Assembly (NCBI GenBank): GCA_045614625.1
Contig: JAZLDE010000106.1
Location: 1 to 54,949 of the forward strand
Direction: 5' to 3'
Source of the DNA: Eubacteriales bacterium
GTDB taxonomy: Bacteria > Bacillota > Clostridia > Oscillospirales > CAG-272
Length of the DNA stretch: 54,949 nt
The translations under genes and the position numbers were made by a program. Under the pieces are notes generated by a model. That model made no database searches. It worked only from the letters and a program-made list of their open reading frames with translations, and had not been told where the DNA came from. Positions 1 to 54,949 of this stretch are shown in pieces; positions within the stretch are counted from its first letter, which is position 1, and each line of letters starts with the position of its first letter.

Positions 1-530
1 ACCACAACAGGCACCTGCAGCCGTTGCGGCAAGGTGTTCAGTGTTTCGGGATCGATGAGCACCGCGCGGGGCTGCCAAAACGCACCGATCATATTTTTAT
101 ATCCGTCAAAATCGACAGCCGTTTTTCCACCGACCGATGCATCGACCGCGCAAAGAAGCGTCGTCGGCACGTTATAAAAATCAATGCCTCGCATGTAGGT
201 CGCTGCCGCGAAGCCCGCAAGGTCGGTCACGACACCGCCGCCGACTGCCACGATAGCGTCCGTGCGGTCAAAGCCATGCTCGAGCAACTGCCCAAGCAGA
301 CTCCGAAGGGTGTCAAACGTTTTGTTCTGCTCACCTTGCTCAAAGCGGAAAATAAGCGGCTCCTGACAGCTCGAAGCGACCGAGCGCACGTATTGCTCAG
401 GCACGCCCGTGTCGGTCACGATGCACACGCGTCGCCCCGTCAAACGGAACCATTCACCCGCGCGGCAAATCGCCCCCCGCTCAATGATGATGGGATAGCT
501 GCCCATATTGGTATTGACCTGCAGCGTCAT
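1..530 (-). CDS. aroB: 3-dehydroquinate synthase, 5' part (gene runs off the left edge)
   Basis: My own minus-strand translation from ATG 528-530 reads MTLQVNTNMGSYPIIIERGAICRAGEWF...AIVAVGGGVVTDLAGFAAATYMRGIDFYNVPTTLLCAVDASVGGKTAVDF. These are the GGGV-x-D-x-AGF and VPTTLL..D.SVGGKT motifs of dehydroquinate synthase. RBS AAGAGGAG lies upstream. It is missing from the ORF track because no stop codon falls inside the window. Confidence 0.85.
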   Translation of the reverse strand, partial: MTLQVNTNMGSYPIIIERGAICRAGEWFRLTGRRVCIVTDTGVPEQYVRSVASSCQEPLIFRFEQGEQNKTFDTLRSLLGQLLEHGFDRTDAIVAVGGGVVTDLAGFAAATYMRGIDFYNVPTTLLCAVDASVGGKTAVDFDGYKNMIGAFWQPRAVLIDPETLNTLPQRLQVPVV

Positions 531-556
531 ATCATACTCCTCTTTGTTTCATAATT

Positions 557-1735
557 TCAATGCTTCTCATCCTCGGCCAGATGGAGGACAGGCAACGCAG
601 CCTCGGGTCCCTCATCGCAAAGGTCACATTTAAGCTTGATCTCGGTCTCGTAGCTACCCAGCACGCGCACGCTTTCGCACACGGACTGAAGCGCGGACAG
701 CATCTTACGTCCGTTTTCGTCAGACAGATTGCCCTCGCCCTCGGCAAAGAAATAGTACGACCAGTTGCTCCGCTTGGTAGGGCGACTTTTGAGCGCTCTC
801 AAATTGAAGCCCGTTTGACCGATGGCGTCGATGGCACGGCTCAGCGCGCCCGCCTGATTGCGCACGGTGAAGAACAGCAGAAATCTTCCGTCTCCTGCCT
901 GAGGCTGGCGAGGTACGCGCGAGAACACGGCAAAGCGAGTGGTGTTGGTGTTATCCGCGCCGATGTTGGCAGCAATGACTTCAAGACCATACTGTTGTGC
1001 CGCCTCGCGCGTTCCGATGGCAGCGACCGTCTTGTCTCCCGCCTCGGCAACAGCCTTGGCCGCGGCGGCGGTGTTGACTGCCTCGCGGGTGATCCATCCG
1101 CCGCGTTGCAGGTAAGGCGCGCATTGCGAAGGCGCCTGCGGGTGGCTGACCACCTCGCGAAGTCCTGCCGTCGTGGCACCGGGGACACCAAGCAGATTTT
1201 GCTCAATCTCCAGCTCGTATATACCCGTAACGGACAGCGAACCGGCATAAGCCAGATCCAGCACCTGCGCGACGTCGCCGCCGATGCTGTTTTCAATGGG
1301 AAGCACAGCGCACTCGCACTCGCCCCTCTCCACCGCCTCGTACGCCGCGACAAAGTCCTTGCAGGGAACCAGATTGCCATCGGGGAAGATGGCACCTGCC
1401 GCCTGGGCGGCAAAGGCACCGGGCACACCGCTGTAGGCGACGTTCTCGCCAAGCAGTAAGCGATGCTGATAACGACGCGAGAGGGCCATGGTGGCTCTCA
1501 GCTGGCAGATATAATATTCACGCATGACCTCGTCTTCAATCAGCGCGGCGTTGCGGGCGATGACCTCGCGCTCGCGCACGGGATCAAGCACGGGCAAGCC
1601 GCGGCTGCGCTTATAGGCGGCGACGTCCTGGACGGCGCGCAGACGCTTACAAAACAGCTCTGCCATTTCGCGGTCGATGCGGTTGATCTCCTCGCGGGCG
1701 GAAATGAGGGTTTGGTCGGTGGTGGGGGTTGACAT
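557..1735 (-). CDS. pheA: bifunctional chorismate mutase / prephenate dehydratase with C-terminal ACT-like domain
   Basis: ORF 557..1777. It has an N-terminal chorismate-mutase helix (EEINRIDREMAELFCKRLRAVQDVAAYK), a PDT core (VAYSGVPGAFAAQAA, AVLPIENSIGG, NTTRFAVF) and an ACT-like end (LLFFTVRNQAGALSRAIDAIG). I moved the start to ATG 1735 (MSTPTT), which is preceded by TAAGGAGA. Confidence 0.85.
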   Translation of the reverse strand: MSTPTTDQTLISAREEINRIDREMAELFCKRLRAVQDVAAYKRSRGLPVLDPVREREVIARNAALIEDEVMREYYICQLRATMALSRRYQHRLLLGENVAYSGVPGAFAAQAAGAIFPDGNLVPCKDFVAAYEAVERGECECAVLPIENSIGGDVAQVLDLAYAGSLSVTGIYELEIEQNLLGVPGATTAGLREVVSHPQAPSQCAPYLQRGGWITREAVNTAAAAKAVAEAGDKTVAAIGTREAAQQYGLEVIAANIGADNTNTTRFAVFSRVPRQPQAGDGRFLLFFTVRNQAGALSRAIDAIGQTGFNLRALKSRPTKRSNWSYYFFAEGEGNLSDENGRKMLSALQSVCESVRVLGSYETEIKLKCDLCDEGPEAALPVLHLAEDEKH

Positions 1736-1772
1736 AGTAATCTCCTTATTTGGGATTTTTGCTGGATTTTTC

Positions 1773-2397
1773 AGCAACTACTTCTACGGACGCTCACACT
1801 GCACTTCGTGCGCGCTCGCGGTTTGTACTTTATGCCACTTCTTGGCACGCCCCAAGAAGTGGCGGAAGAAGGGCGCCAAGACGTTCCCTCTTGGATCTCC
1901 CTTATCTGTGCCGCTCTTCAAAGAGGGTTTGGGAGAACATATTTCGGCTTGCGCCGAAACGAGGCGAGTTTTATTCGCCCGTTAAACACGGGCGTTGCGC
2001 AGAAGCGCAAGCATAAAACTCCAAGACATAGCGTTTTTAAATGCTTTGCTCGCCATATAGCCACCACGAGCGGCAGATATGGAAAGCAAAAGTTGTTGCT
2101 TTCTTGTAGGGACGGGCGTCCTCGACCGTCCGAAAAAAGCAATTCTAACTTTGTGGAGCGTAATGGGTAGGGGAACGGAGTAAATCTGCGGAGCAGATTT
2201 ATGCCGAGCGTAAGCGAGGAGAGGGCCCCATGAGCTCGCGGGAGCTATTGCTTGGGCAGAGGCACGCCCTTCCCCACACGGACTTAGGAGAATTCTTCCC
2301 GTCCGTGCTCCTGTTTCTTTTCGGGAAAGTTCTTGGGGGGTGCGGGGGACTTCTTTCAAGAAGTCCCCCGCGCGTCCTCTCGTCCTCTCGTCCCCTC
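1773..2397. repeat. mosaic hairpin-rich intergenic repeat, locus A (between aroF and pheA)
   Basis: It shares blocks with loci B-E: head CTTCTACGGACGCTCACACTG at 1781, perfect hairpin 1834-1863, CCAAGACGTTCCCTCTTGGATCTCCC at 1876, GCCACCACGAGCGGCAG at 2060, GTAGGGACGGGCGTCC hairpin at 2106-2139, and hairpin GCGGGGGACTTCTTTCAAGAAGTCCCCCGC at 2341-2370. The track ORFs here are frame-broken between copies. Confidence 0.8.
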
Positions 2398-3435
2398 TTA
2401 CAGCACGTCGGCCATATCGAGGATAAGCTTTTCGGTCTTTTCCCAGCCGAGGCAGGGGTCGGTGATGGACTGACCGTGGCAGTAAGAGCCGTCGGCGGCG
2501 ATCTTCTGGGCACCATCGATCAGGTAGCTCTCGATCATCAGACCTTTGACCAGACGACGCAGTTCGTCGCTTTGGCGGCGGGAGTGCAGAACGTCCTTGG
2601 CGATACGGGGCTGTTCGAGGTATTTTTTGGCGGAATTTGCATGGTTGGTATCGACGATAACGGCAGGATTCTTCAGTCCCGTCTTGGCGTACAGTTCGGA
2701 CAGCTGGCACAGATCCTCGTAGTGGTAGTTGGAGCAGTTAGAGCCGTCGAATTTAGTGTAGCCGCGTAGAATGGCGTGGGCGTAGGGGTTGCCCTCGCTG
2801 ACGACCTCCCAGCCGCGGTACAGGAAGGTGTGCGACGTTTGAGCTGCGCGAATGGAGTTCATCATAACCATCAAATCGCCGCCCGTCGGGTTCTTCATAC
2901 CTGTGGGAATGTCCAGGCCACTCGCGGTCAAGCGGTGCTGCTGGTCCTCAACCGAGCGCGCACCAACGGCAACGTAGGACAAAAGATCGGACAGATAACG
3001 GTGGTTTTCAGGGTACAGCATCTCGTCCGCGCAGGAAAAGCCATAGTCGGCAAGCGCGGTGCGATGCAGCTCGCGAATGGAAACGATGCCCTTGAACATG
3101 TCCTCGTGAGCGGCAGGGTCGGGCTGATGTAGCATGCCCTTGTAGCCCTCGCCTGTCGTGCGGGGCTTGTTGGTGTAAATGCGAGGGATGATCAAAATTT
3201 TATCCTTCACCTGCTCCTGCACGCGTGCCAGGCGGCCAATATACTCCAGCACAGGCTCGCGGGCGTCGGCCGAGCAAGGGCCGATGACTAAAATAATCTT
3301 GTCCGATTCGCCACGAAAAATGCGGCGAATCTCCTTGTCACGCGCGTCCTTGACCTTGGCCATCGCGTCACTGACGGGGTATTCCTTCTTGACCTCCTGA
3401 GGAATGGGCAGTTTTCTCAAAAAATTCATATTCAT
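2398..3435 (-). CDS. aroF: 3-deoxy-7-phosphoheptulonate (DAHP) synthase, class I
   Basis: ORF 2398..3441. Motifs include LVIGPCSADAREPVLEY, IPRIYTNKPRTTGEGYKGM, VAVGARSVEDQQHR, GMKNPTGG and IVDTNHANS. The likely ATG is at 3435, with GGAGAA 7 nt upstream; the codon at 3441 is TTG. Confidence 0.85.
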   Translation of the reverse strand: MNMNFLRKLPIPQEVKKEYPVSDAMAKVKDARDKEIRRIFRGESDKIILVIGPCSADAREPVLEYIGRLARVQEQVKDKILIIPRIYTNKPRTTGEGYKGMLHQPDPAAHEDMFKGIVSIRELHRTALADYGFSCADEMLYPENHRYLSDLLSYVAVGARSVEDQQHRLTASGLDIPTGMKNPTGGDLMVMMNSIRAAQTSHTFLYRGWEVVSEGNPYAHAILRGYTKFDGSNCSNYHYEDLCQLSELYAKTGLKNPAVIVDTNHANSAKKYLEQPRIAKDVLHSRRQSDELRRLVKGLMIESYLIDGAQKIAADGSYCHGQSITDPCLGWEKTEKLILDMADVL

Positions 3436-3504
3436 AATCAATTTCTCCGGTTTTGTAGGCGGCTGTGCCGTCGGTCATTTTTTGTTTCGTAAAAGGTAAC
3501 GGTA

Positions 3505-4419
3505 TCAGCCGTTTTTATCAAACGCGCGGCGACGTTCGGTAGACAGGCGCATCATCTCGCGCATGGTCTCGCTGTCGCCCTTGGCCAGCGCGTCTCGCAT
3601 GGCACCAAATCGGTCGATGAAGGTGTCCATTTGATCAAGCAACGCATCGCGGTTGGACAAAAACAACTCGCTCCACATGACGTCGTTGATCTTGGCAATT
3701 CGGGTCAGATCGCGGAAGGAATCGCCCGTCAGTCTTGCCAGTCGGGCAAGACCGTCCGCCTCGTCCTCGCCACCGTCCGCACAGCACATCAGCGACACGG
3801 CAATGGCGTGGGTCAGCTGGGACAAATAGGCAATCATGCGATCGTGCTCCTCCACCGACAGCCGCGTGACACGGGCAAAGCCTAAAATGCGGCCGAGCTG
3901 CTCACAAAGAGCAATGGCCTCGGGCGTGTTTTTGTCGGTGGGAACGACCAGATAGTTGGCACCGCGGAACATATCGGGGGTGGCGGCGCGGTAAACGTCC
4001 AGCTTGCTGTTGCCAACCAGCTCGCGGCCTGCCATGGGGTGCGCCGAAATATACTCAACACCTCCCGGCAGCATAGCCTGCACCTGCTCAACCACGCAAC
4101 CCTTGACACCCGTGACGTCGGTCAGCACCGTGCCGGGGGTGATGAGGTGGCCGTGCTCGGCGATCCACTCGACCAATACGGCAGGGTACAAGCCAAAGAC
4201 GATGATGTCCGCCTGCGCGATCAGTGCGGCGTCGACCTGCGTGCTTCCCGCGGCGATCACACCGTCTTCAAGCGCGGCGTCGATGACCTCCTGCGAACGA
4301 GTGATACCAAACACGCGATAGCCCGTTTCGGACAGCGCGCGGGCGTATGCGGCACCGATCAAGCCCATGCCCACGATGAGCACGGTGCGATCGGGAATTA
4401 AATAGGGAAATTGTTTCAT
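3505..4419 (-). CDS. tyrA: prephenate dehydrogenase
   Basis: It has an N-terminal Rossmann motif VLIVGMGLIGAAYARAL and ISAHPMAGRE, with the overall layout of the TyrA family. RBS AAAAGGAGA precedes ATG 4419. Confidence 0.85.
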   Translation of the reverse strand: MKQFPYLIPDRTVLIVGMGLIGAAYARALSETGYRVFGITRSQEVIDAALEDGVIAAGSTQVDAALIAQADIIVFGLYPAVLVEWIAEHGHLITPGTVLTDVTGVKGCVVEQVQAMLPGGVEYISAHPMAGRELVGNSKLDVYRAATPDMFRGANYLVVPTDKNTPEAIALCEQLGRILGFARVTRLSVEEHDRMIAYLSQLTHAIAVSLMCCADGGEDEADGLARLARLTGDSFRDLTRIAKINDVMWSELFLSNRDALLDQMDTFIDRFGAMRDALAKGDSETMREMMRLSTERRRAFDKNG

Positions 4420-4445
4420 TTGACCATCTCCTTTTTTGCTTTAGT

Positions 4446-4480
4446 AAAAAAAGGCGGTCTTGCAATTGCAAAACCGCCTT
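4446..4480 (-). terminator. intrinsic terminator between the leader ORF and tyrA (attenuator candidate)
   Basis: The minus strand reads AAGGCGGTTTTGCAATTGCAAGACCGCCTTTTTTT. The stem is GGCGGT-TTGC / GCAA-ACCGCC with loop AATT and a T7 run. It ends about 25 nt before the tyrA RBS. Confidence 0.75.
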
Positions 4481-4525
4481 GATAAGCGTTTGATTTTCGA
4501 TGCCAATATCTGCACCGTTCCATCT

Positions 4526-4726
4526 TTATGCTGCAATTGCTTGTTTTCGTTGTCTTCTCAGATAATAAAAGGTAAAGCTATAAAAATAAAATGCAAAAAA
4601 GGATACCGCAAAGGCAGTATCCGAGTCGGCAGAGGTAGCGCGAGACAGGGCGGAGCGAGGGCATACGGACAAAGCCGAGGACATCGGCTGCTGTGCGCTG
4701 TTTCGTTCGTTCATGGCCTGCATCAT
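4526..4726 (-). CDS. putative Phe/Tyr-rich leader peptide (66 aa)
   Basis: RBS AAAAGGAGATACC precedes the ATG. The C-terminal part FAVSFFAFYFYSFTFYY has 7 Phe and 4 Tyr in 17 codons (4562-4612). It lies directly upstream of the terminator and the aromatic amino-acid genes. Confidence 0.55.
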   Translation of the reverse strand: MMQAMNERNSAQQPMSSALSVCPRSALSRATSADSDTAFAVSFFAFYFYSFTFYYLRRQRKQAIAA

Positions 4727-4776
4727 GGTATCTCCTTTTTGGAAGAATATTCATATCATTCTCCCAAGATAGCATT

Positions 4777-4805
4777 AGTATACACGATTTGTTTTCAAAT
4801 TTCAA
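4777..4805 (-). promoter_or_regulatory. sigma-70-type promoter for the leader/tyrA unit
   Basis: The minus strand reads TTGAAA (4800-4805), a 17-nt spacer, then TATACT (4777-4782), about 40 nt upstream of the leader RBS. Confidence 0.55.
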
Positions 4806-4854
4806 GGGCTATTGCAAAAAAAGTTGTGTTTTTTCAAATTTATTCGCCGTCAGC

Positions 4855-4899
4855 CAAAAAAAGCAACCGCGCAAAAGCCCTCTTGCCCTGCGCGGTTGC
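4855..4899 (-). terminator. intrinsic terminator of the surface-protein gene
   Basis: The minus strand has stem GCAACCGCGC...GCGCGGTTGC (10 bp) followed by TTTTTTT. Confidence 0.7.
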
Positions 4900-4912
4900 G
4901 ATTTATATTGCG

Positions 4913-6331
4913 TTATTTTTTCTTTTTACGAACCATCCATCCTGCCGCGGCGATGAGCGCCAGCATCGCAGGCGCGCCGCTGAAAAGAACGGCAAAGCAG
5001 CCATCGTCGCTCGGCGCTACGGGCACCGCAGGCGTTTGCGGCGTTTCTGGCTCGGTTGGATCATCCGTTTCCGGTGGAGGTGGATCAGAGATGATAAATA
5101 CACGATCTTCTGCCTCTTCTAAAATGGCGAGATACCCGTATTCACTCAGCACCTCTTTTTCAAGTCTCATCATACCGTCAACCGTCTCTCTGGCCGCAGT
5201 AGTAATATCGCAAGCCCTTTGCCAATTCTCCCAGGTCCAGTTGGACTCTTGCAAGAAATCCTTCAGCCAAAGCAGATCAGAAATCAAGCTCTCGTTTTCT
5301 TTCAGAATGTAATTGATTTCCTCGCAGTCAGCAATCACATTTTTGACGTTCGTAAACAACTTGTAGTAACCATTCGCTTTTAGCATAGATTGTTCATCCG
5401 CCGACAAAGCGTTCCACTCTGTCATGAGAGCATCATACTGCGCCTTTACAGCATCAAGATCAAACTCCTGCGCGGAGGTATCCTCACACACAAGGCTCAG
5501 CTGCTCGATCTTTCCAATCAGCTCGGCGTATTTTCCGCGCTCGGAAAGAGGCGCACATTCTTGTTTGCAAGCATAGCAGGTAAACGGCTCGTCAAACACG
5601 TAGGGCGGATGGGAATACTCCGAATGAAACGTCTCGTCGAGCTTCTTGTCACATTCGGTACAATATCTCCAGTGCTTATTCTCATCGTACTGCCACTCGC
5701 CCGGCGTGTGGGGATCAAAGGCGACCTGGCGGTCGGTCAGAACGAAATTGTCGAATTTCAAGACCCAATCCTGCCCGCAGTCGGTCTCATAGTCCCAATA
5801 AATTTGCAAAAAGTTGATATCGGAAACGTCAAAATTGCTGTCCAGCACTATCATGTCTTCAAGAAATATAACAACGTGATTCCAGCCTGCTCGGGGGCAT
5901 CCCTTGCGGATATCATAAAGAATATTTTTCCAGTCGTATCCTATTTTAGCCGGCAGCGTTTTCGGTCCTGACCCAATTTCCAAACGGCCGTAAGAAATGT
6001 TTTTCAGATCATCCAGCATGGCAAGATCCGAAATATACATTTCAAATTCCAACGCAAGCACACCCGTGGCATCCACTGCATCAAAATTGCGATAGCCCAG
6101 CACTAAGTTTGTTTTGCCGTTGAGATTGATACTGACGCATCCCTCGCCCTCTACTTGGTTTTCACGGTCTACTACAAAGCCGCCTGGATTCGTCCAATTC
6201 TCATCCGCATTCCACAGAGGAACGACCTTTGTGGGTTGCGCGGGCACGTGATCTGCCCCCGCAGGCACAAGGAGGCTCAAGAGAAGCACCGCGGTCATCA
6301 AAATAGAAGCTAATACTCGTTTCATTTTCAT
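4913..6331 (-). CDS. secreted/cell-surface protein of unknown function with a C-terminal TM anchor
   Basis: ORF 4913..6385; the start is probably MKMKRVLASILMTAVLLLSLLVPAGA (signal peptide) at 6331 or 6325, after AAAGGAGAGA. It contains a Cys-rich block (HWRYCTECDKK...FTCYACKQEC) and a Pro/Thr/Glu linker. The C-terminus is a hydrophobic helix plus RKKKK, with no LPXTG motif. Confidence 0.7.
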   Translation of the reverse strand: MKMKRVLASILMTAVLLLSLLVPAGADHVPAQPTKVVPLWNADENWTNPGGFVVDRENQVEGEGCVSINLNGKTNLVLGYRNFDAVDATGVLALEFEMYISDLAMLDDLKNISYGRLEIGSGPKTLPAKIGYDWKNILYDIRKGCPRAGWNHVVIFLEDMIVLDSNFDVSDINFLQIYWDYETDCGQDWVLKFDNFVLTDRQVAFDPHTPGEWQYDENKHWRYCTECDKKLDETFHSEYSHPPYVFDEPFTCYACKQECAPLSERGKYAELIGKIEQLSLVCEDTSAQEFDLDAVKAQYDALMTEWNALSADEQSMLKANGYYKLFTNVKNVIADCEEINYILKENESLISDLLWLKDFLQESNWTWENWQRACDITTAARETVDGMMRLEKEVLSEYGYLAILEEAEDRVFIISDPPPPETDDPTEPETPQTPAVPVAPSDDGCFAVLFSGAPAMLALIAAAGWMVRKKKK

Positions 6332-6484
6332 CTCTCCTTTGCCAAATTTTGATATTGGGAGGCTTTCCCAATGATAGTATAGCATAATAGCTAAAACGTG
6401 TCAACCCCCCCCGATTTTTCTGTAAAAAATGCTAATTTTTCTAAAAAGGCTATACGGGGTTCACTATATAAAACAGGAAAACTT

Positions 6485-6530
6485 GAAAAAACTTATGCCC
6501 TTTTTGAAAAAAGCTTCAAAAAGGGCATAA
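6485..6530 (-). terminator. intrinsic terminator after the MFS::GH2 gene
   Basis: Stem TTATGCCCTTTTT...AAAAAGGGCATAA is followed by a T-run on the minus strand. Confidence 0.65.
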
Positions 6531-6559
6531 AAAGTTTATTTTTCAATTAAAAATTCGCT

Positions 6560-9550
6560 TCAAGCGTCAAAGGCGGCGGTCAATTCCCGTGCCAGCGTCT
6601 GCATGCGCTCCTCGTCCACTTTGACGACGCGGCGGTCGTAGGTGACCATGCCGTTGACCTCGTCCTCAACGTCGCTGACCTGGGTGAGTACAAGGGCGCA
6701 CAGATTGGTCGTGCGAAGGGCGGGGACGATCTGCTCGCGATACAAGTTCTCCAGCCCCTCGGTCAGCGCCTCGGCACTTTCAAAATTGCGGTAGCCAAAG
6801 CTGTGGTCGGGATTGAACAGATGATCCTTTTCCGCGTAGCAGTAGCCGCCGAACTCGGACAGCACGACGGGGCGCTCGGGGTTCGTCTTCAGCTTAACGG
6901 GGCGGAAATAGATGTGCTCACTTTGCACGTCGCTGTCCTTTTCAAAGAACCAGCCCGACGTCGCATCCCACACGCGCGAAGGGTCGAGGGCTTTCAGCTC
7001 GCTATAGATGCGGTCGGCGTCGTACTGCCCCCAGCCCTCGTTGAAAATGGTGTAATAACACACGCAGGGGTGGTTGTAAAGCAGATCGACCGTTTCGCGC
7101 GCCGCGCTCTCAAAGGCGGCACGGCGACGGGGGCTTGCCTTATGGGAAATTCCCTTTTTGAAGCCGATCGTAGGCAGCGCCGTATCGATCACAAAACTGT
7201 ATTTGCCGCTGTTGACCATGTCTTGAAAGACGACCATGCCAAGTCGGTCACATTCATAGTAGAAAATCTCGGGCTCGATCTTGATGTGTTTGCGCAGCAT
7301 ATTAAAGCCCAGCGACTTCATGGTTTGAATGTCGTGGCGGTATCCCTCGGGCGAGGCGGGCAGATAGATGCCGTCGGCAAAATAGCCTTGGTCAAGAAGA
7401 CCGTGGAACAGCATGGGGCTCCCGTTAAGCCCTATGACGGGGCCGTTTTTGCCCTCGCCGATATCGACCGTACGCAGAGCAAAATAGGATCTCACCTCGT
7501 CCTCGCCGGCGCGCAACGTAAAGCGGTAGAGATAAGGATCGTCGGGCGTCCAGAGGTGAACGTCGTCTGGCGTGAGGGTGAAGGTGTCGCCCTCAAAATC
7601 ATATGTCTTGTCGCCGCTCTCGGCGTGCAGGATCATCGTCTTGCGCACCTCGCCGCCCGTGATCGTCAGCGTCGCGCTCGTCAGCGTCGTGTCGATGCGG
7701 ATGCGCTCGATGTGCACCTTCGGCACGGCCTCCATCCACACTGTCTGCCAGATGCCGCCGGTCGGGGTGTACCACATGCCGCCCCGCTTCTCTCTTTGCT
7801 TACCATATGGCAATTCCTCATCCAAAGGGTCGCTCACCGCGACAGTGATCTCGTTCTCGCCCTCGCACCACGCGTCGGTTACGTCCAGCGCGAAGGGATG
7901 GTAGCCACCCTCGTGCTCGCCCACCCGCCGACCGTTCACAGACACGGTACAAATCTGATCAACTGCACCGAAATGCAGGATCAGTCGATCCTTTGCAAAG
8001 CCCTCGGGCAGAGTGAGGGTGCGGCGATAGATCAAAACGTCGTTCTTTTCAAAGGTCTGTCCGATACCGGAAAGACGCGACTGGGGTACGAAGGGCACCT
8101 TAATCGTGCCGACCCGATGCTCTTCCCCCGCGCGAATGACGGACAGCGACCAATCGCCGTTGAGGCAGAGATACGAGTCGCGCTTCATTCCGGGGCGGGG
8201 ATACTCCTGCCACGGGGTGTCGCCCATGTCCTCCTCAAACGGGGTGGTCAAATTCTGCAGACGGGGCTTCTTCTTGCCCTTCATCCAAAGAAGGAGCAGG
8301 AAAATGGGCAGAGCGACGATCAGCGCCGCAACAAAGATCGACGCGTTGGGCACGAAGGAGGTCGTGCCGTCGTTGTTGGTGATCAGCTCGGCATCGGCCA
8401 GCACGGTCTTGCCGATGAAGGGGCCGACAAGACCCGGAATGAGCACCTGCGAGAAGATGCGCACGCCCTGCAGCATGCCCGCCTTGCCCGCGGGAGTATA
8501 GTCGCGGATAAGCGCACCGAACACAGCCATGCCCGAAAGATAGCCGCACATCATCAGCAGCGAGCCGACGAACACCAATACCGTACTCCGGAACAGCAGG
8601 AGCAGCACGTAGCCTAAGCACAGCCAGATCAGCGCAGGAATGGCCGACTTCATAAAGCCCTTTTTGTCGTACACCTTGCCCCAGAAGAAGGTGACCACGG
8701 CGGCCAGCACGATGGCAGGCGCCATGATAAAGACGTAGTTGCTCATGCCCAACGACACCTCGTAGTAAAGAATGAGGTAGGGCATGAAGATCTGAATGGA
8801 AATGTTGAAAACGATAAAAATGAGCAACGCACGGTACAGCGGCGCGTTTTTCTTGACGGTCGATGGACGGAAGCCGTAGAAAATGTTATAGAGATAGCCC
8901 GTTTCGCTGGGAGTGATCGGAGCGTCCTTGATGATAAAGCAGCCAAGAACACCAACGCCCAGCGTCAGTGCGCCGATGATGGCGAAAATGTAGGTCCAGC
9001 TGGTCGACTCGTTCAGATCAAAAGCCATAAAGCCGCCAAATACCGCGAGGATCGCCACCAGCGGCATCATGGCGTTGATGCCCTCGGCGGCACCGCGACA
9101 GGACTCGTCGGTTGAGTCGGTCAGCCAGGCGTTAAAGGCAGCATCGTTGGCGGTCGAGCCAAAAAAGGTCATGACGCAGTCCATGAGAATGACCAGCGAC
9201 ACGCCCACCGTGGCGGCGCTGACGGTCATGGGAACAATGGCCTCAATGACGTCGAGACGAATAAAGACGAAGCTGAAAATGGAAATGCCCCACAAAATGT
9301 AGCCGCCGCACATAAACAGCTTTCGCTTACCCACGCGGTCGGAGAGAGCGCCCATAAAGACGGTCGTCAAGGTAGCCGCGACGGCGCTGGCCATGACCAT
9401 GGCGGAGATATCACTCGGCGTGGCGTTGAACATTTTGTAGATAAAGACGTTGAAGTACATGTTCTCGACGACCCAGGCGATCTGGCCCATGAGGCTAAAG
9501 ACAGTCAGAGCGACGAGGAAGCGGGGGGAGAGCGTACGTTTTTGTTTCAT
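6560..9550 (-). CDS. fusion protein: N-terminal 12-TM MFS/GPH-type sugar transporter plus C-terminal glycoside hydrolase family 2
   Basis: Residues 1 to about 440 contain about 12 hydrophobic helices by eye, plus a GALSDRVGKRK loop. From about residue 455 there is a GH2 sugar-binding domain (LHFGAVDQICTVSVNGRRVGEHEGGYHPFALDVTD) and a TIM barrel (FNMLRKHIKIEPEIFYYECDRLGMVVFQDM) with acid/base FNEGWGQ and nucleophile VLSEFGGY. RBS GAGGAGA. Confidence 0.8.
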   Translation of the reverse strand: MKQKRTLSPRFLVALTVFSLMGQIAWVVENMYFNVFIYKMFNATPSDISAMVMASAVAATLTTVFMGALSDRVGKRKLFMCGGYILWGISIFSFVFIRLDVIEAIVPMTVSAATVGVSLVILMDCVMTFFGSTANDAAFNAWLTDSTDESCRGAAEGINAMMPLVAILAVFGGFMAFDLNESTSWTYIFAIIGALTLGVGVLGCFIIKDAPITPSETGYLYNIFYGFRPSTVKKNAPLYRALLIFIVFNISIQIFMPYLILYYEVSLGMSNYVFIMAPAIVLAAVVTFFWGKVYDKKGFMKSAIPALIWLCLGYVLLLLFRSTVLVFVGSLLMMCGYLSGMAVFGALIRDYTPAGKAGMLQGVRIFSQVLIPGLVGPFIGKTVLADAELITNNDGTTSFVPNASIFVAALIVALPIFLLLLWMKGKKKPRLQNLTTPFEEDMGDTPWQEYPRPGMKRDSYLCLNGDWSLSVIRAGEEHRVGTIKVPFVPQSRLSGIGQTFEKNDVLIYRRTLTLPEGFAKDRLILHFGAVDQICTVSVNGRRVGEHEGGYHPFALDVTDAWCEGENEITVAVSDPLDEELPYGKQREKRGGMWYTPTGGIWQTVWMEAVPKVHIERIRIDTTLTSATLTITGGEVRKTMILHAESGDKTYDFEGDTFTLTPDDVHLWTPDDPYLYRFTLRAGEDEVRSYFALRTVDIGEGKNGPVIGLNGSPMLFHGLLDQGYFADGIYLPASPEGYRHDIQTMKSLGFNMLRKHIKIEPEIFYYECDRLGMVVFQDMVNSGKYSFVIDTALPTIGFKKGISHKASPRRRAAFESAARETVDLLYNHPCVCYYTIFNEGWGQYDADRIYSELKALDPSRVWDATSGWFFEKDSDVQSEHIYFRPVKLKTNPERPVVLSEFGGYCYAEKDHLFNPDHSFGYRNFESAEALTEGLENLYREQIVPALRTTNLCALVLTQVSDVEDEVNGMVTYDRRVVKVDEERMQTLARELTAAFDA

Positions 9551-9599
9551 GATGGTCTCCTCGGTATGATTTTCTGCTTTTATTATACCGCGTGGAGGG

Positions 9600-10745
9600 A
9601 GGTTTGTAAAGGGGGAGAGGGGGGATTGGCTGAAATTTCAAGCTCCTTCTCCTTTTGACGCTCATACTGCGTGACTGCGTCACGCGCTGAGCTGTTCCGG
9701 TTTTCAATGCCGCTTCTTGGCACGCCCCAAGAAGCGGCGGAAGAAACGCGCCAAGACGTTCCCTCTTGGATCTCCCCTTTCGTGCCGCTCTTCAAAGAGA
9801 ACAGCGGAGAAAGACATCTACGCTCTTTCTACATCTCTCGCCACGCAGCCACCACGAGCGGCAGGCGAAGAAAGCAAAAGGCCTTGCGGGGTGCCAAGGG
9901 GTATTAGACCCCTTGGTTCGGTTCTTGGCTACTTCTTGGGGAATGCCAAGAAGTAGCATAAAATACTATCACCGAGCGCCCATTTCGCCAAGGCGAAATA
10001 CAGAAGTTTTGTTCGTCCGCTAAGCGCGGGCGTCATGCAAGCATGAACACAAAACTTCGCGCGCAGCAGGGCGAGGCTGTAGGAGAAGTCTTTGACTTTT
10101 CAAACTGCTTCTCCTTTTGACGCTCATACTGCGTGACTGCGTCACGCGCTGAGCTGTTTGATTTTGATGTTCATTCTTTGGCACGCGCCAAAGAATGAAC
10201 CAAGAAAGCGCGCCAAGGGGTCTAATACCCCTTGGATTCCCGCAATGCGAAAAGGTCGTTACGCTGTCGCTCCACTCATCTTTTCGCAAAAGATAGCATC
10301 TTCAGCGTTTGTGTTTGCAAGTTAAAGAAACTTGCAAACACGAAAGGCGCACGCAAGTGAAATAGCAAAAGCTTTTACTGTTTGTTACGCAACCTATGAA
10401 AACTAAATTTTATACAAAAACGATTTTGCCTCCTCTACCCGCCGCTCGTGGTAGCTATGTGACGAGAGTTGCAGAAAACGTTCTGATGTCTTTCTCGTCC
10501 TGCTTTTTGAAGAGCGACACGGAAAGGGAGGCTCGGAGGGAACGTCCGAGCTGGCAATGTTTGCGCCCGCGCGAAGCGCGATGTTCGCGTTCAGCGAACA
10601 AGCAAACTTGCGATTTCGGCTTGCCGAAATCTGTTTTCTTTCGTCCTTTCTTTGTTCAGCGACAAAGAAAGGACATATAATACCTGCACAGCGCACGCGC
10701 AAAACTGTGTGCGCGTCCGTAGAAGCAGTTGTAAAAAACAAAGCT
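9600..10745. repeat. mosaic hairpin-rich intergenic repeat, locus B (three elements: two direct, one inverted)
   Basis: The three elements are B1 at about 9640-10090, B2 at about 10100-10400 and B3 at about 10400-10740 (inverted). Heads lie at 9646 and 10108, with a reverse-complement head at 10711-10725. Perfect hairpins lie at 9709-9738, 9928-9957, 10169-10200 and 10643-10674. See findings. Confidence 0.85.
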
Positions 10746-10790
10746 AGCCCCCTCCCCCACAAAAAAAGGACGCCTCCGCGCCCTTTTTTA

Positions 10791-10997
10791 TCAATTCTCC
10801 GTCGAAAACTCCTCGCCCGTCACCAGATAGTGAATCGAAACGTTAAAATACTCCGACATCTTGACCAGCATTTCCAAATCGGGATTTCGCTTGCCCGTCT
10901 CGTAATACGACAGCGCTTCCCTGCTGATATTGAGATCCATCGCCACCTTCAGCTGGCTATATCCCCTTTTTTTTCGTATCTGCCGCAAGCCCTTCAT
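10791..10997 (-). CDS. XRE-family helix-turn-helix transcriptional regulator (68 aa)
   Basis: The sequence MKGLRQIRKKRGYSQLKVAMDLNISREALSYYETGKRNPDLEMLVKMSEYFNVSIHYLV is a canonical HTH_3 pattern. Confidence 0.85.
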   Translation of the reverse strand: MKGLRQIRKKRGYSQLKVAMDLNISREALSYYETGKRNPDLEMLVKMSEYFNVSIHYLVTGEEFSTEN

Positions 10998-11035
10998 GCC
11001 CTGAAAAATCCTTTCACTTGAATTTTCAAAACCTC

Positions 11036-11100
11036 TTGACTTTATTGTAACAAAATGTTACAATAAATATGTGACAGTTTGTTACAATAAATAGTAACAA
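11036..11100 (+). promoter_or_regulatory. promoter of the 11140 gene overlapped by two operator-like palindromes
   Basis: TTGACT (11036-11041), a 17-nt spacer, then TACAAT (11059-11064). Palindrome TTGTAACAaaaTGTTACAA at 11045-11063 overlaps the spacer and -10 box. A second palindrome TTGTTACaataaataGTAACAA is at 11079-11100. The direct repeat TGTTACAATAAAT occurs at 11056 and 11080. Confidence 0.6.
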
Positions 11101-11139
11101 CATCTGCTTGCATACAAGCAAAGAAACAAGGAGGACACT

Positions 11140-11739
11140 ATGAATCAAAATCTTAACTTGGGCGCTCAAGCAAACGTCAAAGAAAACGTGCTTGCAGGTA
11201 TCGTCGGCGCATTTTTGTTTGCCCTTGCGGGCGGTGCGCTGTGGTTTGTGCTGTATCTGGTCGGTTTCATCGCCGCCATCAGCGGTCTGGTCGGCGTCAT
11301 CTGCGCGATCAAGGGCTATAGCGTATTCGCAAAAAAAGAAAGTGTCAAGGGCATCGTCATCGCGGTCGTCATGACACTGCTCGTGATCGTCATCGCCTGG
11401 TACTTCTGTTTGTCCTACGACGCATATATCGCTCACCAGCAGTGGTTTGAAGAGGGTGAGATCGACTACACCATCACATTTATCGAGGCCGTTCGCGGCT
11501 CGCATATTTATCTCACCGATCCCGACATCGGCCCGAGCTATTGGGGCGATCTGGGTCTTGGTCTTTTGTTCTGTGTTATCGGCGGCGGTAGCTACGTTGT
11601 CAACAAGATCAGAAACGCCAAAGCAGCGGCGGCCTACAATGCCGCGGTAGCAGCACAGCCCGCCACGACCGAGCAAGACGATTTTGCCTACGCGCAAGAG
11701 GAACAGCCTAAAGCTGACGAGAACGAAACGCAAGAATAA
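11140..11739 (+). CDS. membrane protein of unknown function (4 predicted TM helices, acidic C-terminal tail)
   Basis: RBS AAGGAGGA. Hydrophobic helices include AGIVGAFLFALAGGALWFVLYLVGFIAAISGLVGVICAI and IVIAVVMTLLVIVIAWYF. The gene is divergent from the XRE gene. Confidence 0.7.
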   Translation: MNQNLNLGAQANVKENVLAGIVGAFLFALAGGALWFVLYLVGFIAAISGLVGVICAIKGYSVFAKKESVKGIVIAVVMTLLVIVIAWYFCLSYDAYIAHQQWFEEGEIDYTITFIEAVRGSHIYLTDPDIGPSYWGDLGLGLLFCVIGGGSYVVNKIRNAKAAAAYNAAVAAQPATTEQDDFAYAQEEQPKADENETQE

Positions 11740-11751
11740 GCGTCATCACAT

Positions 11752-11785
11752 AAAAAAAGGAAACCCCGCAGGGTTTCCTTTTTTG
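11752..11785. terminator. bidirectional intrinsic terminator
   Basis: AAAAAAAGGAAACCCCGCAGGGTTTCCTTTTTTG lies between the convergent genes ending at 11739 (+) and 11787 (-). Confidence 0.8.
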
Positions 11786-11786
11786 T

Positions 11787-12821
11787 TTATTTGCCGTAAT
11801 CCTCATACACTTCCTTGAGTCTATGCGGGTAGTCCGTCATGATGCCGTCAGCTCCGATCTCGATCAGATATTCCATATCCTCTTTTTCGTTGATCGTCCA
11901 GAAATGCACGGCCAGATTGTGCTTATGTACCGACTTGACAAATCCCCGCGTTGCCAGCTTGATGCCGTACTCCTCCATGGGAAGCTGGAACACGCACATC
12001 TCATCGCCAAAGAACACGTCCATCTTCAGCATCTGCAGCACAAAAAATTCAATGCTTGCGCCATAGGCAGGCGAGTACATAAACTCAGCGGGGACTTCCC
12101 CTGCTTTTTGCAGGCGTTGGAATTCGTCGTACAATTCCTCATGGAAGCTGGCAACGACCACGCGATCAAAGGCGTCGTGCTTCTCCAGCAGATCGATGAC
12201 GGCCGCAAGCGCGCGCAAGCCCGTCTCGCCCGACTGCTTGATCTCCACGTTGATACGGTTATTCGGGAACGCAACGATCAGCTCCTCCAGCGTTGTGGCG
12301 AGGAAGACCGTTTCATGGCGAGGCGAAACGCCCTCGGGGTACTCGACGTCGGTGGGGTATTTCTCCTGCCCGTCGGGGCCCTTGAAATGCTTGCGCTCAC
12401 CCGACAAGCAGTCGTTGCCGTCGGTGGGGTTAGTGTAACCAAAGTCGACCTCTTGGGCGATCAGATCGCTATAGTTCCAGTCGATGATCGCGCCCGTGAC
12501 GTTGGTCTTGCGGTCCAGCGTCGTATCGTGCGACAAAATGACCACGCCATCCTTGGTGATGCTGACGTCGGTCTCCATCATCACGCGCGTGTCAACGCTG
12601 TAGGCATTGTAAAACGCTTCGAGCGTGTTGTCGGGAAATTCTTTATTTCCGCCGCCGTGGGCGATGAGAATGGGCAGCTCGCCCTCCTTTTGCATGGGAT
12701 TGTCCAGCTTAAAATTGTCCCCGCGCGGAAGCAGGGCAATGATGCCCCAGACAACGATCACGCAGGCCAACACCAGCGCGGTAATTTTCAGTCCTTTTTT
12801 GTTGGATTTTCTTTTGCTCAT
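11787..12821 (-). CDS. glycerophosphodiester phosphodiesterase family protein, N-terminal TM anchor
   Basis: GDPD motifs are present: ILIAHGGGNKEFPDNTLEAF and METDVSITKDGVVILSHDTTLDRKTN. The N-terminal helix is ITALVLACVIVVWGIIALL. Confidence 0.8.
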   Translation of the reverse strand: MSKRKSNKKGLKITALVLACVIVVWGIIALLPRGDNFKLDNPMQKEGELPILIAHGGGNKEFPDNTLEAFYNAYSVDTRVMMETDVSITKDGVVILSHDTTLDRKTNVTGAIIDWNYSDLIAQEVDFGYTNPTDGNDCLSGERKHFKGPDGQEKYPTDVEYPEGVSPRHETVFLATTLEELIVAFPNNRINVEIKQSGETGLRALAAVIDLLEKHDAFDRVVVASFHEELYDEFQRLQKAGEVPAEFMYSPAYGASIEFFVLQMLKMDVFFGDEMCVFQLPMEEYGIKLATRGFVKSVHKHNLAVHFWTINEKEDMEYLIEIGADGIMTDYPHRLKEVYEDYGK

Positions 12822-12836
12822 AGGTGGTTCCTCTCC

Positions 12837-13406
12837 TTATGTACGTTCTTTTTTCTTTCCTTTGATAAATTGGGTGTATCCTTCGTTCTCCTTGAACAAA
12901 GAGATCAATTCTTCAGGGATCGTGCGCGTAGCCGGAACGTCCAAATATACCGTCACAGCGAAATGCGATCCCTCCAGGTAGTCTATCGTAGCGGGAACGT
13001 TCTTCAGCCATGATGACAAGAACAATGCCTGCGACGACGTTGGTACAAACAACGGATACCGCTCGCAATCACGGTCTACAAGGTGCGCGGAAAACGATCC
13101 TCTGTAACCAAGCTGATACCGTGCAACGGTCAGCGTGGTTTTCTTCGACATCAAACGATGATTTTTCAAATCGCACCGCGCGACACGCCACGTTTTGAGA
13201 TCACGGAGGATAAAAACGTATGGCATTGCAAGCGCGCCAAGGTAGGCAAGAGCAAACAGCGCAAGATTCCATCCAATATCATCCGCAGAAGCAATTGCTA
13301 CTGCCGCAACACAAATAGCCCAGAACGCCAACTCAAAAGCGATGAGCCTCTTGACGACACGGTACCGCCGCTTCACTATCTTTTTCGCCTGCGCCATATC
13401 CGGCAT
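12837..13406 (-). CDS. hypothetical membrane protein
   Basis: Two N-terminal hydrophobic helices and RBS AAGGAGAGAAGG. I recognise no family. Confidence 0.6.
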   Translation of the reverse strand: MPDMAQAKKIVKRRYRVVKRLIAFELAFWAICVAAVAIASADDIGWNLALFALAYLGALAMPYVFILRDLKTWRVARCDLKNHRLMSKKTTLTVARYQLGYRGSFSAHLVDRDCERYPLFVPTSSQALFLSSWLKNVPATIDYLEGSHFAVTVYLDVPATRTIPEELISLFKENEGYTQFIKGKKKERT

Positions 13407-13442
13407 ATCCTTCTCTCCTTCGCGGCAAAATTTCTTAAAACC

Positions 13443-13471
13443 ATTATATCACACCACCATTTTGTTGTCAA
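13443..13471 (-). promoter_or_regulatory. consensus sigma-70 promoter
   Basis: The minus strand reads TTGACA (13466-13471), a 17-nt spacer, then TATAAT (13443-13448), with TGA directly before the -10 box (extended -10). Confidence 0.65.
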
Positions 13472-13482
13472 GAAAAAGAGAA

Positions 13483-13510
13483 ACAGGGGGCCTATCAAAG
13501 CCCCCTGCCC
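13483..13510 (-). terminator. intrinsic terminator
   Basis: The minus strand reads GGGCAGGGGGCTTTGATAGGCCCCCTGTTTCTCTTTTTC, directly after the stop of the 13511 gene. Confidence 0.65.
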
Positions 13511-13945
13511 TTACAGAAACTGTCGAATATCCACCGCGAGCTGCTCTTCGAGATTGATCAGCCTCTTGGTGATGTCCTTGCTCCGCTCGTCGGCCGCCTC
13601 GTACTGATTGAGATAGCGGTTGAGCGACTTGACCCCCATATTACAGCCGTCCGTGATCAGATCGGCAATGGTCTTGTCCGACTCCTTGAGCCCCAGCTTG
13701 ACGTTGGTCTTCATCCAGGACATGCCCTTGGCGACGGGGTTGGGGTCCTTACCCTCGTCCCCGAACTTGTCCAGCTGCTCCTGAATCTCACAGCCCAGTA
13801 CGTTATGCTCACGCTTGCACTCGCGCAAATAGCCGTCCAGCTTGTCCGAGCGCACGTACGCCTGCACGTCGTCGATGGACTGCACCCCCATCTTGACACC
13901 CGCGTCACATTCGCGCAACAGCTTGATGGTATCTTGTTCTATCAT
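13511..13945 (-). CDS. hypothetical helical protein (144 aa)
   Basis: ORF 13511..14014. I moved the start to ATG 13945 (MIEQDTIKLL), which follows CAGGAGGTAAGT. The predicted fold is all-helical; no family assigned. Confidence 0.6.
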   Translation of the reverse strand: MIEQDTIKLLRECDAGVKMGVQSIDDVQAYVRSDKLDGYLRECKREHNVLGCEIQEQLDKFGDEGKDPNPVAKGMSWMKTNVKLGLKESDKTIADLITDGCNMGVKSLNRYLNQYEAADERSKDITKRLINLEEQLAVDIRQFL

Positions 13946-14055
13946 ACTTACCTCCTGATTGTTTGGTAGCAACAGTTTGTGCCGAAATGCACCGTGCCAT
14001 ACATAAACCGCCACATTTTCCTCATACTAACCCCAAACGAAAAAAGGAGAATCTC

Positions 14056-15021
14056 ATGTGTACCGCCATCCGCGACCGCCATTTGTTCGGGCGCACGCTC
14101 GATCTGGAATGCTCGTACGGCGAGCAGATCACCCTCACCCCGCGTGCTTTCCCGTTTGATTTTCTGTACGAGCCGCCTACGGAGCGCCACCTTGCCATAA
14201 TCGGCACGGCGCACGTGGCAAACGGCCGACCGCTTTATTACGACGCCGTCAACGAAGCGGGGCTTTGCGTCGCCGCCCTCAACTTTCCTGCCTGCGCCGC
14301 CTACCATCCGCCCCGCGCGGGCGCGCACAATCTCGCCTCGTTTGAGTTCATCCCCTGGCTGCTCAGTCAATGTCAAACGCTCGACGAGGCGAAGTGCCTG
14401 CTTCGCGATACCGTTATCACGTCCGACCGGGCGGCGGATGATCTCCCCGCCACGCCGCTCCATTGGATGGTTGCTGACGCGAGCGGTGCTATCACGGTCG
14501 AGTCGGTCGAGGACGGACTCAACATTTACGACAACAGCATCGGCGTGCTGACCAACAGCCCGGATTTTGCTTATCACATGACGCATCTGGCCGATTTCAT
14601 GCATCTGGACAGTGCGCCGCCTCAAAATACCCTTTGCCCCGCGATCGATCTGCCCCACTATTCGCGCGGCATGGGCGCGATGGGGCTGCCCGGCGACGCA
14701 TCCTCGGCCTCCCGCTTCGTTCGCGCCGTGTTTGCACAACATCACACCCGGTGCGAGACGGATGAGACGGCCGCGGTCAACCGCTTTTTCCACGTCATGG
14801 ACACCGTTGCATGCCCCCGCGGCTTCGCCCTGAGTGACAGCGGCCGCCCCATCTATACCGTCTACACCTCCTGCGCCGACACCGCGCGCGGCATCTATTA
14901 TTTCACCACCTACGCCTGCCGCCGCATCCGCGCGGTGCGATTGAATGATTTTGACCTCGACGCCGCCGCGCTGACGAGCTTTTCCATGGATAGCGGGGAG
15001 GACGTGGCGTTTTGGAGATAG
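14056..15021 (+). CDS. choloylglycine hydrolase family (bile-salt hydrolase / linear amide C-N hydrolase)
   Basis: The start MCTAIRDRHLFGRTLDLE gives the Cys2 Ntn nucleophile, after AAAAAGGAGA. Also present are NEAGLCVAALNFP and GLPGDASSASRF (the GxPGD.sS..RF motif). The track ORF begins upstream at 13963. Confidence 0.8.
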   Translation: MCTAIRDRHLFGRTLDLECSYGEQITLTPRAFPFDFLYEPPTERHLAIIGTAHVANGRPLYYDAVNEAGLCVAALNFPACAAYHPPRAGAHNLASFEFIPWLLSQCQTLDEAKCLLRDTVITSDRAADDLPATPLHWMVADASGAITVESVEDGLNIYDNSIGVLTNSPDFAYHMTHLADFMHLDSAPPQNTLCPAIDLPHYSRGMGAMGLPGDASSASRFVRAVFAQHHTRCETDETAAVNRFFHVMDTVACPRGFALSDSGRPIYTVYTSCADTARGIYYFTTYACRRIRAVRLNDFDLDAAALTSFSMDSGEDVAFWR

Positions 15022-15023
15022 AG

Positions 15024-15054
15024 AAAAGGACACCCTCGGTGTCCTTTTCGTTTT
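15024..15054. terminator. intrinsic terminator (GGACACCC...GGTGTCC hairpin family)
   Basis: AAAAGGACACCCTCGGTGTCCTTTTCGTTTT lies between convergent genes. Confidence 0.75.
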
Positions 15055-15057
15055 ATG

Positions 15058-15471
15058 TTAAAGATTCAAATCTACCACCTTAGTTTTGGCCACCATATCG
15101 CCCAGTCGCTTACCGCGCAGGATCAGAACGACCACGCACTCGACCTGCACAATGAAGAAGGTGATATTTCTCAATATCAGCTGCTTATACGACACCTTGG
15201 CCTGCGACTGCGTGTCGATGATCCAAAGCCCCATGCACAGCTTTCCCAAGCTGCGACGGCCAAACAGACAGTCCTTGAAAATGCCATAGGCGTACAGCCA
15301 TAAATATCCCAGCCAATACGCGCCCGTCATCCAGAGCTTCACCGTGGGATACATCAAATGTTCAGGGTTGCCGCCGGGGCCGAAGCACCACAGCGCAATC
15401 ATACCGCCGTAGGCGATGATCATGTCGATCATAAATGCCAAAAACCGCCGGCGGATCATATCTTTCGTCAT
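15058..15471 (-). CDS. RDD-family membrane protein
   Basis: It starts RRFLAFMIDMIIAY, has three hydrophobic segments, and has a late R..GD motif (RLGDMVAKTKVV) typical of RDD domains. Confidence 0.65.
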   Translation of the reverse strand: MTKDMIRRRFLAFMIDMIIAYGGMIALWCFGPGGNPEHLMYPTVKLWMTGAYWLGYLWLYAYGIFKDCLFGRRSLGKLCMGLWIIDTQSQAKVSYKQLILRNITFFIVQVECVVVLILRGKRLGDMVAKTKVVDLNL

Positions 15472-15508
15472 ACTTTCACCTCAATTCCATCGTTTCGTTA
15501 TGGATGCT

Positions 15509-16228
15509 TTACTCCAATATATTCGTCGTGATATAATCAACGCCCATGGCGACGAGTCGCTCGGCGTCCTCTTTTGCGTCAACCGTCCAGCAGTTAATCT
15601 TGCGGCCTGCGGCGTGCAGGGCCTTGACGGTCTGCTCGTTCAACGCGCGGAAATAGACGTCCGCGTCGATACCGTCCGCGATCAGCCGCTCGATGATCTG
15701 CTCCGTCACCTCAGAGAACAAAAACTGCACCGACTGGCGCGGCAAAAGCTGTCTCACCTTGACCAGATTATCATAGTGGAACGAAATAAACGTGACCTGC
15801 TCCAGATAACCCAGCCGTTCGATGATACGGATAAAACGCTCGGTCTCCTCCTCGGTAAAATCGGATTTGAGCTCAAGAATGCAATGCTTTTCGTATTTTT
15901 TGCAGATGCTGATATAGTTTTCCAGCGAGCAGGGACGCAGATCGGCGCGATCCTTGGATCCGTCCGTGTCGAACAGTACAACACCCTGAAGCGTGGCCAG
16001 CGTGACCTCCTCGACAGGGATATTCTCACCTGCAACGCGGGAAAGCGTCGCGTCGTGATTGACGACGAAGCGTCCGTCGGCTGTGCGGTGAATGTCGGTC
16101 TCGATGCCGTAATACGAGCGATTGCCCGCCGCCACAAACGCGGCATTGGTGTTCTCCCGCTCCAGCCCCGAAAGGCCTCGGTGGGCAACGACGCGCACGT
16201 TACCCTTATCAAATTTCATCGTGTTCAT
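15509..16228 (-). CDS. glycerophosphodiester phosphodiesterase (cytoplasmic type)
   Basis: VVAHRGLSGLERENTNAAF and IETDIHRTADGRFVVNHDATLSR are the GDPD catalytic motifs. Confidence 0.8.
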   Translation of the reverse strand: MNTMKFDKGNVRVVAHRGLSGLERENTNAAFVAAGNRSYYGIETDIHRTADGRFVVNHDATLSRVAGENIPVEEVTLATLQGVVLFDTDGSKDRADLRPCSLENYISICKKYEKHCILELKSDFTEEETERFIRIIERLGYLEQVTFISFHYDNLVKVRQLLPRQSVQFLFSEVTEQIIERLIADGIDADVYFRALNEQTVKALHAAGRKINCWTVDAKEDAERLVAMGVDYITTNILE

Positions 16229-16255
16229 GCGATCCTCCCCTGCATGAGATACTCG

Positions 16256-17689
16256 TTATTTATCCTTTTTGCGAATGCAAACAGCCTTGGCATGCTCGTC
16301 CGTCGACGTCGCGCGGAGCGATCGGATGAACGAAACGATCAAAAAGGCGGTCACGACCATAGCGATAAAGTCGGAAATAGGCGCCGCGTAGAGAATGCCC
16401 TCCACACCCCCGACGAGGTCGGGAAGAATGAGGATGAGCGGCACGAAGCAGACGACGTCGCGGATCATGGAGGAAACAACGGCATATCCGGGCTTGCCGA
16501 CCGCCAGGAAGAAGATGGAGTTCATCTTGATGATGCAGCTGATACTGATCAGCGACAGAAAAATGCGCATGGTCTTCTCGCCGAACTCCCAGTAATCCTC
16601 AGGGTTTGGAATGTTGCTGGGAGTGCCGAACAGGCCCACGACAAAGCGAGGCGCCAGCAGGAAGAGTGCGGTAAAGGCAACGCCGATGACGATCGCGCAA
16701 ACCGCGCACTTGCGGTACAGCTCCTTGACTCTGTCATACTTTTTCGCGCCCATATTGAAGCTGATGATTGGCTGACAGCCCAGCACGATACCAACGACAA
16801 GGTTGATAACAACAGTAAAGATCTTACTTTGAATGCCGATAATGGCAATAGGAATATCCGCGCCGTACTTGGACATTTCGCCGTACTTCGCCAGCTGGAC
16901 GTTGCAAAGGATGGCAACGACGACGATGGCAAGCTGGGTGATGAAAGTCGAAACGCCCAGGCGAACAACAACCCCGACCGATTGGAGCTTGGGAATAAAG
17001 CTCGTTTTGGCAAGCTTAAACGTCTTGGTATTCATAAAATAGATCAGCGCCATGACAAAGGTCACGCCCTGACCGATCACGGTAGCCAACGCCGCACCCG
17101 TCATGCCCATCTTCAAGCCAAAAATGAACACGGGGTCGAAAATGAGGTTGGTGACCGCTCCTGCGAGCATGGAGACCATGGCCCAAGCGGGACTGCCATC
17201 AGCGCGAATAATCGAATTCATCATGTTGCAAAGAATATACACGGGGATCATGGCCAGGACCACGTCCAGATACTCGATGGCATACGCCAGCGTGTTGTCC
17301 GACGCGCCGAACAGCGTCAGGATCGGCACCTTAAACGGATAGATAACCGCCATCATCAAAAGCCCCGAAAGAAGCGAGGCTGTGATGCTCGCGCCGATGG
17401 CCTTGTGGGCGTGTTGCGCGTCGTTGCGTCCCTGACAGATATTCAGGTAGGCCGCGCAGCCGTCACCGAAGCACCAGGCAAACGCCTGCGCGATGATGAA
17501 CACGGGAAAGACCACACCGGTCGCGGCGTTACCCAGCGTACTCAGCTCGCTGTTGCCGATGAACATCTGATCGACGATATTATATAGAGAGCTGACGAGA
17601 AGCGACAGGATACACGGAATGGAAAACTTCAGCATCAGCTTGTTGATCTTACCTTCCCCCAGCGTCAGAGGGGTTGCTTTTTGACTCAT
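16256..17689 (-). CDS. MATE-family efflux transporter
   Basis: ORF 16256..17764. I moved the start to ATG 17689 (MSQKATPLTLGEGKINKLMLKFSIPCILSLLVSSLYNIVDQMFIG), which follows AAAAAGGAGAG. There are 12 hydrophobic helices. Confidence 0.8.
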   Translation of the reverse strand: MSQKATPLTLGEGKINKLMLKFSIPCILSLLVSSLYNIVDQMFIGNSELSTLGNAATGVVFPVFIIAQAFAWCFGDGCAAYLNICQGRNDAQHAHKAIGASITASLLSGLLMMAVIYPFKVPILTLFGASDNTLAYAIEYLDVVLAMIPVYILCNMMNSIIRADGSPAWAMVSMLAGAVTNLIFDPVFIFGLKMGMTGAALATVIGQGVTFVMALIYFMNTKTFKLAKTSFIPKLQSVGVVVRLGVSTFITQLAIVVVAILCNVQLAKYGEMSKYGADIPIAIIGIQSKIFTVVINLVVGIVLGCQPIISFNMGAKKYDRVKELYRKCAVCAIVIGVAFTALFLLAPRFVVGLFGTPSNIPNPEDYWEFGEKTMRIFLSLISISCIIKMNSIFFLAVGKPGYAVVSSMIRDVVCFVPLILILPDLVGGVEGILYAAPISDFIAMVVTAFLIVSFIRSLRATSTDEHAKAVCIRKKDK

Positions 17690-17850
17690 GGACTCTCCTT
17701 TTTTTGTGAACCGACGTTCACATTGATCTGCCTTTAGTATACCACAAAACCACCCCAATGTCAATCCGTCGTAGGGAAGGGGCTTGCTCCTCCCGCTTTT
17801 TTGGGATCTCGCCTGTGCCTCGTAGGGACCGGCGTCCCCGACGGTCCGCT

Positions 17851-17879
17851 AAAAAAGGCCACCCGAGGGTGGCCTTCTT
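17851..17879 (-). terminator. intrinsic terminator of the DMT gene
   Basis: The minus strand reads AAGAAGGCCACCCTCGGGTGGCCTTTTTT. Confidence 0.75.
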
Positions 17880-17891
17880 CATTATATCCCC

Positions 17892-18758
17892 TCACAGCGA
17901 CAGCAATACCACCGCGATCGCGCCGATCGCCACGCCAAGCCACTGTCGGCGGCTCATTTTTTCCTTGAAAACCAAGAGCGAGAACACCGTCACGATGCTC
18001 AATCCGCCCACGCCGATCAAGGGGTAGATCAAGCTGGGCGACAGGTCGGTCGAGGCCATCAAAATCGCCATCAGATTGAGAATCAGATTGCAAACGCCCG
18101 CGCACACAGGGATCCATCCCGAGCGCTTGAGCATTGGTTTTGTATCGCTTTTGTCGCTTCTCAAATAGATGACCAGATACAGCAGCGCGCACAGCCCCAT
18201 GGCAAACAGCATCAGCATATTGCCGTGCTGACCGCTGTATTGCATCTGCTGCGTCCGCTGGACGATCGAGCAGCCCGCGTTGCCAAGAAAGGCCAGTGTC
18301 ACGTAAAAAAGCCACTTGGCAGAGATGGATTTTTCCTCATTGCTCTTGGTATACACGCAAAGCGTGATGGAGCAGACCACCAAAACCAATCCCGCCACGA
18401 CCAAAAAAGTCAGCGGGGCATCCCAGAAAATCAGTCCCCAGATGGCAGTCAAAATCAAAGAGAGGCTGTTAAACAGCGCGGTCAGCGTCGCAGGACCGTG
18501 CTCCAAGGCTCGAATCGTGCCAAACTGGCAGGCCGCATAGCAAGCGGCAAACAGGGCGGAATAGATCAGAACCCCCGATTCAAAGGACGGGTTCACTGCG
18601 AACAGCACGCCCCAGCCGATAAACACGCTGACCAGCAGCATGAAATTATAAAATATACCGCTGTCTCGGCGCTCGCCGACCTGCTTATGAAACAGCTTCC
18701 CGCAAATGCTGGACGACGAACAGGTCACCACAGCCAAAATCAAATAAATATAAGGCAT
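17892..18758 (-). CDS. EamA/DMT-superfamily transporter
   Basis: It has ten hydrophobic helices arranged as two homologous halves, which is typical of EamA. Confidence 0.7.
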   Translation of the reverse strand: MPYIYLILAVVTCSSSSICGKLFHKQVGERRDSGIFYNFMLLVSVFIGWGVLFAVNPSFESGVLIYSALFAACYAACQFGTIRALEHGPATLTALFNSLSLILTAIWGLIFWDAPLTFLVVAGLVLVVCSITLCVYTKSNEEKSISAKWLFYVTLAFLGNAGCSIVQRTQQMQYSGQHGNMLMLFAMGLCALLYLVIYLRSDKSDTKPMLKRSGWIPVCAGVCNLILNLMAILMASTDLSPSLIYPLIGVGGLSIVTVFSLLVFKEKMSRRQWLGVAIGAIAVVLLSL

Positions 18759-18788
18759 TTTGTTTTCTCCTCAAATCGCATCGACGCG

Positions 18789-19088
18789 TCAATACCAATT
18801 TCCAAACAGAAGGTTGCACAGCAAAAACAACCCTCCGCAGAAAAAAAGGTGGACAAAATAGTACAAAAGCTTTTTGCGCACGGGAACACGAGGCCTCAAA
18901 GGCAACCAGCAAATTACCGTAACGGTCAGAGGCGTCAGCCACAAGCTCAAACGATAAAACACGATCAGGAAGATGCCGAGCATAATATTTCCACTCTGTC
19001 CGCACAACCAAAGGGCCAGTGCGAAAAACAGATGGAGACCGTAGACCGAGGCTAACAGTATCGTTTTGATCTTTTGGGAAGTACTCAT
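18789..19088 (-). CDS. small hypothetical membrane protein (99 aa)
   Basis: Three or four hydrophobic helices, and the gene is co-directional with its neighbours. No family recognised. Confidence 0.45.
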   Translation of the reverse strand: MSTSQKIKTILLASVYGLHLFFALALWLCGQSGNIMLGIFLIVFYRLSLWLTPLTVTVICWLPLRPRVPVRKKLLYYFVHLFFCGGLFLLCNLLFGNWY

Positions 19089-19124
19089 ATCATTACCGGC
19101 TTTCTGTACAACACGCCCCGTACA

Positions 19125-20078
19125 TCACATCACGTTCGCGTAGGCCATTACCATCATTTTTGTCAACGCCTTGGCTTCCCTGATCGCGCAGCCCGGCAAA
19201 ACGTTGCCCGCCAAGAACTGGCGAATAGGCGAAGGCAAGGATGAAGGCAGCGTCACCTCGACCGTGGTATGGTTCGTGCTTCGCGTGCATTTGACAACAC
19301 GATCGCTCTCCATGCGGACATAGCCGTGCTCTCCGTGAACCTCAAGAACGACGGGCGAGCAGTCCGAAACAAAGCCCGTTTCGTTGATGGCAATCGCGCC
19401 GTTCTCGAAGCGCATGACCGTCACCGCGTTGTCCTCGACCATGTCCGCATTTTTTGCAAGCGCACCGCCCGCCTCACAGCAAACGGTAAAGGTAGAGACA
19501 GCCGACGTCGGCATGCCCAACAGCCATTCCGTCAGGTACATACCGTGCGCGCCGAGATCGATCATCGCACCGCCGCCACACTGTTCGCGGTTGTAAAAAT
19601 GGGTGGGAAGCCAATCTCTCGTACTGCCCGAATGGCAGTTGCGAAATCTCATATAGTTGATTTTTCCAAGCTCGCCGCTGTCCACAACCTCTTTGACAGC
19701 CATGCGCGAGCCAATATATTTCTGGAACAGCGAGATAGTCAGCGCAACGCCGTTTTGAGAAAGCGTAGCCTCGATCTTGTCGCAGTCCTCCTCGGTCAGC
19801 GCCAGCACCTTCTCGGTAAAAATCTGCTTTTTGGCATTGGCAACCGCTAAAATATCCTCGGTGTGATCGCTCGAAGCGGAGCACACGATCACGCCCTCGG
19901 CGTCACTTTCAAGCAGCTCTTCCCTCGTAGCAAAACGAGGAACGTTAAAGCTTCTTTGATATTGCTGCGCCAGTGCGTCGTCCTTTTCGTAAAAACCGAT
20001 CAGCTCGCCGTGCGCAAGCGCCTCTTTGGAATAATCTGCAGCGTGGACGTGCCACGCGCCAAGCAATGCTACCTTCAT
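19125..20078 (-). CDS. Gfo/Idh/MocA-family NAD(P)-dependent oxidoreductase
   Basis: ORF 19125..20327. I moved the start to ATG 20078 (MKVALLGAWHVHAADY). EKVLALTEEDCDKI resembles the EKP motif region, and the C-terminal alpha/beta domain is present. Confidence 0.75.
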   Translation of the reverse strand: MKVALLGAWHVHAADYSKEALAHGELIGFYEKDDALAQQYQRSFNVPRFATREELLESDAEGVIVCSASSDHTEDILAVANAKKQIFTEKVLALTEEDCDKIEATLSQNGVALTISLFQKYIGSRMAVKEVVDSGELGKINYMRFRNCHSGSTRDWLPTHFYNREQCGGGAMIDLGAHGMYLTEWLLGMPTSAVSTFTVCCEAGGALAKNADMVEDNAVTVMRFENGAIAINETGFVSDCSPVVLEVHGEHGYVRMESDRVVKCTRSTNHTTVEVTLPSSLPSPIRQFLAGNVLPGCAIREAKALTKMMVMAYANVM

Positions 20079-20160
20079 TGAAACAAAACCGCCTTTCTTG
20101 CGAGATTCTTTGCGTTCAGTATAGCACAAAAACGTCCATCTGTCAACTTGGAAGAATAGC

Positions 20161-20189
20161 AAAAAGGACACCCGAGGGTGTCCTTTTTC
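20161..20189 (-). terminator. intrinsic terminator of the 20210 gene
   Basis: The minus strand reads GAAAAAGGACACCCTCGGGTGTCCTTTTT. Confidence 0.75.
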
Positions 20190-20209
20190 AATGGGCAAGA
20201 GAATCCAAC

Positions 20210-20776
20210 TCAATTTCGCTCGCGTTGTTCTTTCCCACAAACCGTACAGATTTCGTTTTGAAATTGATGGGTCGGCATTCCATCCGTCACGTGTATCCGC
20301 AAAATCTCCTTGCCGCACTCTTCGCAATACAGAACTTCGTCGTACGAGCCCTCCGTCGTGCAGGTGGGAGCGACCTGGTTCTCGATGACACGAATTATTC
20401 CGGGGTGAGTATGTGCGTCAGCCTTACTTTTCATTACCTGTAGGATGGCAAATGCAGAAAAACACAGTATCAGGCAAACCGTCGGTATCAAATACCAACC
20501 CCACCGCTTCTTTTTGGGGAGTGCAGGCGTGGCTTCTTCTACGGCCGTTTCCATCGAAGAATAATCCAACTCGCTTTCATAATCATCATTCAGCAGATAA
20601 TCCGCAGACACACCGAACAGCTTACTGATTTGCAAGATGTTCTGTGCATCCGGCAGCGCGGTTCCGTTTTCCCAACGACTGATTGCTTGTCGCGATACGT
20701 CCAGCTTTTCTGCAAAATCCTCTTGCGACCAGCCCCTCGTTTTTCTAAGCTCGATTAGTTTGTCTGACAATTTCAT
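20210..20776 (-). CDS. membrane-anchored XRE-family HTH protein with an extracytoplasmic Cys-rich (zinc-ribbon-like) domain
   Basis: N-terminal HTH_3 (LIELRKTRGWSQEDFAEKLDVSRQAISRWENG), one TM helix (WGWYLIPTVCLILCFSAFAILQV), and a C-terminal block APTCTTEGSYDEVLYCEECGK...ICTVCGK. Confidence 0.8.
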   Translation of the reverse strand: MKLSDKLIELRKTRGWSQEDFAEKLDVSRQAISRWENGTALPDAQNILQISKLFGVSADYLLNDDYESELDYSSMETAVEEATPALPKKKRWGWYLIPTVCLILCFSAFAILQVMKSKADAHTHPGIIRVIENQVAPTCTTEGSYDEVLYCEECGKEILRIHVTDGMPTHQFQNEICTVCGKEQRERN

Positions 20777-20942
20777 AAGAATACCTCCTTAATTTGGTGA
20801 GGTTATTATAGCAAAACAAGCCCCAAAACACCACCGCTCCAACGTTACAATTTCGCAACAAGACTTTACAAATCTCATTTTTCGAAGGCATTGGGGATTG
20901 TTTTACGTCCTTCTCTTTGGGGGGTGACAGAAAAGATGCCTC

Positions 20943-21707
20943 TTATTTCTTTACCCGTTTTGCCCCCCAAATTGCCAAATACAACAGCATCTCAACGGCA
21001 AAGAACAACACGATATTCAATATCGGCATGACAAACGGCGCGACGGCTTCCGGAATCGCGTAAAACGGATCGCGCACGACGAAAAACCAATTGAAAAAGT
21101 GAGAATATCCGTCCGATTCACCGTTGTATGCATAATTGCCAAGCAACGCCCAAAGCGTCATGCCAACGATCACAAGCAATCCTCTGTACCACTTTTTGAT
21201 ATCAATGTTATCGTGCTCATATACGAGCGTTATCAAACCATAGACAGACATCACGCTATGGAATATCAAGGTCTGTACGACGCGATACGACAGCGGATGC
21301 ACCGCGTGCCACATCACCCCTGCGGGATAAATGAGATAGATAACGTTGGAAAGAAACCCGAGCAGCACGAACGATTCGCGATATTTTTCCAAGCATTTGA
21401 TGCAGCAACTCAAAAAGCACATGACGCACATCGCGGTGCAGGCGTGAAACGGTAGCTTTTCTATATCGATCTCGCCATAAGCAAGAGGCATCAGGAAAAA
21501 ATCTGCCACGTACAGTCCAAATGCAATGCAAATAAGCAATGATGAGACCTTCTTTTTGACCTGCTTTTCTTTTCCTTTGAGCGCAAAAAGAATCGTTATT
21601 ACAGATAGGATCGTAAGCGCAATATAGAAAAAGTGCCATGCGCCAAACAGCGAGAAAACCTCGCCGCCCTTTTTATCGGATAAAAGATCGTGTAAAAAAT
21701 CGTACAT
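20943..21707 (-). CDS. YwaF-like (TIGR02206-type) integral membrane protein
   Basis: ORF 20943..21851. I moved the start to ATG 21707 (MYDFLHDLL). It has seven hydrophobic helices, plus LPFHACT and conserved His residues. The family call is by resemblance only. Confidence 0.55.
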   Translation of the reverse strand: MYDFLHDLLSDKKGGEVFSLFGAWHFFYIALTILSVITILFALKGKEKQVKKKVSSLLICIAFGLYVADFFLMPLAYGEIDIEKLPFHACTAMCVMCFLSCCIKCLEKYRESFVLLGFLSNVIYLIYPAGVMWHAVHPLSYRVVQTLIFHSVMSVYGLITLVYEHDNIDIKKWYRGLLVIVGMTLWALLGNYAYNGESDGYSHFFNWFFVVRDPFYAIPEAVAPFVMPILNIVLFFAVEMLLYLAIWGAKRVKK

Positions 21708-21885
21708 CTCTCTACCGCCTTTCCGCCATTTGAGGTTTGCGTCAAATGTATTATAGCATACTTTAGGGCGGATTGCAATATTTTTGCGCCACCCGGACGG
21801 CGGCAAGCCGCCTATCGGTACGTCCGATTCCGCACAATGTGTCCAAAACAAAAATGGTCACGCTGTTGCGTGGGCATTTTTATTT

Positions 21886-21905
21886 TGGAGGCGCCACCCG
21901 GAATC
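21886..21905 (-). pseudogene. 20-nt duplicate of the tRNA-Cys 3' end
   Basis: TGGAGGCGCCACCCGGAATC is identical to 22033-22052. The sequence that follows is unrelated (hairpin CTCACAGTGCCACCGGCACTGTGAG). Confidence 0.7.
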
Positions 21906-21995
21906 TCACAGTGCCACCGGCACTGTGAGTGTTGCGCCCCGGATTCTGCCGCCGCAGGCGGCAGAGCCCGATCCGATGTAGGGTGAGTGAGGCCA

Positions 21996-22031
21996 AAAAG
22001 AAAAACCAGTCCATCGGACTGGTTTTTCTTT
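21996..22031 (-). terminator. terminator after tRNA-Cys
   Basis: AAAAAGAAAAACCAGTCCATCGGACTGGTTTTTCTTTTT forms a long perfect stem flanked by A and T runs. Confidence 0.75.
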
Positions 22032-22032
22032 T

Positions 22033-22106
22033 TGGAGGCGCCACCCGGAATCGGACCGGGGATAGAGGTGTTGCAGACCTTTGCCTTACCGCTTGGCTAT
22101 GGCGCC
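22033..22106 (-). tRNA. tRNA-Cys (GCA)
   Basis: The minus strand reads GGCGCCATAGCCAAGCGGTAAGGCAAAGGTCTGCAACACCTCTATCCCCGGTCCGATTCCGGGTGGCGCCTCCA. It folds as a cloverleaf with anticodon loop CTGCAAC and an encoded CCA. Confidence 0.9.
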
Positions 22107-22123
22107 TTATTTAGAACAGAAGT

Positions 22124-22152
22124 ATTATACCACGCAAAGTCTCTTTTGTCAA
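22124..22152 (-). promoter_or_regulatory. consensus promoter of tRNA-Cys
   Basis: The minus strand reads TTGACA (22147-22152), a 17-nt spacer, then TATAAT (22124-22129), with TGG before the -10 box. Confidence 0.7.
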
Positions 22153-22229
22153 TGCTTTTTACAAAATTCTTTTTTCTTTTGCTGAAAGGTCGCTTCGTTA
22201 TCATTTTATGCGGTGAGTTGTGAAAGGTG

Positions 22230-22566
22230 AAAGATTGTGTAGATGCCGCTTCGCGGCATGGGGCAAAAAAGAACAGCAAAACCCTTAGTTGCGAGGGCTC
22301 GATAGGTTTGCCGCTGACGCGTCAAACCACGAGATTGCTTTTGCGGCTTGCGCCGAAAAAGCAATCTCTGACCCGCCCGCGCTTCGCGCGGATCGGGTCC
22401 GTATGCCCCGTAATCTGCGAGCGAGATGCCGCTTCGCGGCATGGGGCTCGAACCCAAAACTCGTCTCGCGAGACGAGTTTACAAAGAATATCTCGCGGGC
22501 TGGATACCCGCGCCTTGCGTGGCAAGGACGATATTCTTTCAGGCGGTTCTCGCCCCGTAAGACGCG
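22230..22566 (-). repeat. hairpin-rich spacer with a tRNA-Asp T-arm fragment, internal duplications and a three-way-junction module
   Basis: GATGCCGCTTCGCGGCATGGGGC occurs twice (22242 and 22424). ATGGGGCTCGAACCCA at 22441-22456 matches the tRNA-Asp T-arm. AAAAAAGAACAGCA occurs at 22265 and 22567. The three-way-junction module is at 22483-22539. Confidence 0.7.
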
Positions 22567-22605
22567 AAAAAAGAACAGCAGACCGATTGGTCTGCTGTTC
22601 TTTTT
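22567..22605 (-). terminator. terminator after tRNA-Gly
   Basis: AAAAAAGAACAGCAGACCGATTGGTCTGCTGTTCTTTTTT. Confidence 0.75.
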
Positions 22606-22681
22606 TGGAGCGGATTACGGGGCTCGAACCCGCCACCTTCGCCTTGGCAAGGCGACGCTCTACCAAATGAGCTAAATCCGC
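22606..22681 (-). tRNA. tRNA-Gly (GCC)
   Basis: The minus strand reads GCGGATTTAGCTCATTTGGTAGAGCGTCGCCTTGCCAAGGCGAAGGTGGCGGGTTCGAGCCCCGTAATCCGCTCCA, with anticodon loop TTGCCAA. Confidence 0.9.
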
Positions 22682-22687
22682 ATATAA

Positions 22688-22763
22688 TGGTGCCTCCGGT
22701 CGGAATCGAACCAACGACACGGGGATTTTCAGTCCCCTGCTCTACCAACTGAGCTACAGAGGC
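22688..22763 (-). tRNA. tRNA-Phe (GAA)
   Basis: The minus strand reads GCCTCTGTAGCTCAGTTGGTAGAGCAGGGGACTGAAAATCCCCGTGTCGTTGGTTCGATTCCGACCGGAGGCACCA. Confidence 0.9.
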
Positions 22764-22790
22764 ATCAGGGGAGTGATGGCTGTAAAAAAG

Positions 22791-22867
22791 TGGCGACCCG
22801 GATGGGGCTCGAACCCACGACCTCTAGCGTGACAGGCTAGCGCTCTAACCAACTGAGCTACCAGGCC
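22791..22867 (-). tRNA. tRNA-Asp (GTC)
   Basis: The minus strand reads GGCCTGGTAGCTCAGTTGGTTAGAGCGCTAGCCTGTCACGCTAGAGGTCGTGGGTTCGAGCCCCATCCGGGTCGCCA. Confidence 0.9.
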
Positions 22868-22887
22868 ATCTTTTTCACAACGGGGAT

Positions 22888-22916
22888 ATTATAGCATACG
22901 AAGGCATAATTGTCAA
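22888..22916 (-). promoter_or_regulatory. consensus promoter of the tRNA-Asp/Phe/Gly cluster
   Basis: The minus strand reads TTGACA (22911-22916), a 17-nt spacer, then TATAAT (22888-22893). Confidence 0.7.
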
Positions 22917-23046
22917 GTCTTTTTTTCGCTTTTTCAAAAAAATTTCGCTTTTCGCTCGCCTTAAACAATTAATAATCAAAACACCCCTTTTCTTTTTATC
23001 ATTTTTGTGGTAAGATATATATACTTCAAGATTGCGAGGTGTTTTT

Positions 23047-23775
23047 ATGAACATACTGATCTGTGATGACGAGCGCGACATCGTTGCCGCGCTGGAAATA
23101 TATCTGCGAGCCGAGGGCTACAACACCTACGTCGCCTACGACGGCCGTCAAGCCCTTGAGATCGCCGCGCGCGAGGACGTTCAGCTGATTCTTCTGGGCA
23201 TCATGATGCCTGTCATGGACGGCATTGCTACCATGACCGAGCTGCGCAAAACGAGTAACGTGCCCGTTATTTTGTTGACGGCCAAGAGCGAGGAGACGGA
23301 CATTGTTCTCGGGCTCAATCTGGGCGCAGATGATTACGTGACCAAGCCCTTCCGCCCCGTTGAGCTGTTGGCGCGGGTACGCTCGCAGCTTCGCCGCTAC
23401 ACTCAGCTGGGCAGCTCGTCCTCAGATGATGTGCGCGACGACTCGCGTCTGTCGGTCGGCAGCATCCATCTGGACGACAAGCAAAAGATTGTCACCGTCG
23501 ACGGTGATCAGGTCACGCTGACCCCAACAGAATACGACATTCTCCGCTTTTTAATGCAGCATCCGGGCGAGGTCTTCTCCCCCAAGGAGCTGTACCGCCG
23601 CGTTTGGGGAGACGATCCCTTTGGCGCGGAGAACACGGTGGCCGTTCACATCCGCCATCTGCGAGAAAAGCTGGAGATCAACCCTTCCGAGCCTCGCTGG
23701 CTCAAAGTCGTCTGGGGCCAGGGCTATAAAATGGAAAAGACCCCAACGCCAAAGAAAGGAGTGCCCAAGGCATGA
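23047..23775 (+). CDS. OmpR/PhoB-family response regulator with Gly in place of the phospho-acceptor Asp
   Basis: The receiver domain is MNILICDDERD...QLILLGIMMPVMDG...LLTAKS...VTKPF, followed by a winged-helix output domain (LTPTEYDILRFLMQHPGEVFSPKELY...VAVHIRHLREKLE...GQGYKM). ATG 23047 follows GAGGTG; the track start at 23032 is TTG. Confidence 0.85.
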   Translation: MNILICDDERDIVAALEIYLRAEGYNTYVAYDGRQALEIAAREDVQLILLGIMMPVMDGIATMTELRKTSNVPVILLTAKSEETDIVLGLNLGADDYVTKPFRPVELLARVRSQLRRYTQLGSSSSDDVRDDSRLSVGSIHLDDKQKIVTVDGDQVTLTPTEYDILRFLMQHPGEVFSPKELYRRVWGDDPFGAENTVAVHIRHLREKLEINPSEPRWLKVVWGQGYKMEKTPTPKKGVPKA

Positions 23776-25754
23776 CGGATCACCCCGAAGCATCCCCCAA
23801 GCAAAGAAACTCGTCGTTTCTATACCACGACAGCATCAAGGCCATCTCTCTTCTTTTGGCCTGCTTTTTGCTGATTTCCTCGCTGTTCAGCATTATTTCC
23901 GTTGTTCTTCTGGCTGAATTTGGCTTTTATACGGGCACGTTTGAGGCCACGCAGCGTGAAGTTTACACCCACTTTGGCAAGACCACGGCCGAGCAAACGC
24001 TCATTGACGTCTATCAGGAAGTCTACGATCCCGTCGATCCCAACTATTCCAAGATCGATGAATACGATGCCGCGCTCAATGCCGAGCTGCTCCGTCGTTT
24101 TGCCACGGACAACGTCCTTTTGACCATAACCGATCCGGGCGGGCGCGTTCTCGCCTCCACCTACCGCGGTGAGGAGGTGCAATATGAGGGTGAAACCTCC
24201 GTCATCTTGTATGACGGCGTAGAGAAAAGCGCCATTGAGCGCTTCGTCCATTTTGTCATTCCCGTTGAAAAGGAAGGCTCGGGACTGTTCTATGTCATGG
24301 ACCTTTGGCTGGCGCAGGTGTACGATCAGCGCTTTGCCCTCATTGTCATTGGTTTTATTTCCTTCGTGTTGTTCTCTGTTTTATTCGTTCTTCTTTTGGG
24401 TACGGCGGGGCGCCATCCCCGGGAAGCCGAGCCGCGTCTGAGCGTGTTTGACCGCCTGCCGACCGATCTCATGATCGCCTTCTACGGCGTTTACGCCTGG
24501 CTGCTGGCCGAGCTGATCCTGCACGTAACGGAATCCTGGAAGCCCGTATTGATCGTTCCTGCGGCGTTGTTGATCTTAATTTCTTCCCCTCTGTTCTTGC
24601 TGTTCTGTTGCAGCTTTGCCACTCGCTGCAAGTGTGGTACGCTGATCCAAAACACGGTCTGCTTTCAAATTCTGTACTGGTTTTGGCGAGGAATCGAATG
24701 GTTTTGGAGACACGCGCTGTGTCCGATTGGGCGCACGATTCATCAAGTCATCGCAGGCATGCCCGTTGTTTGGAAGACCGCGCTGATTTTGTTTATCGTT
24801 TCCTTCGTCGAGTTTTTCGCGCTGTGGTTTATTCCCACCCGTTCCGCCCTGCTCATTTGCTGGCTGGCCGAAACGCTGGTCTTTGCCGTGATCATTCTTT
24901 CCATGGCGCTGATCATGCGGCGCTTGCAAGCGGGCAGCCGCGCGTTGGCTAAGGGCGATCTGCAATACAAGATCGACGAGAACCACATGCCGAGTGATTT
25001 CAAGGAGCACGCCAGGGATTTGAACAGCATCAGCGAGGGTATGAGCCACGCGGTGGAGGAGCGCATGAAGAGCGAGCACTTCCGAACCGAGCTGATCTCC
25101 AACGTATCTCACGACATCAAAACGCCGCTGACGACCATCATCAGCTATATCAATCTGCTTCAGCAAGAAAAGTTTGAGAGCGAGGCCGCGCAAAAATATC
25201 TGGCAACGCTGGATCGTCAATCGACCCGACTCAAAAAGCTGATGGAGGATCTGCTCGAGATCTCCAAAGCATCGACGGGAAATATGACCATCGTCCCCAC
25301 GCCCTGCGAGCTGGAGGTTTTGCTCTCACAAGCGCTGGGCGAATACGAGGAGCGCATGGCCAAGGCCGATCTGATTCCCGTTTTGCACATCGCATCCCCT
25401 TCGCCCGTGATCTTGGCGGACGGGCAGCTGCTCTGGCGTGTATTTGACAACCTCTTGAGCAACGCGGTGAAATACGCAATGCCCGGCACGCGCGTGTATT
25501 TGGATCTGACGCAGGAGGACGGCTACGCAACGCTGTTGTTCCGCAACATTTCCAAGGAGGAGCTCAACGTTCCTGCGGCGGATCTTTTGGAGAGATTCGT
25601 GCGCGGTGACCGTTCACGGCACAGTGAGGGGAGCGGTTTGGGCCTTTCCATTGCGCAGAGCCTGACCGAGCTGATGGGCGGAGAATTGTCGCTGGATATT
25701 GATGGCGACTTATTTAAGGTTTCGTTACGGTTTCCGCTATACGTTGAAAAATGA
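23772..25754 (+). CDS. sensor histidine kinase (multi-TM sensor, HAMP, HisKA, HATPase_c)
   Basis: H-box FRTELISNVSHDIKTPLTTI, N-box LLSNAVKYAMPG, and G-boxes GSGLGLSIAQSLTELMGG. The start overlaps the response-regulator stop by 4 nt (ATGA). Confidence 0.85.
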   Translation: MTDHPEASPKQRNSSFLYHDSIKAISLLLACFLLISSLFSIISVVLLAEFGFYTGTFEATQREVYTHFGKTTAEQTLIDVYQEVYDPVDPNYSKIDEYDAALNAELLRRFATDNVLLTITDPGGRVLASTYRGEEVQYEGETSVILYDGVEKSAIERFVHFVIPVEKEGSGLFYVMDLWLAQVYDQRFALIVIGFISFVLFSVLFVLLLGTAGRHPREAEPRLSVFDRLPTDLMIAFYGVYAWLLAELILHVTESWKPVLIVPAALLILISSPLFLLFCCSFATRCKCGTLIQNTVCFQILYWFWRGIEWFWRHALCPIGRTIHQVIAGMPVVWKTALILFIVSFVEFFALWFIPTRSALLICWLAETLVFAVIILSMALIMRRLQAGSRALAKGDLQYKIDENHMPSDFKEHARDLNSISEGMSHAVEERMKSEHFRTELISNVSHDIKTPLTTIISYINLLQQEKFESEAAQKYLATLDRQSTRLKKLMEDLLEISKASTGNMTIVPTPCELEVLLSQALGEYEERMAKADLIPVLHIASPSPVILADGQLLWRVFDNLLSNAVKYAMPGTRVYLDLTQEDGYATLLFRNISKEELNVPAADLLERFVRGDRSRHSEGSGLGLSIAQSLTELMGGELSLDIDGDLFKVSLRFPLYVEK

Positions 25755-25758
25755 TGAT

Positions 25759-25786
25759 AGGGAGCTTCTTTGGAAGCTCCCTTTTT
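25759..25786 (+). terminator. intrinsic terminator of the two-component operon
   Basis: AGGGAGCTTCTTTGGAAGCTCCCTTTTT. Confidence 0.75.
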
Positions 25787-25789
25787 GTT

Positions 25790-26200
25790 TGGCTGAACTT
25801 CAAACCACTTCTCCTTTTGACGCTCACCCTGTGCCTGCGGCAGCCTTTGGAAACTGCTCTTGTGCCGCGCTTCAAAGCAGGCTGAGGAGAAAGACATCTT
25901 TGATTTAATGTATCTCTCGCTGCTTTGCCACCACGCGCGGCAGACGAAGATAACAACAGAGTTTTGCTTGATTTCCCCTCTTGAGCGTGCGCTTATGCGC
26001 CAAGAGGGAGGATTTTGGCAAAACAAAAAGCCCCGGCGGCTCTTGAAAAGCCGTCGGGAGGTAGGGGGTTCCAAGGGGGAACGCCTTGGTGTCCTTTCTT
26101 CGCCTATTCTTTGCGACAAGGCAAAGAATAGGCATACAGAGCACACCGAGCGCGCCTCAGCTCGACAGAGTCGAGGTGGGCTGGGCGAGACTGTAGAAAC
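25790..26200. repeat. mosaic hairpin-rich intergenic repeat, locus C
   Basis: Head CTTCTCCTTTTGACGCTCACC at 25808, GCCACCACGCGCGGCAG at 25927, and perfect hairpin 26102-26133 (its stem is identical to that of 43700-43731). Confidence 0.75.
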
Positions 26201-26233
26201 TATCACAAAAAACTCAGAGATTTCTCTCTCCGC

Positions 26234-26731
26234 TCAAAACCACGCGTCAAACACCGCCACGGTCCCATAAGAAACTACTGTCATAATCACACCGGCCAAA
26301 ACAACGCCCAGCACGATCGACAACAGCGCCTTCCAAAATCGAATGCCCGTCAGCGAAGAGAGCAAGCTTCCTGTCCACGCCCCCGTGCCCGGAAGCGGAA
26401 TCGCTACAAAAATCAGCAATCCCCAGAACGCACGGTTCTCCACTCGCTCACGCGAGCGAAGCGCCCGACGCTCCAGCCAGTCAGCAATGCCGGTCGTCCA
26501 TTTGAAATGGCGCAACCCGCGCAAAATCGCCTGCCAAAGCAATAGTAAGATCGGAACGGGCAATGTATTCCCCAGCAAGCTCAAAGCAAAGCTCTGCCAC
26601 CACGGCAGTCCCAGACCCGCACCAAGCGGTATGGCGCCGCGCAGCTCAATGATGGGCAGCATGGCACAGAAAAACACGCACAGCTCTCGCCCGACCGTTT
26701 CGAGAAAGAATGACTCAATGGCGTCGATCAC
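26234..26731 (-). CDS. small multidrug export-family (COG2426-type) membrane protein
   Basis: PIIELRGAIPLGAGLGLPWW and VAIPLPGTGAWTGSLL are typical of this family. The GTG start at 26731 follows AAGGAGG. Confidence 0.65.
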   Translation of the reverse strand: MIDAIESFFLETVGRELCVFFCAMLPIIELRGAIPLGAGLGLPWWQSFALSLLGNTLPVPILLLLWQAILRGLRHFKWTTGIADWLERRALRSRERVENRAFWGLLIFVAIPLPGTGAWTGSLLSSLTGIRFWKALLSIVLGVVLAGVIMTVVSYGTVAVFDAWF

Positions 26732-26768
26732 GTTGCCACACCTCCTTGCTTTTTCTTGAGAATACAGA

Positions 26769-27440
26769 TCAGATCGTGCCGTGTAGTACGATCAAAAAGA
26801 TTGCGACGCAAATCGCGATCAACACAAGGCCTCCGATGAGCGCGGCCAGCGTTTTTTTATCAAAGGCAAAGCTGTCGGGGCCGCCTTTGAGGATGCGCGC
26901 CTTTTTCAGCGAAACCGAAACGGGCTTGTAAAGCACCAGCACCAGTGCCGCGTTCATCAGCGTTTTGGTCAGATTGAAGGGCAACAGCAGCGTGGGAAGG
27001 ATCTTCACCACCGCCTCGACCGAGCCACCCGTCATATAGTAAGGTGTTACCACCAGATTCATCACCATCATAATGGCCGTCGTTCCAAGTACGGCCGCCG
27101 CCAGTGCAACGATAGCACGCGTCATGGTGCGATTGCGCTGATACACGCTCGCACAAATGGCGCAAAACGATGCGCTGGAAGCAAAATTCATGATCAAGCC
27201 ATACATGCCCGTGCCGCTGATGCTCACAAACTCCAGCAGTGCAACGATCAGAGCCATGACCACGCCCCATACGGGGCCGAAAATCATCGCGCCGATCGCC
27301 ATAACGGCGTCCTTGGCGTCAAACGTCAAAAATGAGACGTGGATACGAAATACGAATTGGCAAGCATATGCCATGGCGCAAAAGACCGCCACAACGGCCA
27401 TGCGCAGCAGTTTTTCTCTACGGCTTAACGTTTTATTCAT
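26769..27440 (-). CDS. ribU: ECF-transporter S component, riboflavin-specific by riboswitch context
   Basis: A 6-TM S-component pattern, directly downstream of an FMN riboswitch. Confidence 0.75.
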   Translation of the reverse strand: MNKTLSRREKLLRMAVVAVFCAMAYACQFVFRIHVSFLTFDAKDAVMAIGAMIFGPVWGVVMALIVALLEFVSISGTGMYGLIMNFASSASFCAICASVYQRNRTMTRAIVALAAAVLGTTAIMMVMNLVVTPYYMTGGSVEAVVKILPTLLLPFNLTKTLMNAALVLVLYKPVSVSLKKARILKGGPDSFAFDKKTLAALIGGLVLIAICVAIFLIVLHGTI

Positions 27441-27502
27441 GTTACATCATTCCTTTCTCAATAAAAAGATACAAATGAAAGGTCTGATATCCAAAGGCAA
27501 CG

Positions 27503-27680
27503 CCTTTGCTATCTTTTCCCATCCGGACTATACTCGCTCGCATCCGCGCGGGATTGCAGGCTTGCGAATTCGGCCCCGCCGAATTCTACCGTCGGTTCGG
27601 GAATTTCACCCGATCGGCTCCGTTTGTGGAGTTCGCAGACTATCACTGCCGGTATGGAATTTCACCAATTCCCAAAGTTA
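27503..27680 (-). promoter_or_regulatory. FMN (RFN) riboswitch
   Basis: The minus strand reads GGGAATTGGTGAAATTCCATACCGGCAGTGATAGTCTGCG...GAGCCGATCGGGTGAAATTCCCGAACCGACGGTAGAATTC...GTATAGTCCGGATGGGAAAAGA. The two GGTGAAATTCC arms and the closing AGTCCGGATGGGA box are RFN hallmarks. Confidence 0.85.
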
Positions 27681-27746
27681 TGTGTGACACTCCGCCGCGT
27701 GCGGCGGAGTGTCGGCAGGTCAATCGAATGACCTTGAAAATTAATT

Positions 27747-29270
27747 TTATTCTTGCTGGTTTTCCAGCATTTTTTCGAAGGCCTCCGTCACCTTATTAAC
27801 GCGGTCCTCCGCGCCGGGGAGTGCCTTCTGGTAGTAAGACGCATAGTCGCTGTTCGGCTGATTGCCGGTCAGCAGATCGCGCATGGTGTCGGTCCACCAT
27901 CTGTTTCCGCCGTAGACGTAGGCGAAGTCAAGGATCATGCTCTGACGGATCAGGTCAACCATCTCCTTGGACACTGCATCCTTGGTATAGCGGTTCTTGA
28001 GTGCGACTTCAAAGTAGGCAGGAGTAACCTGACGGTAGCCCTCCGCGCTCATGGATTCCATGATCGTACCTACGTAATCGGGATCGGAACAAGTGTGGGG
28101 AATCACAAAGTAACGGTCGGTATAGCCGGCGTAATACTCTTCCTGCGACTCATCCAGCTTGGGATAAGGCACAATACCGTAGTCTACATCATAGTCCAAG
28201 AAGACCTGAACGGCACTACCGATATGGACCGGAATGTAGACCGCCTGGTTCTGGCCAAACATTGCCTGTGCCGAGGGACGGGTGATAACGTAGCCACCGT
28301 CACTTTCCCACAGAATGTTGTACATTTTCTCTACCAGATCGTACATACGCTCGTCATGACCATTGAGAACCAGTTCGCCGGTATCAGCGTCCTTTTGAAC
28401 CAGCTCAATGCCAAACGATTCCGGCCAGCAATACAGCTGAGAAGGAATGACAATACCGAAAATATCGTCCTCGGTCTTGCCCTCGATACCCATGTCGCCT
28501 TCCTCGTGGAAGTCCTCAATCGAGGTGAACATATCCTCCAGATACCATTCGCCGCTCTGCACCTGCTCGTATGGCAGATCCATGCCGTAATCCTCCATCA
28601 ACGACTTGTTGAAGAAGACCGAGCTGGTGGAGATCAGACCACGGTAGGAGATAGAGGAGGACATCAGATACATCTGTCCCATAAACGAGAGCGACTCCAT
28701 ATTTTTCTGAGGCCACCAGGGCTTAGAAAAATCGAACTGCTCGATCTTATTCAGATCATACAGCACGCCCTCCAGCGACAAGTTGGCGCCGTGGACGTCG
28801 TGCGTGCGGGCTACGTCAAAATCGGTGAGGCCGGCGCCGATCTGGTTCTTAATGTATGTAACGTGCTCACCCTCCGAGCCCGTGCCGGAGTGAAGGGCCA
28901 CAATGTCAACGCCAAAGCGCTCCTCCGTCGAGGAAATTGCGCTGAACACGGCATTGTCAATGACGCCGCCCGTGCCTTCATCCACCCAGAAGTCATTCAA
29001 ATACTGCTCGAGAAAATACAGAATGGTAAACGTCGTTCCATAATTCTCGGACTCGGGAAGGTTATCCTCCACGTCGTAAATGTCGGGCTGCTGAGGCTCT
29101 TTCCCTTCCTCTTCCTTCTCGTCTCCACCGTCCTGAACCGGAGGCTTTTCATCCGGCTTGACAGGCTCGGAAGGCGTTTCGGGCTGATGGCAAGCAGCGA
29201 GCAACGAAACCACCAGGCACAGCGCCAGCAGAAGAAATACAACTCGCTTAAAAGTGTTTCGCATTTTCAT
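27747..29270 (-). CDS. ABC-type extracellular solute-binding lipoprotein (family 1, sugar/oligosaccharide type), copy 1
   Basis: Lipobox LLAAC after the signal peptide, a Pro/Glu/Lys linker, and a large SBP body. It is a paralogue of the next gene. Confidence 0.8.
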   Translation of the reverse strand: MKMRNTFKRVVFLLLALCLVVSLLAACHQPETPSEPVKPDEKPPVQDGGDEKEEEGKEPQQPDIYDVEDNLPESENYGTTFTILYFLEQYLNDFWVDEGTGGVIDNAVFSAISSTEERFGVDIVALHSGTGSEGEHVTYIKNQIGAGLTDFDVARTHDVHGANLSLEGVLYDLNKIEQFDFSKPWWPQKNMESLSFMGQMYLMSSSISYRGLISTSSVFFNKSLMEDYGMDLPYEQVQSGEWYLEDMFTSIEDFHEEGDMGIEGKTEDDIFGIVIPSQLYCWPESFGIELVQKDADTGELVLNGHDERMYDLVEKMYNILWESDGGYVITRPSAQAMFGQNQAVYIPVHIGSAVQVFLDYDVDYGIVPYPKLDESQEEYYAGYTDRYFVIPHTCSDPDYVGTIMESMSAEGYRQVTPAYFEVALKNRYTKDAVSKEMVDLIRQSMILDFAYVYGGNRWWTDTMRDLLTGNQPNSDYASYYQKALPGAEDRVNKVTEAFEKMLENQQE

Positions 29271-29362
29271 TGATACTCCTTATTTCAGTCGAAGATTCGA
29301 TCATAGTCATCAAGCGGAGAACAGATATTCATCACGTCTCCGCTTGATTTATTCAATATTGA

Positions 29363-30901
29363 TTACTGATCTTTCTTTGCCAGCATTTCTTCAAATGCAG
29401 AAGTTACCTTGTCAACACGTGCCTCTGCCTCGGGAAGCATCGACTGGTAGTAAGAAGCATAGTCCTTGCTTGCATCCTTATCCTTACCGCTGAGCAGGTG
29501 GTACAGCGAACGGCTCCACCACTTGTCTGCGCCGTAAACGTAAGCAAAGTCAAGGATCATGCTCTGCTTGATCAGGTCAACCATTTCCTTGGACGTCTGG
29601 TCCTTGGTATAACGGTTCTTGAGTGCAACCTCAAAGTAAGCAGGCGTTACCTGACGGTAACCCTCAGCACTCATGGACTCCAGAATGGTGCCCACGTACG
29701 CGGGATCCGAGCAGGTATTGGGAATGACGAAATAACGATCGGTATAACCGGCATAGTACTGATCCTGAGACTCATCCAGCTTGGGATAAGGAACGATACC
29801 GTACTCGATATCATAATTCAGGAAGTTAGCAACGGCAGCACCAAGGTCAACGGGAATGTAGACCGCGCGGCCCTCACCGAAAATAACCTTAGCGTCTTCT
29901 CTCGGAATCATATATCCGCCGAAGTTTTCCCAGCAAACGCTGTACATTTCGTCAAACAGCGTGATCAGGCGCTCATCGTCACCATTGAGAATGAGCTCGC
30001 CCGTTTCTTCATCCTTCTGAACCAGTTCGATGCCAAAAGACTCCTGCCAAGCGTACAGCTGGTAAGGAACAACGATGCCAAAGATGTCGTCAGGGCTCTT
30101 GCCTTCGTAACCGTCATCGCCCTCTTCCCAGAAGTCCTCGATGGAAGCGAACATATCACTCAGATACCAATCGCCGCTCTTAACAGCCTCATAAGGCTCC
30201 TCGATGCCATAATCCTCCATCATCGTCTTATTGAAGAAAACGGAGCTGGTCGAAGACAGACCCTGATACGAAATAGACGAAGAGATCAGGTACATCTGAC
30301 CCATGAAGGTCAGAGACTTCATGGTATTCGCAGGCCACCAGGGCTTGGAGAAGTCCAGGTTGGGAATTTCGTACAGATCCATGAGCGCGCCTTCCAGAGA
30401 AAGGTTGGCGCCCTGAACGTCGTGTCCACGAGCCATTTCAAAGTCGGGCTTACCGCCGGCGATCTGGTTTCTGATCTGCGAAATGTGGTCGATCTCACTA
30501 CCGGCAGAAGACTTGATAGCAACGATATCAACGCCAAAGCGCTCCTCGGTTCTGGAAATTGCATCGTAAACAGCGTTGTCAATGACACCGCCGGTACGGT
30601 CGTCAACCCAGAAGTTAACAGCCAGCTTTTCCTGGAAGTACAGGATGTTGAAGGTCGTGCCATAGTCAGCAGACTCGGGCAGACTATCCGCTACGTCGTA
30701 AATATCGGGCATTTCGGGATCGGGCGTAGTGCCGGGATTTTCGGGGTTATTGGGCTTTTCAGGATCCGTAGTAGTATCATCAGGCGTCGGATTAGGATCC
30801 GGCTCAGGCGGATTACATGCCGTGAAAGCAGGAATCATCATGCACAGTGCCAAAACGAGAACGAGAAAACGGACAAGATTCGTATGTACTGTCTTTTTCA
30901 T
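29363..30901 (-). CDS. ABC-type extracellular solute-binding lipoprotein, copy 2
   Basis: Lipobox AFTAC. It is collinear with copy 1, sharing for example YGTTF.ILYF, GANLSLEG, SKPWWP, FMGQMYL.SSSISY, YAGYTDRYFVIP.TCSDP.YVGTI.ESMSAEGYRQVTPAYFEVALKNRYTKD. Confidence 0.8.
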   Translation of the reverse strand: MKKTVHTNLVRFLVLVLALCMMIPAFTACNPPEPDPNPTPDDTTTDPEKPNNPENPGTTPDPEMPDIYDVADSLPESADYGTTFNILYFQEKLAVNFWVDDRTGGVIDNAVYDAISRTEERFGVDIVAIKSSAGSEIDHISQIRNQIAGGKPDFEMARGHDVQGANLSLEGALMDLYEIPNLDFSKPWWPANTMKSLTFMGQMYLISSSISYQGLSSTSSVFFNKTMMEDYGIEEPYEAVKSGDWYLSDMFASIEDFWEEGDDGYEGKSPDDIFGIVVPYQLYAWQESFGIELVQKDEETGELILNGDDERLITLFDEMYSVCWENFGGYMIPREDAKVIFGEGRAVYIPVDLGAAVANFLNYDIEYGIVPYPKLDESQDQYYAGYTDRYFVIPNTCSDPAYVGTILESMSAEGYRQVTPAYFEVALKNRYTKDQTSKEMVDLIKQSMILDFAYVYGADKWWSRSLYHLLSGKDKDASKDYASYYQSMLPEAEARVDKVTSAFEEMLAKKDQ

Positions 30902-31069
30902 TAATCTTTATCCTCCTTAAGTATCGTATATATCGCAAAGATATATAATGCTGAATAAGCGGAGAAAATGTACAACAAATTCTCCGCTTATAAAGTCCTT
31001 GCTCGGGCAGGCAGAGCCTGCCCGGACAATGTTCTAAATTAGATTTTCGGTCTTTGACTTCCGATCGAA

Positions 31070-32275
31070 TTATTCGATGATGGAAGAAACGACGCCGGAA
31101 CCAACGGTTCTACCACCCTCACGGATAGCGAAACGCAGACCCTGCTCGCAAGCGATGGGGGTGATCAGCTCGACAGTCATGTCAACGTTGTCGCCGGGGC
31201 GGCACATCTCAACGTCTGCAGGCAGCTCGATGTTACCGGTAACGTCGGTGGTTCTGAAGTAGAACTGAGGACGGTAGCCAGAGAAGAAGGGCTTCTTACG
31301 GCCGCCTTCCTTCTCAGTCAGAACGTATACACGGCCAACGAACTTGGTGTGAGGATGAACGGAACCGGGCTTAGCCAGAACCTGACCTCTTTCGATCTCT
31401 TCCTTGCCGATACCACGCAACAGAGCACCGATGTTATCACCGGCCTGAGCCTGGTCAAGCAGCTTGTGGAACATCTCAACACCGGTAACGGTGGTGGACT
31501 TCTTCTCGTCGGACAGACCAACGATTTCGATAACGTCGCCTACCTTAACGGTACCTCTCTCAACACGACCGGTAGCAACGGTACCACGGCCGGAGATGGA
31601 GAAGACGTCCTCGACGGGCATCAGGAAGTCAAGGTCAGCCTGACGCTCGGGGGTGGGGATATAAGCATCAACCTGCTCCATCAGCTCGAGGATGCAAGCA
31701 TACTCGGGAGAGGACAGATCGGTGGAAGCGGACTCCAGAGCCTCACGAGCGGAACCGCGAACGATGGGAAGATCGTCGCCGGGGAACTCGTAGCTGGACA
31801 GCAGATCACGGATCTCCATCTCAACGAGGTCGAGCAGCTCATCGTCGTCAACCAGGTCGGTCTTGTTCATGAATACAACGATTGCGGGAACGCCAACCTG
31901 ACGAGCGAGCAGAACGTGCTCGGGGGTCTGCTGGAGAGGACCGTCGGTACCTGCAACGACGAGGATTGCGCCGTCCATCTGTGCAGCACCGGTGATCATG
32001 TTCTTAACGTAGTCAGCGTGGCCGGGGCAGTCAACGTGAGCGTAGTGACGGTTGTCGGTCTCGTACTCAACGTGACGGGTGTTAATTGTGATACCACGTG
32101 CCTTCTCTTCGGGAGCGTTGTCGATCTGGTCATAACGCAGGAACTCGACGTTACCCTGTCTCAGAGAGAGGGTCTTGGTGATAGCAGCGGTCAGAGTGGT
32201 CTTACCGTGGTCAACGTGACCAACCGTACCGATGTTTACGTGGGGCTTGTTTCTTTCAAATGTAGCCTTAGACAT
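31070..32275 (-). CDS. tuf: elongation factor Tu (divergent)
   Basis: [22 protein letters not shown], and domains II and III are all present. Confidence 0.95.
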
Positions 32276-32382
32276 TTTGAAAATCCTCCGTTTAGTTCAA
32301 TTTTTTTGATTTTATTTTTATTTTTTAGCGCTTATTTTCACTGTCGCGTCCGACAGTTGAGAGATTAAGTTACAGAAGAATA

Positions 32383-34464
32383 TTAGTTGTTCTTGCTGCG
32401 AGCGGAAATGACCTGCTCCTGGATGGACTTGGGAACCTGAGCGAAGTGGCTGGGCTCCATGGAGTACTGCGCACGACCCTGAGTCTTGGAACGCAGGTCG
32501 GTTGCGTAACCGAACATCTCGGACAGGGGAACGAATGCGACAACGTCAGCGCTGCCGTTGCTCATTTCCTGGGACTGGATCTCACCGCGGCGAGAGTTGA
32601 AGTCGCCGATAACGGCACCGATATAGTCCTCGGGGGTAACGGTGGTGACCTTCATGATCGGCTCGGTCAGAACGGGGTCTGCCTTGCGCATTGCTTCCTT
32701 GAATGCCATCGAACCACAGATCTTGAACGCCATTTCAGACGAGTCAACTTCGTGGTAAGAACCATCGTACAGAGTAACCTTAACGTCAACGACGTTGTAG
32801 CCTGCCAGAACACCATTCTGCATAGCGCTCTGAATACCAGCGTTGGTAGGCTCGATGTATTCCTTAGGAATTGCACCGCCGGTAACGGCATTGACAAAGG
32901 TGTAACCGGCACCCGGCTCGTTGGGCTCAACCGTCATCTTGACGTGAGCGTACTGACCGGAACCACCGGACTGCTTCTTGTACATGCACTCGTGTTCAAC
33001 CTGCTTGCGGATGGTCTCCTTGTAAGCAACCTGAGGTCTACCGATGTTTGCCTCAACCTTGAACTCACGCAGCAGACGGTCAACGATGATCTCCAGGTGG
33101 AGCTCACCCATACCGGCGATAATGGTCTGGCCGGTTTCCTCGTCAGTGTAAGTGCGGAAGGTGGGGTCTTCTTCAGCCAGCTTAACAAGCGCGATGCTCA
33201 TCTTTTCCTGGCCGGCGCGAGTCTTGGGCTCAACGGCCTGACGAATAACAGGCTCGGGGAATTCCATCGACTCGAGAACGATGGGATGATCCTCATCGCA
33301 GAAGGTATCACCAGTGGTGGTGTACTTAGTAGAAACGACAGCAGCGATGTCACCTGCGTAGCAGACTTCCAGATCGCTTCTCTCGTTTGCGTGCATCTGC
33401 AGGATACGACCGAATCTTTCCTTCTTATCCTTGGTGGAGTTCCAGACGTTGGTACCGGTAGATACCGAGCCGGAGTACACGCGGAAGAAGCAAAGCTTAC
33501 CAACGTAGGGGTCGGTCATGATCTTGAATGCGAGAGCCGCAAAGGGCTCAGTATCGGACGAAGGACGCTCCTCCTCGTCGCCCGTTTCGGGGTTGGTACC
33601 CTTAATTGCGGGGACATCAACAGGGGAAGGCATGAAGTCGACGACTGCGTCGATCATCTTCTGAACGCCCTTGTTCTTATAGGAAGAACCACAGACAACG
33701 GGAACGATCTTATTATCGATGCATGCCTTACGCAGTGCAACCTTCAGCTCGTCGATCGTGATCTCTTCTTCCATGCAGTAACGCTCGAACAGATCCTCGT
33801 CGGTCTCACAAATAGACTCGACCATCGCTGCGCGATATTCCTTCGCCTTTTCCAGCATATCGGCAGGGATCTCCTCAACGCGGACATCCTTACCCAGCTC
33901 ATCGTAGTAGATATCAGCTTCCATGGTCATCAAGTCGATGATGCCGCGGAAATCGGACTCGCAGCCGATGGGCAGCTGGATCGGAACTGCATTTGCATGC
34001 AGTCTGTCTTTCAACATACCAACGACGCGATAGAAGTTCGCGCCCATGATATCCATTTTGTTAACGTAGCACATACGGGGAACCTTGTACTTATCAGCCT
34101 GACGCCAAACGGTCTCAGACTGGGGCTCTACGCCACCCTTTGCGCAAAGAACGGTAACTGCACCGTCCAGAACGCGCAAGGAACGCTCAACCTCGACAGT
34201 AAAGTCAACGTGACCGGGGGTGTCGATGATGTTGATACGGTTGCCCTTCCAGTAGCAAGTGGTTGCTGCGGAGGTAATGGTAATACCTCTCTCCTGTTCC
34301 TGTGCCATCCAGTCCATGGTAGCTGCACCGTCATGGGTTTCACCGATCTTGTGCGTCTTACCGGTATAGAACAGGATACGCTCAGTCGTCGTAGTGTTAC
34401 CTGCGGCGATGTGCGCCATGATACCGATATTTCTGGTGTTTTCAAGGGAATATTCTCTTGCCAT
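32383..34464 (-). CDS. fusA: elongation factor G with a degenerate G1/P-loop
   Basis: [24 protein letters not shown] and domains II-V are present, and the gene sits in the str-operon position. G1 reads [12 protein letters not shown] instead of AHIDAGKTTTTE. Confidence 0.9.
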
Positions 34465-34482
34465 TTTAACTCTCCTCTAATA

Positions 34483-34953
34483 TCAATATCTGTAGTGTGC
34501 GAACGCCTTGTTGGCTTCTGCCATTCTGTGCGTTTCTTCTTTCTTCTTGAATGCTGCGCCGGCGCTGTTCTTAGCGTCGATGATTTCAGCAGCAAGTCTC
34601 TCTGCCATGGTGCGTTCGCCGCGCTTTCTTGCAGCAGCGATCAGCCAACGCAGACCCAGCGTCTGACGACGCTCGGCGCGGACTTCCATGGGAACCTGGT
34701 AGGTGGAACCGCCTACACGGCGAGCCTTAACCTCCAACACAGGCATAATATTTTCGAGGCATGCCTGGAACACCTCAAGGGGATTCTGACCCAGCTTTGC
34801 TTCAATCTCTGCGAACGCGTCGTAGACGATCTTCTGAGCCACGCCCTTCTTGCCGTCATACATCACGTTGTTGACCAGCTTGGTGACCAGCTTGGAACCA
34901 TACAACGGATCCGGCAATACGTCTCTTTTGGATATACGACCTCTTCTCGGCAC
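34483..34953 (-). CDS. rpsG: 30S ribosomal protein S7
   Basis: (V)[19 protein letters not shown]...AFAHYRY. The GTG start at 34953 follows AAGGAGGG, giving 156 aa. The track ORF starts 6 codons upstream. Confidence 0.95.
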
Positions 34954-35123
34954 TGTACTTCCCTCCTTCATTAATTATAGATGAATTCACAGGTACTCAA
35001 AAGCTTTCTTCTGTTAGCACTCGTCAGAAGTTAGGCGAAGAACATAAACATTAAATTTATTTCAACTTGTCTAACACGGACGAATAAACGAACGGTTGCT
35101 TGATACCTTTCGACCTTGGCTTA

Positions 35124-35543
35124 TTACTTCTTAGCCTTAGGTCTCTTAGCGCCGTACTTGGAACGGCTCTGGTTACGGTTTGCCACGCCTTGTGCGTCGA
35201 GCGTACCGCGAATGATGTGGTAACGAACACCGGGCAGGTCACGTACACGACCGCCGCGAATCAGAACGACGGAGTGCTCCTGCAGGTTGTGTCCGATGCC
35301 GGGGATATAGGTCGTAGCCTCGATGCCGTTGGTCAGTCTGACTCTTGCAATCTTACGAAGTGCGGAGTTAGGCTTCTTAGGCGTCGTGGTGGAAACCTTC
35401 GTGCAAACGCCTCTCTTCTGAGGGCTGCTCTGGTTGGTTGCCTTGTTGGACAGCGTGTTAAATCCATGCTGCAGAACGGGAGCTTTGGACTTGCTCTGCT
35501 TATCCTGACGACCCTGCTTGACAAGCTGGTTGAAAGTTGGCAT
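35124..35543 (-). CDS. rpsL: 30S ribosomal protein S12
   Basis: [12 protein letters not shown]...[13 protein letters not shown]...[29 protein letters not shown] 35543 follows AAGGAGGAACAAAAAGGAAA. Confidence 0.95.
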
Positions 35544-35658
35544 TTTCCTTTTTGTTCCTCCTTCTTTCAAATTTAATGTTTATATACAGTCACCCAAGCG
35601 TCACCTCCGGGTGCAACTGTCGCGTTTGGTGTCTGAAATCTACACACAGACACATGAT

Positions 35659-35687
35659 ATTATATCATTTTTCCTTTGCTTTGTCAA
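35659..35687 (-). promoter_or_regulatory. consensus promoter of the str operon
   Basis: The minus strand reads TTGACA (35682-35687), a 17-nt spacer, then TATAAT (35659-35664). Confidence 0.7.
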
Positions 35688-35789
35688 GGGAAACTTAAAT
35701 TTCTACGTTTTACACAAATGGAGAAGTTTTACATAAAATTATCGTCAGGTTTTGGACAGAATATACAAAAGAAAGAGGAAAAGTTCAGC

Positions 35790-36235
35790 TAAAGTTCCTG
35801 CTGTTTCTTCTTTTGACGATCATACTGCCTTGCGCGTTAAAAAGAATAATTGTAACGGTTTCGCTGAACGCTGTGCAACTTCTCCTTGGGCCTCGCACAG
35901 CTTCGCGCGCTCGGTGTGCGGCCTTGGTGTTACTTCTTGTCTCGTGACAAGAAGTAACCAAGAAACACGCCAAGACGTTCCCTCTTGGATCTCCCTGCGA
36001 TTGCCGCTCTTCAAGGCAAATCAAGAGATAGACATAACCGTCTTTTGTGTCGTGCTTCAAGGTAGCCACCACGAGCGGCAGATATGGGAAGCGAAAAGTC
36101 TTGCGGGGTTCCAAGGGGTATTAGGCCCCTTGGTTCGTTTCTTGGCTACTTCTTGGGGAATACCAAGAAGTAGCATAAAATGCTTTTACCGAGCGCGCGA
36201 AGCTGGGCGAGGCTGTAGGAGAAGAAGCAAAAATT
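35790..36235. repeat. mosaic hairpin-rich intergenic repeat, locus D
   Basis: Head at 35807, perfect hairpins at 35929-35958 and 36145-36174, CCAAGACGTTCCCTCTTGG at 35970, and GCCACCACGAGCGGCAG at 36065. A 37-nt long-range inverted repeat pairs 35879-35915 with 36188-36224. Confidence 0.85.
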
Positions 36236-36249
36236 TCAGTTGCCTTTTT

Positions 36250-36560
36250 TCGTAGGGCTTCTCATTCCCCTACAGTGCCAAAACGAAAAGGCAATCACTT
36301 TCGTGATTGTTTCCTATGGCAATATTCCGTTTCCTACAGAAACGGAATATTGGGTGCGGCGTAACGGATCTACAAAATCAATACCTATTTCAAACGCCGC
36401 GTGGATTCGAACCCAGACCTCACGTCGCACGCGCCGTGAGCTCCAAAAGAATCCCTCGCGGGCTCAACACCCGCGCCTTGCAAGCAAGGACGGGATTCTT
36501 TCGTAGGGGTTCTCATTCCCCTGCTGGACCAAAACAAAAAGGCAATCACTTTCGTGATTG
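36250..36560 (-). repeat. 251-nt-period direct duplication containing a decayed tRNA-Arg 3' half and a three-way-junction module
   Basis: A roughly 60-nt direct repeat TCGTAGGG.TTCTCATTCCCCT...AAAAGGCAATCACTTTCGTGATTG occurs at 36250-36309 and 36501-60. The tRNA-like piece is at 36351-36440 (TGGGTGCGGCGTAACGGATC, GTGGATTCGAACCCAGACC). A 14-bp hairpin is at 36318-36353, and the module is at 36445-36502. Confidence 0.7.
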
Positions 36561-36571
36561 CCTTTTTGTTT

Positions 36572-36648
36572 TGGTGCGGCGTAAGGGATTCGAACCCCCG
36601 ACCTTTTGGTTCGTAGCCAAACACTCTATCCAGCTGAGCTAACGCCAC
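36572..36648 (-). tRNA. tRNA-Arg (ACG)
   Basis: The minus strand reads GTGGCGTTAGCTCAGCTGGATAGAGTGTTTGGCTACGAACCAAAAGGTCGGGGGTTCGAATCCCTTACGCCGCACCA. Confidence 0.9.
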
Positions 36649-36676
36649 ACACGTCGGTTTTCCCGACAGCCTAATT

Positions 36677-36705
36677 ATTATAGTCTGTTTGTTTGCATTT
36701 GTCAA
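36677..36705 (-). promoter_or_regulatory. consensus promoter of tRNA-Arg
   Basis: The minus strand reads TTGACA (36700-36705), a 17-nt spacer, then TATAAT (36677-36682). Confidence 0.7.
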
Positions 36706-36795
36706 GTGGTTTTTGAAAAATTTTTATTTTTTCTTCAAAATAGCGGTTTTGAGAGTGTGGGGGAGCTTCTTTTTAGAAGTTCCCCCACGCGTTTT

Positions 36796-39700
36796 TTACA
36801 ATTCTCTCTTAATATAATGTAACTTAAATCTATCCCTCGCCTTGACGAAGGTCTTGGCGTGCTCGCGCATGGTCAGGTAGAATTCAGCCAATCGCTTCAT
36901 CTGCTCGGGCGTCATACCGTAGCCGAACTCCTCGGCGGCAATGGCGTCAAGCAGCGAGCCGATGTTGGTCTTGCTGACATTCTCACGCGGCATGGCGTTT
37001 TCCAGCTCGGCGCTGTACTCCATGGGATAGCCCAGCACACTCTCGTAAGCGAAGGAGAGTCGATGGGCGTATTCGTCCTTGAGCTCGCCCGCCTCGGGGG
37101 GCGTGCCGTACATCGAAAGCAGCGACATGGTTTGGCGAATCAGCGCATGCGAAGCATCAGCTCGCGCCGTTTCGTCGCCAAAGATGGCCTCATCACCGCC
37201 CAGGATATCCTCTGCCAGCTTGCGCCGCTTGTTCTCGGCGCGCTTGGCCAGCACGATCATGCGAACCATCCACCAGACGATCAATCCGATCACGGCCAAA
37301 ACAGCCAAACCGATCAGCACCGCGCGAAGGATAACGTCCCAGTCAATGCTCGGTCCCACGGGTCCCGTCACAGGAGGTACGATCACGGGCGGCACAATAG
37401 GCTCGTCGGGATCGACCACGGGAGGATCGGGCTCGGTGACGGGAGGCTTAGGATCAGGCTTGTCGGGGTGCTCTGCCGCACCGCTATCGATCAGATCGCC
37501 TGCCGTGTCCGATTCCTCGCCGTACATATCCACATAATATGGCGGGGTCGTTTCGTAGGTGATCCAACCCATACCATCATACCATACCTCCACCCACGCG
37601 TGAGCGTCGCTGTCGCGCAGATCGGTATGATAGCGGCTGCCGTAAACGTCATAAATATCCAGCTCGAAGTCGCTGGCCAAATAGCCCTCGACGTAACGGG
37701 CAGGAATGCCAAATTCACGCAAAATCAGCGTAGCGGCAGAAGCAAACTGCACGCAATAGCCCTCATTGGTCACGCCAAGGAAGTTTTCCACACCGTCAAG
37801 GGAGGCGTCGGTCGGCTTGGAGGGTTCACGGGTGTAGGTGTTTTCCAGCACCAGCTTGTCGATGATAGCCATTGCCAGCTGATGGCGCGCCTCGTAGGTC
37901 GCGGGCAGAAGCGAGTTGCGATCGGCCGCACCCGTGACGTCCAGCTTTTCCGCCGCCATCTCTTGCATCAGCTCGGTAATAAAGGCGTCGATCACAGGGC
38001 TGTTCACGTCGCCAAGATAGGTGTCGTAAACGAAATTCGCATACGTCTGGGCATTCTTATAGCCCTCGGTGTGACTGTAGAGCTCGTTGTACTTGGCGAT
38101 CATCTGGGCGCGGTTCATATACGCATTGGGATTGGTCTGAACGGGCACGTAGGCGATCAGCGAATAGGAAACGTCCTCCTCTTCAAAGCCGCGGCCGACA
38201 CAAAGACCGTCGTACACGTTGCCGAATTTCAGATCGAGCGCCTCATTCGTGCGATGTTGCAAAAGGCCGTAGTTGCTCGAATAGACACGGGGCAGCAGCG
38301 CCTCGTTCGTGCTGATATTCTTTCGATCGAAGCTGACCATGTACGACACGATGCCGTACTGGACACGATTTCGATATTGCTTGACGTAGTCGACGGGCGC
38401 GGTTTCCGTCTCGTAATCCATCAAAAGCAGAAAATCAAGCAGCATACGCTCGGAGGGCATGGCCTCCTTGCCGTACAGCGTGCGCCAGTCGTCGTATTGC
38501 TTGTCGCTGAAATGCTGCCATGCACCGTTGCTGTAATCCACACCAATGTAATTTGGCAAATAGAGATTGGAATAGAACTGTGAGCCGACACGCATGAGCA
38601 GGATCTCGTCAAATGACAGCGGCTCGGCCATCGTCGAGTGAGGGGTTTCCTTGCGCATTGCCTCCAGATATTCATACATCTCCACCGAAACCTCATCGCC
38701 CTGCAGAAGGGCTGTCACGTACTCGCGGTAGATCTCGACACGGCGGTCAATGCTGTCGATCGTGCGGAAGGAGCCGTCAACCGTCAGTGTGGGAATGAGC
38801 AGAATGATGGTCGCAAGCAAGGTCATGGCCGCGCCCGCAAAACCACCCATAGCGGCACGTGTTTGCGCGGTGACACGGTCGTAGCGACGAACCGCCTTCA
38901 TTTGCTCTGCTCTTTTTTTATGTTCCGTTAGGGATTCCTTTTCTTTTTTCGCCGTTTTCTTGGGCGGGCGACGCTTGGACGTTCTGAAATAGTCGTCCAG
39001 CTCCTGCTCAACCGTCATCATCGAAGCGTTTTCGCGTTTCTCGATGCGCGCCAGACGGCGCAGCTCGCGGCGCTCGCGACGCAACTGACGCGCGTCCGTC
39101 ATTCCCTCGGGCAAGGGAGGTCGATGGTCGGGAAACAGCATAGTGCTCGTCGTGTCTCGCTCATCCACGCGACGATAGCAACGATCATAGGCCAACAGGA
39201 TCAAGACGCCCGAAATACCCACGATCAAAAACAGCACGGGACCGTTTTGTACCGTCAGGTTATACACGAACAGCGGAACCAGAAGCAGCACGCTGATCAG
39301 CGAGGGCCACAGCGCACGTACGCGGCGGATCAGGCAAAGAACGAAAAGCAGCGCGATCACCGTCGCCACCAGCACGCAAAACGCCTGCACAAACTCCGCC
39401 TGGCTTCCGCCCGATGGCACCGCCACCTTGTAACGGAGGAGACCATAGCTTCCCCGCTTATACAAGCGATCGATCATGGCATTGTAGCCGTGTCCAAATA
39501 CGCGGCGCAGGTATCCAAGCGCGCCGTACGGCCGAGATATCAGATAATACACAGCACCGCTTGCCATCAAAACTCCGCCAACAGCCGTCGTGATGGGATG
39601 CTGACGCATCGCACCCACGAGCATGACCACCACGAAGGTGACGAGCAGTACGGGCTCCATGTCCGCGGATGGGAAAAAGGCGGACAGCACCAGCGAGGAA

Positions 39701-39852
39701 AGTCCGTACGCAGCGCAGAATATGGTCACGAGTCGGCAGATCGTGCCAAGAATACGCAAAATGGGAGAGCGTCCCGCCGCATCAGGCGGACAAAAGACAG
39801 GGCGATCGACGCGCCGACGGGCGGCCTTACGCCGTTTTTTCTGTTCCGTCAT
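36796..39852 (-). CDS. transglutaminase-like membrane protein (TgpA-like, 1018 aa)
   Basis: A multi-TM N-terminal region, a transglutaminase core GYCVQFASAATLILREFGIPARYVEGY...DAHAWVEVWYDGMGWITYETTP (Cys-His-Asp), a Pro-rich linker and a late TM helix. Confidence 0.8.
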   Translation of the reverse strand: MTEQKKRRKAARRRVDRPVFCPPDAAGRSPILRILGTICRLVTIFCAAYGLSSLVLSAFFPSADMEPVLLVTFVVVMLVGAMRQHPITTAVGGVLMASGAVYYLISRPYGALGYLRRVFGHGYNAMIDRLYKRGSYGLLRYKVAVPSGGSQAEFVQAFCVLVATVIALLFVLCLIRRVRALWPSLISVLLLVPLFVYNLTVQNGPVLFLIVGISGVLILLAYDRCYRRVDERDTTSTMLFPDHRPPLPEGMTDARQLRRERRELRRLARIEKRENASMMTVEQELDDYFRTSKRRPPKKTAKKEKESLTEHKKRAEQMKAVRRYDRVTAQTRAAMGGFAGAAMTLLATIILLIPTLTVDGSFRTIDSIDRRVEIYREYVTALLQGDEVSVEMYEYLEAMRKETPHSTMAEPLSFDEILLMRVGSQFYSNLYLPNYIGVDYSNGAWQHFSDKQYDDWRTLYGKEAMPSERMLLDFLLLMDYETETAPVDYVKQYRNRVQYGIVSYMVSFDRKNISTNEALLPRVYSSNYGLLQHRTNEALDLKFGNVYDGLCVGRGFEEEDVSYSLIAYVPVQTNPNAYMNRAQMIAKYNELYSHTEGYKNAQTYANFVYDTYLGDVNSPVIDAFITELMQEMAAEKLDVTGAADRNSLLPATYEARHQLAMAIIDKLVLENTYTREPSKPTDASLDGVENFLGVTNEGYCVQFASAATLILREFGIPARYVEGYLASDFELDIYDVYGSRYHTDLRDSDAHAWVEVWYDGMGWITYETTPPYYVDMYGEESDTAGDLIDSGAAEHPDKPDPKPPVTEPDPPVVDPDEPIVPPVIVPPVTGPVGPSIDWDVILRAVLIGLAVLAVIGLIVWWMVRMIVLAKRAENKRRKLAEDILGGDEAIFGDETARADASHALIRQTMSLLSMYGTPPEAGELKDEYAHRLSFAYESVLGYPMEYSAELENAMPRENVSKTNIGSLLDAIAAEEFGYGMTPEQMKRLAEFYLTMREHAKTFVKARDRFKLHYIKREL

Positions 39853-41621
39853 GCTTGCCCCTCCCTTCTGCCGATGCCACCAGCCGACAAGCGCGCACTG
39901 CCGTCGACCATCAGGATGCCGTTGGCACCCAGCATCTGGCGACAGCCCTCCAGATAGGCCCGATGAGCCTCGGGATCAAGGAAGCGCTCCTCCGGGCTGT
40001 AATAGATCAATTCAACCGAGCCAAACTCGGCACCGCCCGTCATACCGGGCAGTTCGGACAGCGCCGTGACCGATTGACGGTCCAGCGCCGCGCTGACAAA
40101 TACCTGCTTGACGCCCTGCGTGTCACCCAGCATGGAGCGCAGCTTGCCAACGCTATGGTCGGCCGGTGAACACAAAGGGGCGGTGGAAAACAGGCGGTAA
40201 ATAGCATCGAAATCGCTCTCCTCGTCCAGCTCAAAGCCAAACGCGCCAAGCTCCGCACGGGCATCGAACCACATCAGCATACAGCGGTTGCCCGAACGCA
40301 GCTCGCGCAAGACGATCGAAATGGCCAGCTCAACCACACCGTCTGCACAGTATTCATTCATATCGGTATAATAGGACGCGTCTGCCAGGGCCATTGGATC
40401 GACCAAGGGCGCTTCCTTCGTTTCGGGCACATTCTCCTCGCGCTCGAACAGCTCGGTCGCCTCGTGACGTTTGCGGCGGGTGGCTCTTTGAAGGCGCTTT
40501 TGTGCGTTAGAGGTCGTATCCTCTGCCGCCTCACTCACCACGGCGCCCTCGCTGTCCATTTCATATTTCAATTGACGAAGGTGCTGATTTTCGCGGCGTT
40601 GCTCCTCTTGACGAAGCAATGCCTCCTCCAGCTCCTTCTTTTTTTGTCTGCGCGAGCGGCGCTTCTCCTCCCGCTCAGGCTCAACCTTCTTGGGCGGTGC
40701 AAGCGGATAGCAGGCCGACAGATCGCAGTAAATGATGGTTCTGCTCGACGCACCACTGGAATAGTCGCGCACCAAAAGCTCCTCCGCCTTGGAGGACAGC
40801 TTCCAGTGGACGTCCTTGAGGGCGTCGCCCATGCGGTAGTCGCGCACGTCGAGCACCTCGACGCGGTCGAAGGCGTAGGGCGAGCGCGTTTGCTTTTGCG
40901 CCGTATCCGAAACCGCAACGGCTCCCTCCCCCTGCAGCATCTGCTTGCGGGGCAGGACGAGGACGTTGTGATATTCCTCTACGTCAACACGCATACGGAC
41001 AATGCGGAAAAAGTCGTACACGTAAAAGCAGGAAACGCCGATCTCATACGTTCCGCGGAAGCGGAAGGTCACGTCGTTGGCAATGGAATAGGAGGCCAGC
41101 GGCGGCAGCGACATGCGCACGCGGCGCAGCGAGGTACGAACCGCATCGTCGCGCGGTACGCGCACGATCGCATCGACAAACGGATAGCTGAAAATGCCAC
41201 CGTTGATGATGCGAAACTCGTACGGGCAAGGCTGCAGCTTTTCCACCGTGGAATATTCTGTATACAGATACACCTTAAGTGTCCGACGCGCCGTCAGAGT
41301 ATACAAGAGCAGGCCGGGCAGCAACAGGAGCATAAACCAGAAAAATAGATTGGATGCGCGCGAGCGCAGAATCTGGGTAAACAAGAGCGCCGCGACGAAC
41401 AGCACCGCGTACCAGACAAAGCCGCGGGAGAAGGAAAGCAACGGCAGCTTCTTGTCCTTCTTTTGCTCGGTCCAGTCCAGCTCGGTGTGTTGCGGCCGCT
41501 TTGAAAGACGTTCCGACAGCGACTGACGGAGGTCCTTGATCCGTTGCCGAGCATGACGGGTTGTTTTCTTTGCATTATACCACGCGCGCGCCAAAAATTC
41601 AGATCGAGGGGGATGTTTCAT
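39849..41621 (-). CDS. DUF58-family protein with a long charged insert
   Basis: VRDYRMGDALKDVHWKLSSKAEELLVRDY is the DUF58 signature. There are two N-terminal TM helices and a Lys/Arg/Glu-rich insert (EREEKRRSRRQKKKELEEALLRQEEQRRENQ). ATG 41621 follows GAGAGGA. An alternative TTG at 41666 would overlap the moxR stop. Confidence 0.75.
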   Translation of the reverse strand: MKHPPRSEFLARAWYNAKKTTRHARQRIKDLRQSLSERLSKRPQHTELDWTEQKKDKKLPLLSFSRGFVWYAVLFVAALLFTQILRSRASNLFFWFMLLLLPGLLLYTLTARRTLKVYLYTEYSTVEKLQPCPYEFRIINGGIFSYPFVDAIVRVPRDDAVRTSLRRVRMSLPPLASYSIANDVTFRFRGTYEIGVSCFYVYDFFRIVRMRVDVEEYHNVLVLPRKQMLQGEGAVAVSDTAQKQTRSPYAFDRVEVLDVRDYRMGDALKDVHWKLSSKAEELLVRDYSSGASSRTIIYCDLSACYPLAPPKKVEPEREEKRRSRRQKKKELEEALLRQEEQRRENQHLRQLKYEMDSEGAVVSEAAEDTTSNAQKRLQRATRRKRHEATELFEREENVPETKEAPLVDPMALADASYYTDMNEYCADGVVELAISIVLRELRSGNRCMLMWFDARAELGAFGFELDEESDFDAIYRLFSTAPLCSPADHSVGKLRSMLGDTQGVKQVFVSAALDRQSVTALSELPGMTGGAEFGSVELIYYSPEERFLDPEAHRAYLEGCRQMLGANGILMVDGSARLSAGGIGRREGQA

Positions 41622-41662
41622 GTCATATCCTCTCTGTGATTGGTATAGGAAACGCGGGCGAA

Positions 41663-42628
41663 TCAATGCGCACCGAGATAGGGCACGTCGGTCGCGCGAA
41701 GGATTTCTCTGAGAATGTCGGCAACAGAGCTGCCTGCCAGCTTGCTCTCCTGCGTGAGCATCACACGGTGGCTGACGGTAGGAGCGTAAAGCGCAGCGAT
41801 ATCGTCGGGAATGACGTAGTCGCGGCCGCGCAGGTAGGCATACGCCTGCGCCAGGTGCATCAGAGCAACCGACGCACGGGGGCTGGCGCCCAGCGAGAAC
41901 GCTTTATTGGTTCGAGTCGCGCCAATGAGCGAAACGATATAGCCAAACAGCGCCTCGTCGACACGAACCTTGCGAACCTCCTCGCGTGCTTGCTTCAGCT
42001 CGTCCGCGCTGACGACAGCGCCAAGAGCATCCATGGGATTTTCGCCGCGGCGAGCTCGAAGAATACCGATCTCCTCCTGCTCATTGGGGTAACCCATGCT
42101 GAGCTTGAAGGCGAAACGGTCCAACTGTGCCTCGGGCAGAGGATAGGTACCGACGTAGCCCGTGGGATTCTGAGTCGCGATGACCATAAAGGGATCGGGA
42201 ACGTCATAGGTCACGCCATCAACCGTGACTTTGTTTTCTTCCATTGCCTCAAGCAAAGCCGACTGAGTCTTGGGTGAGGCGCGGTTGATCTCATCGGCGA
42301 GTAACAGATTGCACATAACAAGGCCCTCACGGAACTCGAACGCCTCCTTCTGACGGTTATAAATATTAAAGCCGGTGATGTCGGAGGCCATAACGTCAGG
42401 GGTAAACTGCGCGCGGTTGAAGGACAGACCGCTGACGCGGGAGAGGGCCGAGGCGAGGGAGGTTTTGCCTGTGCCGGGGACGTCCTCGATCAGCACGTGG
42501 GCGCCGGCCAGAAGAGCAGTCATCAGCAAAATGACTTCGTTGTGCTTGCCGACGATGACACCGTCGATGGCAGAAACGGCCTGCATGACCTTATCGTGGA
42601 GCTGGGCATTGGAAGACTGTTGACTCAT
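41663..42628 (-). CDS. MoxR-family AAA+ ATPase
   Basis: Walker A EDVPGTGKTSLA, Walker B LLADEINRASPKTQSALLEAMEE, and a typical length of about 320 aa. Confidence 0.9.
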   Translation of the reverse strand: MSQQSSNAQLHDKVMQAVSAIDGVIVGKHNEVILLMTALLAGAHVLIEDVPGTGKTSLASALSRVSGLSFNRAQFTPDVMASDITGFNIYNRQKEAFEFREGLVMCNLLLADEINRASPKTQSALLEAMEENKVTVDGVTYDVPDPFMVIATQNPTGYVGTYPLPEAQLDRFAFKLSMGYPNEQEEIGILRARRGENPMDALGAVVSADELKQAREEVRKVRVDEALFGYIVSLIGATRTNKAFSLGASPRASVALMHLAQAYAYLRGRDYVIPDDIAALYAPTVSHRVMLTQESKLAGSSVADILREILRATDVPYLGAH

Positions 42629-42789
42629 AGGATTGCCTCTTTCTTTTTTTGTTGATTTTTTCGCATCGCACAGATGCGGTTGCAGCTGAAAACATTATAT
42701 CATATTTATATATAGTGTGGTTGAACTTTTTTTAGATATTTACAAATAAGATACAACTTGTGCAGGATGAACAAAAAGCGGGACAGCTG

Positions 42790-43800
42790 TATTTTTTGCA
42801 ACTACTCCTTGGGCCTCGCCCAGCTGCGCGCGCTCGGTGTACCGGCGTTTTGTGTTACTTCTTGCCGCGCGGCAAGAAGTAACCAAGAAACGCGCCCGGA
42901 CGTTCCCTCCGGGCCCTCCCTGCGATTGCCGCGCTACATAGAGCAACAAGAGAGATCACATATTACACTTAAATGCTGTGCTTCAAGTGTTGCCACCACG
43001 CGCGGCAGGCGAAGAAAGCGAGAGTGTTTTTGTTTAAATTTAGTTGGGCTGGGGTGCGTTGCAGATGGCAAAAGCTTTTGCCGTTTTGCTTACGTGCGAC
43101 TTCCGTGTTTGCTGCAATGTTTGCGCCCGCGCTTGCGCGATGTTCGCGTTTAGCGAACAAGCAAACTTGCGATTTCGGCTTGCCGAAATCTATTTTCTTT
43201 AACTTGCAAACGCAAAAGCTGAAGATGTAAACCTTCGCGCAAACATGAGCGGAGTGACAACGCAGCGACGTTTGCGCGTTGCGGGTATCCAAAGGGCATT
43301 AGGCCCTTTGGTTCCTTTTCTTTCGCCATTTCTTTGTGGAACGACAAAGAAATGGCATTCGTGCCGTACAGCGCGGCGCGTCAGCTGTACGCGCGTCCGT
43401 AAGAGAAGTCGTGGAATTTTTGGTTTTTCTCATCTCCTCCGCCTTGCAACCACGCGCGGCAGGCGAAGGAAGCAAAAGCATTTTTGTAAAAAAGTTAGTT
43501 GAACCGGGGTGCGTCGCAGATGGCAAAAACTTTTGCTGTGTCGCTTGCGTGCGACTTTTGTGTTTGCAAGTTTATTTAACTTGCAAACGCAAAGGCTGAA
43601 GATGCATCTTTTCGCGAAAAAATGAGTGGAGCGATAGCGAAACGACTTTTCGCGCTCGGGGGTCCCAAGGGGTATTAGACCCCTTGGTGCCTTTTCTTCG
43701 CCTATTCTTTGCGGCAAGGCAAAGAATAGGCACAAATCCGTACAGCGCACGCGCGGAGCTGTGTGCGCGTAAAGAGAAGAAGTCGTTTAAAAGCCAGCTA
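42790..43800. repeat. mosaic hairpin-rich intergenic repeat, locus E (about 1 kb, including a tandem pair of units)
   Basis: Left arm at 42802-42838 and perfect hairpins at 42854-42883, 43325-43356 and 43700-43731. Tandem units run 42992-43447 and 43448-43800. The 77-nt block at 43114-43190 is about 95% identical to 10554-10631. Confidence 0.85.
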
Positions 43801-43885
43801 TCTCTCACACAAAAAGAGATCCCCCGATGTTCATCGGGGGACCCCTGCCCTTGCGGGCTTATTCATCTTTTGCTTGTTCCGTCAA

Positions 43886-46800
43886 TCAGAACATCTTCTT
43901 CTTGTACAGGAAGTAGAAGGCTGCTCCGCCGCCGCCAAGCACCAGAACGATGATTGCGATGACTGCAACAACGGTACCGCCGTTGCCCTTGTCGTCGTCA
44001 CCACCTTGGTTACCCTGGTTACCTTCATTGCCCTGGTTACCTTCATTGCCCTGGTTACCTTCATTGCCTTGGTTGCCTTGGTTACCTTCGTTACCCTGGT
44101 TGCCTTCGTTACCCTCGTTACCGGGGATCTTGTCCTCAGCCACCAGCGTCACAACGATGGTCTTATCCTCAACACCGATGTTACCCGTCTGAGCGGCTGC
44201 TTCTACGTAACCCTCCAGCTTCTTTGCGGGAACGTTGTAGGTTCTGCCTGCCAGAACGGTCTGGGTCACGGTCGCGATGACCTCGCCCTTGTCGTTCTTG
44301 TACTCAACCGTCAGCGTCAGGGACTTGGGCGTGTAGATGATGGTCTGCTCAGCATCGCCCGTTACCGTACCGAAGTCCAGCGTAGCCACGTCGGTCGTGT
44401 AGGCCGCATTGATATACTCGGGATGATCAGCCAGCACGAAGGAGTAGGTCTCGCCGTACTTAACCATAACGGTGAAGTCCTCGAATACTCTGTAGTCGTG
44501 CGTGTTGACTTCCTTGAAGTGAACGGTAATCTTGTAGGTTGCACGGCTGTACTTGACCGTGATCTCGGCGTTATCGGTCAGCGCGGCTACCGTATAAGCT
44601 GCCAGCTCGGGAACCATGCCCGTAACGCTGGGCGACATGACCGTAACCTTTTCACCGTAAGGAACGGTTGCCAAATAATCCTCGGCAAGCGTTTCGCCGT
44701 TTTCACCCACGTAGTGGATGATCAGCGACAGCTGACGCAACGTATAAACAACGTTCAGCTCGCCGTCCTCGGTTACAGACTCGATGGTCAGAACAGGCGT
44801 CTTGACCTCGTAACCCGTGTTGGGAGCGTAGGTCGTACCGTAGCTTGCCATATCAAAGACCAGCTTATCGCCGTGCTTTGCCGTCAGCGTCAAAGCCTCG
44901 TAGATCGCCTTATCATCCTGCAGGAAGTTAACGGTAATCTTATATTCCTTGCGCTCGTACTTGACCGTGTACTCGGTAGGATCGCCCGTGTAGGCATCAA
45001 ACTCAACGGTAGGTGCCAGCTTCATACCCTCAACCTCGGGAGAGACGACACTGATCTTGTCACCGTATTGAACGGTAACGACCTTATCAGGCAGCAACTG
45101 CTTGCCGTTTTCGTCCACGTAGTGGATGGTCAGGGATACGTTGTAACGGGTGTAGATGACGTTGAGCGTTTCATCAGCCGTAACGGCGTTGATGGTCAGG
45201 ACGGGAGCCTTGACCTCGTAGCCTGCCATAGGCGCGAAAATCGTGCCGTAGTTAGCCAGATCAAAAACGTACTTATCGCCGTGCTTAACCGTAGCGGTCA
45301 GGGACTCATAAACCTTTTCGCCATTGATGGAATCCTTGACGAAGTTGATGGTGATCTTGTATTCCTTGCGCTCGTACTTGACCGTGATCTCGGTCTGCTC
45401 GCCCGTGTAAGACTCAATCTCAACGGGAGCGGCAAGCTTCATACCGTCGATGACGGGAGATGCGACGTTGACAGCGTCACCGTACAGAACGGTAACCGTC
45501 TTGTCGGGCGCGATCGTCTTGCCGTTTTCGTCCACGTAATGAACGGTCAGCGTCAGCTGACGCTTGGTGTAAACCACGTTCAGCTCGCGGTCGTCGGTCA
45601 CAGACGCGATGGTCAGAACGGTCGACTTGACCTCATAACCGGTCATGGGAGCCTTGTCTGCATAGTCGGCAAGATCGAAGACGAACTTGTCACCGTGCTT
45701 GGCCGTCAGCGTCAGAGCCTCGTAAACCGCCTCACCGTCAAGCTTGTCCTTGAGGAAGTTGATGGTGATGGTGTATTCCTTGCGCTCGTACTGAACGGTA
45801 AATTCATTTTGCTCGCCGTTGTAGATCTCGACTTCAACCGCAGCTGCGGGCTTCATGCCGTGAACAGCAGGAGATTCAACGAGCACCTTATCGCCGTAAT
45901 AAACGGTAACGATCTTATCGGCAACCAAAGTCTTGCCGTTTTCATCCACGTAGTGAATGGTGATCTTTTCACTATTGGGAGAGTAGTTGACCGTGATCAC
46001 TGCGGAGTTGTCCTTGATATCAAGGATCTCGTAGGTCTTGTCGGGGTTGGAAAGCGTATAGCCCTTGAAGGAAGGCATGTCTGCCGTAGTCAACAGAACG
46101 TCGGTCATGTAATCGACGCTGACGACCTTGGAGCCCAGCAGTGCACCGGTTCTTTCGTTGCGGTACTCGATCAAGTAGCTGTACTGGTTGATCACGTACT
46201 CGAATACAACGGTGGTGTTGCCGTGGTCAACGTTAACCGTCATGCTCTCCATCTTGGGAGAGTGGCCGGGGATGGTCACAGCGGGGATATCCTTGTACTC
46301 GCCGTAGAACAACGTAACGAAACCGTCGGGCGCCAGCTTATTGCCGTTGCCGTCAACGTACTCGATGGTTACGGTGTACTCATTGGGAACGTACTCAACC
46401 GTGATCTCCTGGTTATCTACACCAAAGGTGCACTCCAGAATGGTCGCCTTGGGGGTGTAGTAGTTGATCTCGGGAACGACGATGGTAAATCTTTCACCCG
46501 TCTTGCCCAGATACTTCTGCGCCTCGGCTACGATCTGGCCGTGCAGAGGACCGCCGTTATAAACGAAGTTGATGGTAACGGTTACCATGAACTCAACGCG
46601 AGCCGAGGTCAGCTCTTCGTCTGCACTCGCAGTGAGCTTGTCCCACTGTGCCTGCGTTCCGTTGAATTCAACCGTTTCAATGGAAGAGCAGCCGTCGAAG
46701 ATACCCTTGTTCAGCGGCTTGAGCTTGCCGTAGTACATGGTAACCTTTTCCAGCGATACGCAATCTCTGAACGCGCCGTCAGCGAGCGTGGTCACAGTTG

Positions 46801-49800
46801 CGGGAATTTCGATCTTCTTGAGAGATGCGCAGTTGTCAAATGCGTTCTTACCGATGGTCGTTACGTTCTTACCCAGCGTAACAGCCGTCATTGCCGTACA
46901 AGAGGTGAATGCACCCTCGGGAATGACCGTCAGCGAATCGGGAAGTACAACGTCCGTCAGCGAGGTGCAGCCAGCAAAGGCGTTCTTGCCAAGGCTGGTC
47001 AGATTCTTGGAGAAGATGACTCGCTGCAGATTTTCGCAACGCTGGAACGCGCCGTCGCCAATGGAGGTGACCGTGTTGGCCATTCTGACGTACTCGACGT
47101 TGTCGTCGTCCTTCAGAAGACCTGCCTCGATGCCGGTAATGCCATTGTCAAAGATCACGGTATCGACGAACATCATTTCGTCAAGCCATGCCTGCTCGCG
47201 GATGACCTCACCGTTGCCGAAGAAGGTCAGCGTACCGTCGATGCGGTCAACCTGCCACTGAACGCCGTTGGACAGCGTACCGGTAGCCTTGCTCTCGACG
47301 TAGTGGTCGGTCAGGCATTCGTTGCCCTCTTCAACCTCAGGAGGATTGCAGTCGTCAAGGATAACCTTAACGAGCGAGGTGCAGCCGGCAAAGGCGTCCT
47401 TGCCGATATACAAAGGCGAAGAAGAAATTACTACGCCTTCCAGACCCGAGCAGCCGCAGAATGCCTCATCGTCAATTTCCTGCAGCGTGGAGGGGAATTC
47501 GATAAACTTAAGGGACTTGCAGTTGTAGAATGCTCTGTAGCCGATGCGCTCCAGACCCTTGTTCAGCTTTACGGTTTCAAGAGCGACACAGTCACAGAAG
47601 GTGTAGTCGTCGATCTCGCGGATGCCTGCGGGGATCTCGATGCTCTTGAGCGAAGAGCAGTTGCGGAAAACGCCCTTACCCATCGAGGTCAGACCGTCGG
47701 GCAGCTTGACCGTCTTGATGGCGGTACAGCCGTTGAATGCGTTATCGCCGATGGAGGTCAGCGACTGAGGCAGATATACGTCGATCAGCGACGTCATATT
47801 ACCAAAGGCGTTGTTACCAACGCGGGTAATGCCCTCCTGAACGGTGATTGCCGTAATAACGGAAGCGTATGCCGCCCAGGGAGCCGCCTTAGCGGTGGTG
47901 TAGTTGGGGATGGCACCCGTACCCTTGATGTTCAGAGCGTGCGTAGCAGCGCTGTAGGTCCAGGTCAACGAGGAGCCGGGAATCTCGCCACCGATCTCGG
48001 TGCCGGGAATGGAAGGATCGTCGGGCTGGCTGGGGGGATTGGGATCCACAGGAGTGGAAGCCTTATACAGCAGAACCAGCACCAGATAGGTGTTGCCGCC
48101 GCGGATGTCGACGGTTCCCTCTTCACGATCTACGTAAGCGTAGCCGATCTTGGTGCATCCTGCAAAGGCATTGAGCTTGATCTCTGCAAGAGAGGCGGGC
48201 ATGGTAACCGTCTGCAGTGCAGTTGCGCCGTTGAGAGCGTTCGTACCGACCGAGGTTACACCATCGGAAACAATGACGGTCTCGATCTGAGTCATGTAGG
48301 AAGCCCAAGGAGTTGCGGCACCCGAGGTATAGTCAGTCATAGAACCGTTGCCCGAAATAATCAGGATCTTGGTTGCGGGATTGTATTCCCAGTTGACGCC
48401 CGTGCCGCAGGTACCCGAGGTGGGTGCCGATGCACTCGTCTTATATCTCAGATGATCAGTCAGATCGGTATTACCCAAAGCGATCATCAAATCACCCTCT
48501 TCTACGTCTACGTAAGCATCGGAGATGGAGGAGCAATTATTAAACGCGTCCGTACCGACACCGATCAGGGTAGCGGGCAGGGATACGTTTTTGAGCGACG
48601 TTGCGCCGTTCAGCGAATTGCTGCCAAGGATGGTGATGCTCTCGGTTACGATCAGCGTTTCGATCTCGCTCATGTAGGGAGCCCAGGGAGCCGCCGAGGG
48701 ATCGGTATAGCTGGTCGTAGCACCGGCACCCGTAATGGTCAGCGTCTTGTTTGCCTTATCATACGTCCAGGTTGCGTTCTCACCGCAGGTACCCGAGGTG
48801 GGATTCGTTACGGGAGGCGTGGGAGGCGTAGGAGGCGTAACCGAGCCGCCATGGAGCAGCGCCCAGAGTCTTTCGTTACCCGTCTGGTCTACGATCATGT
48901 AGTTGTTGGCAGCCGAAGCCGAGGTCAAACCGTTGCAGTTATCAAATGCGTAAGCAAAGATCTTACCAACGGATGCGGGGAAGGAAACGGTCGTCAGAGA
49001 ACCGTCGTTCTCAAATGCATGCTCATAGATATATTCCAGCGTTTCGGGGAAGGATACGTTGGTTACGTTGGGCAGATCGGCAAAGTTGTACTTACCGATC
49101 GCGGTAATGCCCTGCTGAATGAAGATCAGCGAGATCTCATCGTCATAAACGTCCCAAGGAGCATCCGAAGAAGCGCTCAGGCTGGGGATTACGACCGAGG
49201 ATCCTGCCACAGCGGGCTCAAGGAACAGCATGCCCGAGCCGGGGATGAAGGTCCACTTGACCAGACCGTTCGAGGTCAGACCCGAGGTGGGCGTGGAGGG
49301 CGTGGAGGGCGTGCCGCTGCCGGCATCCTCTGCAAACTGATAGGTAACGCCGTTGTTACCAATCTTGGAGAAGGTTGCGCCGACCTCTGCCTTGGTGTTA
49401 GGCGTCTTGACAACGATAGGACCGGGACAGCCCATGAAGGCTTCGTCCTCGATCGTCGTGGTTGCCTCGGGCAGCACGATGGTCGTTTTCAGCGCCTTAT
49501 CGCCGTTGAAGGCGTTCTTCTCGATGGTCTTGACGTGATCACCGATGGTCACCGACTTCAGAGCAGGCAGCTGGGCCAGGACGAACTGACCGATATTGGA
49601 AATACCCTTGGTAATGTATACGTTCTGGATCGAGTCCATGTAGCTGCTCCAAGGCCAAGGGGTGGGATTGGTAGCAGTCATCTTCAAATCGATCATCTCG
49701 TAGATGTTGGTATTGATGACACCATCGTACGCACTACTGAGCGTCAGCGTCTTGGACGTGCTGGAGTATCTCCACTCAATACCCTCGCAAAGCAGACCGG

Positions 49801-50437
49801 ATGCCTCAACGATGATGTTGTCCTTGGATGCAAGATCCAGGTCGTTGATCAACTCGTAGTTGGTCGTGGTCGTGCCCATCTTCTCGTTGTCGATCGAGGG
49901 GAAGCCGGCACAGGTCGAGTTAGCACCGTCGCTGAGCAGCTGCGAGTTGAAAAATGCGAAGTGACGAACGCTCTTCAGCGTTGCAGGCAAATCAACTCTC
50001 TTCAGCGAGGTATGAGCAAATGCCCACTCGCCAATGCTGGTAACACCGATCGGGATCACGACCTCAGTGCACTTGGTCAGGTTGAAAAATGCAAACGAAC
50101 CGATCGTCGTGACACCGGGCATAACAACGACCTTCTGAATGTCAAAACGGTAAGATGCATTAAACCAGGGGGTATTGACGACCATAGCGGAAATCTGTGT
50201 ATAGTCCGTCATGGCACCGACGCCCTTGATGGTCAAAACGCCGCTGGGCTTATTGTCGCCCGGCGTTTCATCGCGGAATTCATACGTTACTCTGTCGCCG
50301 CACGAGCCGCTTGCGATAAGGGTGGGATCACTCGTCTCACCTACTTCGGCGGCTACACCAACTACCAGACCTGCCATCACCGAAAAGAGCATGGCAAGCG
50401 TCAGTAACCAGCACAGCGACTGTTTCATTCTCTTCAT
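43886..50437 (-). CDS. giant cell-surface protein: signal peptide, BspA-type leucine-rich repeats, MucBP/Ig-like repeats, Gly-Asn-Glu/Gln triplet tract, C-terminal TM anchor (2183 aa)
   Basis: The signal peptide is MKRMKQSLCWLLTLAMLFSVMAGLVVGVAA. Many LRR_5-like units are present (IP.GVTSIG..AF..C..L..V.LP..L..IG..AF). Four units of about 138 aa read I.YVDENGK...V.YGD...V.SP...GMK...YERKEY.IT.NF. The tract (GNE/GNQ)x13 is followed by VVAVIAIIVLVLGGGGAAFYFLYKKK. Domain names are assigned by motif resemblance only. Confidence 0.85.
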   Translation of the reverse strand: MKRMKQSLCWLLTLAMLFSVMAGLVVGVAAEVGETSDPTLIASGSCGDRVTYEFRDETPGDNKPSGVLTIKGVGAMTDYTQISAMVVNTPWFNASYRFDIQKVVVMPGVTTIGSFAFFNLTKCTEVVIPIGVTSIGEWAFAHTSLKRVDLPATLKSVRHFAFFNSQLLSDGANSTCAGFPSIDNEKMGTTTTNYELINDLDLASKDNIIVEASGLLCEGIEWRYSSTSKTLTLSSAYDGVINTNIYEMIDLKMTATNPTPWPWSSYMDSIQNVYITKGISNIGQFVLAQLPALKSVTIGDHVKTIEKNAFNGDKALKTTIVLPEATTTIEDEAFMGCPGPIVVKTPNTKAEVGATFSKIGNNGVTYQFAEDAGSGTPSTPSTPTSGLTSNGLVKWTFIPGSGMLFLEPAVAGSSVVIPSLSASSDAPWDVYDDEISLIFIQQGITAIGKYNFADLPNVTNVSFPETLEYIYEHAFENDGSLTTVSFPASVGKIFAYAFDNCNGLTSASAANNYMIVDQTGNERLWALLHGGSVTPPTPPTPPVTNPTSGTCGENATWTYDKANKTLTITGAGATTSYTDPSAAPWAPYMSEIETLIVTESITILGSNSLNGATSLKNVSLPATLIGVGTDAFNNCSSISDAYVDVEEGDLMIALGNTDLTDHLRYKTSASAPTSGTCGTGVNWEYNPATKILIISGNGSMTDYTSGAATPWASYMTQIETVIVSDGVTSVGTNALNGATALQTVTMPASLAEIKLNAFAGCTKIGYAYVDREEGTVDIRGGNTYLVLVLLYKASTPVDPNPPSQPDDPSIPGTEIGGEIPGSSLTWTYSAATHALNIKGTGAIPNYTTAKAAPWAAYASVITAITVQEGITRVGNNAFGNMTSLIDVYLPQSLTSIGDNAFNGCTAIKTVKLPDGLTSMGKGVFRNCSSLKSIEIPAGIREIDDYTFCDCVALETVKLNKGLERIGYRAFYNCKSLKFIEFPSTLQEIDDEAFCGCSGLEGVVISSSPLYIGKDAFAGCTSLVKVILDDCNPPEVEEGNECLTDHYVESKATGTLSNGVQWQVDRIDGTLTFFGNGEVIREQAWLDEMMFVDTVIFDNGITGIEAGLLKDDDNVEYVRMANTVTSIGDGAFQRCENLQRVIFSKNLTSLGKNAFAGCTSLTDVVLPDSLTVIPEGAFTSCTAMTAVTLGKNVTTIGKNAFDNCASLKKIEIPATVTTLADGAFRDCVSLEKVTMYYGKLKPLNKGIFDGCSSIETVEFNGTQAQWDKLTASADEELTSARVEFMVTVTINFVYNGGPLHGQIVAEAQKYLGKTGERFTIVVPEINYYTPKATILECTFGVDNQEITVEYVPNEYTVTIEYVDGNGNKLAPDGFVTLFYGEYKDIPAVTIPGHSPKMESMTVNVDHGNTTVVFEYVINQYSYLIEYRNERTGALLGSKVVSVDYMTDVLLTTADMPSFKGYTLSNPDKTYEILDIKDNSAVITVNYSPNSEKITIHYVDENGKTLVADKIVTVYYGDKVLVESPAVHGMKPAAAVEVEIYNGEQNEFTVQYERKEYTITINFLKDKLDGEAVYEALTLTAKHGDKFVFDLADYADKAPMTGYEVKSTVLTIASVTDDRELNVVYTKRQLTLTVHYVDENGKTIAPDKTVTVLYGDAVNVASPVIDGMKLAAPVEIESYTGEQTEITVKYERKEYKITINFVKDSINGEKVYESLTATVKHGDKYVFDLANYGTIFAPMAGYEVKAPVLTINAVTADETLNVIYTRYNVSLTIHYVDENGKQLLPDKVVTVQYGDKISVVSPEVEGMKLAPTVEFDAYTGDPTEYTVKYERKEYKITVNFLQDDKAIYEALTLTAKHGDKLVFDMASYGTTYAPNTGYEVKTPVLTIESVTEDGELNVVYTLRQLSLIIHYVGENGETLAEDYLATVPYGEKVTVMSPSVTGMVPELAAYTVAALTDNAEITVKYSRATYKITVHFKEVNTHDYRVFEDFTVMVKYGETYSFVLADHPEYINAAYTTDVATLDFGTVTGDAEQTIIYTPKSLTLTVEYKNDKGEVIATVTQTVLAGRTYNVPAKKLEGYVEAAAQTGNIGVEDKTIVVTLVAEDKIPGNEGNEGNQGNEGNQGNQGNEGNQGNEGNQGNEGNQGNQGGDDDKGNGGTVVAVIAIIVLVLGGGGAAFYFLYKKKMF
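44004..44123 (-). repeat. in-frame 9/18-bp tandem repeat encoding the GN(E/Q) triplets
   Basis: Three perfect 18-bp copies of CCCTGGTTACCTTCATTG lie at 44013-44066, flanked by degenerate 9-bp units. Confidence 0.85.
44290..45990 (-). repeat. four intragenic tandem repeats of about 409-417 nt (138-aa domain pairs)
   Basis: The landmark CTTGCCGTTTTC(A/G)TCCACGTA recurs at 45932, 45518 and 45101, with a variant near 44692. Confidence 0.75.
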
Positions 50438-50576
50438 AGTTTGAACCTCCTTGTTTTGAGTGTCTTCACTCTGTTGTTTTTCACCACGGCGGAGAGGCCG
50501 CCGCGCTTATGTACGACTACGCGCACACGGTACCGATCCGTGCGCTTTTGCGCCGTACAGACAGTAATCCGGATAC

Positions 50577-50605
50577 ATTATACCATACCACTTTGCAAAA
50601 AGCAA
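50577..50605 (-). promoter_or_regulatory. candidate promoter of the giant surface-protein gene
   Basis: The minus strand reads TTGCTT (50600-50605), a 17-nt spacer, then TATAAT (50577-50582), with TGG before the -10 box. The leader to the ATG is about 140 nt. Confidence 0.5.
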
Positions 50606-50689
50606 GCGTTTTGAAAAAGATTATCGGGAGATTTTCCGCAGCAAAATTCTTCCTATTTTATTTTTATATATTTCACATCGTTTTTCGAC

Positions 50690-53458
50690 TCAATACCGCT
50701 CTTTTCTTCCCCGCATGCGCCAGAGCCAACCGCGCAGCTTTTCCATTGGCAAAACGCTCAGCGCCAGCGCCGCTGTTAAGGTCAGTTCCCCTGCCGTCAG
50801 CGGCATGGTGCGAAGCACGCTGCCACCCAAATATACGAAAACGATCTGGACGATCAGCACGGCTGCCATAATGCCGAGAAAGGCACGGTTTTTCGACAGT
50901 CCCGCCAAGGGGCGCAGGCGGTCGGTGCGGGCGTTGAAGCAATTAAACACCGACGCAAAAATAAACAGAGCAAAGAAGGCGGTCAGGTGACACAGATCGT
51001 TCGGTGTTGCGCGAAAACGGGCGCAGATGGCAGGATGCTTCAAGAACAGCACACAAAGCCCTACGGTATAGCCGCCGAGAAACAGAATTTCATTGACCAT
51101 ATAGCGGCAAAGAATCGGCTCGTCGCGCCGTTTGGGGCGCTCTGCAAGGTAGGACAAAAGCGGTGGTTCGCCCGCGAAGGCAAGGCCGCCAAGCGTGTCC
51201 ATGATGAGATTGATCCACAGCATTTGTACCACCGTCACAGGGGCATTGACTCCGATAAACGGCCCGATCATGGACACGCCGACCGCGCAAAAGTTCATGG
51301 TCAGCTGAAGCGTGATAAACTTGCGGATACTTTTGAAAATGGTGCGGCCATACAGCACAGCTTTGACAATAGAAGCAAGGTTATCATCGAGAATCAAAAT
51401 ATCCCCTGCCTCCTTGGCAACAGAGGCACCGCTGCCCATGGCAAAGCCGATATCCGCCCGACGCAAAGCAGGGGCATCGTTGATGCCGTCGCCCGTCATA
51501 CCGACTACCCTCTCCAGCTCCTGCGACACGCGAACCAAGCGGCTTTTGTCGGTCGGCAAGGCACGCGCAACGACAGCCAATCGGGGAAGCAGTTGCTTAA
51601 GCTGATGGTCGGACAGCGACGATAGCTCACTTCCTGTTAGCACGACGTCGGTTCGATGATTGACGATGCCGCAGGAGCGGGCGATGCGCTCGGCCGTGTC
51701 GGGGCTATCGCCCGTGATCATAACGACCTGTACTCCTGCACCCTGCAGCTTTGCGACCGCATCGGCCGCCTCAGGACGCAGGCGGTCGGACAGCGTCAGC
51801 GCACAGACCAGCGACATTGTTCCAAAGCGACCCTCGGCCAGCGCCGATGCGTCTATGTCCCCCTCGCTCGCCGCCATCAGCACCACTCGCTCTCCCTGCG
51901 AAGCATGCTGCCGCAGGCGGGCCAAGAAGGCGCTTCGATCAAGAGAAAACGGCCGCCCTGATTCGTCCAGATAGGTCGCGATATGAGGCAGCAGCATCTC
52001 GGGCGCGCCGATGATGATCGTCGTTTGCTTGCCCTCAGCCTCCAGCGTGGCCGCGGCGTATTTGCGAGCGCTGTCAAAGGGCAGTCGGTCGATCACGCGA
52101 GCGCTTGGCGCGGCATGATCCAGCACGCTCGTCAACAGCGCGCGGTCAGTCGCGTTGCCTCCGATGGCACAGCGCTGCGGCACCTCACTCGTCTTGCTGC
52201 GTCGTCCTTCGACCGTCGCTTGCCGCACACCAACCGTCGCACCGACAGCATGATGCGCCCCCAACAGATAGTACAAAAATCGCGCTTGCCCTGCTCGTTT
52301 CATCGCATCGATGCTTTCATACGACCCGCCGTCGCCCGTCAGATAGCGGCCGACGCTGAGCTTGCCGTCGGTCAGTGTGCCTGTCTTGTCGGTAAACAAA
52401 AGGTCCATACTACCAGCCGCCTCAATACCTGCAGGCTTGCGCACCAGCACGTGATCGCGCACCATGCGCCGCATGTTAGACGATAACACGACGGCCACCA
52501 TCATGGGCAATCCCTCCGGCACCGCAACGACCACGACGGTCAGCCCCAGCATGAGCGCGTTCAGTAGCGTGTCGAGCAGATAGGGCAGATCGCACAGCTT
52601 CATGCGTATGATCTCGCCCCGAAAGCCGCTGTCGATGACGAAGGCATGGAACAAAAAGGCAATCGCCACCAAAATAGCAGCCACGTAGCCCAGCACGCTG
52701 ATCTGCCCTGCCAGCTTGGACAGGCGCAATTTCAAGGGGCTTTCGCGTGGTTGCTCCTGCACCTCCTGCGAGATGCCTCCCAGCACCGTCGCATCTCCCA
52801 CGCACCGCACCACCATTTTGCCCGCGCCACCCAGCACAGCACAGCCGCGAAAGAGCGACACCTCATCGCTCGGCTCGCCCGTATCAGCGCCGCCCGATCG
52901 CTTGGACACCTCACGACTCTCGCCCGTCAGCGCGGCCTGATCGAGGGTTAATTCGCCCTCGAAAATCACCCCGTCGGCGGGGATATGCTCTCCCGCACCC
53001 AGCAAAACGACGTCACCGACGACAATATCCTCGCAGGGCAGCTCGCACACCTCACCATCGCGCAGCACGCGGCAATGCGCCGACACACCCTCGGCCTGCA
53101 GGCGAGCGAAGGCAGACTCCGAGCCCATCTGCGACACAGTTGAAATGAGTGTTGCGAGCAAAACGGAAGCGGCGATGCCGATGGTCTCCACCCAATCGGC
53201 ACGACGGAACATAAGGAGCAGATGAAGCCCCAGCGCGATGAGCAAGATGCGAATGACGGGATCGTTGAGGTTGGACAAAAAATGCCGCCAAAAGCCAATT
53301 TTCCGTCGCTCGGTCAGGCGATTTTCACCGTGCGCGCGGCGCGAAGCCTCGGCCTGCGCGGTGGTCAGTCCGCGAAAGGTGGCGGGATAGCTCGTTTTTG
53401 CGCTCTTGTCCTTCTCCTTACCAGTTTTTGGCAGTTTGGGCTTGTTTATGCAGATCAT
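50690..53458 (-). CDS. P-type ATPase, cation-transporting (Ca2+-ATPase-like, type II)
   Basis: LFTDKTGTLTDGK (DKTGT), MITGDSPDTAERIA, GMTGDGINDAPALRRADIGFAMG, PEGLP (VAVPEGLPMMV) and about 10 TM helices. Confidence 0.85.
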   Translation of the reverse strand: MICINKPKLPKTGKEKDKSAKTSYPATFRGLTTAQAEASRRAHGENRLTERRKIGFWRHFLSNLNDPVIRILLIALGLHLLLMFRRADWVETIGIAASVLLATLISTVSQMGSESAFARLQAEGVSAHCRVLRDGEVCELPCEDIVVGDVVLLGAGEHIPADGVIFEGELTLDQAALTGESREVSKRSGGADTGEPSDEVSLFRGCAVLGGAGKMVVRCVGDATVLGGISQEVQEQPRESPLKLRLSKLAGQISVLGYVAAILVAIAFLFHAFVIDSGFRGEIIRMKLCDLPYLLDTLLNALMLGLTVVVVAVPEGLPMMVAVVLSSNMRRMVRDHVLVRKPAGIEAAGSMDLLFTDKTGTLTDGKLSVGRYLTGDGGSYESIDAMKRAGQARFLYYLLGAHHAVGATVGVRQATVEGRRSKTSEVPQRCAIGGNATDRALLTSVLDHAAPSARVIDRLPFDSARKYAAATLEAEGKQTTIIIGAPEMLLPHIATYLDESGRPFSLDRSAFLARLRQHASQGERVVLMAASEGDIDASALAEGRFGTMSLVCALTLSDRLRPEAADAVAKLQGAGVQVVMITGDSPDTAERIARSCGIVNHRTDVVLTGSELSSLSDHQLKQLLPRLAVVARALPTDKSRLVRVSQELERVVGMTGDGINDAPALRRADIGFAMGSGASVAKEAGDILILDDNLASIVKAVLYGRTIFKSIRKFITLQLTMNFCAVGVSMIGPFIGVNAPVTVVQMLWINLIMDTLGGLAFAGEPPLLSYLAERPKRRDEPILCRYMVNEILFLGGYTVGLCVLFLKHPAICARFRATPNDLCHLTAFFALFIFASVFNCFNARTDRLRPLAGLSKNRAFLGIMAAVLIVQIVFVYLGGSVLRTMPLTAGELTLTAALALSVLPMEKLRGWLWRMRGRKERY

Positions 53459-53710
53459 GGGGGTTCCTCCGGTGTTTTTCCTTTTAGATTACTATATGAA
53501 ACCGTTGGAGGAGGTATTCAAAAATTCAAGCGTCTTCTGCTCGCGTCACGACAAACAAAAAAAGAAGGCCAAAAGCGGACTTCTCATAAGGAAGTTTGAT
53601 ATTATTTTGTAGGGGCGTTCATCGAACGCCCGCGGGCGACCGCCGAGCTTGCTCGGATATGATCGCCCCTACGTATAAACAAATTTGATACGCAGAAAAC
53701 AAAGATTGAC

Positions 53711-53745
53711 CCCGACAGATTTTTTAAAACGTCTGTCGGGGTTAG
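53711..53745. terminator. hairpin terminator after the low-GC lipoprotein gene
   Basis: CCCCGACAGATTTTTTAAAACGTCTGTCGGGG with T-rich flanks. Confidence 0.65.
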
Positions 53746-53772
53746 TTTTATTCTGTTCGACAAATTGAAATT

Positions 53773-54459
53773 TTACTGTGCATCTTTGTTGAATGAATTG
53801 CAATGGAAACTTCCATTGCTGTAGGTCAGTTCTTCGCCATCAATGTATATCGCTCCGTTTTTACATTCAAAGGAAAATCTTGGTTCGTTCAATATCATCC
53901 TTGATATAACTTGAATTTGTTCAAAAGAAGTCAAGTCAAAAATATCGACACTCAAAAAAGACAGACCAGAACCCGATGTGTTATAGGACACAAGGTCTTT
54001 TGTGCCGTTGTTGTCATAATCCCACAAGCATAATTGATGGTGATATCCACCAATAGTATCATATCTGTAAATCGTATGATTTACCATCAAAAAGCAATGT
54101 GCGTCACTCACCCAAAATACTTCAATATCAGATGTTTCATCAGAAATGCTTTTGGGGGTAATGTTCACAGTTCGGGTAATGTTATCCGTGTTGTAGTTAT
54201 AATCCTTTTCACCGCCACGGATGTATCCATCGCTTTTCAAATTTTCCAGAAATTCATCACAGTGAAGATTATTCGTCGTATTATAATCCGGAATAAAATA
54301 GCCTGTTTCGCCGTGTGTGATTGGGCTTGGGTTGTTGGTTTCATTTGAAGTACTTGCCTCTGTTCTTCTATCCGAAGAGCAACCCGCCAATGCCAGCATA
54401 AATGTCATCGATAAAATAAATGCTATAAGTTTTTTCACTTTGAAAGCCTCCTTTATCAA
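53773..54459 (-). CDS. hypothetical lipoprotein, low-GC (probably acquired)
   Basis: The signal peptide plus lipobox reads KKLIAFILSMTFMLALAGCSS. By hand count GC is about 32-38%, against about 57% in the neighbouring genes. Composition is Asn/Tyr/Ile-rich. No family recognised. Confidence 0.65.
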   Translation of the reverse strand: MIKEAFKVKKLIAFILSMTFMLALAGCSSDRRTEASTSNETNNPSPITHGETGYFIPDYNTTNNLHCDEFLENLKSDGYIRGGEKDYNYNTDNITRTVNITPKSISDETSDIEVFWVSDAHCFLMVNHTIYRYDTIGGYHHQLCLWDYDNNGTKDLVSYNTSGSGLSFLSVDIFDLTSFEQIQVISRMILNEPRFSFECKNGAIYIDGEELTYSNGSFHCNSFNKDAQ

Positions 54460-54469
54460 ATCCTTATTT

Positions 54470-54900
54470 ATCGTTCTGTTTTATCACACCAGTTTCGCCT
54501 TTGTATTACGGCGTTGCAAGCAACGCGGGCATAGGGCAAAGCCCATACCCCTCTGGTTGCGCGCACCCAAAGGCTCTCCCCTTGGGAGAGCTCCCGCGAT
54601 AGCGGGTGAGAGGGTAGTCGTTGCAACAATTTGCCCTCTCCGTCGGCTACGCCGCCACCGTCTCGCCGCGGCTCGGTCACGCTCGGGTTCTGACACCACA
54701 CCGTGGTGTCATTCATTCCCCTCGCGCCGCTTCGCTACCCAAAGGGAGAGGCTTTTACGCTACCACCATTATAACACAAATCGGCAGAGAAAACAAGTTC
54801 TCTGCCGAAATTTATGTGTGTCCGTAGTTTTTGTTTTGCGTATTTCAGCGGGCGATTCGTGAATCCCCCCTACAAAATACAAACATCCTTATGAGAAGTA
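54470..54900. repeat. hairpin-rich non-coding repeat region at the right edge
   Basis: Contains CTCCCCTTGGGAGAGCTCCCGCGATAGCGGGTGAGAGGG, CACCACACCGTGGTGTC, CGGCAGAGAAAACAAGTTCTCTGCCG and GCGGGCGATTCGTGAATCCCCCCTAC (the reverse-complement form of the GTAGGGG-hairpin motif also seen at 53611-53665). The track ORFs here look non-coding. Confidence 0.6.
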
Positions 54901-54949
54901 GCCCAAAGGCAGGTTTTTCGTTTGTTGGTGACCTGTACGGGAACATGCT

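Follow-up and report, generated by a model that had tools for sequence, protein, structure and literature searches.

Comparison of 15 distinct leaders and of their predicted folds suggests that the minus strand of the window (the whole 54,949-nt stretch of DNA analysed here) very probably carries a ribosome-mediated transcription attenuator that senses the supply of Phe-tRNA and Tyr-tRNA and controls tyrA-aroF, possibly together with pheA. Through this candidate attenuator, a shortage of Phe or Tyr most likely induces the genes of aromatic amino-acid synthesis. We find side by side a translatable ORF, a cognate codon cluster, an intrinsic terminator and an anti-terminator predicted to exclude it, and because these features are conserved, with covariation, in 14 other distinct leaders, they go beyond what chance would give. 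Aromatic amino-acid operons of Firmicutes are usually ascribed to T-boxes, TRAP or repressors, and leader-peptide attenuation is held to be rare in this phylum since ribosomes would have to follow the polymerase closely. The first-pass annotation called such an attenuator unusual for Firmicutes, which is fair but overstated considering the available precedents (PMC9413887, PMC8632094, PMC4191407). A Phe/Tyr leader family would extend the range of known attenuators by a multivalent one (Phe + Tyr) and offer a rule for annotating a recurrent ‘hypothetical protein’, and its hairpin and U-tract inside the ORF would be a compact natural system for studying transcription-translation synchrony outside Proteobacteria.

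Leader ORF, aromatic codons and downstream genes

The elements of the 5' leader and the genes under its proposed control are as follows.

4777-4805, minus strand: sigma-70-type promoter, TTGAAA-17-TATACT, 10 of 12 consensus matches
4739-4767, minus strand: 5'-terminal hairpin H0, UUGGGAGAAU / AUUCUUCCAA, predicted fold, ending immediately 5' of the leader SD
4731-4738, minus strand: leader SD, AAAGGAGA, 4 nt ahead of the ATG (AAAGGAG, 6 nt ahead of it)
4526-4726, minus strand: leader ORF, 66 codons plus UAA (stop at 4528-4526), MMQAMNERNSAQQPMSSALSVCPRSALSRATSADSDTAFAVSFFAFYFYSFTFYYLRRQRKQAIAA, from ORF translation
4562-4600, minus strand: regulatory run FFAFYFYSFTFYY, 10 of 13 codons Phe or Tyr, every one UUU or UAU
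3505-4433 including the SD, minus strand: tyrA, prephenate dehydrogenase, first gene under the proposed control (Pfam PDH_N and PDH_C)
2398-3441, minus strand: aroF, DAHP synthase, second gene under the proposed control (Pfam DAHP_synth_1)
557-1777, minus strand: pheA, chorismate mutase/prephenate dehydratase/ACT domain (Pfam CM_2, PDT, ACT)

The leader transcript of ~350 nt is predicted to start near 4770, from a promoter adjoined by the terminator of the upstream gene (~4892-4850), and the block AATCGTGTATACTAA (4789-4775) is unchanged across all 15 aligned leaders and identical in L114 and L115. Hairpin H0, which the first-pass annotation had overlooked (4767-4739), forms in 13 of the 15 leaders despite sequence differences (UGAAGGAA/UUCCUUCA, UGAAAGAA/UUCUUUCA); it is missing, among the 15 leaders folded, from the L004/L084 clade, and may serve as an mRNA 5' stabiliser. 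Every leader has an SD-like GGAG, GAGG or GGGAG 5' of its start codon (15/15). The leader frame has no stop in any of the 15, the other two frames having 0-5, and it is kept across indels of 3, 12 and 15 nt: the distance from the ATG to hairpin H1 inside the ORF (described below) is 104, 116 or 119 nt, all three lengths giving the same frame. Relatives' leader peptides are 66-75 aa, in line with the earlier remark that the leader is long for this mechanism, and this length counts against the attenuator. The promoter, ribosome-binding site and 66-codon ORF that the first-pass annotation had described are all present, and translation confirms its count of 7 Phe and 4 Tyr among the 17 codons of FAVSFFAFYFYSFTFYY (4612-4562), the proteome background in this window being ~4% F and ~4% Y.

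Within this stretch the first six bases of the regulatory run are at the same time the U-tract of H1, and one extra Phe codon (4612-4610) lies in the H1 loop. Among the 13 main-clade leaders all 7 variable aromatic-codon sites change between F and Y or synonymously (UUU<->UAU only at 5 sites, UAU<->UAC only at 2) with no aromatic residue lost, where by chance ~2/9 of single-base changes would keep an aromatic residue. The F/Y run is present family-wide, frequently broken by R, D, N or G: in 20 of 22 family peptides the 20 residues that follow VS include 9-14 F or Y, compared with 0-4 upstream. Judged from the sequences, the open frame, the SD and the pattern of aromatic codons together indicate that the leader ORF is read as codons.

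tyrA lies downstream in 15/15 leaders, and the gene order leader-tyrA-aroF is also found in relatives. In the window the tyrA SD is at 4433-4428 and its ATG at 4419; the end of the terminator T-run is 12 nt from the SD and 26 nt from the ATG, which corrects the ~25 nt to the ribosome-binding site given earlier. With only 12 nt between T-run and SD there is no space for a separate tyrA promoter. pheA follows tyrA-aroF across a 620-nt spacer that contains dispersed repeats, the gap ahead of pheA being only 178-350 nt in relatives, and its co-transcription with tyrA-aroF is uncertain. Scanning the window for short ORFs that follow an SD and carry amino-acid runs gave no leader peptide besides that of tyrA.

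The 14 leaders compared with that of the window come from metagenomes of related Oscillospiraceae, and the set was gathered by a genome scan, a metagenome DNA scan and peptide searches; the DNA scan, which used a 20-mer pattern, gave 18 loci, 16 of them chance matches and two (L084 and L086) real. Among 1.84 billion representative proteins the peptide has 16 matches at E <= 0.001, nearly all short leader-like peptides. Of the more distant members, P0025 and P0026 are directly upstream of pheA-aroB-aroC, and P0023 and P0018 are upstream of tyrA; their terminator and anti-terminator sequences differ, with the layout unchanged. All members with readable context precede a tyrA or pheA operon and belong to uncultured gut or rumen Clostridia. 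The peptide motifs S-[VL]-C and D-T-x-x-x-V-S-F-F-A are almost invariant, although this conservation is partly circular as the searches require shared 5-residue words such as VSFFA. Some of these peptide parts (S-V/L-C, D-T...V-S-F-F-A) show more conservation than counting codons alone would demand, a point against the attenuator.

This conservation outside the F/Y run would also be expected if the product of the ORF had a function of its own as a small protein, such as a peptide that crosses the membrane once by an aromatic-rich helix; its F/Y richness would then be structural and 4478-4446 its leaky terminator. The stretch AVSFFAFYFYSFTFYYL is hydrophobic and roughly of membrane-helix length, and gene callers annotate the ORF as a hypothetical protein; two long variants (P0053 and P0054) carry hydrophobic tails. 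We nevertheless hold this to be very improbable. An aromatic amino-acid operon is immediately downstream wherever the context is readable, members are without a Pfam match on record, and runs with R, D, N, G and YYYYY suit a membrane helix poorly. Main-clade Phe codons change to Tyr only and never to Leu, Ile or Val, while the last four codons vary non-conservatively (I, V, N, S) with their RNA pairing to the terminator retained, and the short gap between T-run and tyrA SD is too small for tyrA to have its own promoter.

Terminator and anti-terminator

Downstream of the aromatic codons the leader contains the following elements.

4446-4478, minus strand: intrinsic terminator T2, 11-bp stem GGCGGUUUUGC / GCAAGACCGCC, loop AAUU, U7 (terminator scan, -18.8 kcal/mol)
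4531-4540, minus strand: anti-terminator 5' strand GCAAUUGCAG, within the last four sense codons (AIAA), from folds and covariation
4462-4471, minus strand: anti-terminator 3' strand UUGCAAUUGC, pairing scored in 15 leaders
4498-4517, minus strand: hairpin H2, CGGUGC / GCAUCG, predicted fold, within the anti-terminator domain
4475-4488, minus strand: hairpin H3, CGCUU-AUCA-AGGCG, predicted fold, holding the base of the T2 5' strand in the anti-terminator state

The strong terminator noted in the first-pass annotation is confirmed in its stem (also given as GGCGGTTTTGC / GCAAGACCGCC, 4478-4453), its AATT loop and its T7 (4452-4446), and T2 begins 45 nt 3' of the leader stop codon. Its pairs all form in 15/15 leaders, with the basal G-C changed to A-U in 5 sequences, and the conservation check proposed earlier comes out positively, both the F/Y run and the terminator upstream of tyrA being kept in all 14 relatives. 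The complementarity between the last leader codons (GCAATTGCA) and the terminator (TGCAATTGC), proposed before as a 9-bp anti-terminator, likewise exists in 15/15 leaders, although at a length of 10 bp. Its 3' strand consists of the upper 5' stem of T2, the loop and two nucleotides at the start of the 3' stem, and the leader stop codon directly follows its 5' strand.

All 10 anti-terminator base pairs form in each of the 15 leaders, and L115 pairs likewise. Where the sequence changes, pairing is preserved: U-A becomes A-U (L004) or G-U (L084), A-U becomes G-U (L003, L099) and G-U becomes A-U, a tally of 1 compensatory and 3 one-sided, wobble-compatible changes that represents few independent events, perhaps 4-5 lineages. 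When the partner strand was slid by 1-3 columns only 13-49% of cells pair; a shuffle control is more modest, as 7 of 500 shuffles match the observed score. The codons engaged in the pairing read AIAA, AVAG, ANAR or ASAR across leaders, and this variation indicates that the RNA is under constraint and the peptide is not. From the last aromatic codon to the anti-terminator 5' strand there are 7 codons (21 nt) in both clades, the sequence of this spacer differing between them (LRRQRKQ vs TDGPIRV).

In the predicted folds the anti-terminator pairing closes a three-way domain with H2 and H3 and takes up the entire 5' strand of T2. H3 appears as CGCU/AGCG in relatives, and in the L004 clade as (G/A)CCG-AUGG-CGGU by eye, where the predicted fold is a small 3-bp hairpin. 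The alternative folding suggested by the first-pass annotation as a check agrees with its proposal: transcripts ending just past the terminator loop fold as the anti-terminator in 5/5 relatives tested, and the terminator state competes with it. With modelled energies of -25 to -31 kcal/mol for the anti-terminator state and -28.5 to -32 kcal/mol for the terminator state, the two differ by 1-4 kcal/mol across an estimated barrier of ~16-20 kcal/mol, so that the modelling shows them to be mutually exclusive, near-equal in energy and separated by a high barrier. Switching at equilibrium was tried and rejected, as the full-length RNA is always predicted in the terminator state (P ~1.0), even with ribosome masks on each F/Y codon; control must on this model be kinetic and co-transcriptional, and the folds of truncated transcripts and the barrier estimate support such kinetic control.

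The P1/H2/H3 three-way junction is superficially aptamer-like, and the fold of the leader is more stable than those of shuffled sequences (z = -3.9). Considering too that T-boxes and TRAP are usual for aromatic genes of Firmicutes, we weighed the possibility that the leader acts as an RNA switch that binds a ligand, a tRNA or a protein (a riboswitch, or a T-box-like or TRAP/PyrR-like element) and uses the same terminator and anti-terminator, with the ORF incidental. This we consider extremely improbable. A hairpin is predicted at the H2 position in all clades, however the sequences are unrelated (e.g. CGGUG/CACCG, UUCCGC/GCGGAA), which speaks against a conserved pocket for a ligand; between clades the junction differs, like H2, in both sequence and length, and a riboswitch aptamer was rejected on this ground. 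No Rfam family reached its gathering threshold in the window, and at E <= 10 the region 4300-4950 gave only chance sub-threshold matches, including the leader types L20_leader (23.6 bits vs a threshold of 58.7) and Leu_leader (16.4 vs 50); a search of the L111 leader gave only chance sub-threshold matches too. The T-box (RF00230) has no match, either across the window at gathering threshold or within 4300-4950 at E <= 10, agreeing with the earlier statement that a T-box core is absent, and none lies within 3 kb in 20 relatives with the aroA-tyrA arrangement, which is uninformative. A TRAP-type array, with ~9-11 (G/U)AG triplets over the anti-terminator, was rejected as well, such triplets being depleted (5 in the whole leader vs 10.5 +/- 2.8 in shuffles). 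An incidental ORF would moreover leave the frame, the SD, the F/Y-only substitutions, the placement of the stop and the 7-codon spacer unexplained.

Other pairings in the leader were examined and set aside. In the minimum free energy fold the U-tract after H1, CCUUUUUUGC (4603-4594), pairs with GCAAAAAAGG (4437-4428) and would sequester the tyrA SD; we take this as coincidence because the length of the A-run ranges from 4 to 7 and the U-run does not change to match. A pairing between the conserved block GUCGGUUUUGUCC and the terminator 3' strand is by eye not kept in the window or L004. A 1:2 anti-antiterminator was rejected for the window clade, where the duplex equals that of shuffles (z ~0), a point against the attenuator; elsewhere this duplex is 10 bp long in L004/L084 and 8 bp in L114.

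The hairpin within the ORF and the proposed mechanism

One further element lies within the coding sequence itself.

4601-4622, minus strand: hairpin H1, GGAUACUGC-CUUU-GCGGUAUCC, 9 bp, -12.4 kcal/mol (terminator scan)

H1 and its U-run (4622-4595), also overlooked in the first-pass annotation, form the most conserved block of the family. H1 encodes SDTAFAVS, and the U6 directly 3' of it, which is made of the first Phe-Phe codons, leads the terminator scan to score the whole as terminator-like. All 9 pairs form in 15/15 leaders, pair 7 being U-G, U-A or C-G, and the codon in the loop is variable (F, Y or P). Distant members have GAC/GUG in place of the window's GAU/GUA. H1 and its U-tract are probably a pause or translation checkpoint.

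We propose that the attenuator works as follows. With Phe and Tyr plentiful, the ribosome would pass the F/Y codons and reach the UAA, where its footprint (assuming standard dimensions) would cover the anti-terminator 5' strand while the polymerase makes the terminator; with the anti-terminator thus masked the terminator would fold and transcription would end at 4452-4446. If charged tRNA-Phe or tRNA-Tyr were scarce, the ribosome would stall within 4600-4562, the last aromatic codon being 7 codons (21 nt) from the anti-terminator strand, so this strand would be left free and the anti-terminator could form once its 3' strand emerges, allowing the polymerase into tyrA. H1 and the U-tract would most likely pause the polymerase until an arriving ribosome melts H1, and on untranslated transcripts may instead terminate it; either way, ribosome and polymerase would be synchronised.

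At least some Firmicutes (B. subtilis) couple translation only weakly to transcription, which counts against the attenuator. At present we can only speculate that the family represents a two-checkpoint attenuator for bacteria whose ribosomes normally lag the polymerase, an idea we regard as rather unlikely. H1 and the U-tract would then be an intra-ORF terminator or long pause relieved only by a translating ribosome, coupling would be guaranteed just ahead of the reading of the Phe/Tyr codons, and the S-V/L-C and DT..VSFFAF motifs might also tune stalling as a nascent-chain element.

A related alternative accepts the attenuator and changes its sensor: either the nascent peptide is read, as an arrest sequence (S-V-C ... 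D-T-A-x-A-V-S-F-F-A-F) acting perhaps with free Phe or Tyr, or H1 and the U-tract are a true terminator inside the ORF, giving two checkpoints. Distant members keep the peptide motifs by way of different synonymous codons, the terminator-scoring H1 and U6 are the best conserved part of the family, and the 1:2 pairing that would silence untranslated transcripts is not convincing in the window clade, all of which would fit. For the peptide as sensor, however, the motif conservation is the partly circular one described above, and since the D-T and V-S codons form the arms of H1, RNA constraint could suffice to account for their conservation; the distance from S-x-C to VSFF also ranges over 13-28 residues. 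TnaC acts with free Trp, and by a TnaC-like logic the free amino acid would induce a biosynthetic operon, which is the wrong sign. This alternative seems to us quite improbable, and a ribosome reading Phe and Tyr codons remains our preferred sensor.

Comparison with known attenuators

We regard the Phe/Tyr leader-peptide family of Clostridia as undescribed, a classical mechanism in an unusual phylum, its likeness to the uORFC-13-1 motif being judged by description only. The classical counterpart is the enterobacterial pheL-pheA attenuator, Rfam Phe_leader RF01859 (PMC3082878). Similar to pheL-pheA, the tyrA leader has Phe codons inside a leader peptide, a Phe-pathway gene downstream, an intrinsic terminator and a rival anti-terminator, and finished leader translation is proposed to favour termination. 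There is however no homology in sequence or structure, the Phe_leader covariance model giving no match at E <= 10 in 4300-4950 (cmscan). The peptides are 66-75 aa instead of ~15 aa, Phe codons are mixed with Tyr codons instead of standing alone, and the host belongs to Clostridia rather than to the gammaproteobacteria; further, tyrA is the first gene at the present locus, a conserved hairpin and U-tract lie within the ORF, and the window clade shows little or no 1:2 pairing.

Closer in lineage is uORFC-13-1, a candidate attenuator upstream of aroF, described only from Acholeplasma and environmental sequences (PMC8632094), which Rfam did not detect in the window. Going by its verbal description only, it shares a promoter, an RBS, a Phe-encoding U-run, a terminator and a shikimate-pathway gene with the tyrA leader, as well as a Firmicutes-related lineage and an extra conserved base-paired element; it has, by the same description, ‘at least one’ Phe codon where the tyrA leader has a Phe/Tyr run. 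Leader-peptide attenuators for His have been predicted in the B. cereus group, Peptostreptococcaceae and Erysipelotrichales (PMC9413887), and similar to the present family these are lineage-restricted, serve amino-acid biosynthesis in Firmicutes without the usual T-box or repressor and were discovered by comparison. They have 3-5 His codons in short peptides, and their sequence is unrelated to that of the tyrA leader. The T-box RF00230 shares the input of tRNA charging and the output of terminator versus anti-terminator in a 5' leader, however it binds uncharged tRNA directly with no need of translation, and its Stem I, specifier and T-box sequence are missing here.

Additional parallels come from B. 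subtilis, where bmrB-bmrCD has a ribosome-mediated attenuator with a 53-aa BmrB (PMC4191407) and the tlrB/yxjB leader shows NusG-dependent pausing (PMC6851288). Similar to the tyrA leader, these Firmicutes systems have a long leader ORF, a terminator and alternative structures overlapping the coding sequence; they depend on the leader being translated, and pausing of the polymerase buys the ribosome time (PMC4191407, PMC6851288). They sense ribosome-targeting antibiotics, whereas the proposed input of the tyrA leader is amino-acid supply, and the regulated terminator of bmrB lies inside the ORF, whereas T2 is placed 45 nt past the stop codon.

Layout of the tyrA leader and its promoter

The candidate attenuator, a leader whose ORF is rich in Phe and Tyr codons, lies between the promoter and tyrA in the following order:

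6385-4913, minus strand, upstream gene, followed by a terminator of its own (about 4892-4850)
4805-4777, minus strand, promoter TTGAAA-17-TATACT (sequence scan)
4767-4739, minus strand, 5'-terminal hairpin H0
between H0 and the leader ORF, minus strand, leader Shine-Dalgarno sequence AAAGGAGA
4726-4526, minus strand, leader ORF of 66 codons
4622-4601, minus strand, terminator-like hairpin H1 inside the ORF (9 bp, -12.4 kcal/mol)
4478-4446, minus strand, strong intrinsic terminator (11-bp stem 4478-4453, U7 4452-4446; sequence scan)
4433-4428, minus strand, tyrA Shine-Dalgarno sequence, with the ATG at 4419
minus strand, tyrA (Pfam PDH_N and PDH_C)
minus strand, aroF (Pfam DAHP_synth_1)
minus strand, pheA, beyond a 620-nt spacer after aroF (Pfam CM_2, PDT and ACT)

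The ORF tail FAVSFFAFYFYSFTFYY packs 7 Phe and 4 Tyr into 17 codons, and all 11 of these aromatic codons end in U, versus usages of 50% for UUU and 41% for UAU among the genes of the window. The first Phe-Phe codon pair of the ORF is also the U-tract of H1, a second terminator-like hairpin that the first-pass annotation had overlooked. The coordinates of that annotation hold overall, except that it placed the tyrA RBS about 25 nt from the terminator, where the actual distance is 12 nt (26 nt to the ATG).

The predicted transcription start lies some 3 nt from the beginning of H0. Compensatory changes preserve this hairpin in 13 of 15 aligned leaders, and it is deleted in the clade formed by the relatives' leaders L004 and L084; it likely stabilises the 5' end of the mRNA. 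A 15-nt block around the -10 hexamer (AATCGTGTATACTAA, 4789-4775, minus strand) is invariant across the Oscillospiraceae-type leaders, L114 and L115 among them, unlike the -35 region and promoter spacer, which vary. This conservation exceeds the needs of a -10 box, and the block could hold an extra operator.

Conservation and mutually exclusive pairings

A TyrA-based scan with one genome per species gave 80 loci, among which the leader was common to the four closest only (Oscillospiraceae and Clostridia MAGs, TyrA identity 94-79%); in the remaining loci aroA abuts tyrA. Scanning metagenomes for a conserved 20-mer added 2 real loci along with 16 chance matches, and further leaders came from a leader-peptide protein search and from contig look-ups. 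The 15 distinct leaders aligned (alignment A2) all lie directly upstream of tyrA, which is followed by aroF or aroF-pheA on every sufficiently long contig, and both the F/Y run and the terminator, whose presence upstream of tyrA in relatives had been suggested as a check, are kept across the set.

The terminator is paired in 15/15 leaders, with the G-C at the base of its stem replaced by A-U in five. H1 is likewise paired in 15/15; one of its pairs occurs as U-G, U-A or C-G, and its loop codon is freely variable. The anti-terminator put forward in the first-pass annotation proved longer than proposed, since 4540-4531 pairs with 4471-4462 over 10 bp in every leader (15/15). In L004 a change in the leader strand (GCAAUUGCA to GCAAAUGCA) is compensated in the terminator loop (UGCAAUUGC to UGCAUUUGC); L084 and L115 have a G-U at this position, and L003 and L099 one position over. 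When the partner strand was slid by 1-3 columns as a control, pairing fell to 13-49%. Because the four codons involved encode AIAA, AVAG, ANAR or ASAR, it is the RNA pairing and not the peptide that is conserved, and with few independent events the covariation is supportive, not statistically overwhelming.

A separate pairing, between CCUUUUUUGC (4603-4594, minus strand) just after H1 and its perfect complement GCAAAAAAGG (4437-4428), overlapping the tyrA Shine-Dalgarno sequence, is present in the MFE fold; its A-run varies in length in relatives without matching changes, so that it is probably coincidence.

In transcripts ending just past the terminator loop the anti-terminator helix folded in 5/5 sequences tested, and is predicted to close a domain with hairpins H2 and a small H3, the latter sequestering the base of the terminator 5' strand. 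All clades have an H2 of unrelated sequence, a finding that speaks against a ligand pocket. Full-length equilibrium folding always favoured the terminator, even with a ribosome mask on any F/Y codon, so that switching has to be kinetic. At -25 to -31 kcal/mol, the anti-terminator state is just 1-4 kcal/mol less stable than the terminator state, with a barrier of 16-20 kcal/mol by a direct-path estimate, and on this modelling the anti-terminator, once formed, should outlast the passage of polymerase. Immediately after the anti-terminator 5' strand comes the stop codon, and in both clades a spacer of 7 codons (21 nt), unrelated in sequence (LRRQRKQ versus TDGPIRV), lies between the last aromatic codon and that strand. 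With standard footprints, a ribosome at the UAA covers the strand and one stalled within 4600-4562 leaves it free.

The leader ORF as codons and as a peptide family

The ORF frame is open in 15/15 leaders, with 0-5 stop codons in each other frame, and an SD-like sequence is likewise always present (15/15). The ATG-to-H1 spacing is 104, 116 or 119 nt, always in the same frame, and the L004 clade has an additional 12-nt in-frame insertion; the N-terminal half of the peptide is otherwise weakly conserved. Within the 11 aromatic codons of the 13 main-clade leaders there are 7 variable sites, five exchanging UUU and UAU and two UAU and UAC, and the aromatic residue is lost at none, where about 2/9 of single-base changes would retain one. 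That 5/5 changes fall at the second codon position is improbable even under selection on A/U composition alone, and the substitution pattern indicates that selection acts on Phe/Tyr codon identity.

Distant peptides came from a profile search and from an HMM search run exhaustively against 1.84 billion representatives, the latter giving 16 matches at E <= 0.001. P0025 (54 aa) and P0026 (83 aa) are encoded directly upstream of pheA-aroB-aroC(-aroE/K), and P0023 and P0018 upstream of tyrA. In 20/22 peptides 9-14 Phe/Tyr are found among the 20 residues after V-S, both amino acids always present, with only 0-4 upstream of V-S; Trp is absent from all 22, and the runs are often interrupted by R, D, N or G, a composition that fits regulatory codons and is a poor fit to a membrane helix. 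An S-[V/L/A]-C motif (S20-V21-C22; 4669-4661, minus strand) stands 13-28 residues ahead of VSFF in about 20/22 peptides, very distant ones included, and S-[V/L]-C together with D-T-x-x-x-V-S-F-F-A is conserved in distant peptides despite different synonymous codons. A pure codon-counting leader has no need of the S-[V/L/A]-C motif; part of the conservation of these motifs reflects ascertainment through word-based searches, and the H1 arms account for another part. Two longer peptides, P0053 and P0054 (110-113 aa), known from protein sequences alone, keep the N-terminal motifs with a long aliphatic hydrophobic tail in place of the F/Y run, and could represent either derived forms or read-through ORFs that were mis-called.

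Among distant leaders, L111 has H1 arms GACAC/GUGUC versus GAUAC/GUAUC in the window, a compensatory change at synonymous sites. L111 also has a different terminator (AGCGUUUUCGC / GCGGAAACGCU), whose loop and entire 5' strand pair with the 3' end of its ORF (GCCGAAAAGU.AAAAC.GCUG). L112 and L114 follow the same pairing logic, again with other sequences, and L114 has a clear 1:2 (anti-antiterminator) pairing of UUUUGCGU with GCGCAAAA.

Proposed attenuation and relation to known systems

Having established the parts, their conservation, the mutually exclusive pairings and the geometry, we propose that under an abundant supply of Phe and Tyr the ribosome would reach the UAA and mask 4540-4531 during terminator synthesis, ending transcription at 4452-4446. 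When charged tRNA-Phe or tRNA-Tyr is scarce it would stall in the run, allowing the anti-terminator to form and tyrA-aroF to be transcribed. In the clade of the window no 1:2 pairing is convincing, so that read-through would be the default for untranslated transcripts. The T-rich tract by H1 may resemble NusG-dependent pause motifs. Ribosome-mediated attenuation in B. subtilis needs pausing (PMC6851288). H1 and its U-tract would probably supply the missing control, either by holding polymerase paused until the ribosome melts H1 or by terminating untranslated transcripts.

Multivalent attenuators are known from thr and ilv. The enterobacterial pheL-pheA attenuator (PMC3082878) shares the logic of our leader and showed no homology to it in a permissive cmscan of 4300-4950; it differs in that the window peptide is four to five times longer than pheL, uses mixed Phe and Tyr codons, precedes tyrA as first gene and has a hairpin and U-tract within its ORF. 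Such a leader had been called unusual in Firmicutes; however, predicted His leader-peptide attenuators (PMC9413887), a Phe uORF ahead of aroF in Acholeplasma (PMC8632094, compared by description only) and the 53-aa BmrB leader (PMC4191407) are already known there. Because its logic matches pheL-pheA, and both Firmicutes leader peptides and multivalent attenuators have precedents, we class the leader within a known kind of attenuator, as an undescribed and lineage-restricted family with some unexplained extras.

At gathering threshold, cmscan of the whole window returned only tRNAs and one FMN riboswitch, all away from the leader:

27563-27682, minus strand, FMN riboswitch (67.0 bits, barely over the Rfam gathering threshold of 66.2)
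22036-22867, minus strand, cluster of four tRNA genes
36575-36648, minus strand, single further tRNA gene

The permissive search of 4300-4950 (E <= 10) gave chance matches far under threshold, neither T-box nor Phe_leader among them, in agreement with the earlier reading that no T-box is present.

The aroF-pheA spacer (1778-2397) measures 620 nt in the window versus 178-350 nt in relatives, and within it are fragments of a short intergenic repeat, dispersed in the window, whose other partial copies (72-95% identity) lie at:

9657-9799, 9837-9880 and 9928-9982
35905-36014, 36063-36099 and 36145-36179
42849-42943

The repeat resembles a REP or MITE insertion, whose presence may leave pheA uncoupled from the attenuated transcript.

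Follow-up and report, generated by a model that had tools for sequence, protein, structure and literature searches.

Several described kinds of bacterial interspersed repeat resemble the family that we consider here. The BIMEs of Enterobacteria are extragenic and multicopy, with inverted palindromic units around conserved linker motifs; their copy number varies between loci and they form tandem arrays, they are placed between a terminator and the next gene or between cistrons, where they are passively transcribed, and their stems are maintained through compensatory change. MITEs and foldback elements, such as Correia of Neisseria and bcr1 of Bacillus cereus, are short, non-coding, and intergenic, have terminal inverted repeats, differ in presence or absence between strains, and are often co-transcribed, with effects on neighboring genes to be expected. 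The BOX elements of Streptococcus pneumoniae, with the structure boxA–boxB(n)–boxC (PMC3049150), are modular intergenic repeats of a Firmicutes-type genome with fixed outer modules, a variable middle, predicted stable stem-loops, and no transposase of their own. Finally, PATEs derived from IS200/IS605, together with omega-RNA scaffolds, have folded single-strand hairpins near their ends, no target duplication, an orientation bias relative to replication or transcription, and a pseudoknotted structured RNA at one end.

The repeats that we find in a 54,949-nucleotide window (the whole stretch of DNA that was analyzed, contig JAZLDE010000106.1) are like each of these systems in the respects just listed, the pseudoknot as judged from covariation, and also differ from each of them. 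An initial annotation had assigned them to the BIME/REP/MITE class. That is the right neighborhood, with inverted pairs of units around linkers in variable extragenic arrays, but the features that define REPs are absent from the main family: there are no 20–40-nt units and no conserved GTAG 5′ of a palindrome, and a CTAC, which inspection by eye shows in only about half of the ENDs, is on the opposite side of the palindrome from the one required. In place of the 35-nt REP, the unit here is a multi-hairpin arm of ~130 nt with apparent pseudoknot-type pairing, and the element is 360–680 nt long with a structured asymmetric center; there is no sequence similarity to BIMEs, the host belongs to a Gram-positive-type Clostridia lineage, and no RAYT is known for the family. 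As in MITEs, the elements are non-coding, shorter than ~700 bp, and bounded by terminal inverted repeats (although the ends of the same element are just 60% identical), but there are no target-site duplications or clean empty sites, ends match no better within than between elements, the copies have long since diverged, the loci examined yielded no parent insertion sequence, and the internal organization, preserved by covariation, is far more elaborate. Relative to BOX, the sequence and module set are different, the repeat is much larger, the two outer modules repeat each other in inverted orientation, and the middle is a single structured center with optional inserts rather than tandem boxB. 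PATEs lack terminal inverted repeats, have asymmetric left and right ends, and insert beside a fixed tetra- or pentanucleotide, whereas here a single type of module, inverted, makes up both ends, and the flanks, with a terminator, a ribosome-binding site, or a G-rich tract, show no constant tetra- or pentanucleotide. Neither TnpA nor TnpB was seen, and Rfam gave no match to HEARO or IS605-orfB RNAs.

The window genuinely contains an extragenic, hairpin-rich, multicopy family of interspersed repeats, as the initial annotation had proposed. Significant self-blastn matches link all five main regions, with, for example, 78.5% identity between 9713–9979 and 35933–36196 (E = 4e-55). The likeness that had been noticed between 10100–10400 and the reverse complement of 43490–43790 is recovered between 10093–10455 and the reverse complement of 43446–43796 (76%, E = 8e-64), and a block described as 77 nt long and shared by two regions is 94.3% identical over 88 nt (10554–10641 versus 43114–43200). 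The 17-mer core GCCACCACGMGCGGCAG occurs, much as had been reported, at 2060, 9848, 25927, 36065, 42992, and 43446 and in reverse at 10439–10455; these seven matches compare with 0.06 expected and with 0 of 100 shuffles. The head, CCAAGACGTTCCC hairpin, and GTTTGCAAGTT blocks also lie where they had been placed, and when significance is computed properly, self-BLAST and motif counts are both far above chance.

The extent of the family had been overestimated. Instead of the 8–9% of the window once claimed, it covers 3363 nt by BLAST (6.1%), or ~3.7 kb (6.8%) once element tips and a module that we call X are counted. Nor is it quite true that it fills almost every long intergenic gap: of the roughly seven gaps that exceed 400 nt, five carry it, but 4419–4913 and 21851–23032 do not. 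The latter long gap is a tRNA cluster. As for the shorter pieces that had been listed as relatives (17765–17850, 22230–22566, 36250–36560, 53600–53665, and 54470–54900), no module profile matched them, even at E ≤ 10. Several of them bear a different motif, GTAGGG plus a palindrome, which is outside the main family, and in self-blastn 22448–22551 and 36407–36514 form a separate repeat beside tRNA genes.

The same blocks had been thought to occur in different orders, as a mosaic rather than one fixed element. Module maps refute this, because all copies obey a single plan: in the seven window copies at five sites and in all 50 module-bearing loci examined, the order is END, hairpin arm, M3, M4 core, then M7–M9, an alternative of ~105 nt, or nothing, and then an inverted hairpin arm and END. 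An element is two ~130-nt arm units, inverted relative to each other, that flank an asymmetric center with optional inserts. Its outermost parts are a G-rich tip and the terminal inverted END module; END modules are inverted at both ends in 20 full copies, and full copies are 361–683 nt long (a family range of 0.36–0.68 kb). Each arm comprises the G-rich tip, an END with a hairpin of its own, a 12–13-bp polypyrimidine/polypurine hairpin, and a short hairpin, and the loop of the long hairpin pairs with a segment beyond a purine linker. In the asymmetric center, the core GCCACCACGMGCGGCAG closes an 8-bp helix, TGCCGCKC/GMGCGGCA. The seeming shuffling arises from whole elements that lie in either orientation and abut one another, from arms that repeat one another in inverse orientation, from truncated copies, and from a small sub-module, M8, that is inserted at several places. 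Module X gave 29 nhmmer hits over the window and loci and recurs in the order END-H12-M3-M4-X. Protein coding was considered and rejected, as internal open reading frames have GC3 values of 0.46–0.56, versus 0.60–0.77 for genes, and no Pfam hit.

The window copies illustrate these variations. E1 (1762–2100, plus strand) has END, arm H1-H2 (1832–1895), M3, a reversed M8-like insert (1934–2020), and the M4 core (2060–2092), with 16 nt between its left END and the start codon of the prephenate dehydratase gene (ATG at 1746). It is without the standard right arm; module X (2178–2389, plus strand) is an alternative right arm of ~210 nt with an END-like TAGGAGAA segment, the hairpin GGGGGACTTCTTTCAAGAAGTCCCCC (2342–2371), and a C/T-rich tip that adjoins the stop codon (2398) of the DAHP synthase gene. 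E2 (9600–10095, plus strand) is a short form with a G-rich tip (9600–9625), END (9634–9689), arm H1-H2 (9707–9770), M3 (9780–9842), M4 core (9848–9880), arm H3-H4 (9888–9958), a reversed M8 insert (9981–10057), and reversed END (10058–10095); strain L028 has it without M8. E3 (10098–10760, minus strand) is a long form with M9, M7, M4 (10418–10455), M3, and M8 (10556–10638), the last inside the purine linker of the arm, and its C-rich tip (10746–10760) adjoins the terminator (10762–10789) of an HTH gene. In its arm at 10167–10236, the loop at 10184–10187 (CGCG) pairs with 10209–10212 (CGCG). Positions 10091–10710 are missing in strains L027, L030, L033, and L034. E4 (25792–26218, plus strand), between convergent genes, has END, M3, M4 (25927–25964), the ~105-nt alternative insert, arm H3-H4 (26065–26135), and reversed END; it has lost its left arm, a 78-nt H1-H2 module of strains L035–L038 being absent at 25838–25841. 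A solitary END module (35792–35833, plus strand) precedes E5 (35863–36240, plus strand), a complete short form with END, H1-H2, M3, M4 (36065–36101), H3-H4, and reversed END, upstream of the AT-rich rpsL promoter region. Ea (42786–43416, plus strand) is a complete long form with END, H1-H2, M3, M4 (42992–43029), M7, M8 (43116–43197), M9, H3-H4, and reversed END; in strain L001, 42841–43450 is swapped for ~260 nt of other modules. Eb (43417–43810, plus strand) has no left arm, its C-rich tip being fused directly to M4 (43447–43483), which is followed by M7, M9, H3-H4, and reversed END next to the terminator (43815–43846) of the gene for a 2183-aa LRR protein.

Elements are strictly intergenic and typically begin directly behind a terminator and stop shortly ahead of the promoter or ribosome-binding site that comes next; three of the five window arrays have a canonical terminator on one side and the next promoter on the other, and array density is ~1 per 10 kb. 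A GAAAGGA ribosome-binding site with ATG is found ~22 nt away from ten of the left ENDs and two of the right ENDs, so that at least 10 elements must be inside transcripts, among them that of the aroG–pheA spacer (1762–2397). No sigma-70-like promoter was found inside elements or at their edges, and terminator-like hairpins followed by a U-rich tract are in excess (6 versus 2.0 and 10 versus 3.1 expected). Between co-directional genes, 22 elements are antisense and 5 sense, and a hand count per intergenic region gives ~14 antisense and 3 sense, although both counts depend on crude ORF calls and non-independent copies.

Base pairing is kept through compensatory change. Across 60 arm copies, 94% of 1256 cells are paired, with 344 double changes versus 110 in shuffles and a covariation score of 0.67 versus at most 0.14 when slid. 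Earlier unnoticed was a 4-bp helix between loop and linker, which is 98.3% paired and has 13 complementary tetramer types; as read from these alignments, the pairing appears to be of pseudoknot type. Compensatory change is seen in 14 of 24 pairs of M8 and likewise keeps the center helix, and where M8 sits inside an arm loop, pairing is kept in three of five such copies (in an alignment read by eye). Together, the pyrimidine arm, its purine counterpart, and the purine linker make up a mirror repeat, the type of which follows the arm type; the hairpin loops CGTTCCC and CTAAT are conserved, the purine linker is invariant, and the stems contain invariant blocks TTCTT/AAGAA. There are also near-perfect palindromes, some of which have 2-nt centers (ATTTCGCCAAGGCGAAAT at 9982–9999 and GATTTCGGCTTGCCGAAATC at 10612–10631) and so cannot be RNA loops. 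A closing stem for the whole element was discarded, as the ends of one element do not covary.

Folding energy is equal on both strands, G·T and A·C mismatches on element strands are equal (15 versus 16), and G·T occurs in only 2 of 1198 cells of 21 well-supported pairs, so that G·U is almost absent. The equal mismatches and the scarcity of G·T argue against one-strand RNA selection, and at the element level, where the strands differ neither in folding energy nor in the type of mismatch, we rejected it. At the arm level, a raw excess of A·C (26 versus 1 G·T) shrank to ~4 events that are genuine and independent after correction for spurious hairpins and for a single abundant subfamily, and is a weak hint only; the commonest hairpin subfamily (14 arms) has an A·C that turns into G·U on the outward-reading strand. 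Recognition of duplex ends would leave the pseudoknot covariation, the invariant linker, and the conserved loops unexplained; taken together, these features suggest that a folded single strand is under selection, something that a model of purely selfish DNA can do without.

Evidence for mobility was sought in several ways. The earlier statement that the window encodes no mobilizing enzyme holds, its genes being without a transposase, integrase, or RAYT domain, and neither an autonomous copy nor a transposase was found in the window, 24 genome loci, or 28 metagenome loci (~0.3 Mb). Strains that are 97–99% identical differ by entire elements or modules, and the junctions of every difference found fall at microhomology or within END or hairpin modules homologous to one another, positions that point to recombination rather than cut-and-paste. 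Clean pairs of filled and empty sites were not found between strains. There was no target-site duplication in 14 arrays, where the longest direct match of 30-nt flanks averages 4.8 nt versus 4.3 nt for mismatched partners, with element tips not defined to the base; one direct match of 8 nt, at the flanks of 42786/43798, could arise by chance in 14 tests and was not accepted as a duplication. Left ends match reverse-complemented right ends at 0.60 within an element and 0.62 between elements, so the ends are not co-evolving as transposon ends usually do. An apparent orthologous empty site at MoxR (loci L008 and L011) was dismissed, as MoxR there is a 50%-identical paralogue with no DUF58/TgpA neighbor. 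END also shares a 9-nt stretch, TGACGCTCA, with the Tn3 inverted repeat, a likeness judged coincidental, as TGACGCTCA is not conserved in the Tn3 family and lies 45 nt from the tip here. Given these negative results, the elements are at most putatively mobile in the strict sense.

The family is not confined to the window, as would be expected of an assembly artifact, but recurs with the same plan in five other MAG species, which are relatives (Oscillospiraceae/Clostridia) and include one from sheep colon, and in several metagenomes. Copies are 64% identical within a genome and 61% between genomes, and orthologous sites are occupied in three species, with flanks 78–79% identical; judging from these values, the family is old and shared, its copies divergent rather than a recent burst. 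The initial annotation could match it to no named RNA class, and indeed Rfam gives no match inside the repeats on either strand, at gathering score or E ≤ 1; in the window as a whole it returns tRNAs and an FMN riboswitch, nothing else. ROOL, GOLLD, OLE, raiA, HEARO, group I/II introns, and ribozymes are ruled out by Rfam 15 covariance models. The repeat had no blastn match in PLSDB plasmids or INPHARED phages, its core motif had 0 hits in viral contigs, the unassigned window proteins had no NCBIfam match, exact-protein look-ups gave nothing, and in the literature, queried both by topic and by motif string, no description of the family came to light. With moderate confidence, we regard it as a previously undescribed non-coding interspersed repeat of an uncultured clade of ruminant/gut Oscillospiraceae-like Clostridia.

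The account that we prefer, and think somewhat probable, is that of a BIME/MITE-like interspersed family with recombination-driven turnover, often co-transcribed. The elements would behave as oversized BIMEs or foldback MITEs, persisting and turning over mainly through homologous or hairpin-mediated recombination among copies, and any true transposition would use an enzyme encoded elsewhere in the genome that acts on folded single strands rather than duplex ends. Elements would be transcribed with flanking genes where no promoter fits between element and gene, and co-transcribed stem-loops could attenuate or stabilize transcripts, which would account for the ~3:1 orientation bias. More tentatively, the ~130-nt arm might be a new single-strand fold under direct selection, and the elements a new class of functional RNA or ssDNA module rather than decaying selfish DNA. 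The loop would then pair with a downstream tetramer (upstream on the other strand) across the mirror-repeat purine/pyrimidine linker, and the resulting arm pseudoknot could adopt a major-groove triple helix. It might act as a bidirectional transcript-end or exonuclease-blocking device between transcription units or, alternatively, as the substrate of an unknown single-strand-specific recombinase, with the variable loop/partner tetramers serving as a specificity code.

Other explanations bear on the recombining repeat family to different degrees. One, which overlaps it rather than excluding it and which we consider possible but doubtful, is that the elements serve in cis as structured RNA domains within 3′ UTRs, 5′ UTRs, or intercistronic spacers, kept by selection for RNA fold, in which the pseudoknotted, possibly triple-helical exit-side arm would be a bidirectional terminator, attenuator, or exonuclease block. 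The pseudoknot-type covariation with its 13 pair types, the mirror repeat of pyrimidine arm, purine arm, and purine linker that tracks arm type, M8 as an apparent expansion segment within the loop (pairing kept in three of five copies, by eye), the 10 or more elements necessarily in transcripts, including the aroG–pheA spacer, the orientation bias, the excess of hairpins with U-rich tracts, retention at orthologous sites, and the 14-arm subfamily whose A·C is G·U on the outward-reading strand all favor such domains. They fit poorly, however, with the near-absence of G·U (2 of 1198 cells), the element-level symmetry of strands in folding energy and mismatch type, the ~4 independent arm-level mismatch events, the occurrence of both element orientations, and the position of three of the five window arrays between terminator and promoter, where little transcription is expected. 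That same position, strict Watson–Crick pairing on both strands, near-perfect palindromes with 2-nt centers such as ATTTCGCCAAGGCGAAAT and GATTTCGGCTTGCCGAAATC, and the invariant TTCTT/AAGAA blocks would suit binding sites in duplex DNA, arranged in arrays, or operator-like palindromes recognized by a regulatory or nucleoid protein, which in either case would act as topological or transcriptional insulators; BIME-2 is a gyrase binding site and BIME-1 an IHF binding site. This seems unlikely, as such sites would require conserved sequence, whereas the stems here vary freely while pairing, loop-to-linker pairing is meaningless in duplex DNA, and no candidate protein has emerged. Very improbable, in our judgment, are independent multicopy non-coding RNA genes, small or large, of a new ornate class like ROOL, GOLLD, and OLE. 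Ornate RNAs have been found earlier in rumen and gut Clostridia, the host group here, and the size of 360–680 nt, the many covarying helices with a pseudoknot, and folding z-scores of −7.1 and −5.7 would agree with one; but there is no promoter-like site within elements or at their edges, no strand asymmetry, and no Rfam match, the elements occur in both orientations, in head-to-head arrays, as truncated copies, and with an alternative right arm, and ~1 array per 10 kb is too dense, as we know of no non-coding RNA gene family that comes near it.

If our description holds, a clade of uncultured rumen/gut Clostridia spends ~6% of its DNA on one elaborate repeat, which would make up most of its long intergenic space. 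Many metagenome contigs end inside elements, so the elements break short-read assemblies; they also cause spurious ORF calls of 100–170 aa and generate strain-level structural variation beside promoters and ribosome-binding sites. The loop–linker covariation predicts a testable pseudoknot/triplex fold, of which we know no described example in a bacterial interspersed repeat. Old and orthologously retained, structurally constrained yet constantly reshuffled, the elements would show a pattern that suits neither a transposon that has lately multiplied nor a regulatory RNA of the classical kind.

The repeats that the initial annotation had picked out by eye are real. Self-blastn of the window, a check it had proposed, returned significant pairs among five main regions, 1758–2100, 9626–10768, 25789–26134, 35874–36242, and 42784–43818, including 9713–9979 against 35933–36196 (78.5%, E = 4e-55), 10093–10455 against the reverse complement of 43446–43796 (76%, E = 8e-64), and 10554–10641 against 43114–43200 (94.3%). 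The core, GCCACCACGMGCGGCAG, has 7 matches in the window at ≤2 mismatches versus 0.06 expected, and the sequence blocks quoted earlier sit at the positions assigned to them. The extent, however, is smaller than the 8–9% estimated by eye: BLAST coverage of this main family is 3363 nt (6.1% of the window), or about 3.7 kb (6.8%) when the G/C-rich tips and an alternative right arm, module X, are included. The "shorter related pieces" also reported lie outside the family, as module profiles match none of them, even at E ≤ 10.

These profiles, iterated with nhmmer from modules cut from one short and one long copy and mapped on the window and all fetched loci, revealed a single module order in every mapped copy, in contrast to the free shuffling implied by the earlier description of a mosaic. 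A G-rich, GGGGGAGG-like tip is followed by the terminal module END (consensus GCTAAATTTyaAACAACTTCTCC, then a GC-rich hairpin), the arm H1–H2, M3, the M4 core, an optional stretch (M7–M9, a ~105-nt alternative, or nothing), the arm H3–H4, which is an inverted copy of the H1–H2 arm type, and finally a reversed END and a C-rich tip. Seven copies lie in the window: E1 (1762–2100, +), which runs on into module X (2178–2389); E2 (9600–10095, +), a short form; E3 (10098–10760, −), a long form; E4 (25792–26218, +); E5 (35863–36240, +), with a solitary END at 35792; Ea (42786–43416, +), a long form; and Eb (43417–43810, +), without the left arm. M8, an 82–87-nt sub-module comprising a three-way junction and a palindrome, varies in insertion point and occurs in both orientations. 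The mosaic appearance thus has four sources: elements that lie in either orientation and meet head to head, arms that are inverted, truncated copies, and M8. Protein coding was considered and rejected, because the codon statistics of ORFs within the repeats are unlike those of genes; these ORFs also lack a Pfam match.

On both strands, a full element folds far better than shuffled sequences (z = −7.1 and −5.7). In an ordinary MAFFT alignment of 60 copies of the arm, which comprises hairpin H1, a purine linker, and a short hairpin, pairing in the 12-bp H1 stem reaches 97.9%, and 9 of its pairs covary; the short hairpin is 92% paired. A further pairing, newly noticed, joins four bases of the H1 loop to the four bases directly 3′ of the invariant purine linker GAA(A)GAAA. 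It is formed in 98.3% of 232 cells, versus 57% in shuffled and 24–46% in slid controls, with a covariation score of 1.05 (versus ≤0.23) and 13 different complementary tetramer pairs; combined with H1, it has the topology of an H-type pseudoknot. Because pyrimidines dominate the 5′ arm of H1 (TTTCTTT), the H1 3′ arm and linker share one mirror-symmetric purine word (AAAGAAA or AAGAA), and linker type tracks arm type, the arm sequence is compatible with a triple helix, a structure that we only infer. M8 shows compensatory change in 14 of 24 pairs, and the closing helix of the centre, TGCCGCKC/GMGCGGCA, covaries at its K/M positions. A selected end-to-end stem was discarded, since complementarity between the left and right END of one element is no higher than that between ENDs of different elements.

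The family is not confined to the window. A 28-nt degenerate core pattern was found at 22 loci in five species-level MAGs (RGIG5545, a Clostridia MAG from sheep colon; SIG644 and SIG664, Oscillospiraceae; and two Eubacteriales MAGs) and in 8 contigs of one metagenome assembly, and in no viral contigs. At the DNA level, genes of the window share only about 72% identity with the MAG loci, and RGIG5545 and SIG644 share about 85–87% with each other, so that the family spans several species or genera. Copies of M3+M4 average 64% identity within and 61% between genomes, and the nearest neighbor is often in another species. Three species, with flanking genes 78–79% identical, have elements at orthologous intergenic sites, as does the RGIG5545/SIG644 pair; at such sites, internal modules have been swapped. 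This is an old, diverse family, with subfamilies shared between species, and not the product of a recent burst.

Strain-level contigs of the window's organism, recovered from several metagenomes by exact-protein look-up and 97–99% identical to the window, differ in their repeats. Four lack 10091–10710 (E3); in another, 9920–10634 and M8 are missing, and what remains is one clean short element. An extra element lies beside the promoter in one contig, four contigs carry a 78-nt H1–H2 module lost from the window at 25838–25841, and one has ~260 nt of other modules in place of 42841–43450. All junctions fall within homologous END/hairpin modules or at microhomology. No target-site duplication was found around the elements and no autonomous copy in the mapped window and fetched loci; as noted initially, the window encodes no transposase. 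Many metagenome and MAG contigs start or end inside an element (L004, L010, L013, L017, L026, L029–L034, and L039–L043), and assemblies of these organisms thus seem often to break because of the family.

The window is ordinary chromosome, with aromatic amino-acid genes, the rpsL–rpsG–fusA–tuf operon, tRNAs, an FMN riboswitch with ribU, a two-component system, a MoxR–DUF58–TgpA operon, a P-type ATPase, and a 2183-aa LRR/MucBP surface-type protein. The last (43886–50437, −) combines eight stretches of BspA-type leucine-rich repeats with a MucBP domain, and its gene contains internal DNA repeats about 70% identical (44630–45961). In a 996-aa protein (6560–9550, −), a major-facilitator transporter domain at the N terminus is joined to a glycoside hydrolase family 2 enzyme. 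Tandem paralogous genes (27747–29270, −, and 29363–30901, −; 507 and 512 aa, 72% DNA identity), without a match in Pfam or NCBIfam, directly precede, on the same strand, the FMN riboswitch (27563–27682) and ribU-like ECF transporter gene.

The repeat arrays extend from directly past a terminator T-run to a point shortly ahead of the next promoter or ribosome-binding site. Canonical terminators adjoin element tips at 10746–10789, 25760–25792, and 43798–43846, and a near-consensus promoter (TTTACA-17-TATAAT, 9582–9610) lies directly outside E2. In 12 cases, an END (the left one in 10) lies ~22 nt from GAAAGGA-N7-ATG; E1, in the aroG–pheA spacer, lies 16 nt from the pheA ATG. Elements with an END so close to a ribosome-binding site must be transcribed with their neighbors unless they have a promoter of their own; no such promoter was detected.

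The window holds other repeats. A second, smaller type, GTAGGG followed by a GC-rich palindrome, is found at 8 sites versus 1.3 expected (2104–2131, 17771–17794, 17822–17849, 36250–36275 (−), 36500–36527, 53609–53675, and 54850–54873 (−)) and accounts for several of the "shorter pieces." It is REP-like, two copies facing each other at 53609–53675 like a REP doublet, and suggests that the genome might hold a RAYT-type gene outside the window. A separate ~105-nt repeat, two copies 75% identical (22448–22551 and 36407–36514), lies directly upstream of tRNA genes; each copy starts with a tRNA T-arm-like GGNTCGAACCC, followed by nested hairpins. Neither copy is called as a gene by ARAGORN or Rfam, and the sequence may be what is left of a tRNA or a structured element linked to tRNAs. 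Nearby is a flanking 65-nt direct repeat (36245–36309 and 36496–36560, 89% identical). A 55-nt inverted repeat pair (53579–53633 and 54848–54899, 84%) brackets a 228-aa ORF (53773–54459, −) with a third-position GC of 0.38, versus 0.6–0.77 in neighboring genes, and no match in Pfam or NCBIfam, which may be a small foreign cassette. Finally, a hairpin, GGGG(R)(R)CTTCTTT..AAGAAG(Y)(Y)CCCC, recurs at gene 3′ ends (2342–2371, 25760–25785, and 36758–36790) and in module X copies of five fetched loci (L012, L015, L018, L019, and L021). The copy at 25760 carries a T-run and resembles a normal terminator; those in module X and at 36758 carry none on the strand of the preceding gene.

Does the main-family fold operate in RNA or in single-stranded DNA? 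Between co-directional genes, the core motif favors the non-coding strand by 22 to 5, or by about 14 to 3 when counted by hand per intergenic region, both counts resting on crude gene calls. This bias could reflect replication direction instead, since cumulative GC skew and gene strand of the window run the same way. The 21 well-supported pairs contain almost no G·U (2 of 1198 cells), G·T and A·C mismatches on the element strands are equal (15 versus 16), and folding energy favors neither strand. With arms oriented alike, A·C exceeds G·T by 26 to 1 before correction, an excess that shrinks to about four independent events when spurious hairpins are removed and one abundant subfamily is counted once, and so hints only weakly at folding of each arm on the strand that reads outward. 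The pairing data show that selection, or a copying process, keeps strict Watson–Crick pairing in a single-strand fold, and they fit RNA and single-stranded DNA alike, without discriminating between them.

The main family is thus a real, undescribed repeat family. In behavior, it most resembles BIMEs, BOX elements, and foldback MITEs. It differs from MITEs in that neither target duplication nor a parent insertion sequence was found, from REP/BIME in having no REP-sized GTAG palindrome, and from Rfam families in having no sequence or model match, and so belongs to none of these. Searches of PLSDB plasmids and INPHARED phages (blastn) and of the searchable literature likewise found nothing similar. 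It is a previously undescribed form of interspersed palindromic repeat, whose turnover would be mainly by recombination between modules and whose elements are probably frequently co-transcribed. A purely selfish-DNA model does not explain the pseudoknot-type covariation and conserved loops; these features leave a modest probability, well under one half, that the elements have a functional single-strand fold.

What the first reader, a model, noticed from the sequence alone, without database searches (positions are those of the whole stretch)
9709..10674. Eleven perfect 11-13 bp hairpins with a TTCTT(T)G...C(A)AAGAA core whose variable positions always co-vary
The hairpins are:
- 1834-1863 GCCACTTCTTGG/CCAAGAAGTGGC
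- 9709-9738 GCCGCTTCTTGG/CCAAGAAGCGGC
- 9928-9957 and 36145-36174 GCTACTTCTTGG/CCAAGAAGTAGC
- 10169-10200 GTTCATTCTTTGG/CCAAAGAATGAAC
- 10643-10674 GTCCTTTCTTTG/CAAAGAAAGGAC
- 26102-26133 and 43700-43731 GCCTATTCTTTGC/GCAAAGAATAGGC
- 35929-35958 GTTACTTCTTG/CAAGAAGTAAC
- 42854-42883 GTTACTTCTTGCC/GGCAAGAAGTAAC
- 43325-43356 GCCATTTCTTTG/CAAAGAAATGGC

There are eight different stem sequences and not one mismatch. Every change at positions 2-5 of the 5' arm is compensated in the 3' arm. That pattern points to selection for, or copying of, a DNA or RNA stem-loop rather than drift. Gene-end hairpins at 2341-2370, 25759-25786 and 36757-36788 share the same CTTCTTT/AGAAG core. The motif may therefore double as a terminator or transcript-stabilising hairpin.
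Basis: seen in the sequence. Interest (0 to 1): 0.65.

Follow-up and report, generated by a model that had tools for sequence, protein, structure and literature searches.

The report
Hairpin module of mosaic intergenic repeats
The eleven hairpins are copies of one conserved stem-loop that belongs to a roughly 100-copy, two-armed non-coding repeat filling the gaps between genes in a rumen/gut Oscillospiraceae bacterium; its stem stays paired through compensating changes that read as an RNA (one-strand) signature, and the same hairpin turns up in distant Proteobacteria.

Summary
All 11 hairpins are where stated. The genome holds about 190 of them: 72% are perfect, and nearly all the rest have only G·T wobbles.

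They are not free-standing. Each is module "B" of an oriented unit: hairpin A, TTTCTTG, B, hairpin C, AGGAGAAG…AAATTTAG. Units usually sit as divergent pairs around a conserved core. Such elements are 0.45-0.8 kb, strictly intergenic, and enriched behind gene ends.

Covariation is real, at 6-7 stem positions, in six species. It arises partly by copying: about 35 hairpin "alleles" are shared between species and swapped between loci.

Several features point to one functional strand, the one read outward from the element centre:
- wobbles are 51 G·T against 1 A·C;
- GGA occurs only in outward-strand loops;
- hairpin A is followed by a U-tract;
- lone units point the same way as transcription.

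My best reading is a REP/BIME-like mosaic repeat that acts at RNA level as a transcript-end module. It resembles the recently described divergent doublets of extended TwoAYGGAY elements. The mobilising enzyme is unknown, and the RAYT link failed its test.

I rate it a new variant of a known kind, of moderate interest.

The parts
1766..2104 (-). Element E1. It has the outer end, hairpin C, hairpin B (1834-1863, read outward on the minus strand), A1 hairpin CCAAGACGTTCCCTCTTGG and the core up to GCCACCACGAGCGGCAG. The second arm is replaced after TTTCTTG by a GTAG-type REP-like hairpin (2105-2133).
9631..9985 (.). Element E2, a divergent doublet of the short class. B is at 9709-9738 (outward = minus strand, A1 arm) and at 9928-9957 (outward = plus strand, A2 arm). 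The core is at 9785-9880.
10093..10745 (.). Element E3, a divergent doublet of a long class. B is at 10169-10200 (minus) and at 10643-10674 (plus), with extra internal hairpin modules. It lies between a canonical terminator (about 10747-10790) and the promoter at 9582-9610.
25790..26200 (+). Element E4. The left arm has lost B (outer end at 25796-25831, core at 25925-25950). The right arm keeps an A1-type hairpin, TTTCTTC and B at 26102-26133, then C.
35789..36235 (.). Element E5, a divergent doublet upstream of the rpsL promoter and downstream of tRNA-Arg. B is at 35929-35958 (minus, A1 arm) and at 36145-36174 (plus, A2 arm). It is orthologous to copies in four related species.
42780..43795 (.). 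Array E6. A doublet has B at 42854-42883 (minus) and at 43325-43356 (plus). An extra unit has B at 43700-43731 (plus). The array lies behind the canonical terminator of the 2183-aa surface-protein gene.
36111..36143 (+). Example of hairpin A2 (CCAAGGGGTATTAGGCCCCTTGG) followed by the U-rich linker TTCGTTTCTTG that leads into B. On the outward strand this fits the intrinsic-terminator pattern.
2341..2370 (-). Gene-end hairpin GGGGGACTTCTTTCAAGAAGTCCCCC. It belongs to a separate family of at least 17 copies and is not part of the element.

Best explanation
**What it is.** The TTCTT(T)G/C(A)AAGAA hairpin ('B') is the most conserved module of a clade-specific, REP/BIME-like mosaic intergenic repeat.

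**The unit.** Reading outward from the element centre, the working unit is:
- hairpin A, with loop GGGAACG or UAUUAG;
- a U-rich linker, UUUCUUG;
- hairpin B, a 12-14 bp stem with an invariant UUCUU·AAGAA core;
- an A-rich linker;
- the GC-rich hairpin C;
- the end motif AGGAGAAG…AAAUUUAG.

Two such units normally lie back to back (divergent) around a conserved core, so the element looks the same from either side.

**How it works (inferred).** I infer that it acts as RNA. A transcript entering from either flank runs through the element. In the far arm it meets hairpin A plus the U-tract, which is terminator-like. Directly after that comes the very stable B hairpin, which I propose is a 3'-end protecting and/or protein-binding stem-loop with purine-rich, often GGA-containing loops. 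Selection on that single-stranded form keeps the stem paired while letting its outer and inner base pairs change.

**How copies spread.** Copies multiply and are homogenised at DNA level by recombination or gene conversion among elements, and by an unidentified mobilisation mechanism. This moves whole hairpin 'alleles' (both arms together) between loci and adds to the perfection of pairing.

**Shown:** the anatomy, copy number, covariation, strand asymmetries, genomic context, phylogenetic distribution and allele swapping.

**Inferred:** the RNA-level role, termination or stabilisation, and the mode of spread.
For: **Anatomy and doublets.**
- Alignments of 12 full elements and 177 half-units define the modules.
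- 65 of 114 repeat regions are '-+' divergent pairs, with discrete spacings of about 220, 314, 394 and 408 nt.
- 39 of the typed doublets pair an A1 arm with an A2 arm.

**Covariation.** The evidence is the pair table and the formal counts in G000 and in five other species.

**One-strand signature.** Orientation was set from the flank only, independently of the mismatches.
- B mismatches are 51 G·T/T·G against 1 C·A.
- Hairpin A shows 8 G·T against 0 A·C.
- The outward strand folds 5 kcal/mol better, and is the more stable strand in 149 of 177 units.
- B loops hold GGA in 67 of 188 copies on the outward strand and in 0 of 188 on the other.

**Transcript-end context.**
- 110 of 114 regions are intergenic.
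- Flanking-gene arrangements are tandem 54, convergent 21 and divergent 5, against a background of 872, 186 and 194.
- Elements abut stop codons.
- Hairpin A plus a T-tract fits an intrinsic-terminator rule in 126 of 178 units on the outward strand.
- Lone units in tandem gene contexts point with transcription in 13 of 15 cases, p = 0.007.
- Full doublets show no orientation bias (14 against 8), as expected for a two-fold symmetric device.

**Occupancy and swapping.** All 9 orthologous spacers examined are occupied in three other species. Their module content differs, and B alleles are exchanged while always staying perfectly paired.

**Parallel in the literature.** Extended TwoAYGGAY elements of Pseudomonadota are multi-copy and 68% are divergent doublets about 249 bp apart. 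They are associated with REP arrays and described as 'mobile-element-like' (bioRxiv 10.64898/2026.09.22.753630). The exact TTCTTG-GTTACTTCTTG…CAAGAAGTAAC hairpin lies 35-110 nt 3' of Rfam TwoAYGGAY matches, on the same strand, in Gilvimarinus.
Against: - There is no direct transcript evidence. Only unstranded assembled contigs of metatranscriptomes were available. One run shows element k-mers at depth 38-336 against 0-6 in the flanks, but related species or DNA carry-over could explain that.
- B itself has no U-tract.
- Some elements sit behind a canonical terminator and in front of the next promoter, where no terminator is needed.
- Hairpin C shows the opposite wobble bias: 11 C·A/A·C against 2 G·T on the outward strand.
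- 42 of the 51 wobbles are one recurrent G·T at stem position 5, which could descend from a single ancestral allele.
- Gene calls used for the context statistics are my own rough ORF model.
- No mobilising enzyme, target-site duplication or clean empty site was found.
Confidence: 0.5

Rival explanations
1. REP/REPIN-type single-stranded-DNA element. On this reading B is the hairpin recognised by an HUH (Y1, RAYT-like) transposase on one DNA strand, the doublet is the mobile REPIN-like unit, and pairing is kept because only foldable copies propagate.
For: - Copy number, doublets of inverted units and a strand-specific hairpin with a conserved flanking hexamer all fit.
- G000 encodes at least four RAYT-like (COG1943, HUH-motif) genes that the Pfam model missed.
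- A GTAG-type REP-like hairpin replaces B directly after TTTCTTG at two loci, so the two kinds of hairpin share one mosaic system.
- The same B hairpin occurs in distant phyla, including four identical copies in one Cupriavidus genome.
Against: - RAYT-like genes are not flanked by B within 1.5 kb in G000, G012 or G008. Their own REP is a different sequence that lies inside and around them.
- The distribution of these genes in the genus does not track the elements. G004, G005 and G006 have the genes without elements; G003 has 31 or more elements and only a stop-interrupted copy.
- B has no 5' GTAG.
- All 9 orthologous sites are occupied in four species, which argues against frequent recent transposition.
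Confidence: 0.2
2. Selfish or neutral palindromic DNA with no RNA role. Perfect arms are produced by DNA-level processes: quasi-palindrome correction by template switching, and gene conversion between copies. The elements persist only where insertions are harmless.
For: - Whole hairpin alleles (stem plus loop) are swapped between orthologous loci and shared across species.
- Modules are shuffled, inverted and deleted, and G003 has about 110-nt 'mini' forms.
- Location between terminator and promoter is what tolerated insertions look like.
- Elements flank a 5-kb gene indel.
Against: - Template-switch correction should erase the G·T at position 5. Instead it persists in 42 copies with diverged inner stems and loops, and in other species.
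- A symmetric DNA process does not predict 51 G·T against 1 A·C, GGA in loops on one strand only, or the co-orientation of lone units with transcription.
Confidence: 0.17
3. Multi-copy small-RNA or protein-sponge genes related to TwoAYGGAY. Each unit is transcribed outward from a promoter in the core and titrates a GGA-binding regulator of the CsrA/Rsm type.
For: - The units form divergent doublets.
- GGA lies in the loops of B (67 of 188) and of A1 (AGGGAAC) on the outward strand only.
- The B hairpin is adjacent to TwoAYGGAY RNAs in Gammaproteobacteria.
- The preprint proposes a Csr/Rsm sponge role for TwoAYGGAY.
Against: - No RF01731 match in G000, even at E <= 1.
- No CsrA homologue by tblastn in this MAG, which is 87% complete.
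- No sigma-70-like promoter was found in the cores. The only strong promoters are those of flanking genes.
- Only 2-3 of 17 TwoAYGGAY loci examined carry a B-like hairpin.
Confidence: 0.08
4. Double-stranded operator or iteron. On this reading a dimeric DNA-binding protein recognises the TTCTTG hexamers (a direct repeat at 11-bp spacing plus an inverted copy).
For: - The hexamer is invariant and occurs three times per site with helical-turn spacing.
Against: - Binding to duplex DNA does not require the variable outer and inner positions to covary.
- It also does not explain strand-specific wobbles.
Confidence: 0.05

Closest known systems
Extended TwoAYGGAY elements of Pseudomonadota (Rfam RF01731; Weinberg et al. 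2010, PMC2864571; Minerva preprint, bioRxiv 10.64898/2026.09.22.753630)
   Same: - Multi-copy, intergenic, multi-hairpin units.
- Enriched as divergent doublets a few hundred bp apart, with flanking repeats and highly variable copy number.
- GGA in hairpin loops.
- The very hairpin studied here (TTCTTG-GTTACTTCTTG…CAAGAAGTAAC) lies just 3' of TwoAYGGAY matches, on the same strand, in Gilvimarinus.
   Different: - The Oscillospiraceae genome gives no match to the RF01731 model.
- The two AYGGAY hairpins on a basal stem are absent.
- The B hairpin accompanies only a minority of TwoAYGGAY copies in the proteobacterial genome examined.
- I could not see the preprint's extended model, so I do not know whether it contains B.
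REP / BIME / REPIN elements with RAYT transposases (Nunvar et al. 2010, PMC2817692; REPIN concept recalled from Bertels & Rainey 2011, not read here)
   Same: - About 100-200 copies, strictly extragenic, at gene ends.
- Imperfect palindromes that keep pairing through compensatory change.
- Inverted doublets and mosaic combination with other motifs.
- Known secondary roles as mRNA stabilisers or terminators.
   Different: - Units are much longer: three hairpins plus a core, 0.45-0.8 kb per element.
- There is no 5' GTAG.
- The genome's RAYT-like genes are associated with a different REP and are not flanked by B.
BOX elements of Streptococcus pneumoniae; ERIC, Correia and YPAL/RU-2 type MITE-like repeats
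   Same: - Modular (boxA-B-C-like) non-coding repeats.
- Terminal inverted repeats.
- Strong predicted RNA structure.
- No encoded transposase.
- Effects on neighbouring transcripts.
   Different: - No sequence similarity.
- No target-site duplication was recognised here.
- The arms are built of independently covarying local hairpins rather than one long foldback.

Membership tests
REP/RAYT system | A RAYT (Y1 HUH transposase) gene is present and flanked by its cognate REPs. | tested here: not met
   RAYT-like genes exist, but no B hairpin lies within 1.5 kb of them in G000, G012 or G008. They carry a different GTAG-REP-like motif.
REP/RAYT system | A conserved GTAG tetranucleotide lies 5' of the palindrome. 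| tested here: not met
   The 5' flank of B is TTTCTTG or TTTCTTC in 188 of 188 oriented copies. This is true by construction of the orientation rule, but no GTAG is seen.
REP/RAYT system | The phyletic distribution of the repeat tracks that of the RAYT gene. | tested here: not met
   Elements occur in G000, G002, G003, G008, G011 and G012. RAYT-like genes also occur in the element-free G004, G005 and G006, none was found in G002, and in G003 the only copy is interrupted.
REP/BIME (as a kind of repeat) | High-copy, extragenic, palindromic units in alternating orientation combined into mosaics. | tested here: met
   There are 188 units in 114 intergenic regions. 65 are divergent doublets, and A modules and internal cassettes are interchangeable.
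TwoAYGGAY RNA (RF01731) | A match to the covariance model: two hairpins with AYGGAY loops on a basal stem. | tested here: not met
   There is no hit in the window at E <= 5 or in the whole genome at E <= 1. The model does detect copies next to B hairpins in Gilvimarinus.
TwoAYGGAY-type repeat architecture | Multi-copy units enriched as divergent doublets a few hundred bp apart. | tested here: met
   65 of 70 multi-unit regions are '-+' (outward-facing) pairs, spaced 216-574 nt. The preprint reports 68% divergent doublets with a median spacing of 249 bp.
MITE (transposase-mobilised miniature element) | Terminal inverted repeats plus a target-site duplication, and an autonomous parent with the same ends. 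| tested here: inconclusive
   TIR-like ends GCTRAATTT…CTTCTCCT / AGGAGAAG…AAATTTAGC are present. No TSD is recognisable. No longer element with these ends was seen, and the 5-kb insert in G012 holds ABC transporter genes, not a transposase.
Intrinsic (Rho-independent) terminator | A GC-rich hairpin immediately followed by a U-tract on the transcribed strand. | tested here: inconclusive
   B is followed by AUCAAA or CAAGAAA, so it fails. The neighbouring hairpin A passes a standard rule in 126 of 178 units on the outward strand. No 3'-end mapping data were available.

The most novel reading that the evidence does not exclude
The hexamer-flanked hairpin TTCTTG-G-YYAY-TTCTT(T)G…C(A)AAGAA-RTRR-C may be a portable recognition module conserved from Oscillospiraceae to Beta- and Gammaproteobacteria. 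It would be read on one strand by a still unidentified, widely distributed factor: an RNA-binding or processing protein, or a strand-specific nuclease or recombinase. That factor would handle or spread cassettes of structured non-coding sequence, TwoAYGGAY RNAs among them. The Oscillospiraceae clade would then be the case where this module has expanded to about 200 copies, which would make the factor identifiable by pull-down.
Probability: 0.2. Interest if true: 0.75.

Novelty: new variant of a known kind. Interest (0 to 1): 0.5.

Why it matters
- **An unusually clean test case.** Roughly 2% of this genome, and a large share of its long intergenic gaps (69 of 189 gaps of 400 bp or more), consists of one family of structured repeats. 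Its central hairpin shows textbook covariation and a one-strand signature. That makes it well suited to asking what REP-, BIME- and TwoAYGGAY-like repeats actually do: transcript-end formation, RNA protection or protein docking.
- **A cross-phylum lead.** Finding the identical hairpin with its flanking hexamer in Proteobacteria, sometimes directly behind TwoAYGGAY RNAs, ties an orphan RNA family to a broader class of two-armed mosaic repeats. It also offers a short, testable bait for the missing trans-acting factor.
- **A practical consequence.** These repeats break MAG assemblies; many contigs here end in them. They also flank gene-content differences between species.

Tried and rejected
- **Rfam.** No family matched the elements, either at gathering thresholds over the whole window or at E <= 5 on two element arrays.
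- **Pfam Y1_Tnp on the genome.** The search was negative but proved insensitive. tblastn with relatives' ORFs then found RAYT-like genes, which failed the association tests.
- **Empty sites.** I concatenated flank pairs of 9 elements and searched three relatives. Every site is occupied, so neither boundaries nor a TSD could be defined this way.
- **Autonomous parent.** The one large insert found holds ABC transporter genes.
- **Mini-elements in G000.** A terminal-motif search was too unspecific and gave one clear case.
- **Metatranscriptomes.** Only unstranded Logan contigs were available, and multi-copy and cross-species mapping make the depths uninterpretable.
- **CsrA.** None found by tblastn.
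- **Promoter in the core.** None passed the sigma-70 scan.
- **Viral contigs.** No exact match to the hairpin pattern.
- **Literature search by sequence strings.** It returned only unrelated primers.
- **Coding potential.** Rejected because hairpin lengths of 30 and 32 nt and variable loops break any reading frame.
- **Intramolecular triplex.** A triplex between the TTCTT flank and the stem was rejected because the register does not fit (my own reasoning).
Full report
**1. The observation**

All eleven hairpins are present at the stated coordinates with the stated arms. The core pattern occurs 13 times in the window against 0.19 expected; two of those hits are unrelated.

Because the arms are perfect palindromes, their 5' arm reads the same on both strands. 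Orientation can therefore only come from loops and flanks.

I laid out the whole genome: 2.09 Mb, 187 contigs, 53% G+C, an 87%-complete MAG of a gut/rumen Clostridia bacterium. Its relatives are deposited as Oscillospiraceae bacterium SIG644 and SIG664, Clostridia bacterium RGIG5545, and two Eubacteriales MAGs.

- Genome-wide, 146 perfect hairpins of at least 10 bp have TTCTT in the 5' arm, with 43 distinct arms.
- Ascertaining from one arm only, about 142 partners are perfect, about 66 have one mismatch and about 15-20 have two. An offset control gives none with fewer than two mismatches.
Pairing is nevertheless far better than drift allows.

**2. Anatomy**

The hairpin (B) never stands alone. 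Alignments of full elements and of 177 oriented half-units give a unit that reads, from the element centre outward:
- hairpin A;
- TTTCTTG;
- B;
- AT(C)AAA;
- the GC-rich hairpin C;
- CGTAGGAGAAGTTG…AAATTTAG(C).

Hairpin A comes mainly in two forms: A1 (CCAAGA-GGGAACG-TCTTGG and covarying variants) and A2 (CCAAGGGG-TATTAG-CCCCTTGG and variants).

Units and their arrangement:
- 188 units can be oriented from the flank alone, 95 on one strand and 93 on the other.
- They lie in 114 regions, of which 65 are divergent ('-+') pairs.
- B-to-B spacings fall into discrete classes of about 220, 314, 394 and 408 nt, set by optional internal cassettes.
- Most doublets pair an A1 arm with an A2 arm around a conserved asymmetric core, TTGCCGCTCTTCAAAG…AGGAGAAAGACATAAA…GCCACCACGAGCGGCAG.
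- Many contigs end inside these repeats.

In the window the elements occupy 1766-2104, 9631-9985, 10093-10745, 25790-26200, 35789-36235 and 42780-43795.

**3. Covariation, and copying versus compensation**

- In the oriented set, stem position 1 and the five core pairs are invariant. Positions 2, 3, 4, 5, 11, 12 and 13 each show two to four Watson-Crick pair types at high frequency.
- The formal count on 40 diverse copies gives 99.8% paired cells against 82% in shuffles. It gives 95 double-change cells against 28, and a score of 0.467 against 0.127 (0 of 500 shuffles reach it); slid registers score 0.04-0.12.
- A covariance model built from these copies found more than 200 oriented copies in loci of five other species. 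The best 135 distinct ones give the same picture. That alignment is fitted to the model and so leans towards it.
- Copies are not recent duplicates. 181 of 188 differ when 8-nt flanks are included. One stem occurs with up to 10 loops.
- There are only about 35 perfect stem types. Comparison of orthologous spacers shows that whole B 'alleles' (stem plus loop) are shared between species and exchanged between loci. At one site G000 and G008 have GCCAT…, G012 has GTACT… and G003 has GTCCT…, each perfectly paired.
The alleles arose by compensated changes (at least 15 in the outer 5 bp by a minimum spanning tree). They are then propagated as units by DNA-level copying.

**4. A one-strand signature**

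Orientation was assigned from the T-rich flank only, so the following asymmetries are independent of it.
- Of 56 stem mismatches, 51 are G·T or T·G on the outward-reading strand and one is C·A. 42 of them are a recurrent G·T at position 5, which persists in copies with different inner stems and loops and in other species.
- Hairpin A shows 8 G·T against 0 A·C. Hairpin C shows the reverse, 2 against 11.
- The outward strand folds on average 5 kcal/mol better, and is the more stable strand in 149 of 177 units. Single units have z-scores of about -4.3 to -4.9 on either strand.
- B loops contain GGA in 67 of 188 copies on the outward strand and never on the other.

A symmetric duplex-DNA role or cruciform does not predict these asymmetries. 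They point to RNA, or to single-stranded DNA of defined polarity.

**5. Context**

These statistics rest on my own rough gene model.
- 110 of 114 regions are intergenic.
- Flanking genes are tandem in 54, convergent in 21 and divergent in 5 regions, against 872, 186 and 194 among all spacers.
- 69 of the 189 spacers of 400 bp or more hold an element.
- In tandem contexts the element often starts right after the stop codon and ends 20-110 nt before the next start (example).
- On the outward strand, hairpin A plus the linker TTCGTTTCTTG satisfies a standard intrinsic-terminator rule in 126 of 178 units. The inward strand has such a site (C plus a T-tract) in 35.
- Lone units in tandem contexts point with transcription in 13 of 15 cases, p = 0.007. 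Full doublets show no bias, 14 against 8.

This fits a device that presents the same far-arm structure to a transcript from either side.

Against a simple terminator role:
- several elements lie behind canonical terminators and ahead of strong promoters of the next gene;
- B itself has no U-tract.

**6. Distribution and dynamics**

- The family is present in six of thirteen genomes of the genus, the subclade with at least 95% rpsL identity. It is absent from the rest of the genus and from 28 other genera of the family and order.
- At nine spacers compared, all three related species also carry an element, but with different content. There are other A, B and C variants, extra cassettes, and in G003 three forms of about 110 nt consisting only of the outer ends and a C stem.
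- At one locus G012 has two ABC-exporter genes between element arms where G000 has only the element.
- The elements are thus old residents that evolve by recombination, conversion, inversion and deletion. I found no clean empty site, no target-site duplication and no autonomous parent.

**7. Candidates for a partner enzyme**

- Pfam's Y1_Tnp model found nothing in G000.
- ORFs from G011 and G012 led by tblastn to at least four RAYT-like HUH genes in G000.
- These genes are not flanked by B.
- Their distribution in the genus does not follow the elements.
- They are tied to a different, 13-copy GTAG-type REP-like hairpin, GTAG-GGACCGGCGTCCTCGACGGTCC. That hairpin even lies in frame inside them.
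- At two loci, one at window 2105-2133, that REP follows TTTCTTG in the place of B. The two hairpins therefore share the mosaic, but the defining REP-RAYT criteria are not met for B.

**8. Relatives elsewhere**

- An exact-pattern scan of 185,579 species' genomes found the hairpin with its 5' hexamer in the five sister MAGs. Unexpectedly, it also found it in Cupriavidus (four identical copies in one genome), Gilvimarinus, Wenzhouxiangellaceae, Lysobacterales and Moraxellaceae. About 0.1 hits were expected by chance (my own estimate).
- There it reads GC-TTTCTTG-GTTACTTCTTG-loop-CAAGAAGTAAC-TCG, followed by a GC-rich hairpin. It lies in ordinary intergenic regions.
- In Gilvimarinus it lies 35-110 nt 3' of Rfam TwoAYGGAY matches on the same strand, which is the same polarity as 'outward' here. 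Only 2-3 of 17 TwoAYGGAY loci examined have it.
- A 2026 preprint reports that TwoAYGGAY RNAs of Pseudomonadota carry extra hairpins and reach 11-202 copies per genome. It also reports 68% divergent doublets at a median spacing of 249 bp and sites upstream of REP arrays. The authors suggest mobile-element-like expansion and a possible Csr/Rsm sponge role.
- G000 has no RF01731 match and no detectable CsrA.
- Earlier notes of this scan describe similar two-armed, outward-reading mosaic repeats in other gut Clostridia and in Gammaproteobacteria. I used them only as leads.

**9. Verdict**

The finding is real and is more than a set of hairpins. It is the signature module of a two-armed mosaic intergenic repeat, with strong covariation and a one-strand (RNA-like) imprint.

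The most likely reading (about 0.5) is a REP/BIME-like repeat that works at transcript ends and is propagated and homogenised at DNA level. The rivals are:
- an ssDNA, HUH-mobilised element (0.2);
- functionless palindromic DNA (0.17);
- sRNA or protein-sponge genes (0.08);
- a duplex operator (0.05).

It is a new variant of a known kind. The cross-phylum conservation of the hexamer-flanked hairpin is the part most worth following up.

Noticed in passing
window 2105-2133 and 17821-17849; genome contigs C99:205-783, C129/C38, C8, C1:591-1310: A 13-copy REP-like motif, tGTAG-GGACCGGCGTCCTCGACGGTCC, is present. At least four RAYT-like (COG1943, HUH-motif) genes were missed by Pfam's Y1_Tnp model. 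Two inverted copies of the REP lie in frame inside the RAYT-like genes. At window 2100 the REP follows TTTCTTG where hairpin B normally sits.
   Followed up: partly
window 2341-2370 (also about 17 other genome sites): A separate gene-end hairpin family, GAGG-GGRACTTCTTGAAAGAAGTYCC-CCTC, is usually followed by CCCTCAAGAACTTT and lacks a T-tract. It may be a non-canonical terminator or processing site. It shares only the ACTTCTT core with B.
   Followed up: partly
   Followed up: yes
window about 36250-36470 versus 36490-36648: Part of tRNA-Arg and its downstream hairpin (CGTAGGGGTTCTCATTCCCCT…GGCAATCACTTTCGTGATTG) is duplicated next to element E5. This looks like the scar of an integration or duplication at the tRNA gene.
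   Followed up: no
G000 C124:7010-7567 versus L057 (G012:C10:20900-26500): Two ABC-exporter genes (681 and 626 aa) sit between element arms in G012. G000 has only the element at this locus, so the repeats flank a gene-content difference.
   Followed up: partly
L036, L037, L038 (G003:C57): Forms of about 110 nt, made of the outer ends and a C stem only, occupy spacers where G000, G012 and G008 have elements of 450-630 nt.
   Followed up: partly
window 42810-43810 in RNA run X28: One metatranscriptome shows element sequences at word depth 38-336 while flanking genes are at 0-6. This could mean abundant element RNA or a more abundant related species.
   Followed up: partly
window 9582-9610 and 35659-35687 (minus strand): Near-consensus sigma-70 promoters (TTTACA-17-TATAAT and TTGACA-17-TATAAT with TG) lie immediately outside element ends, preceded by C-rich runs such as CCCCCCTCTCCCCC.
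   Followed up: no
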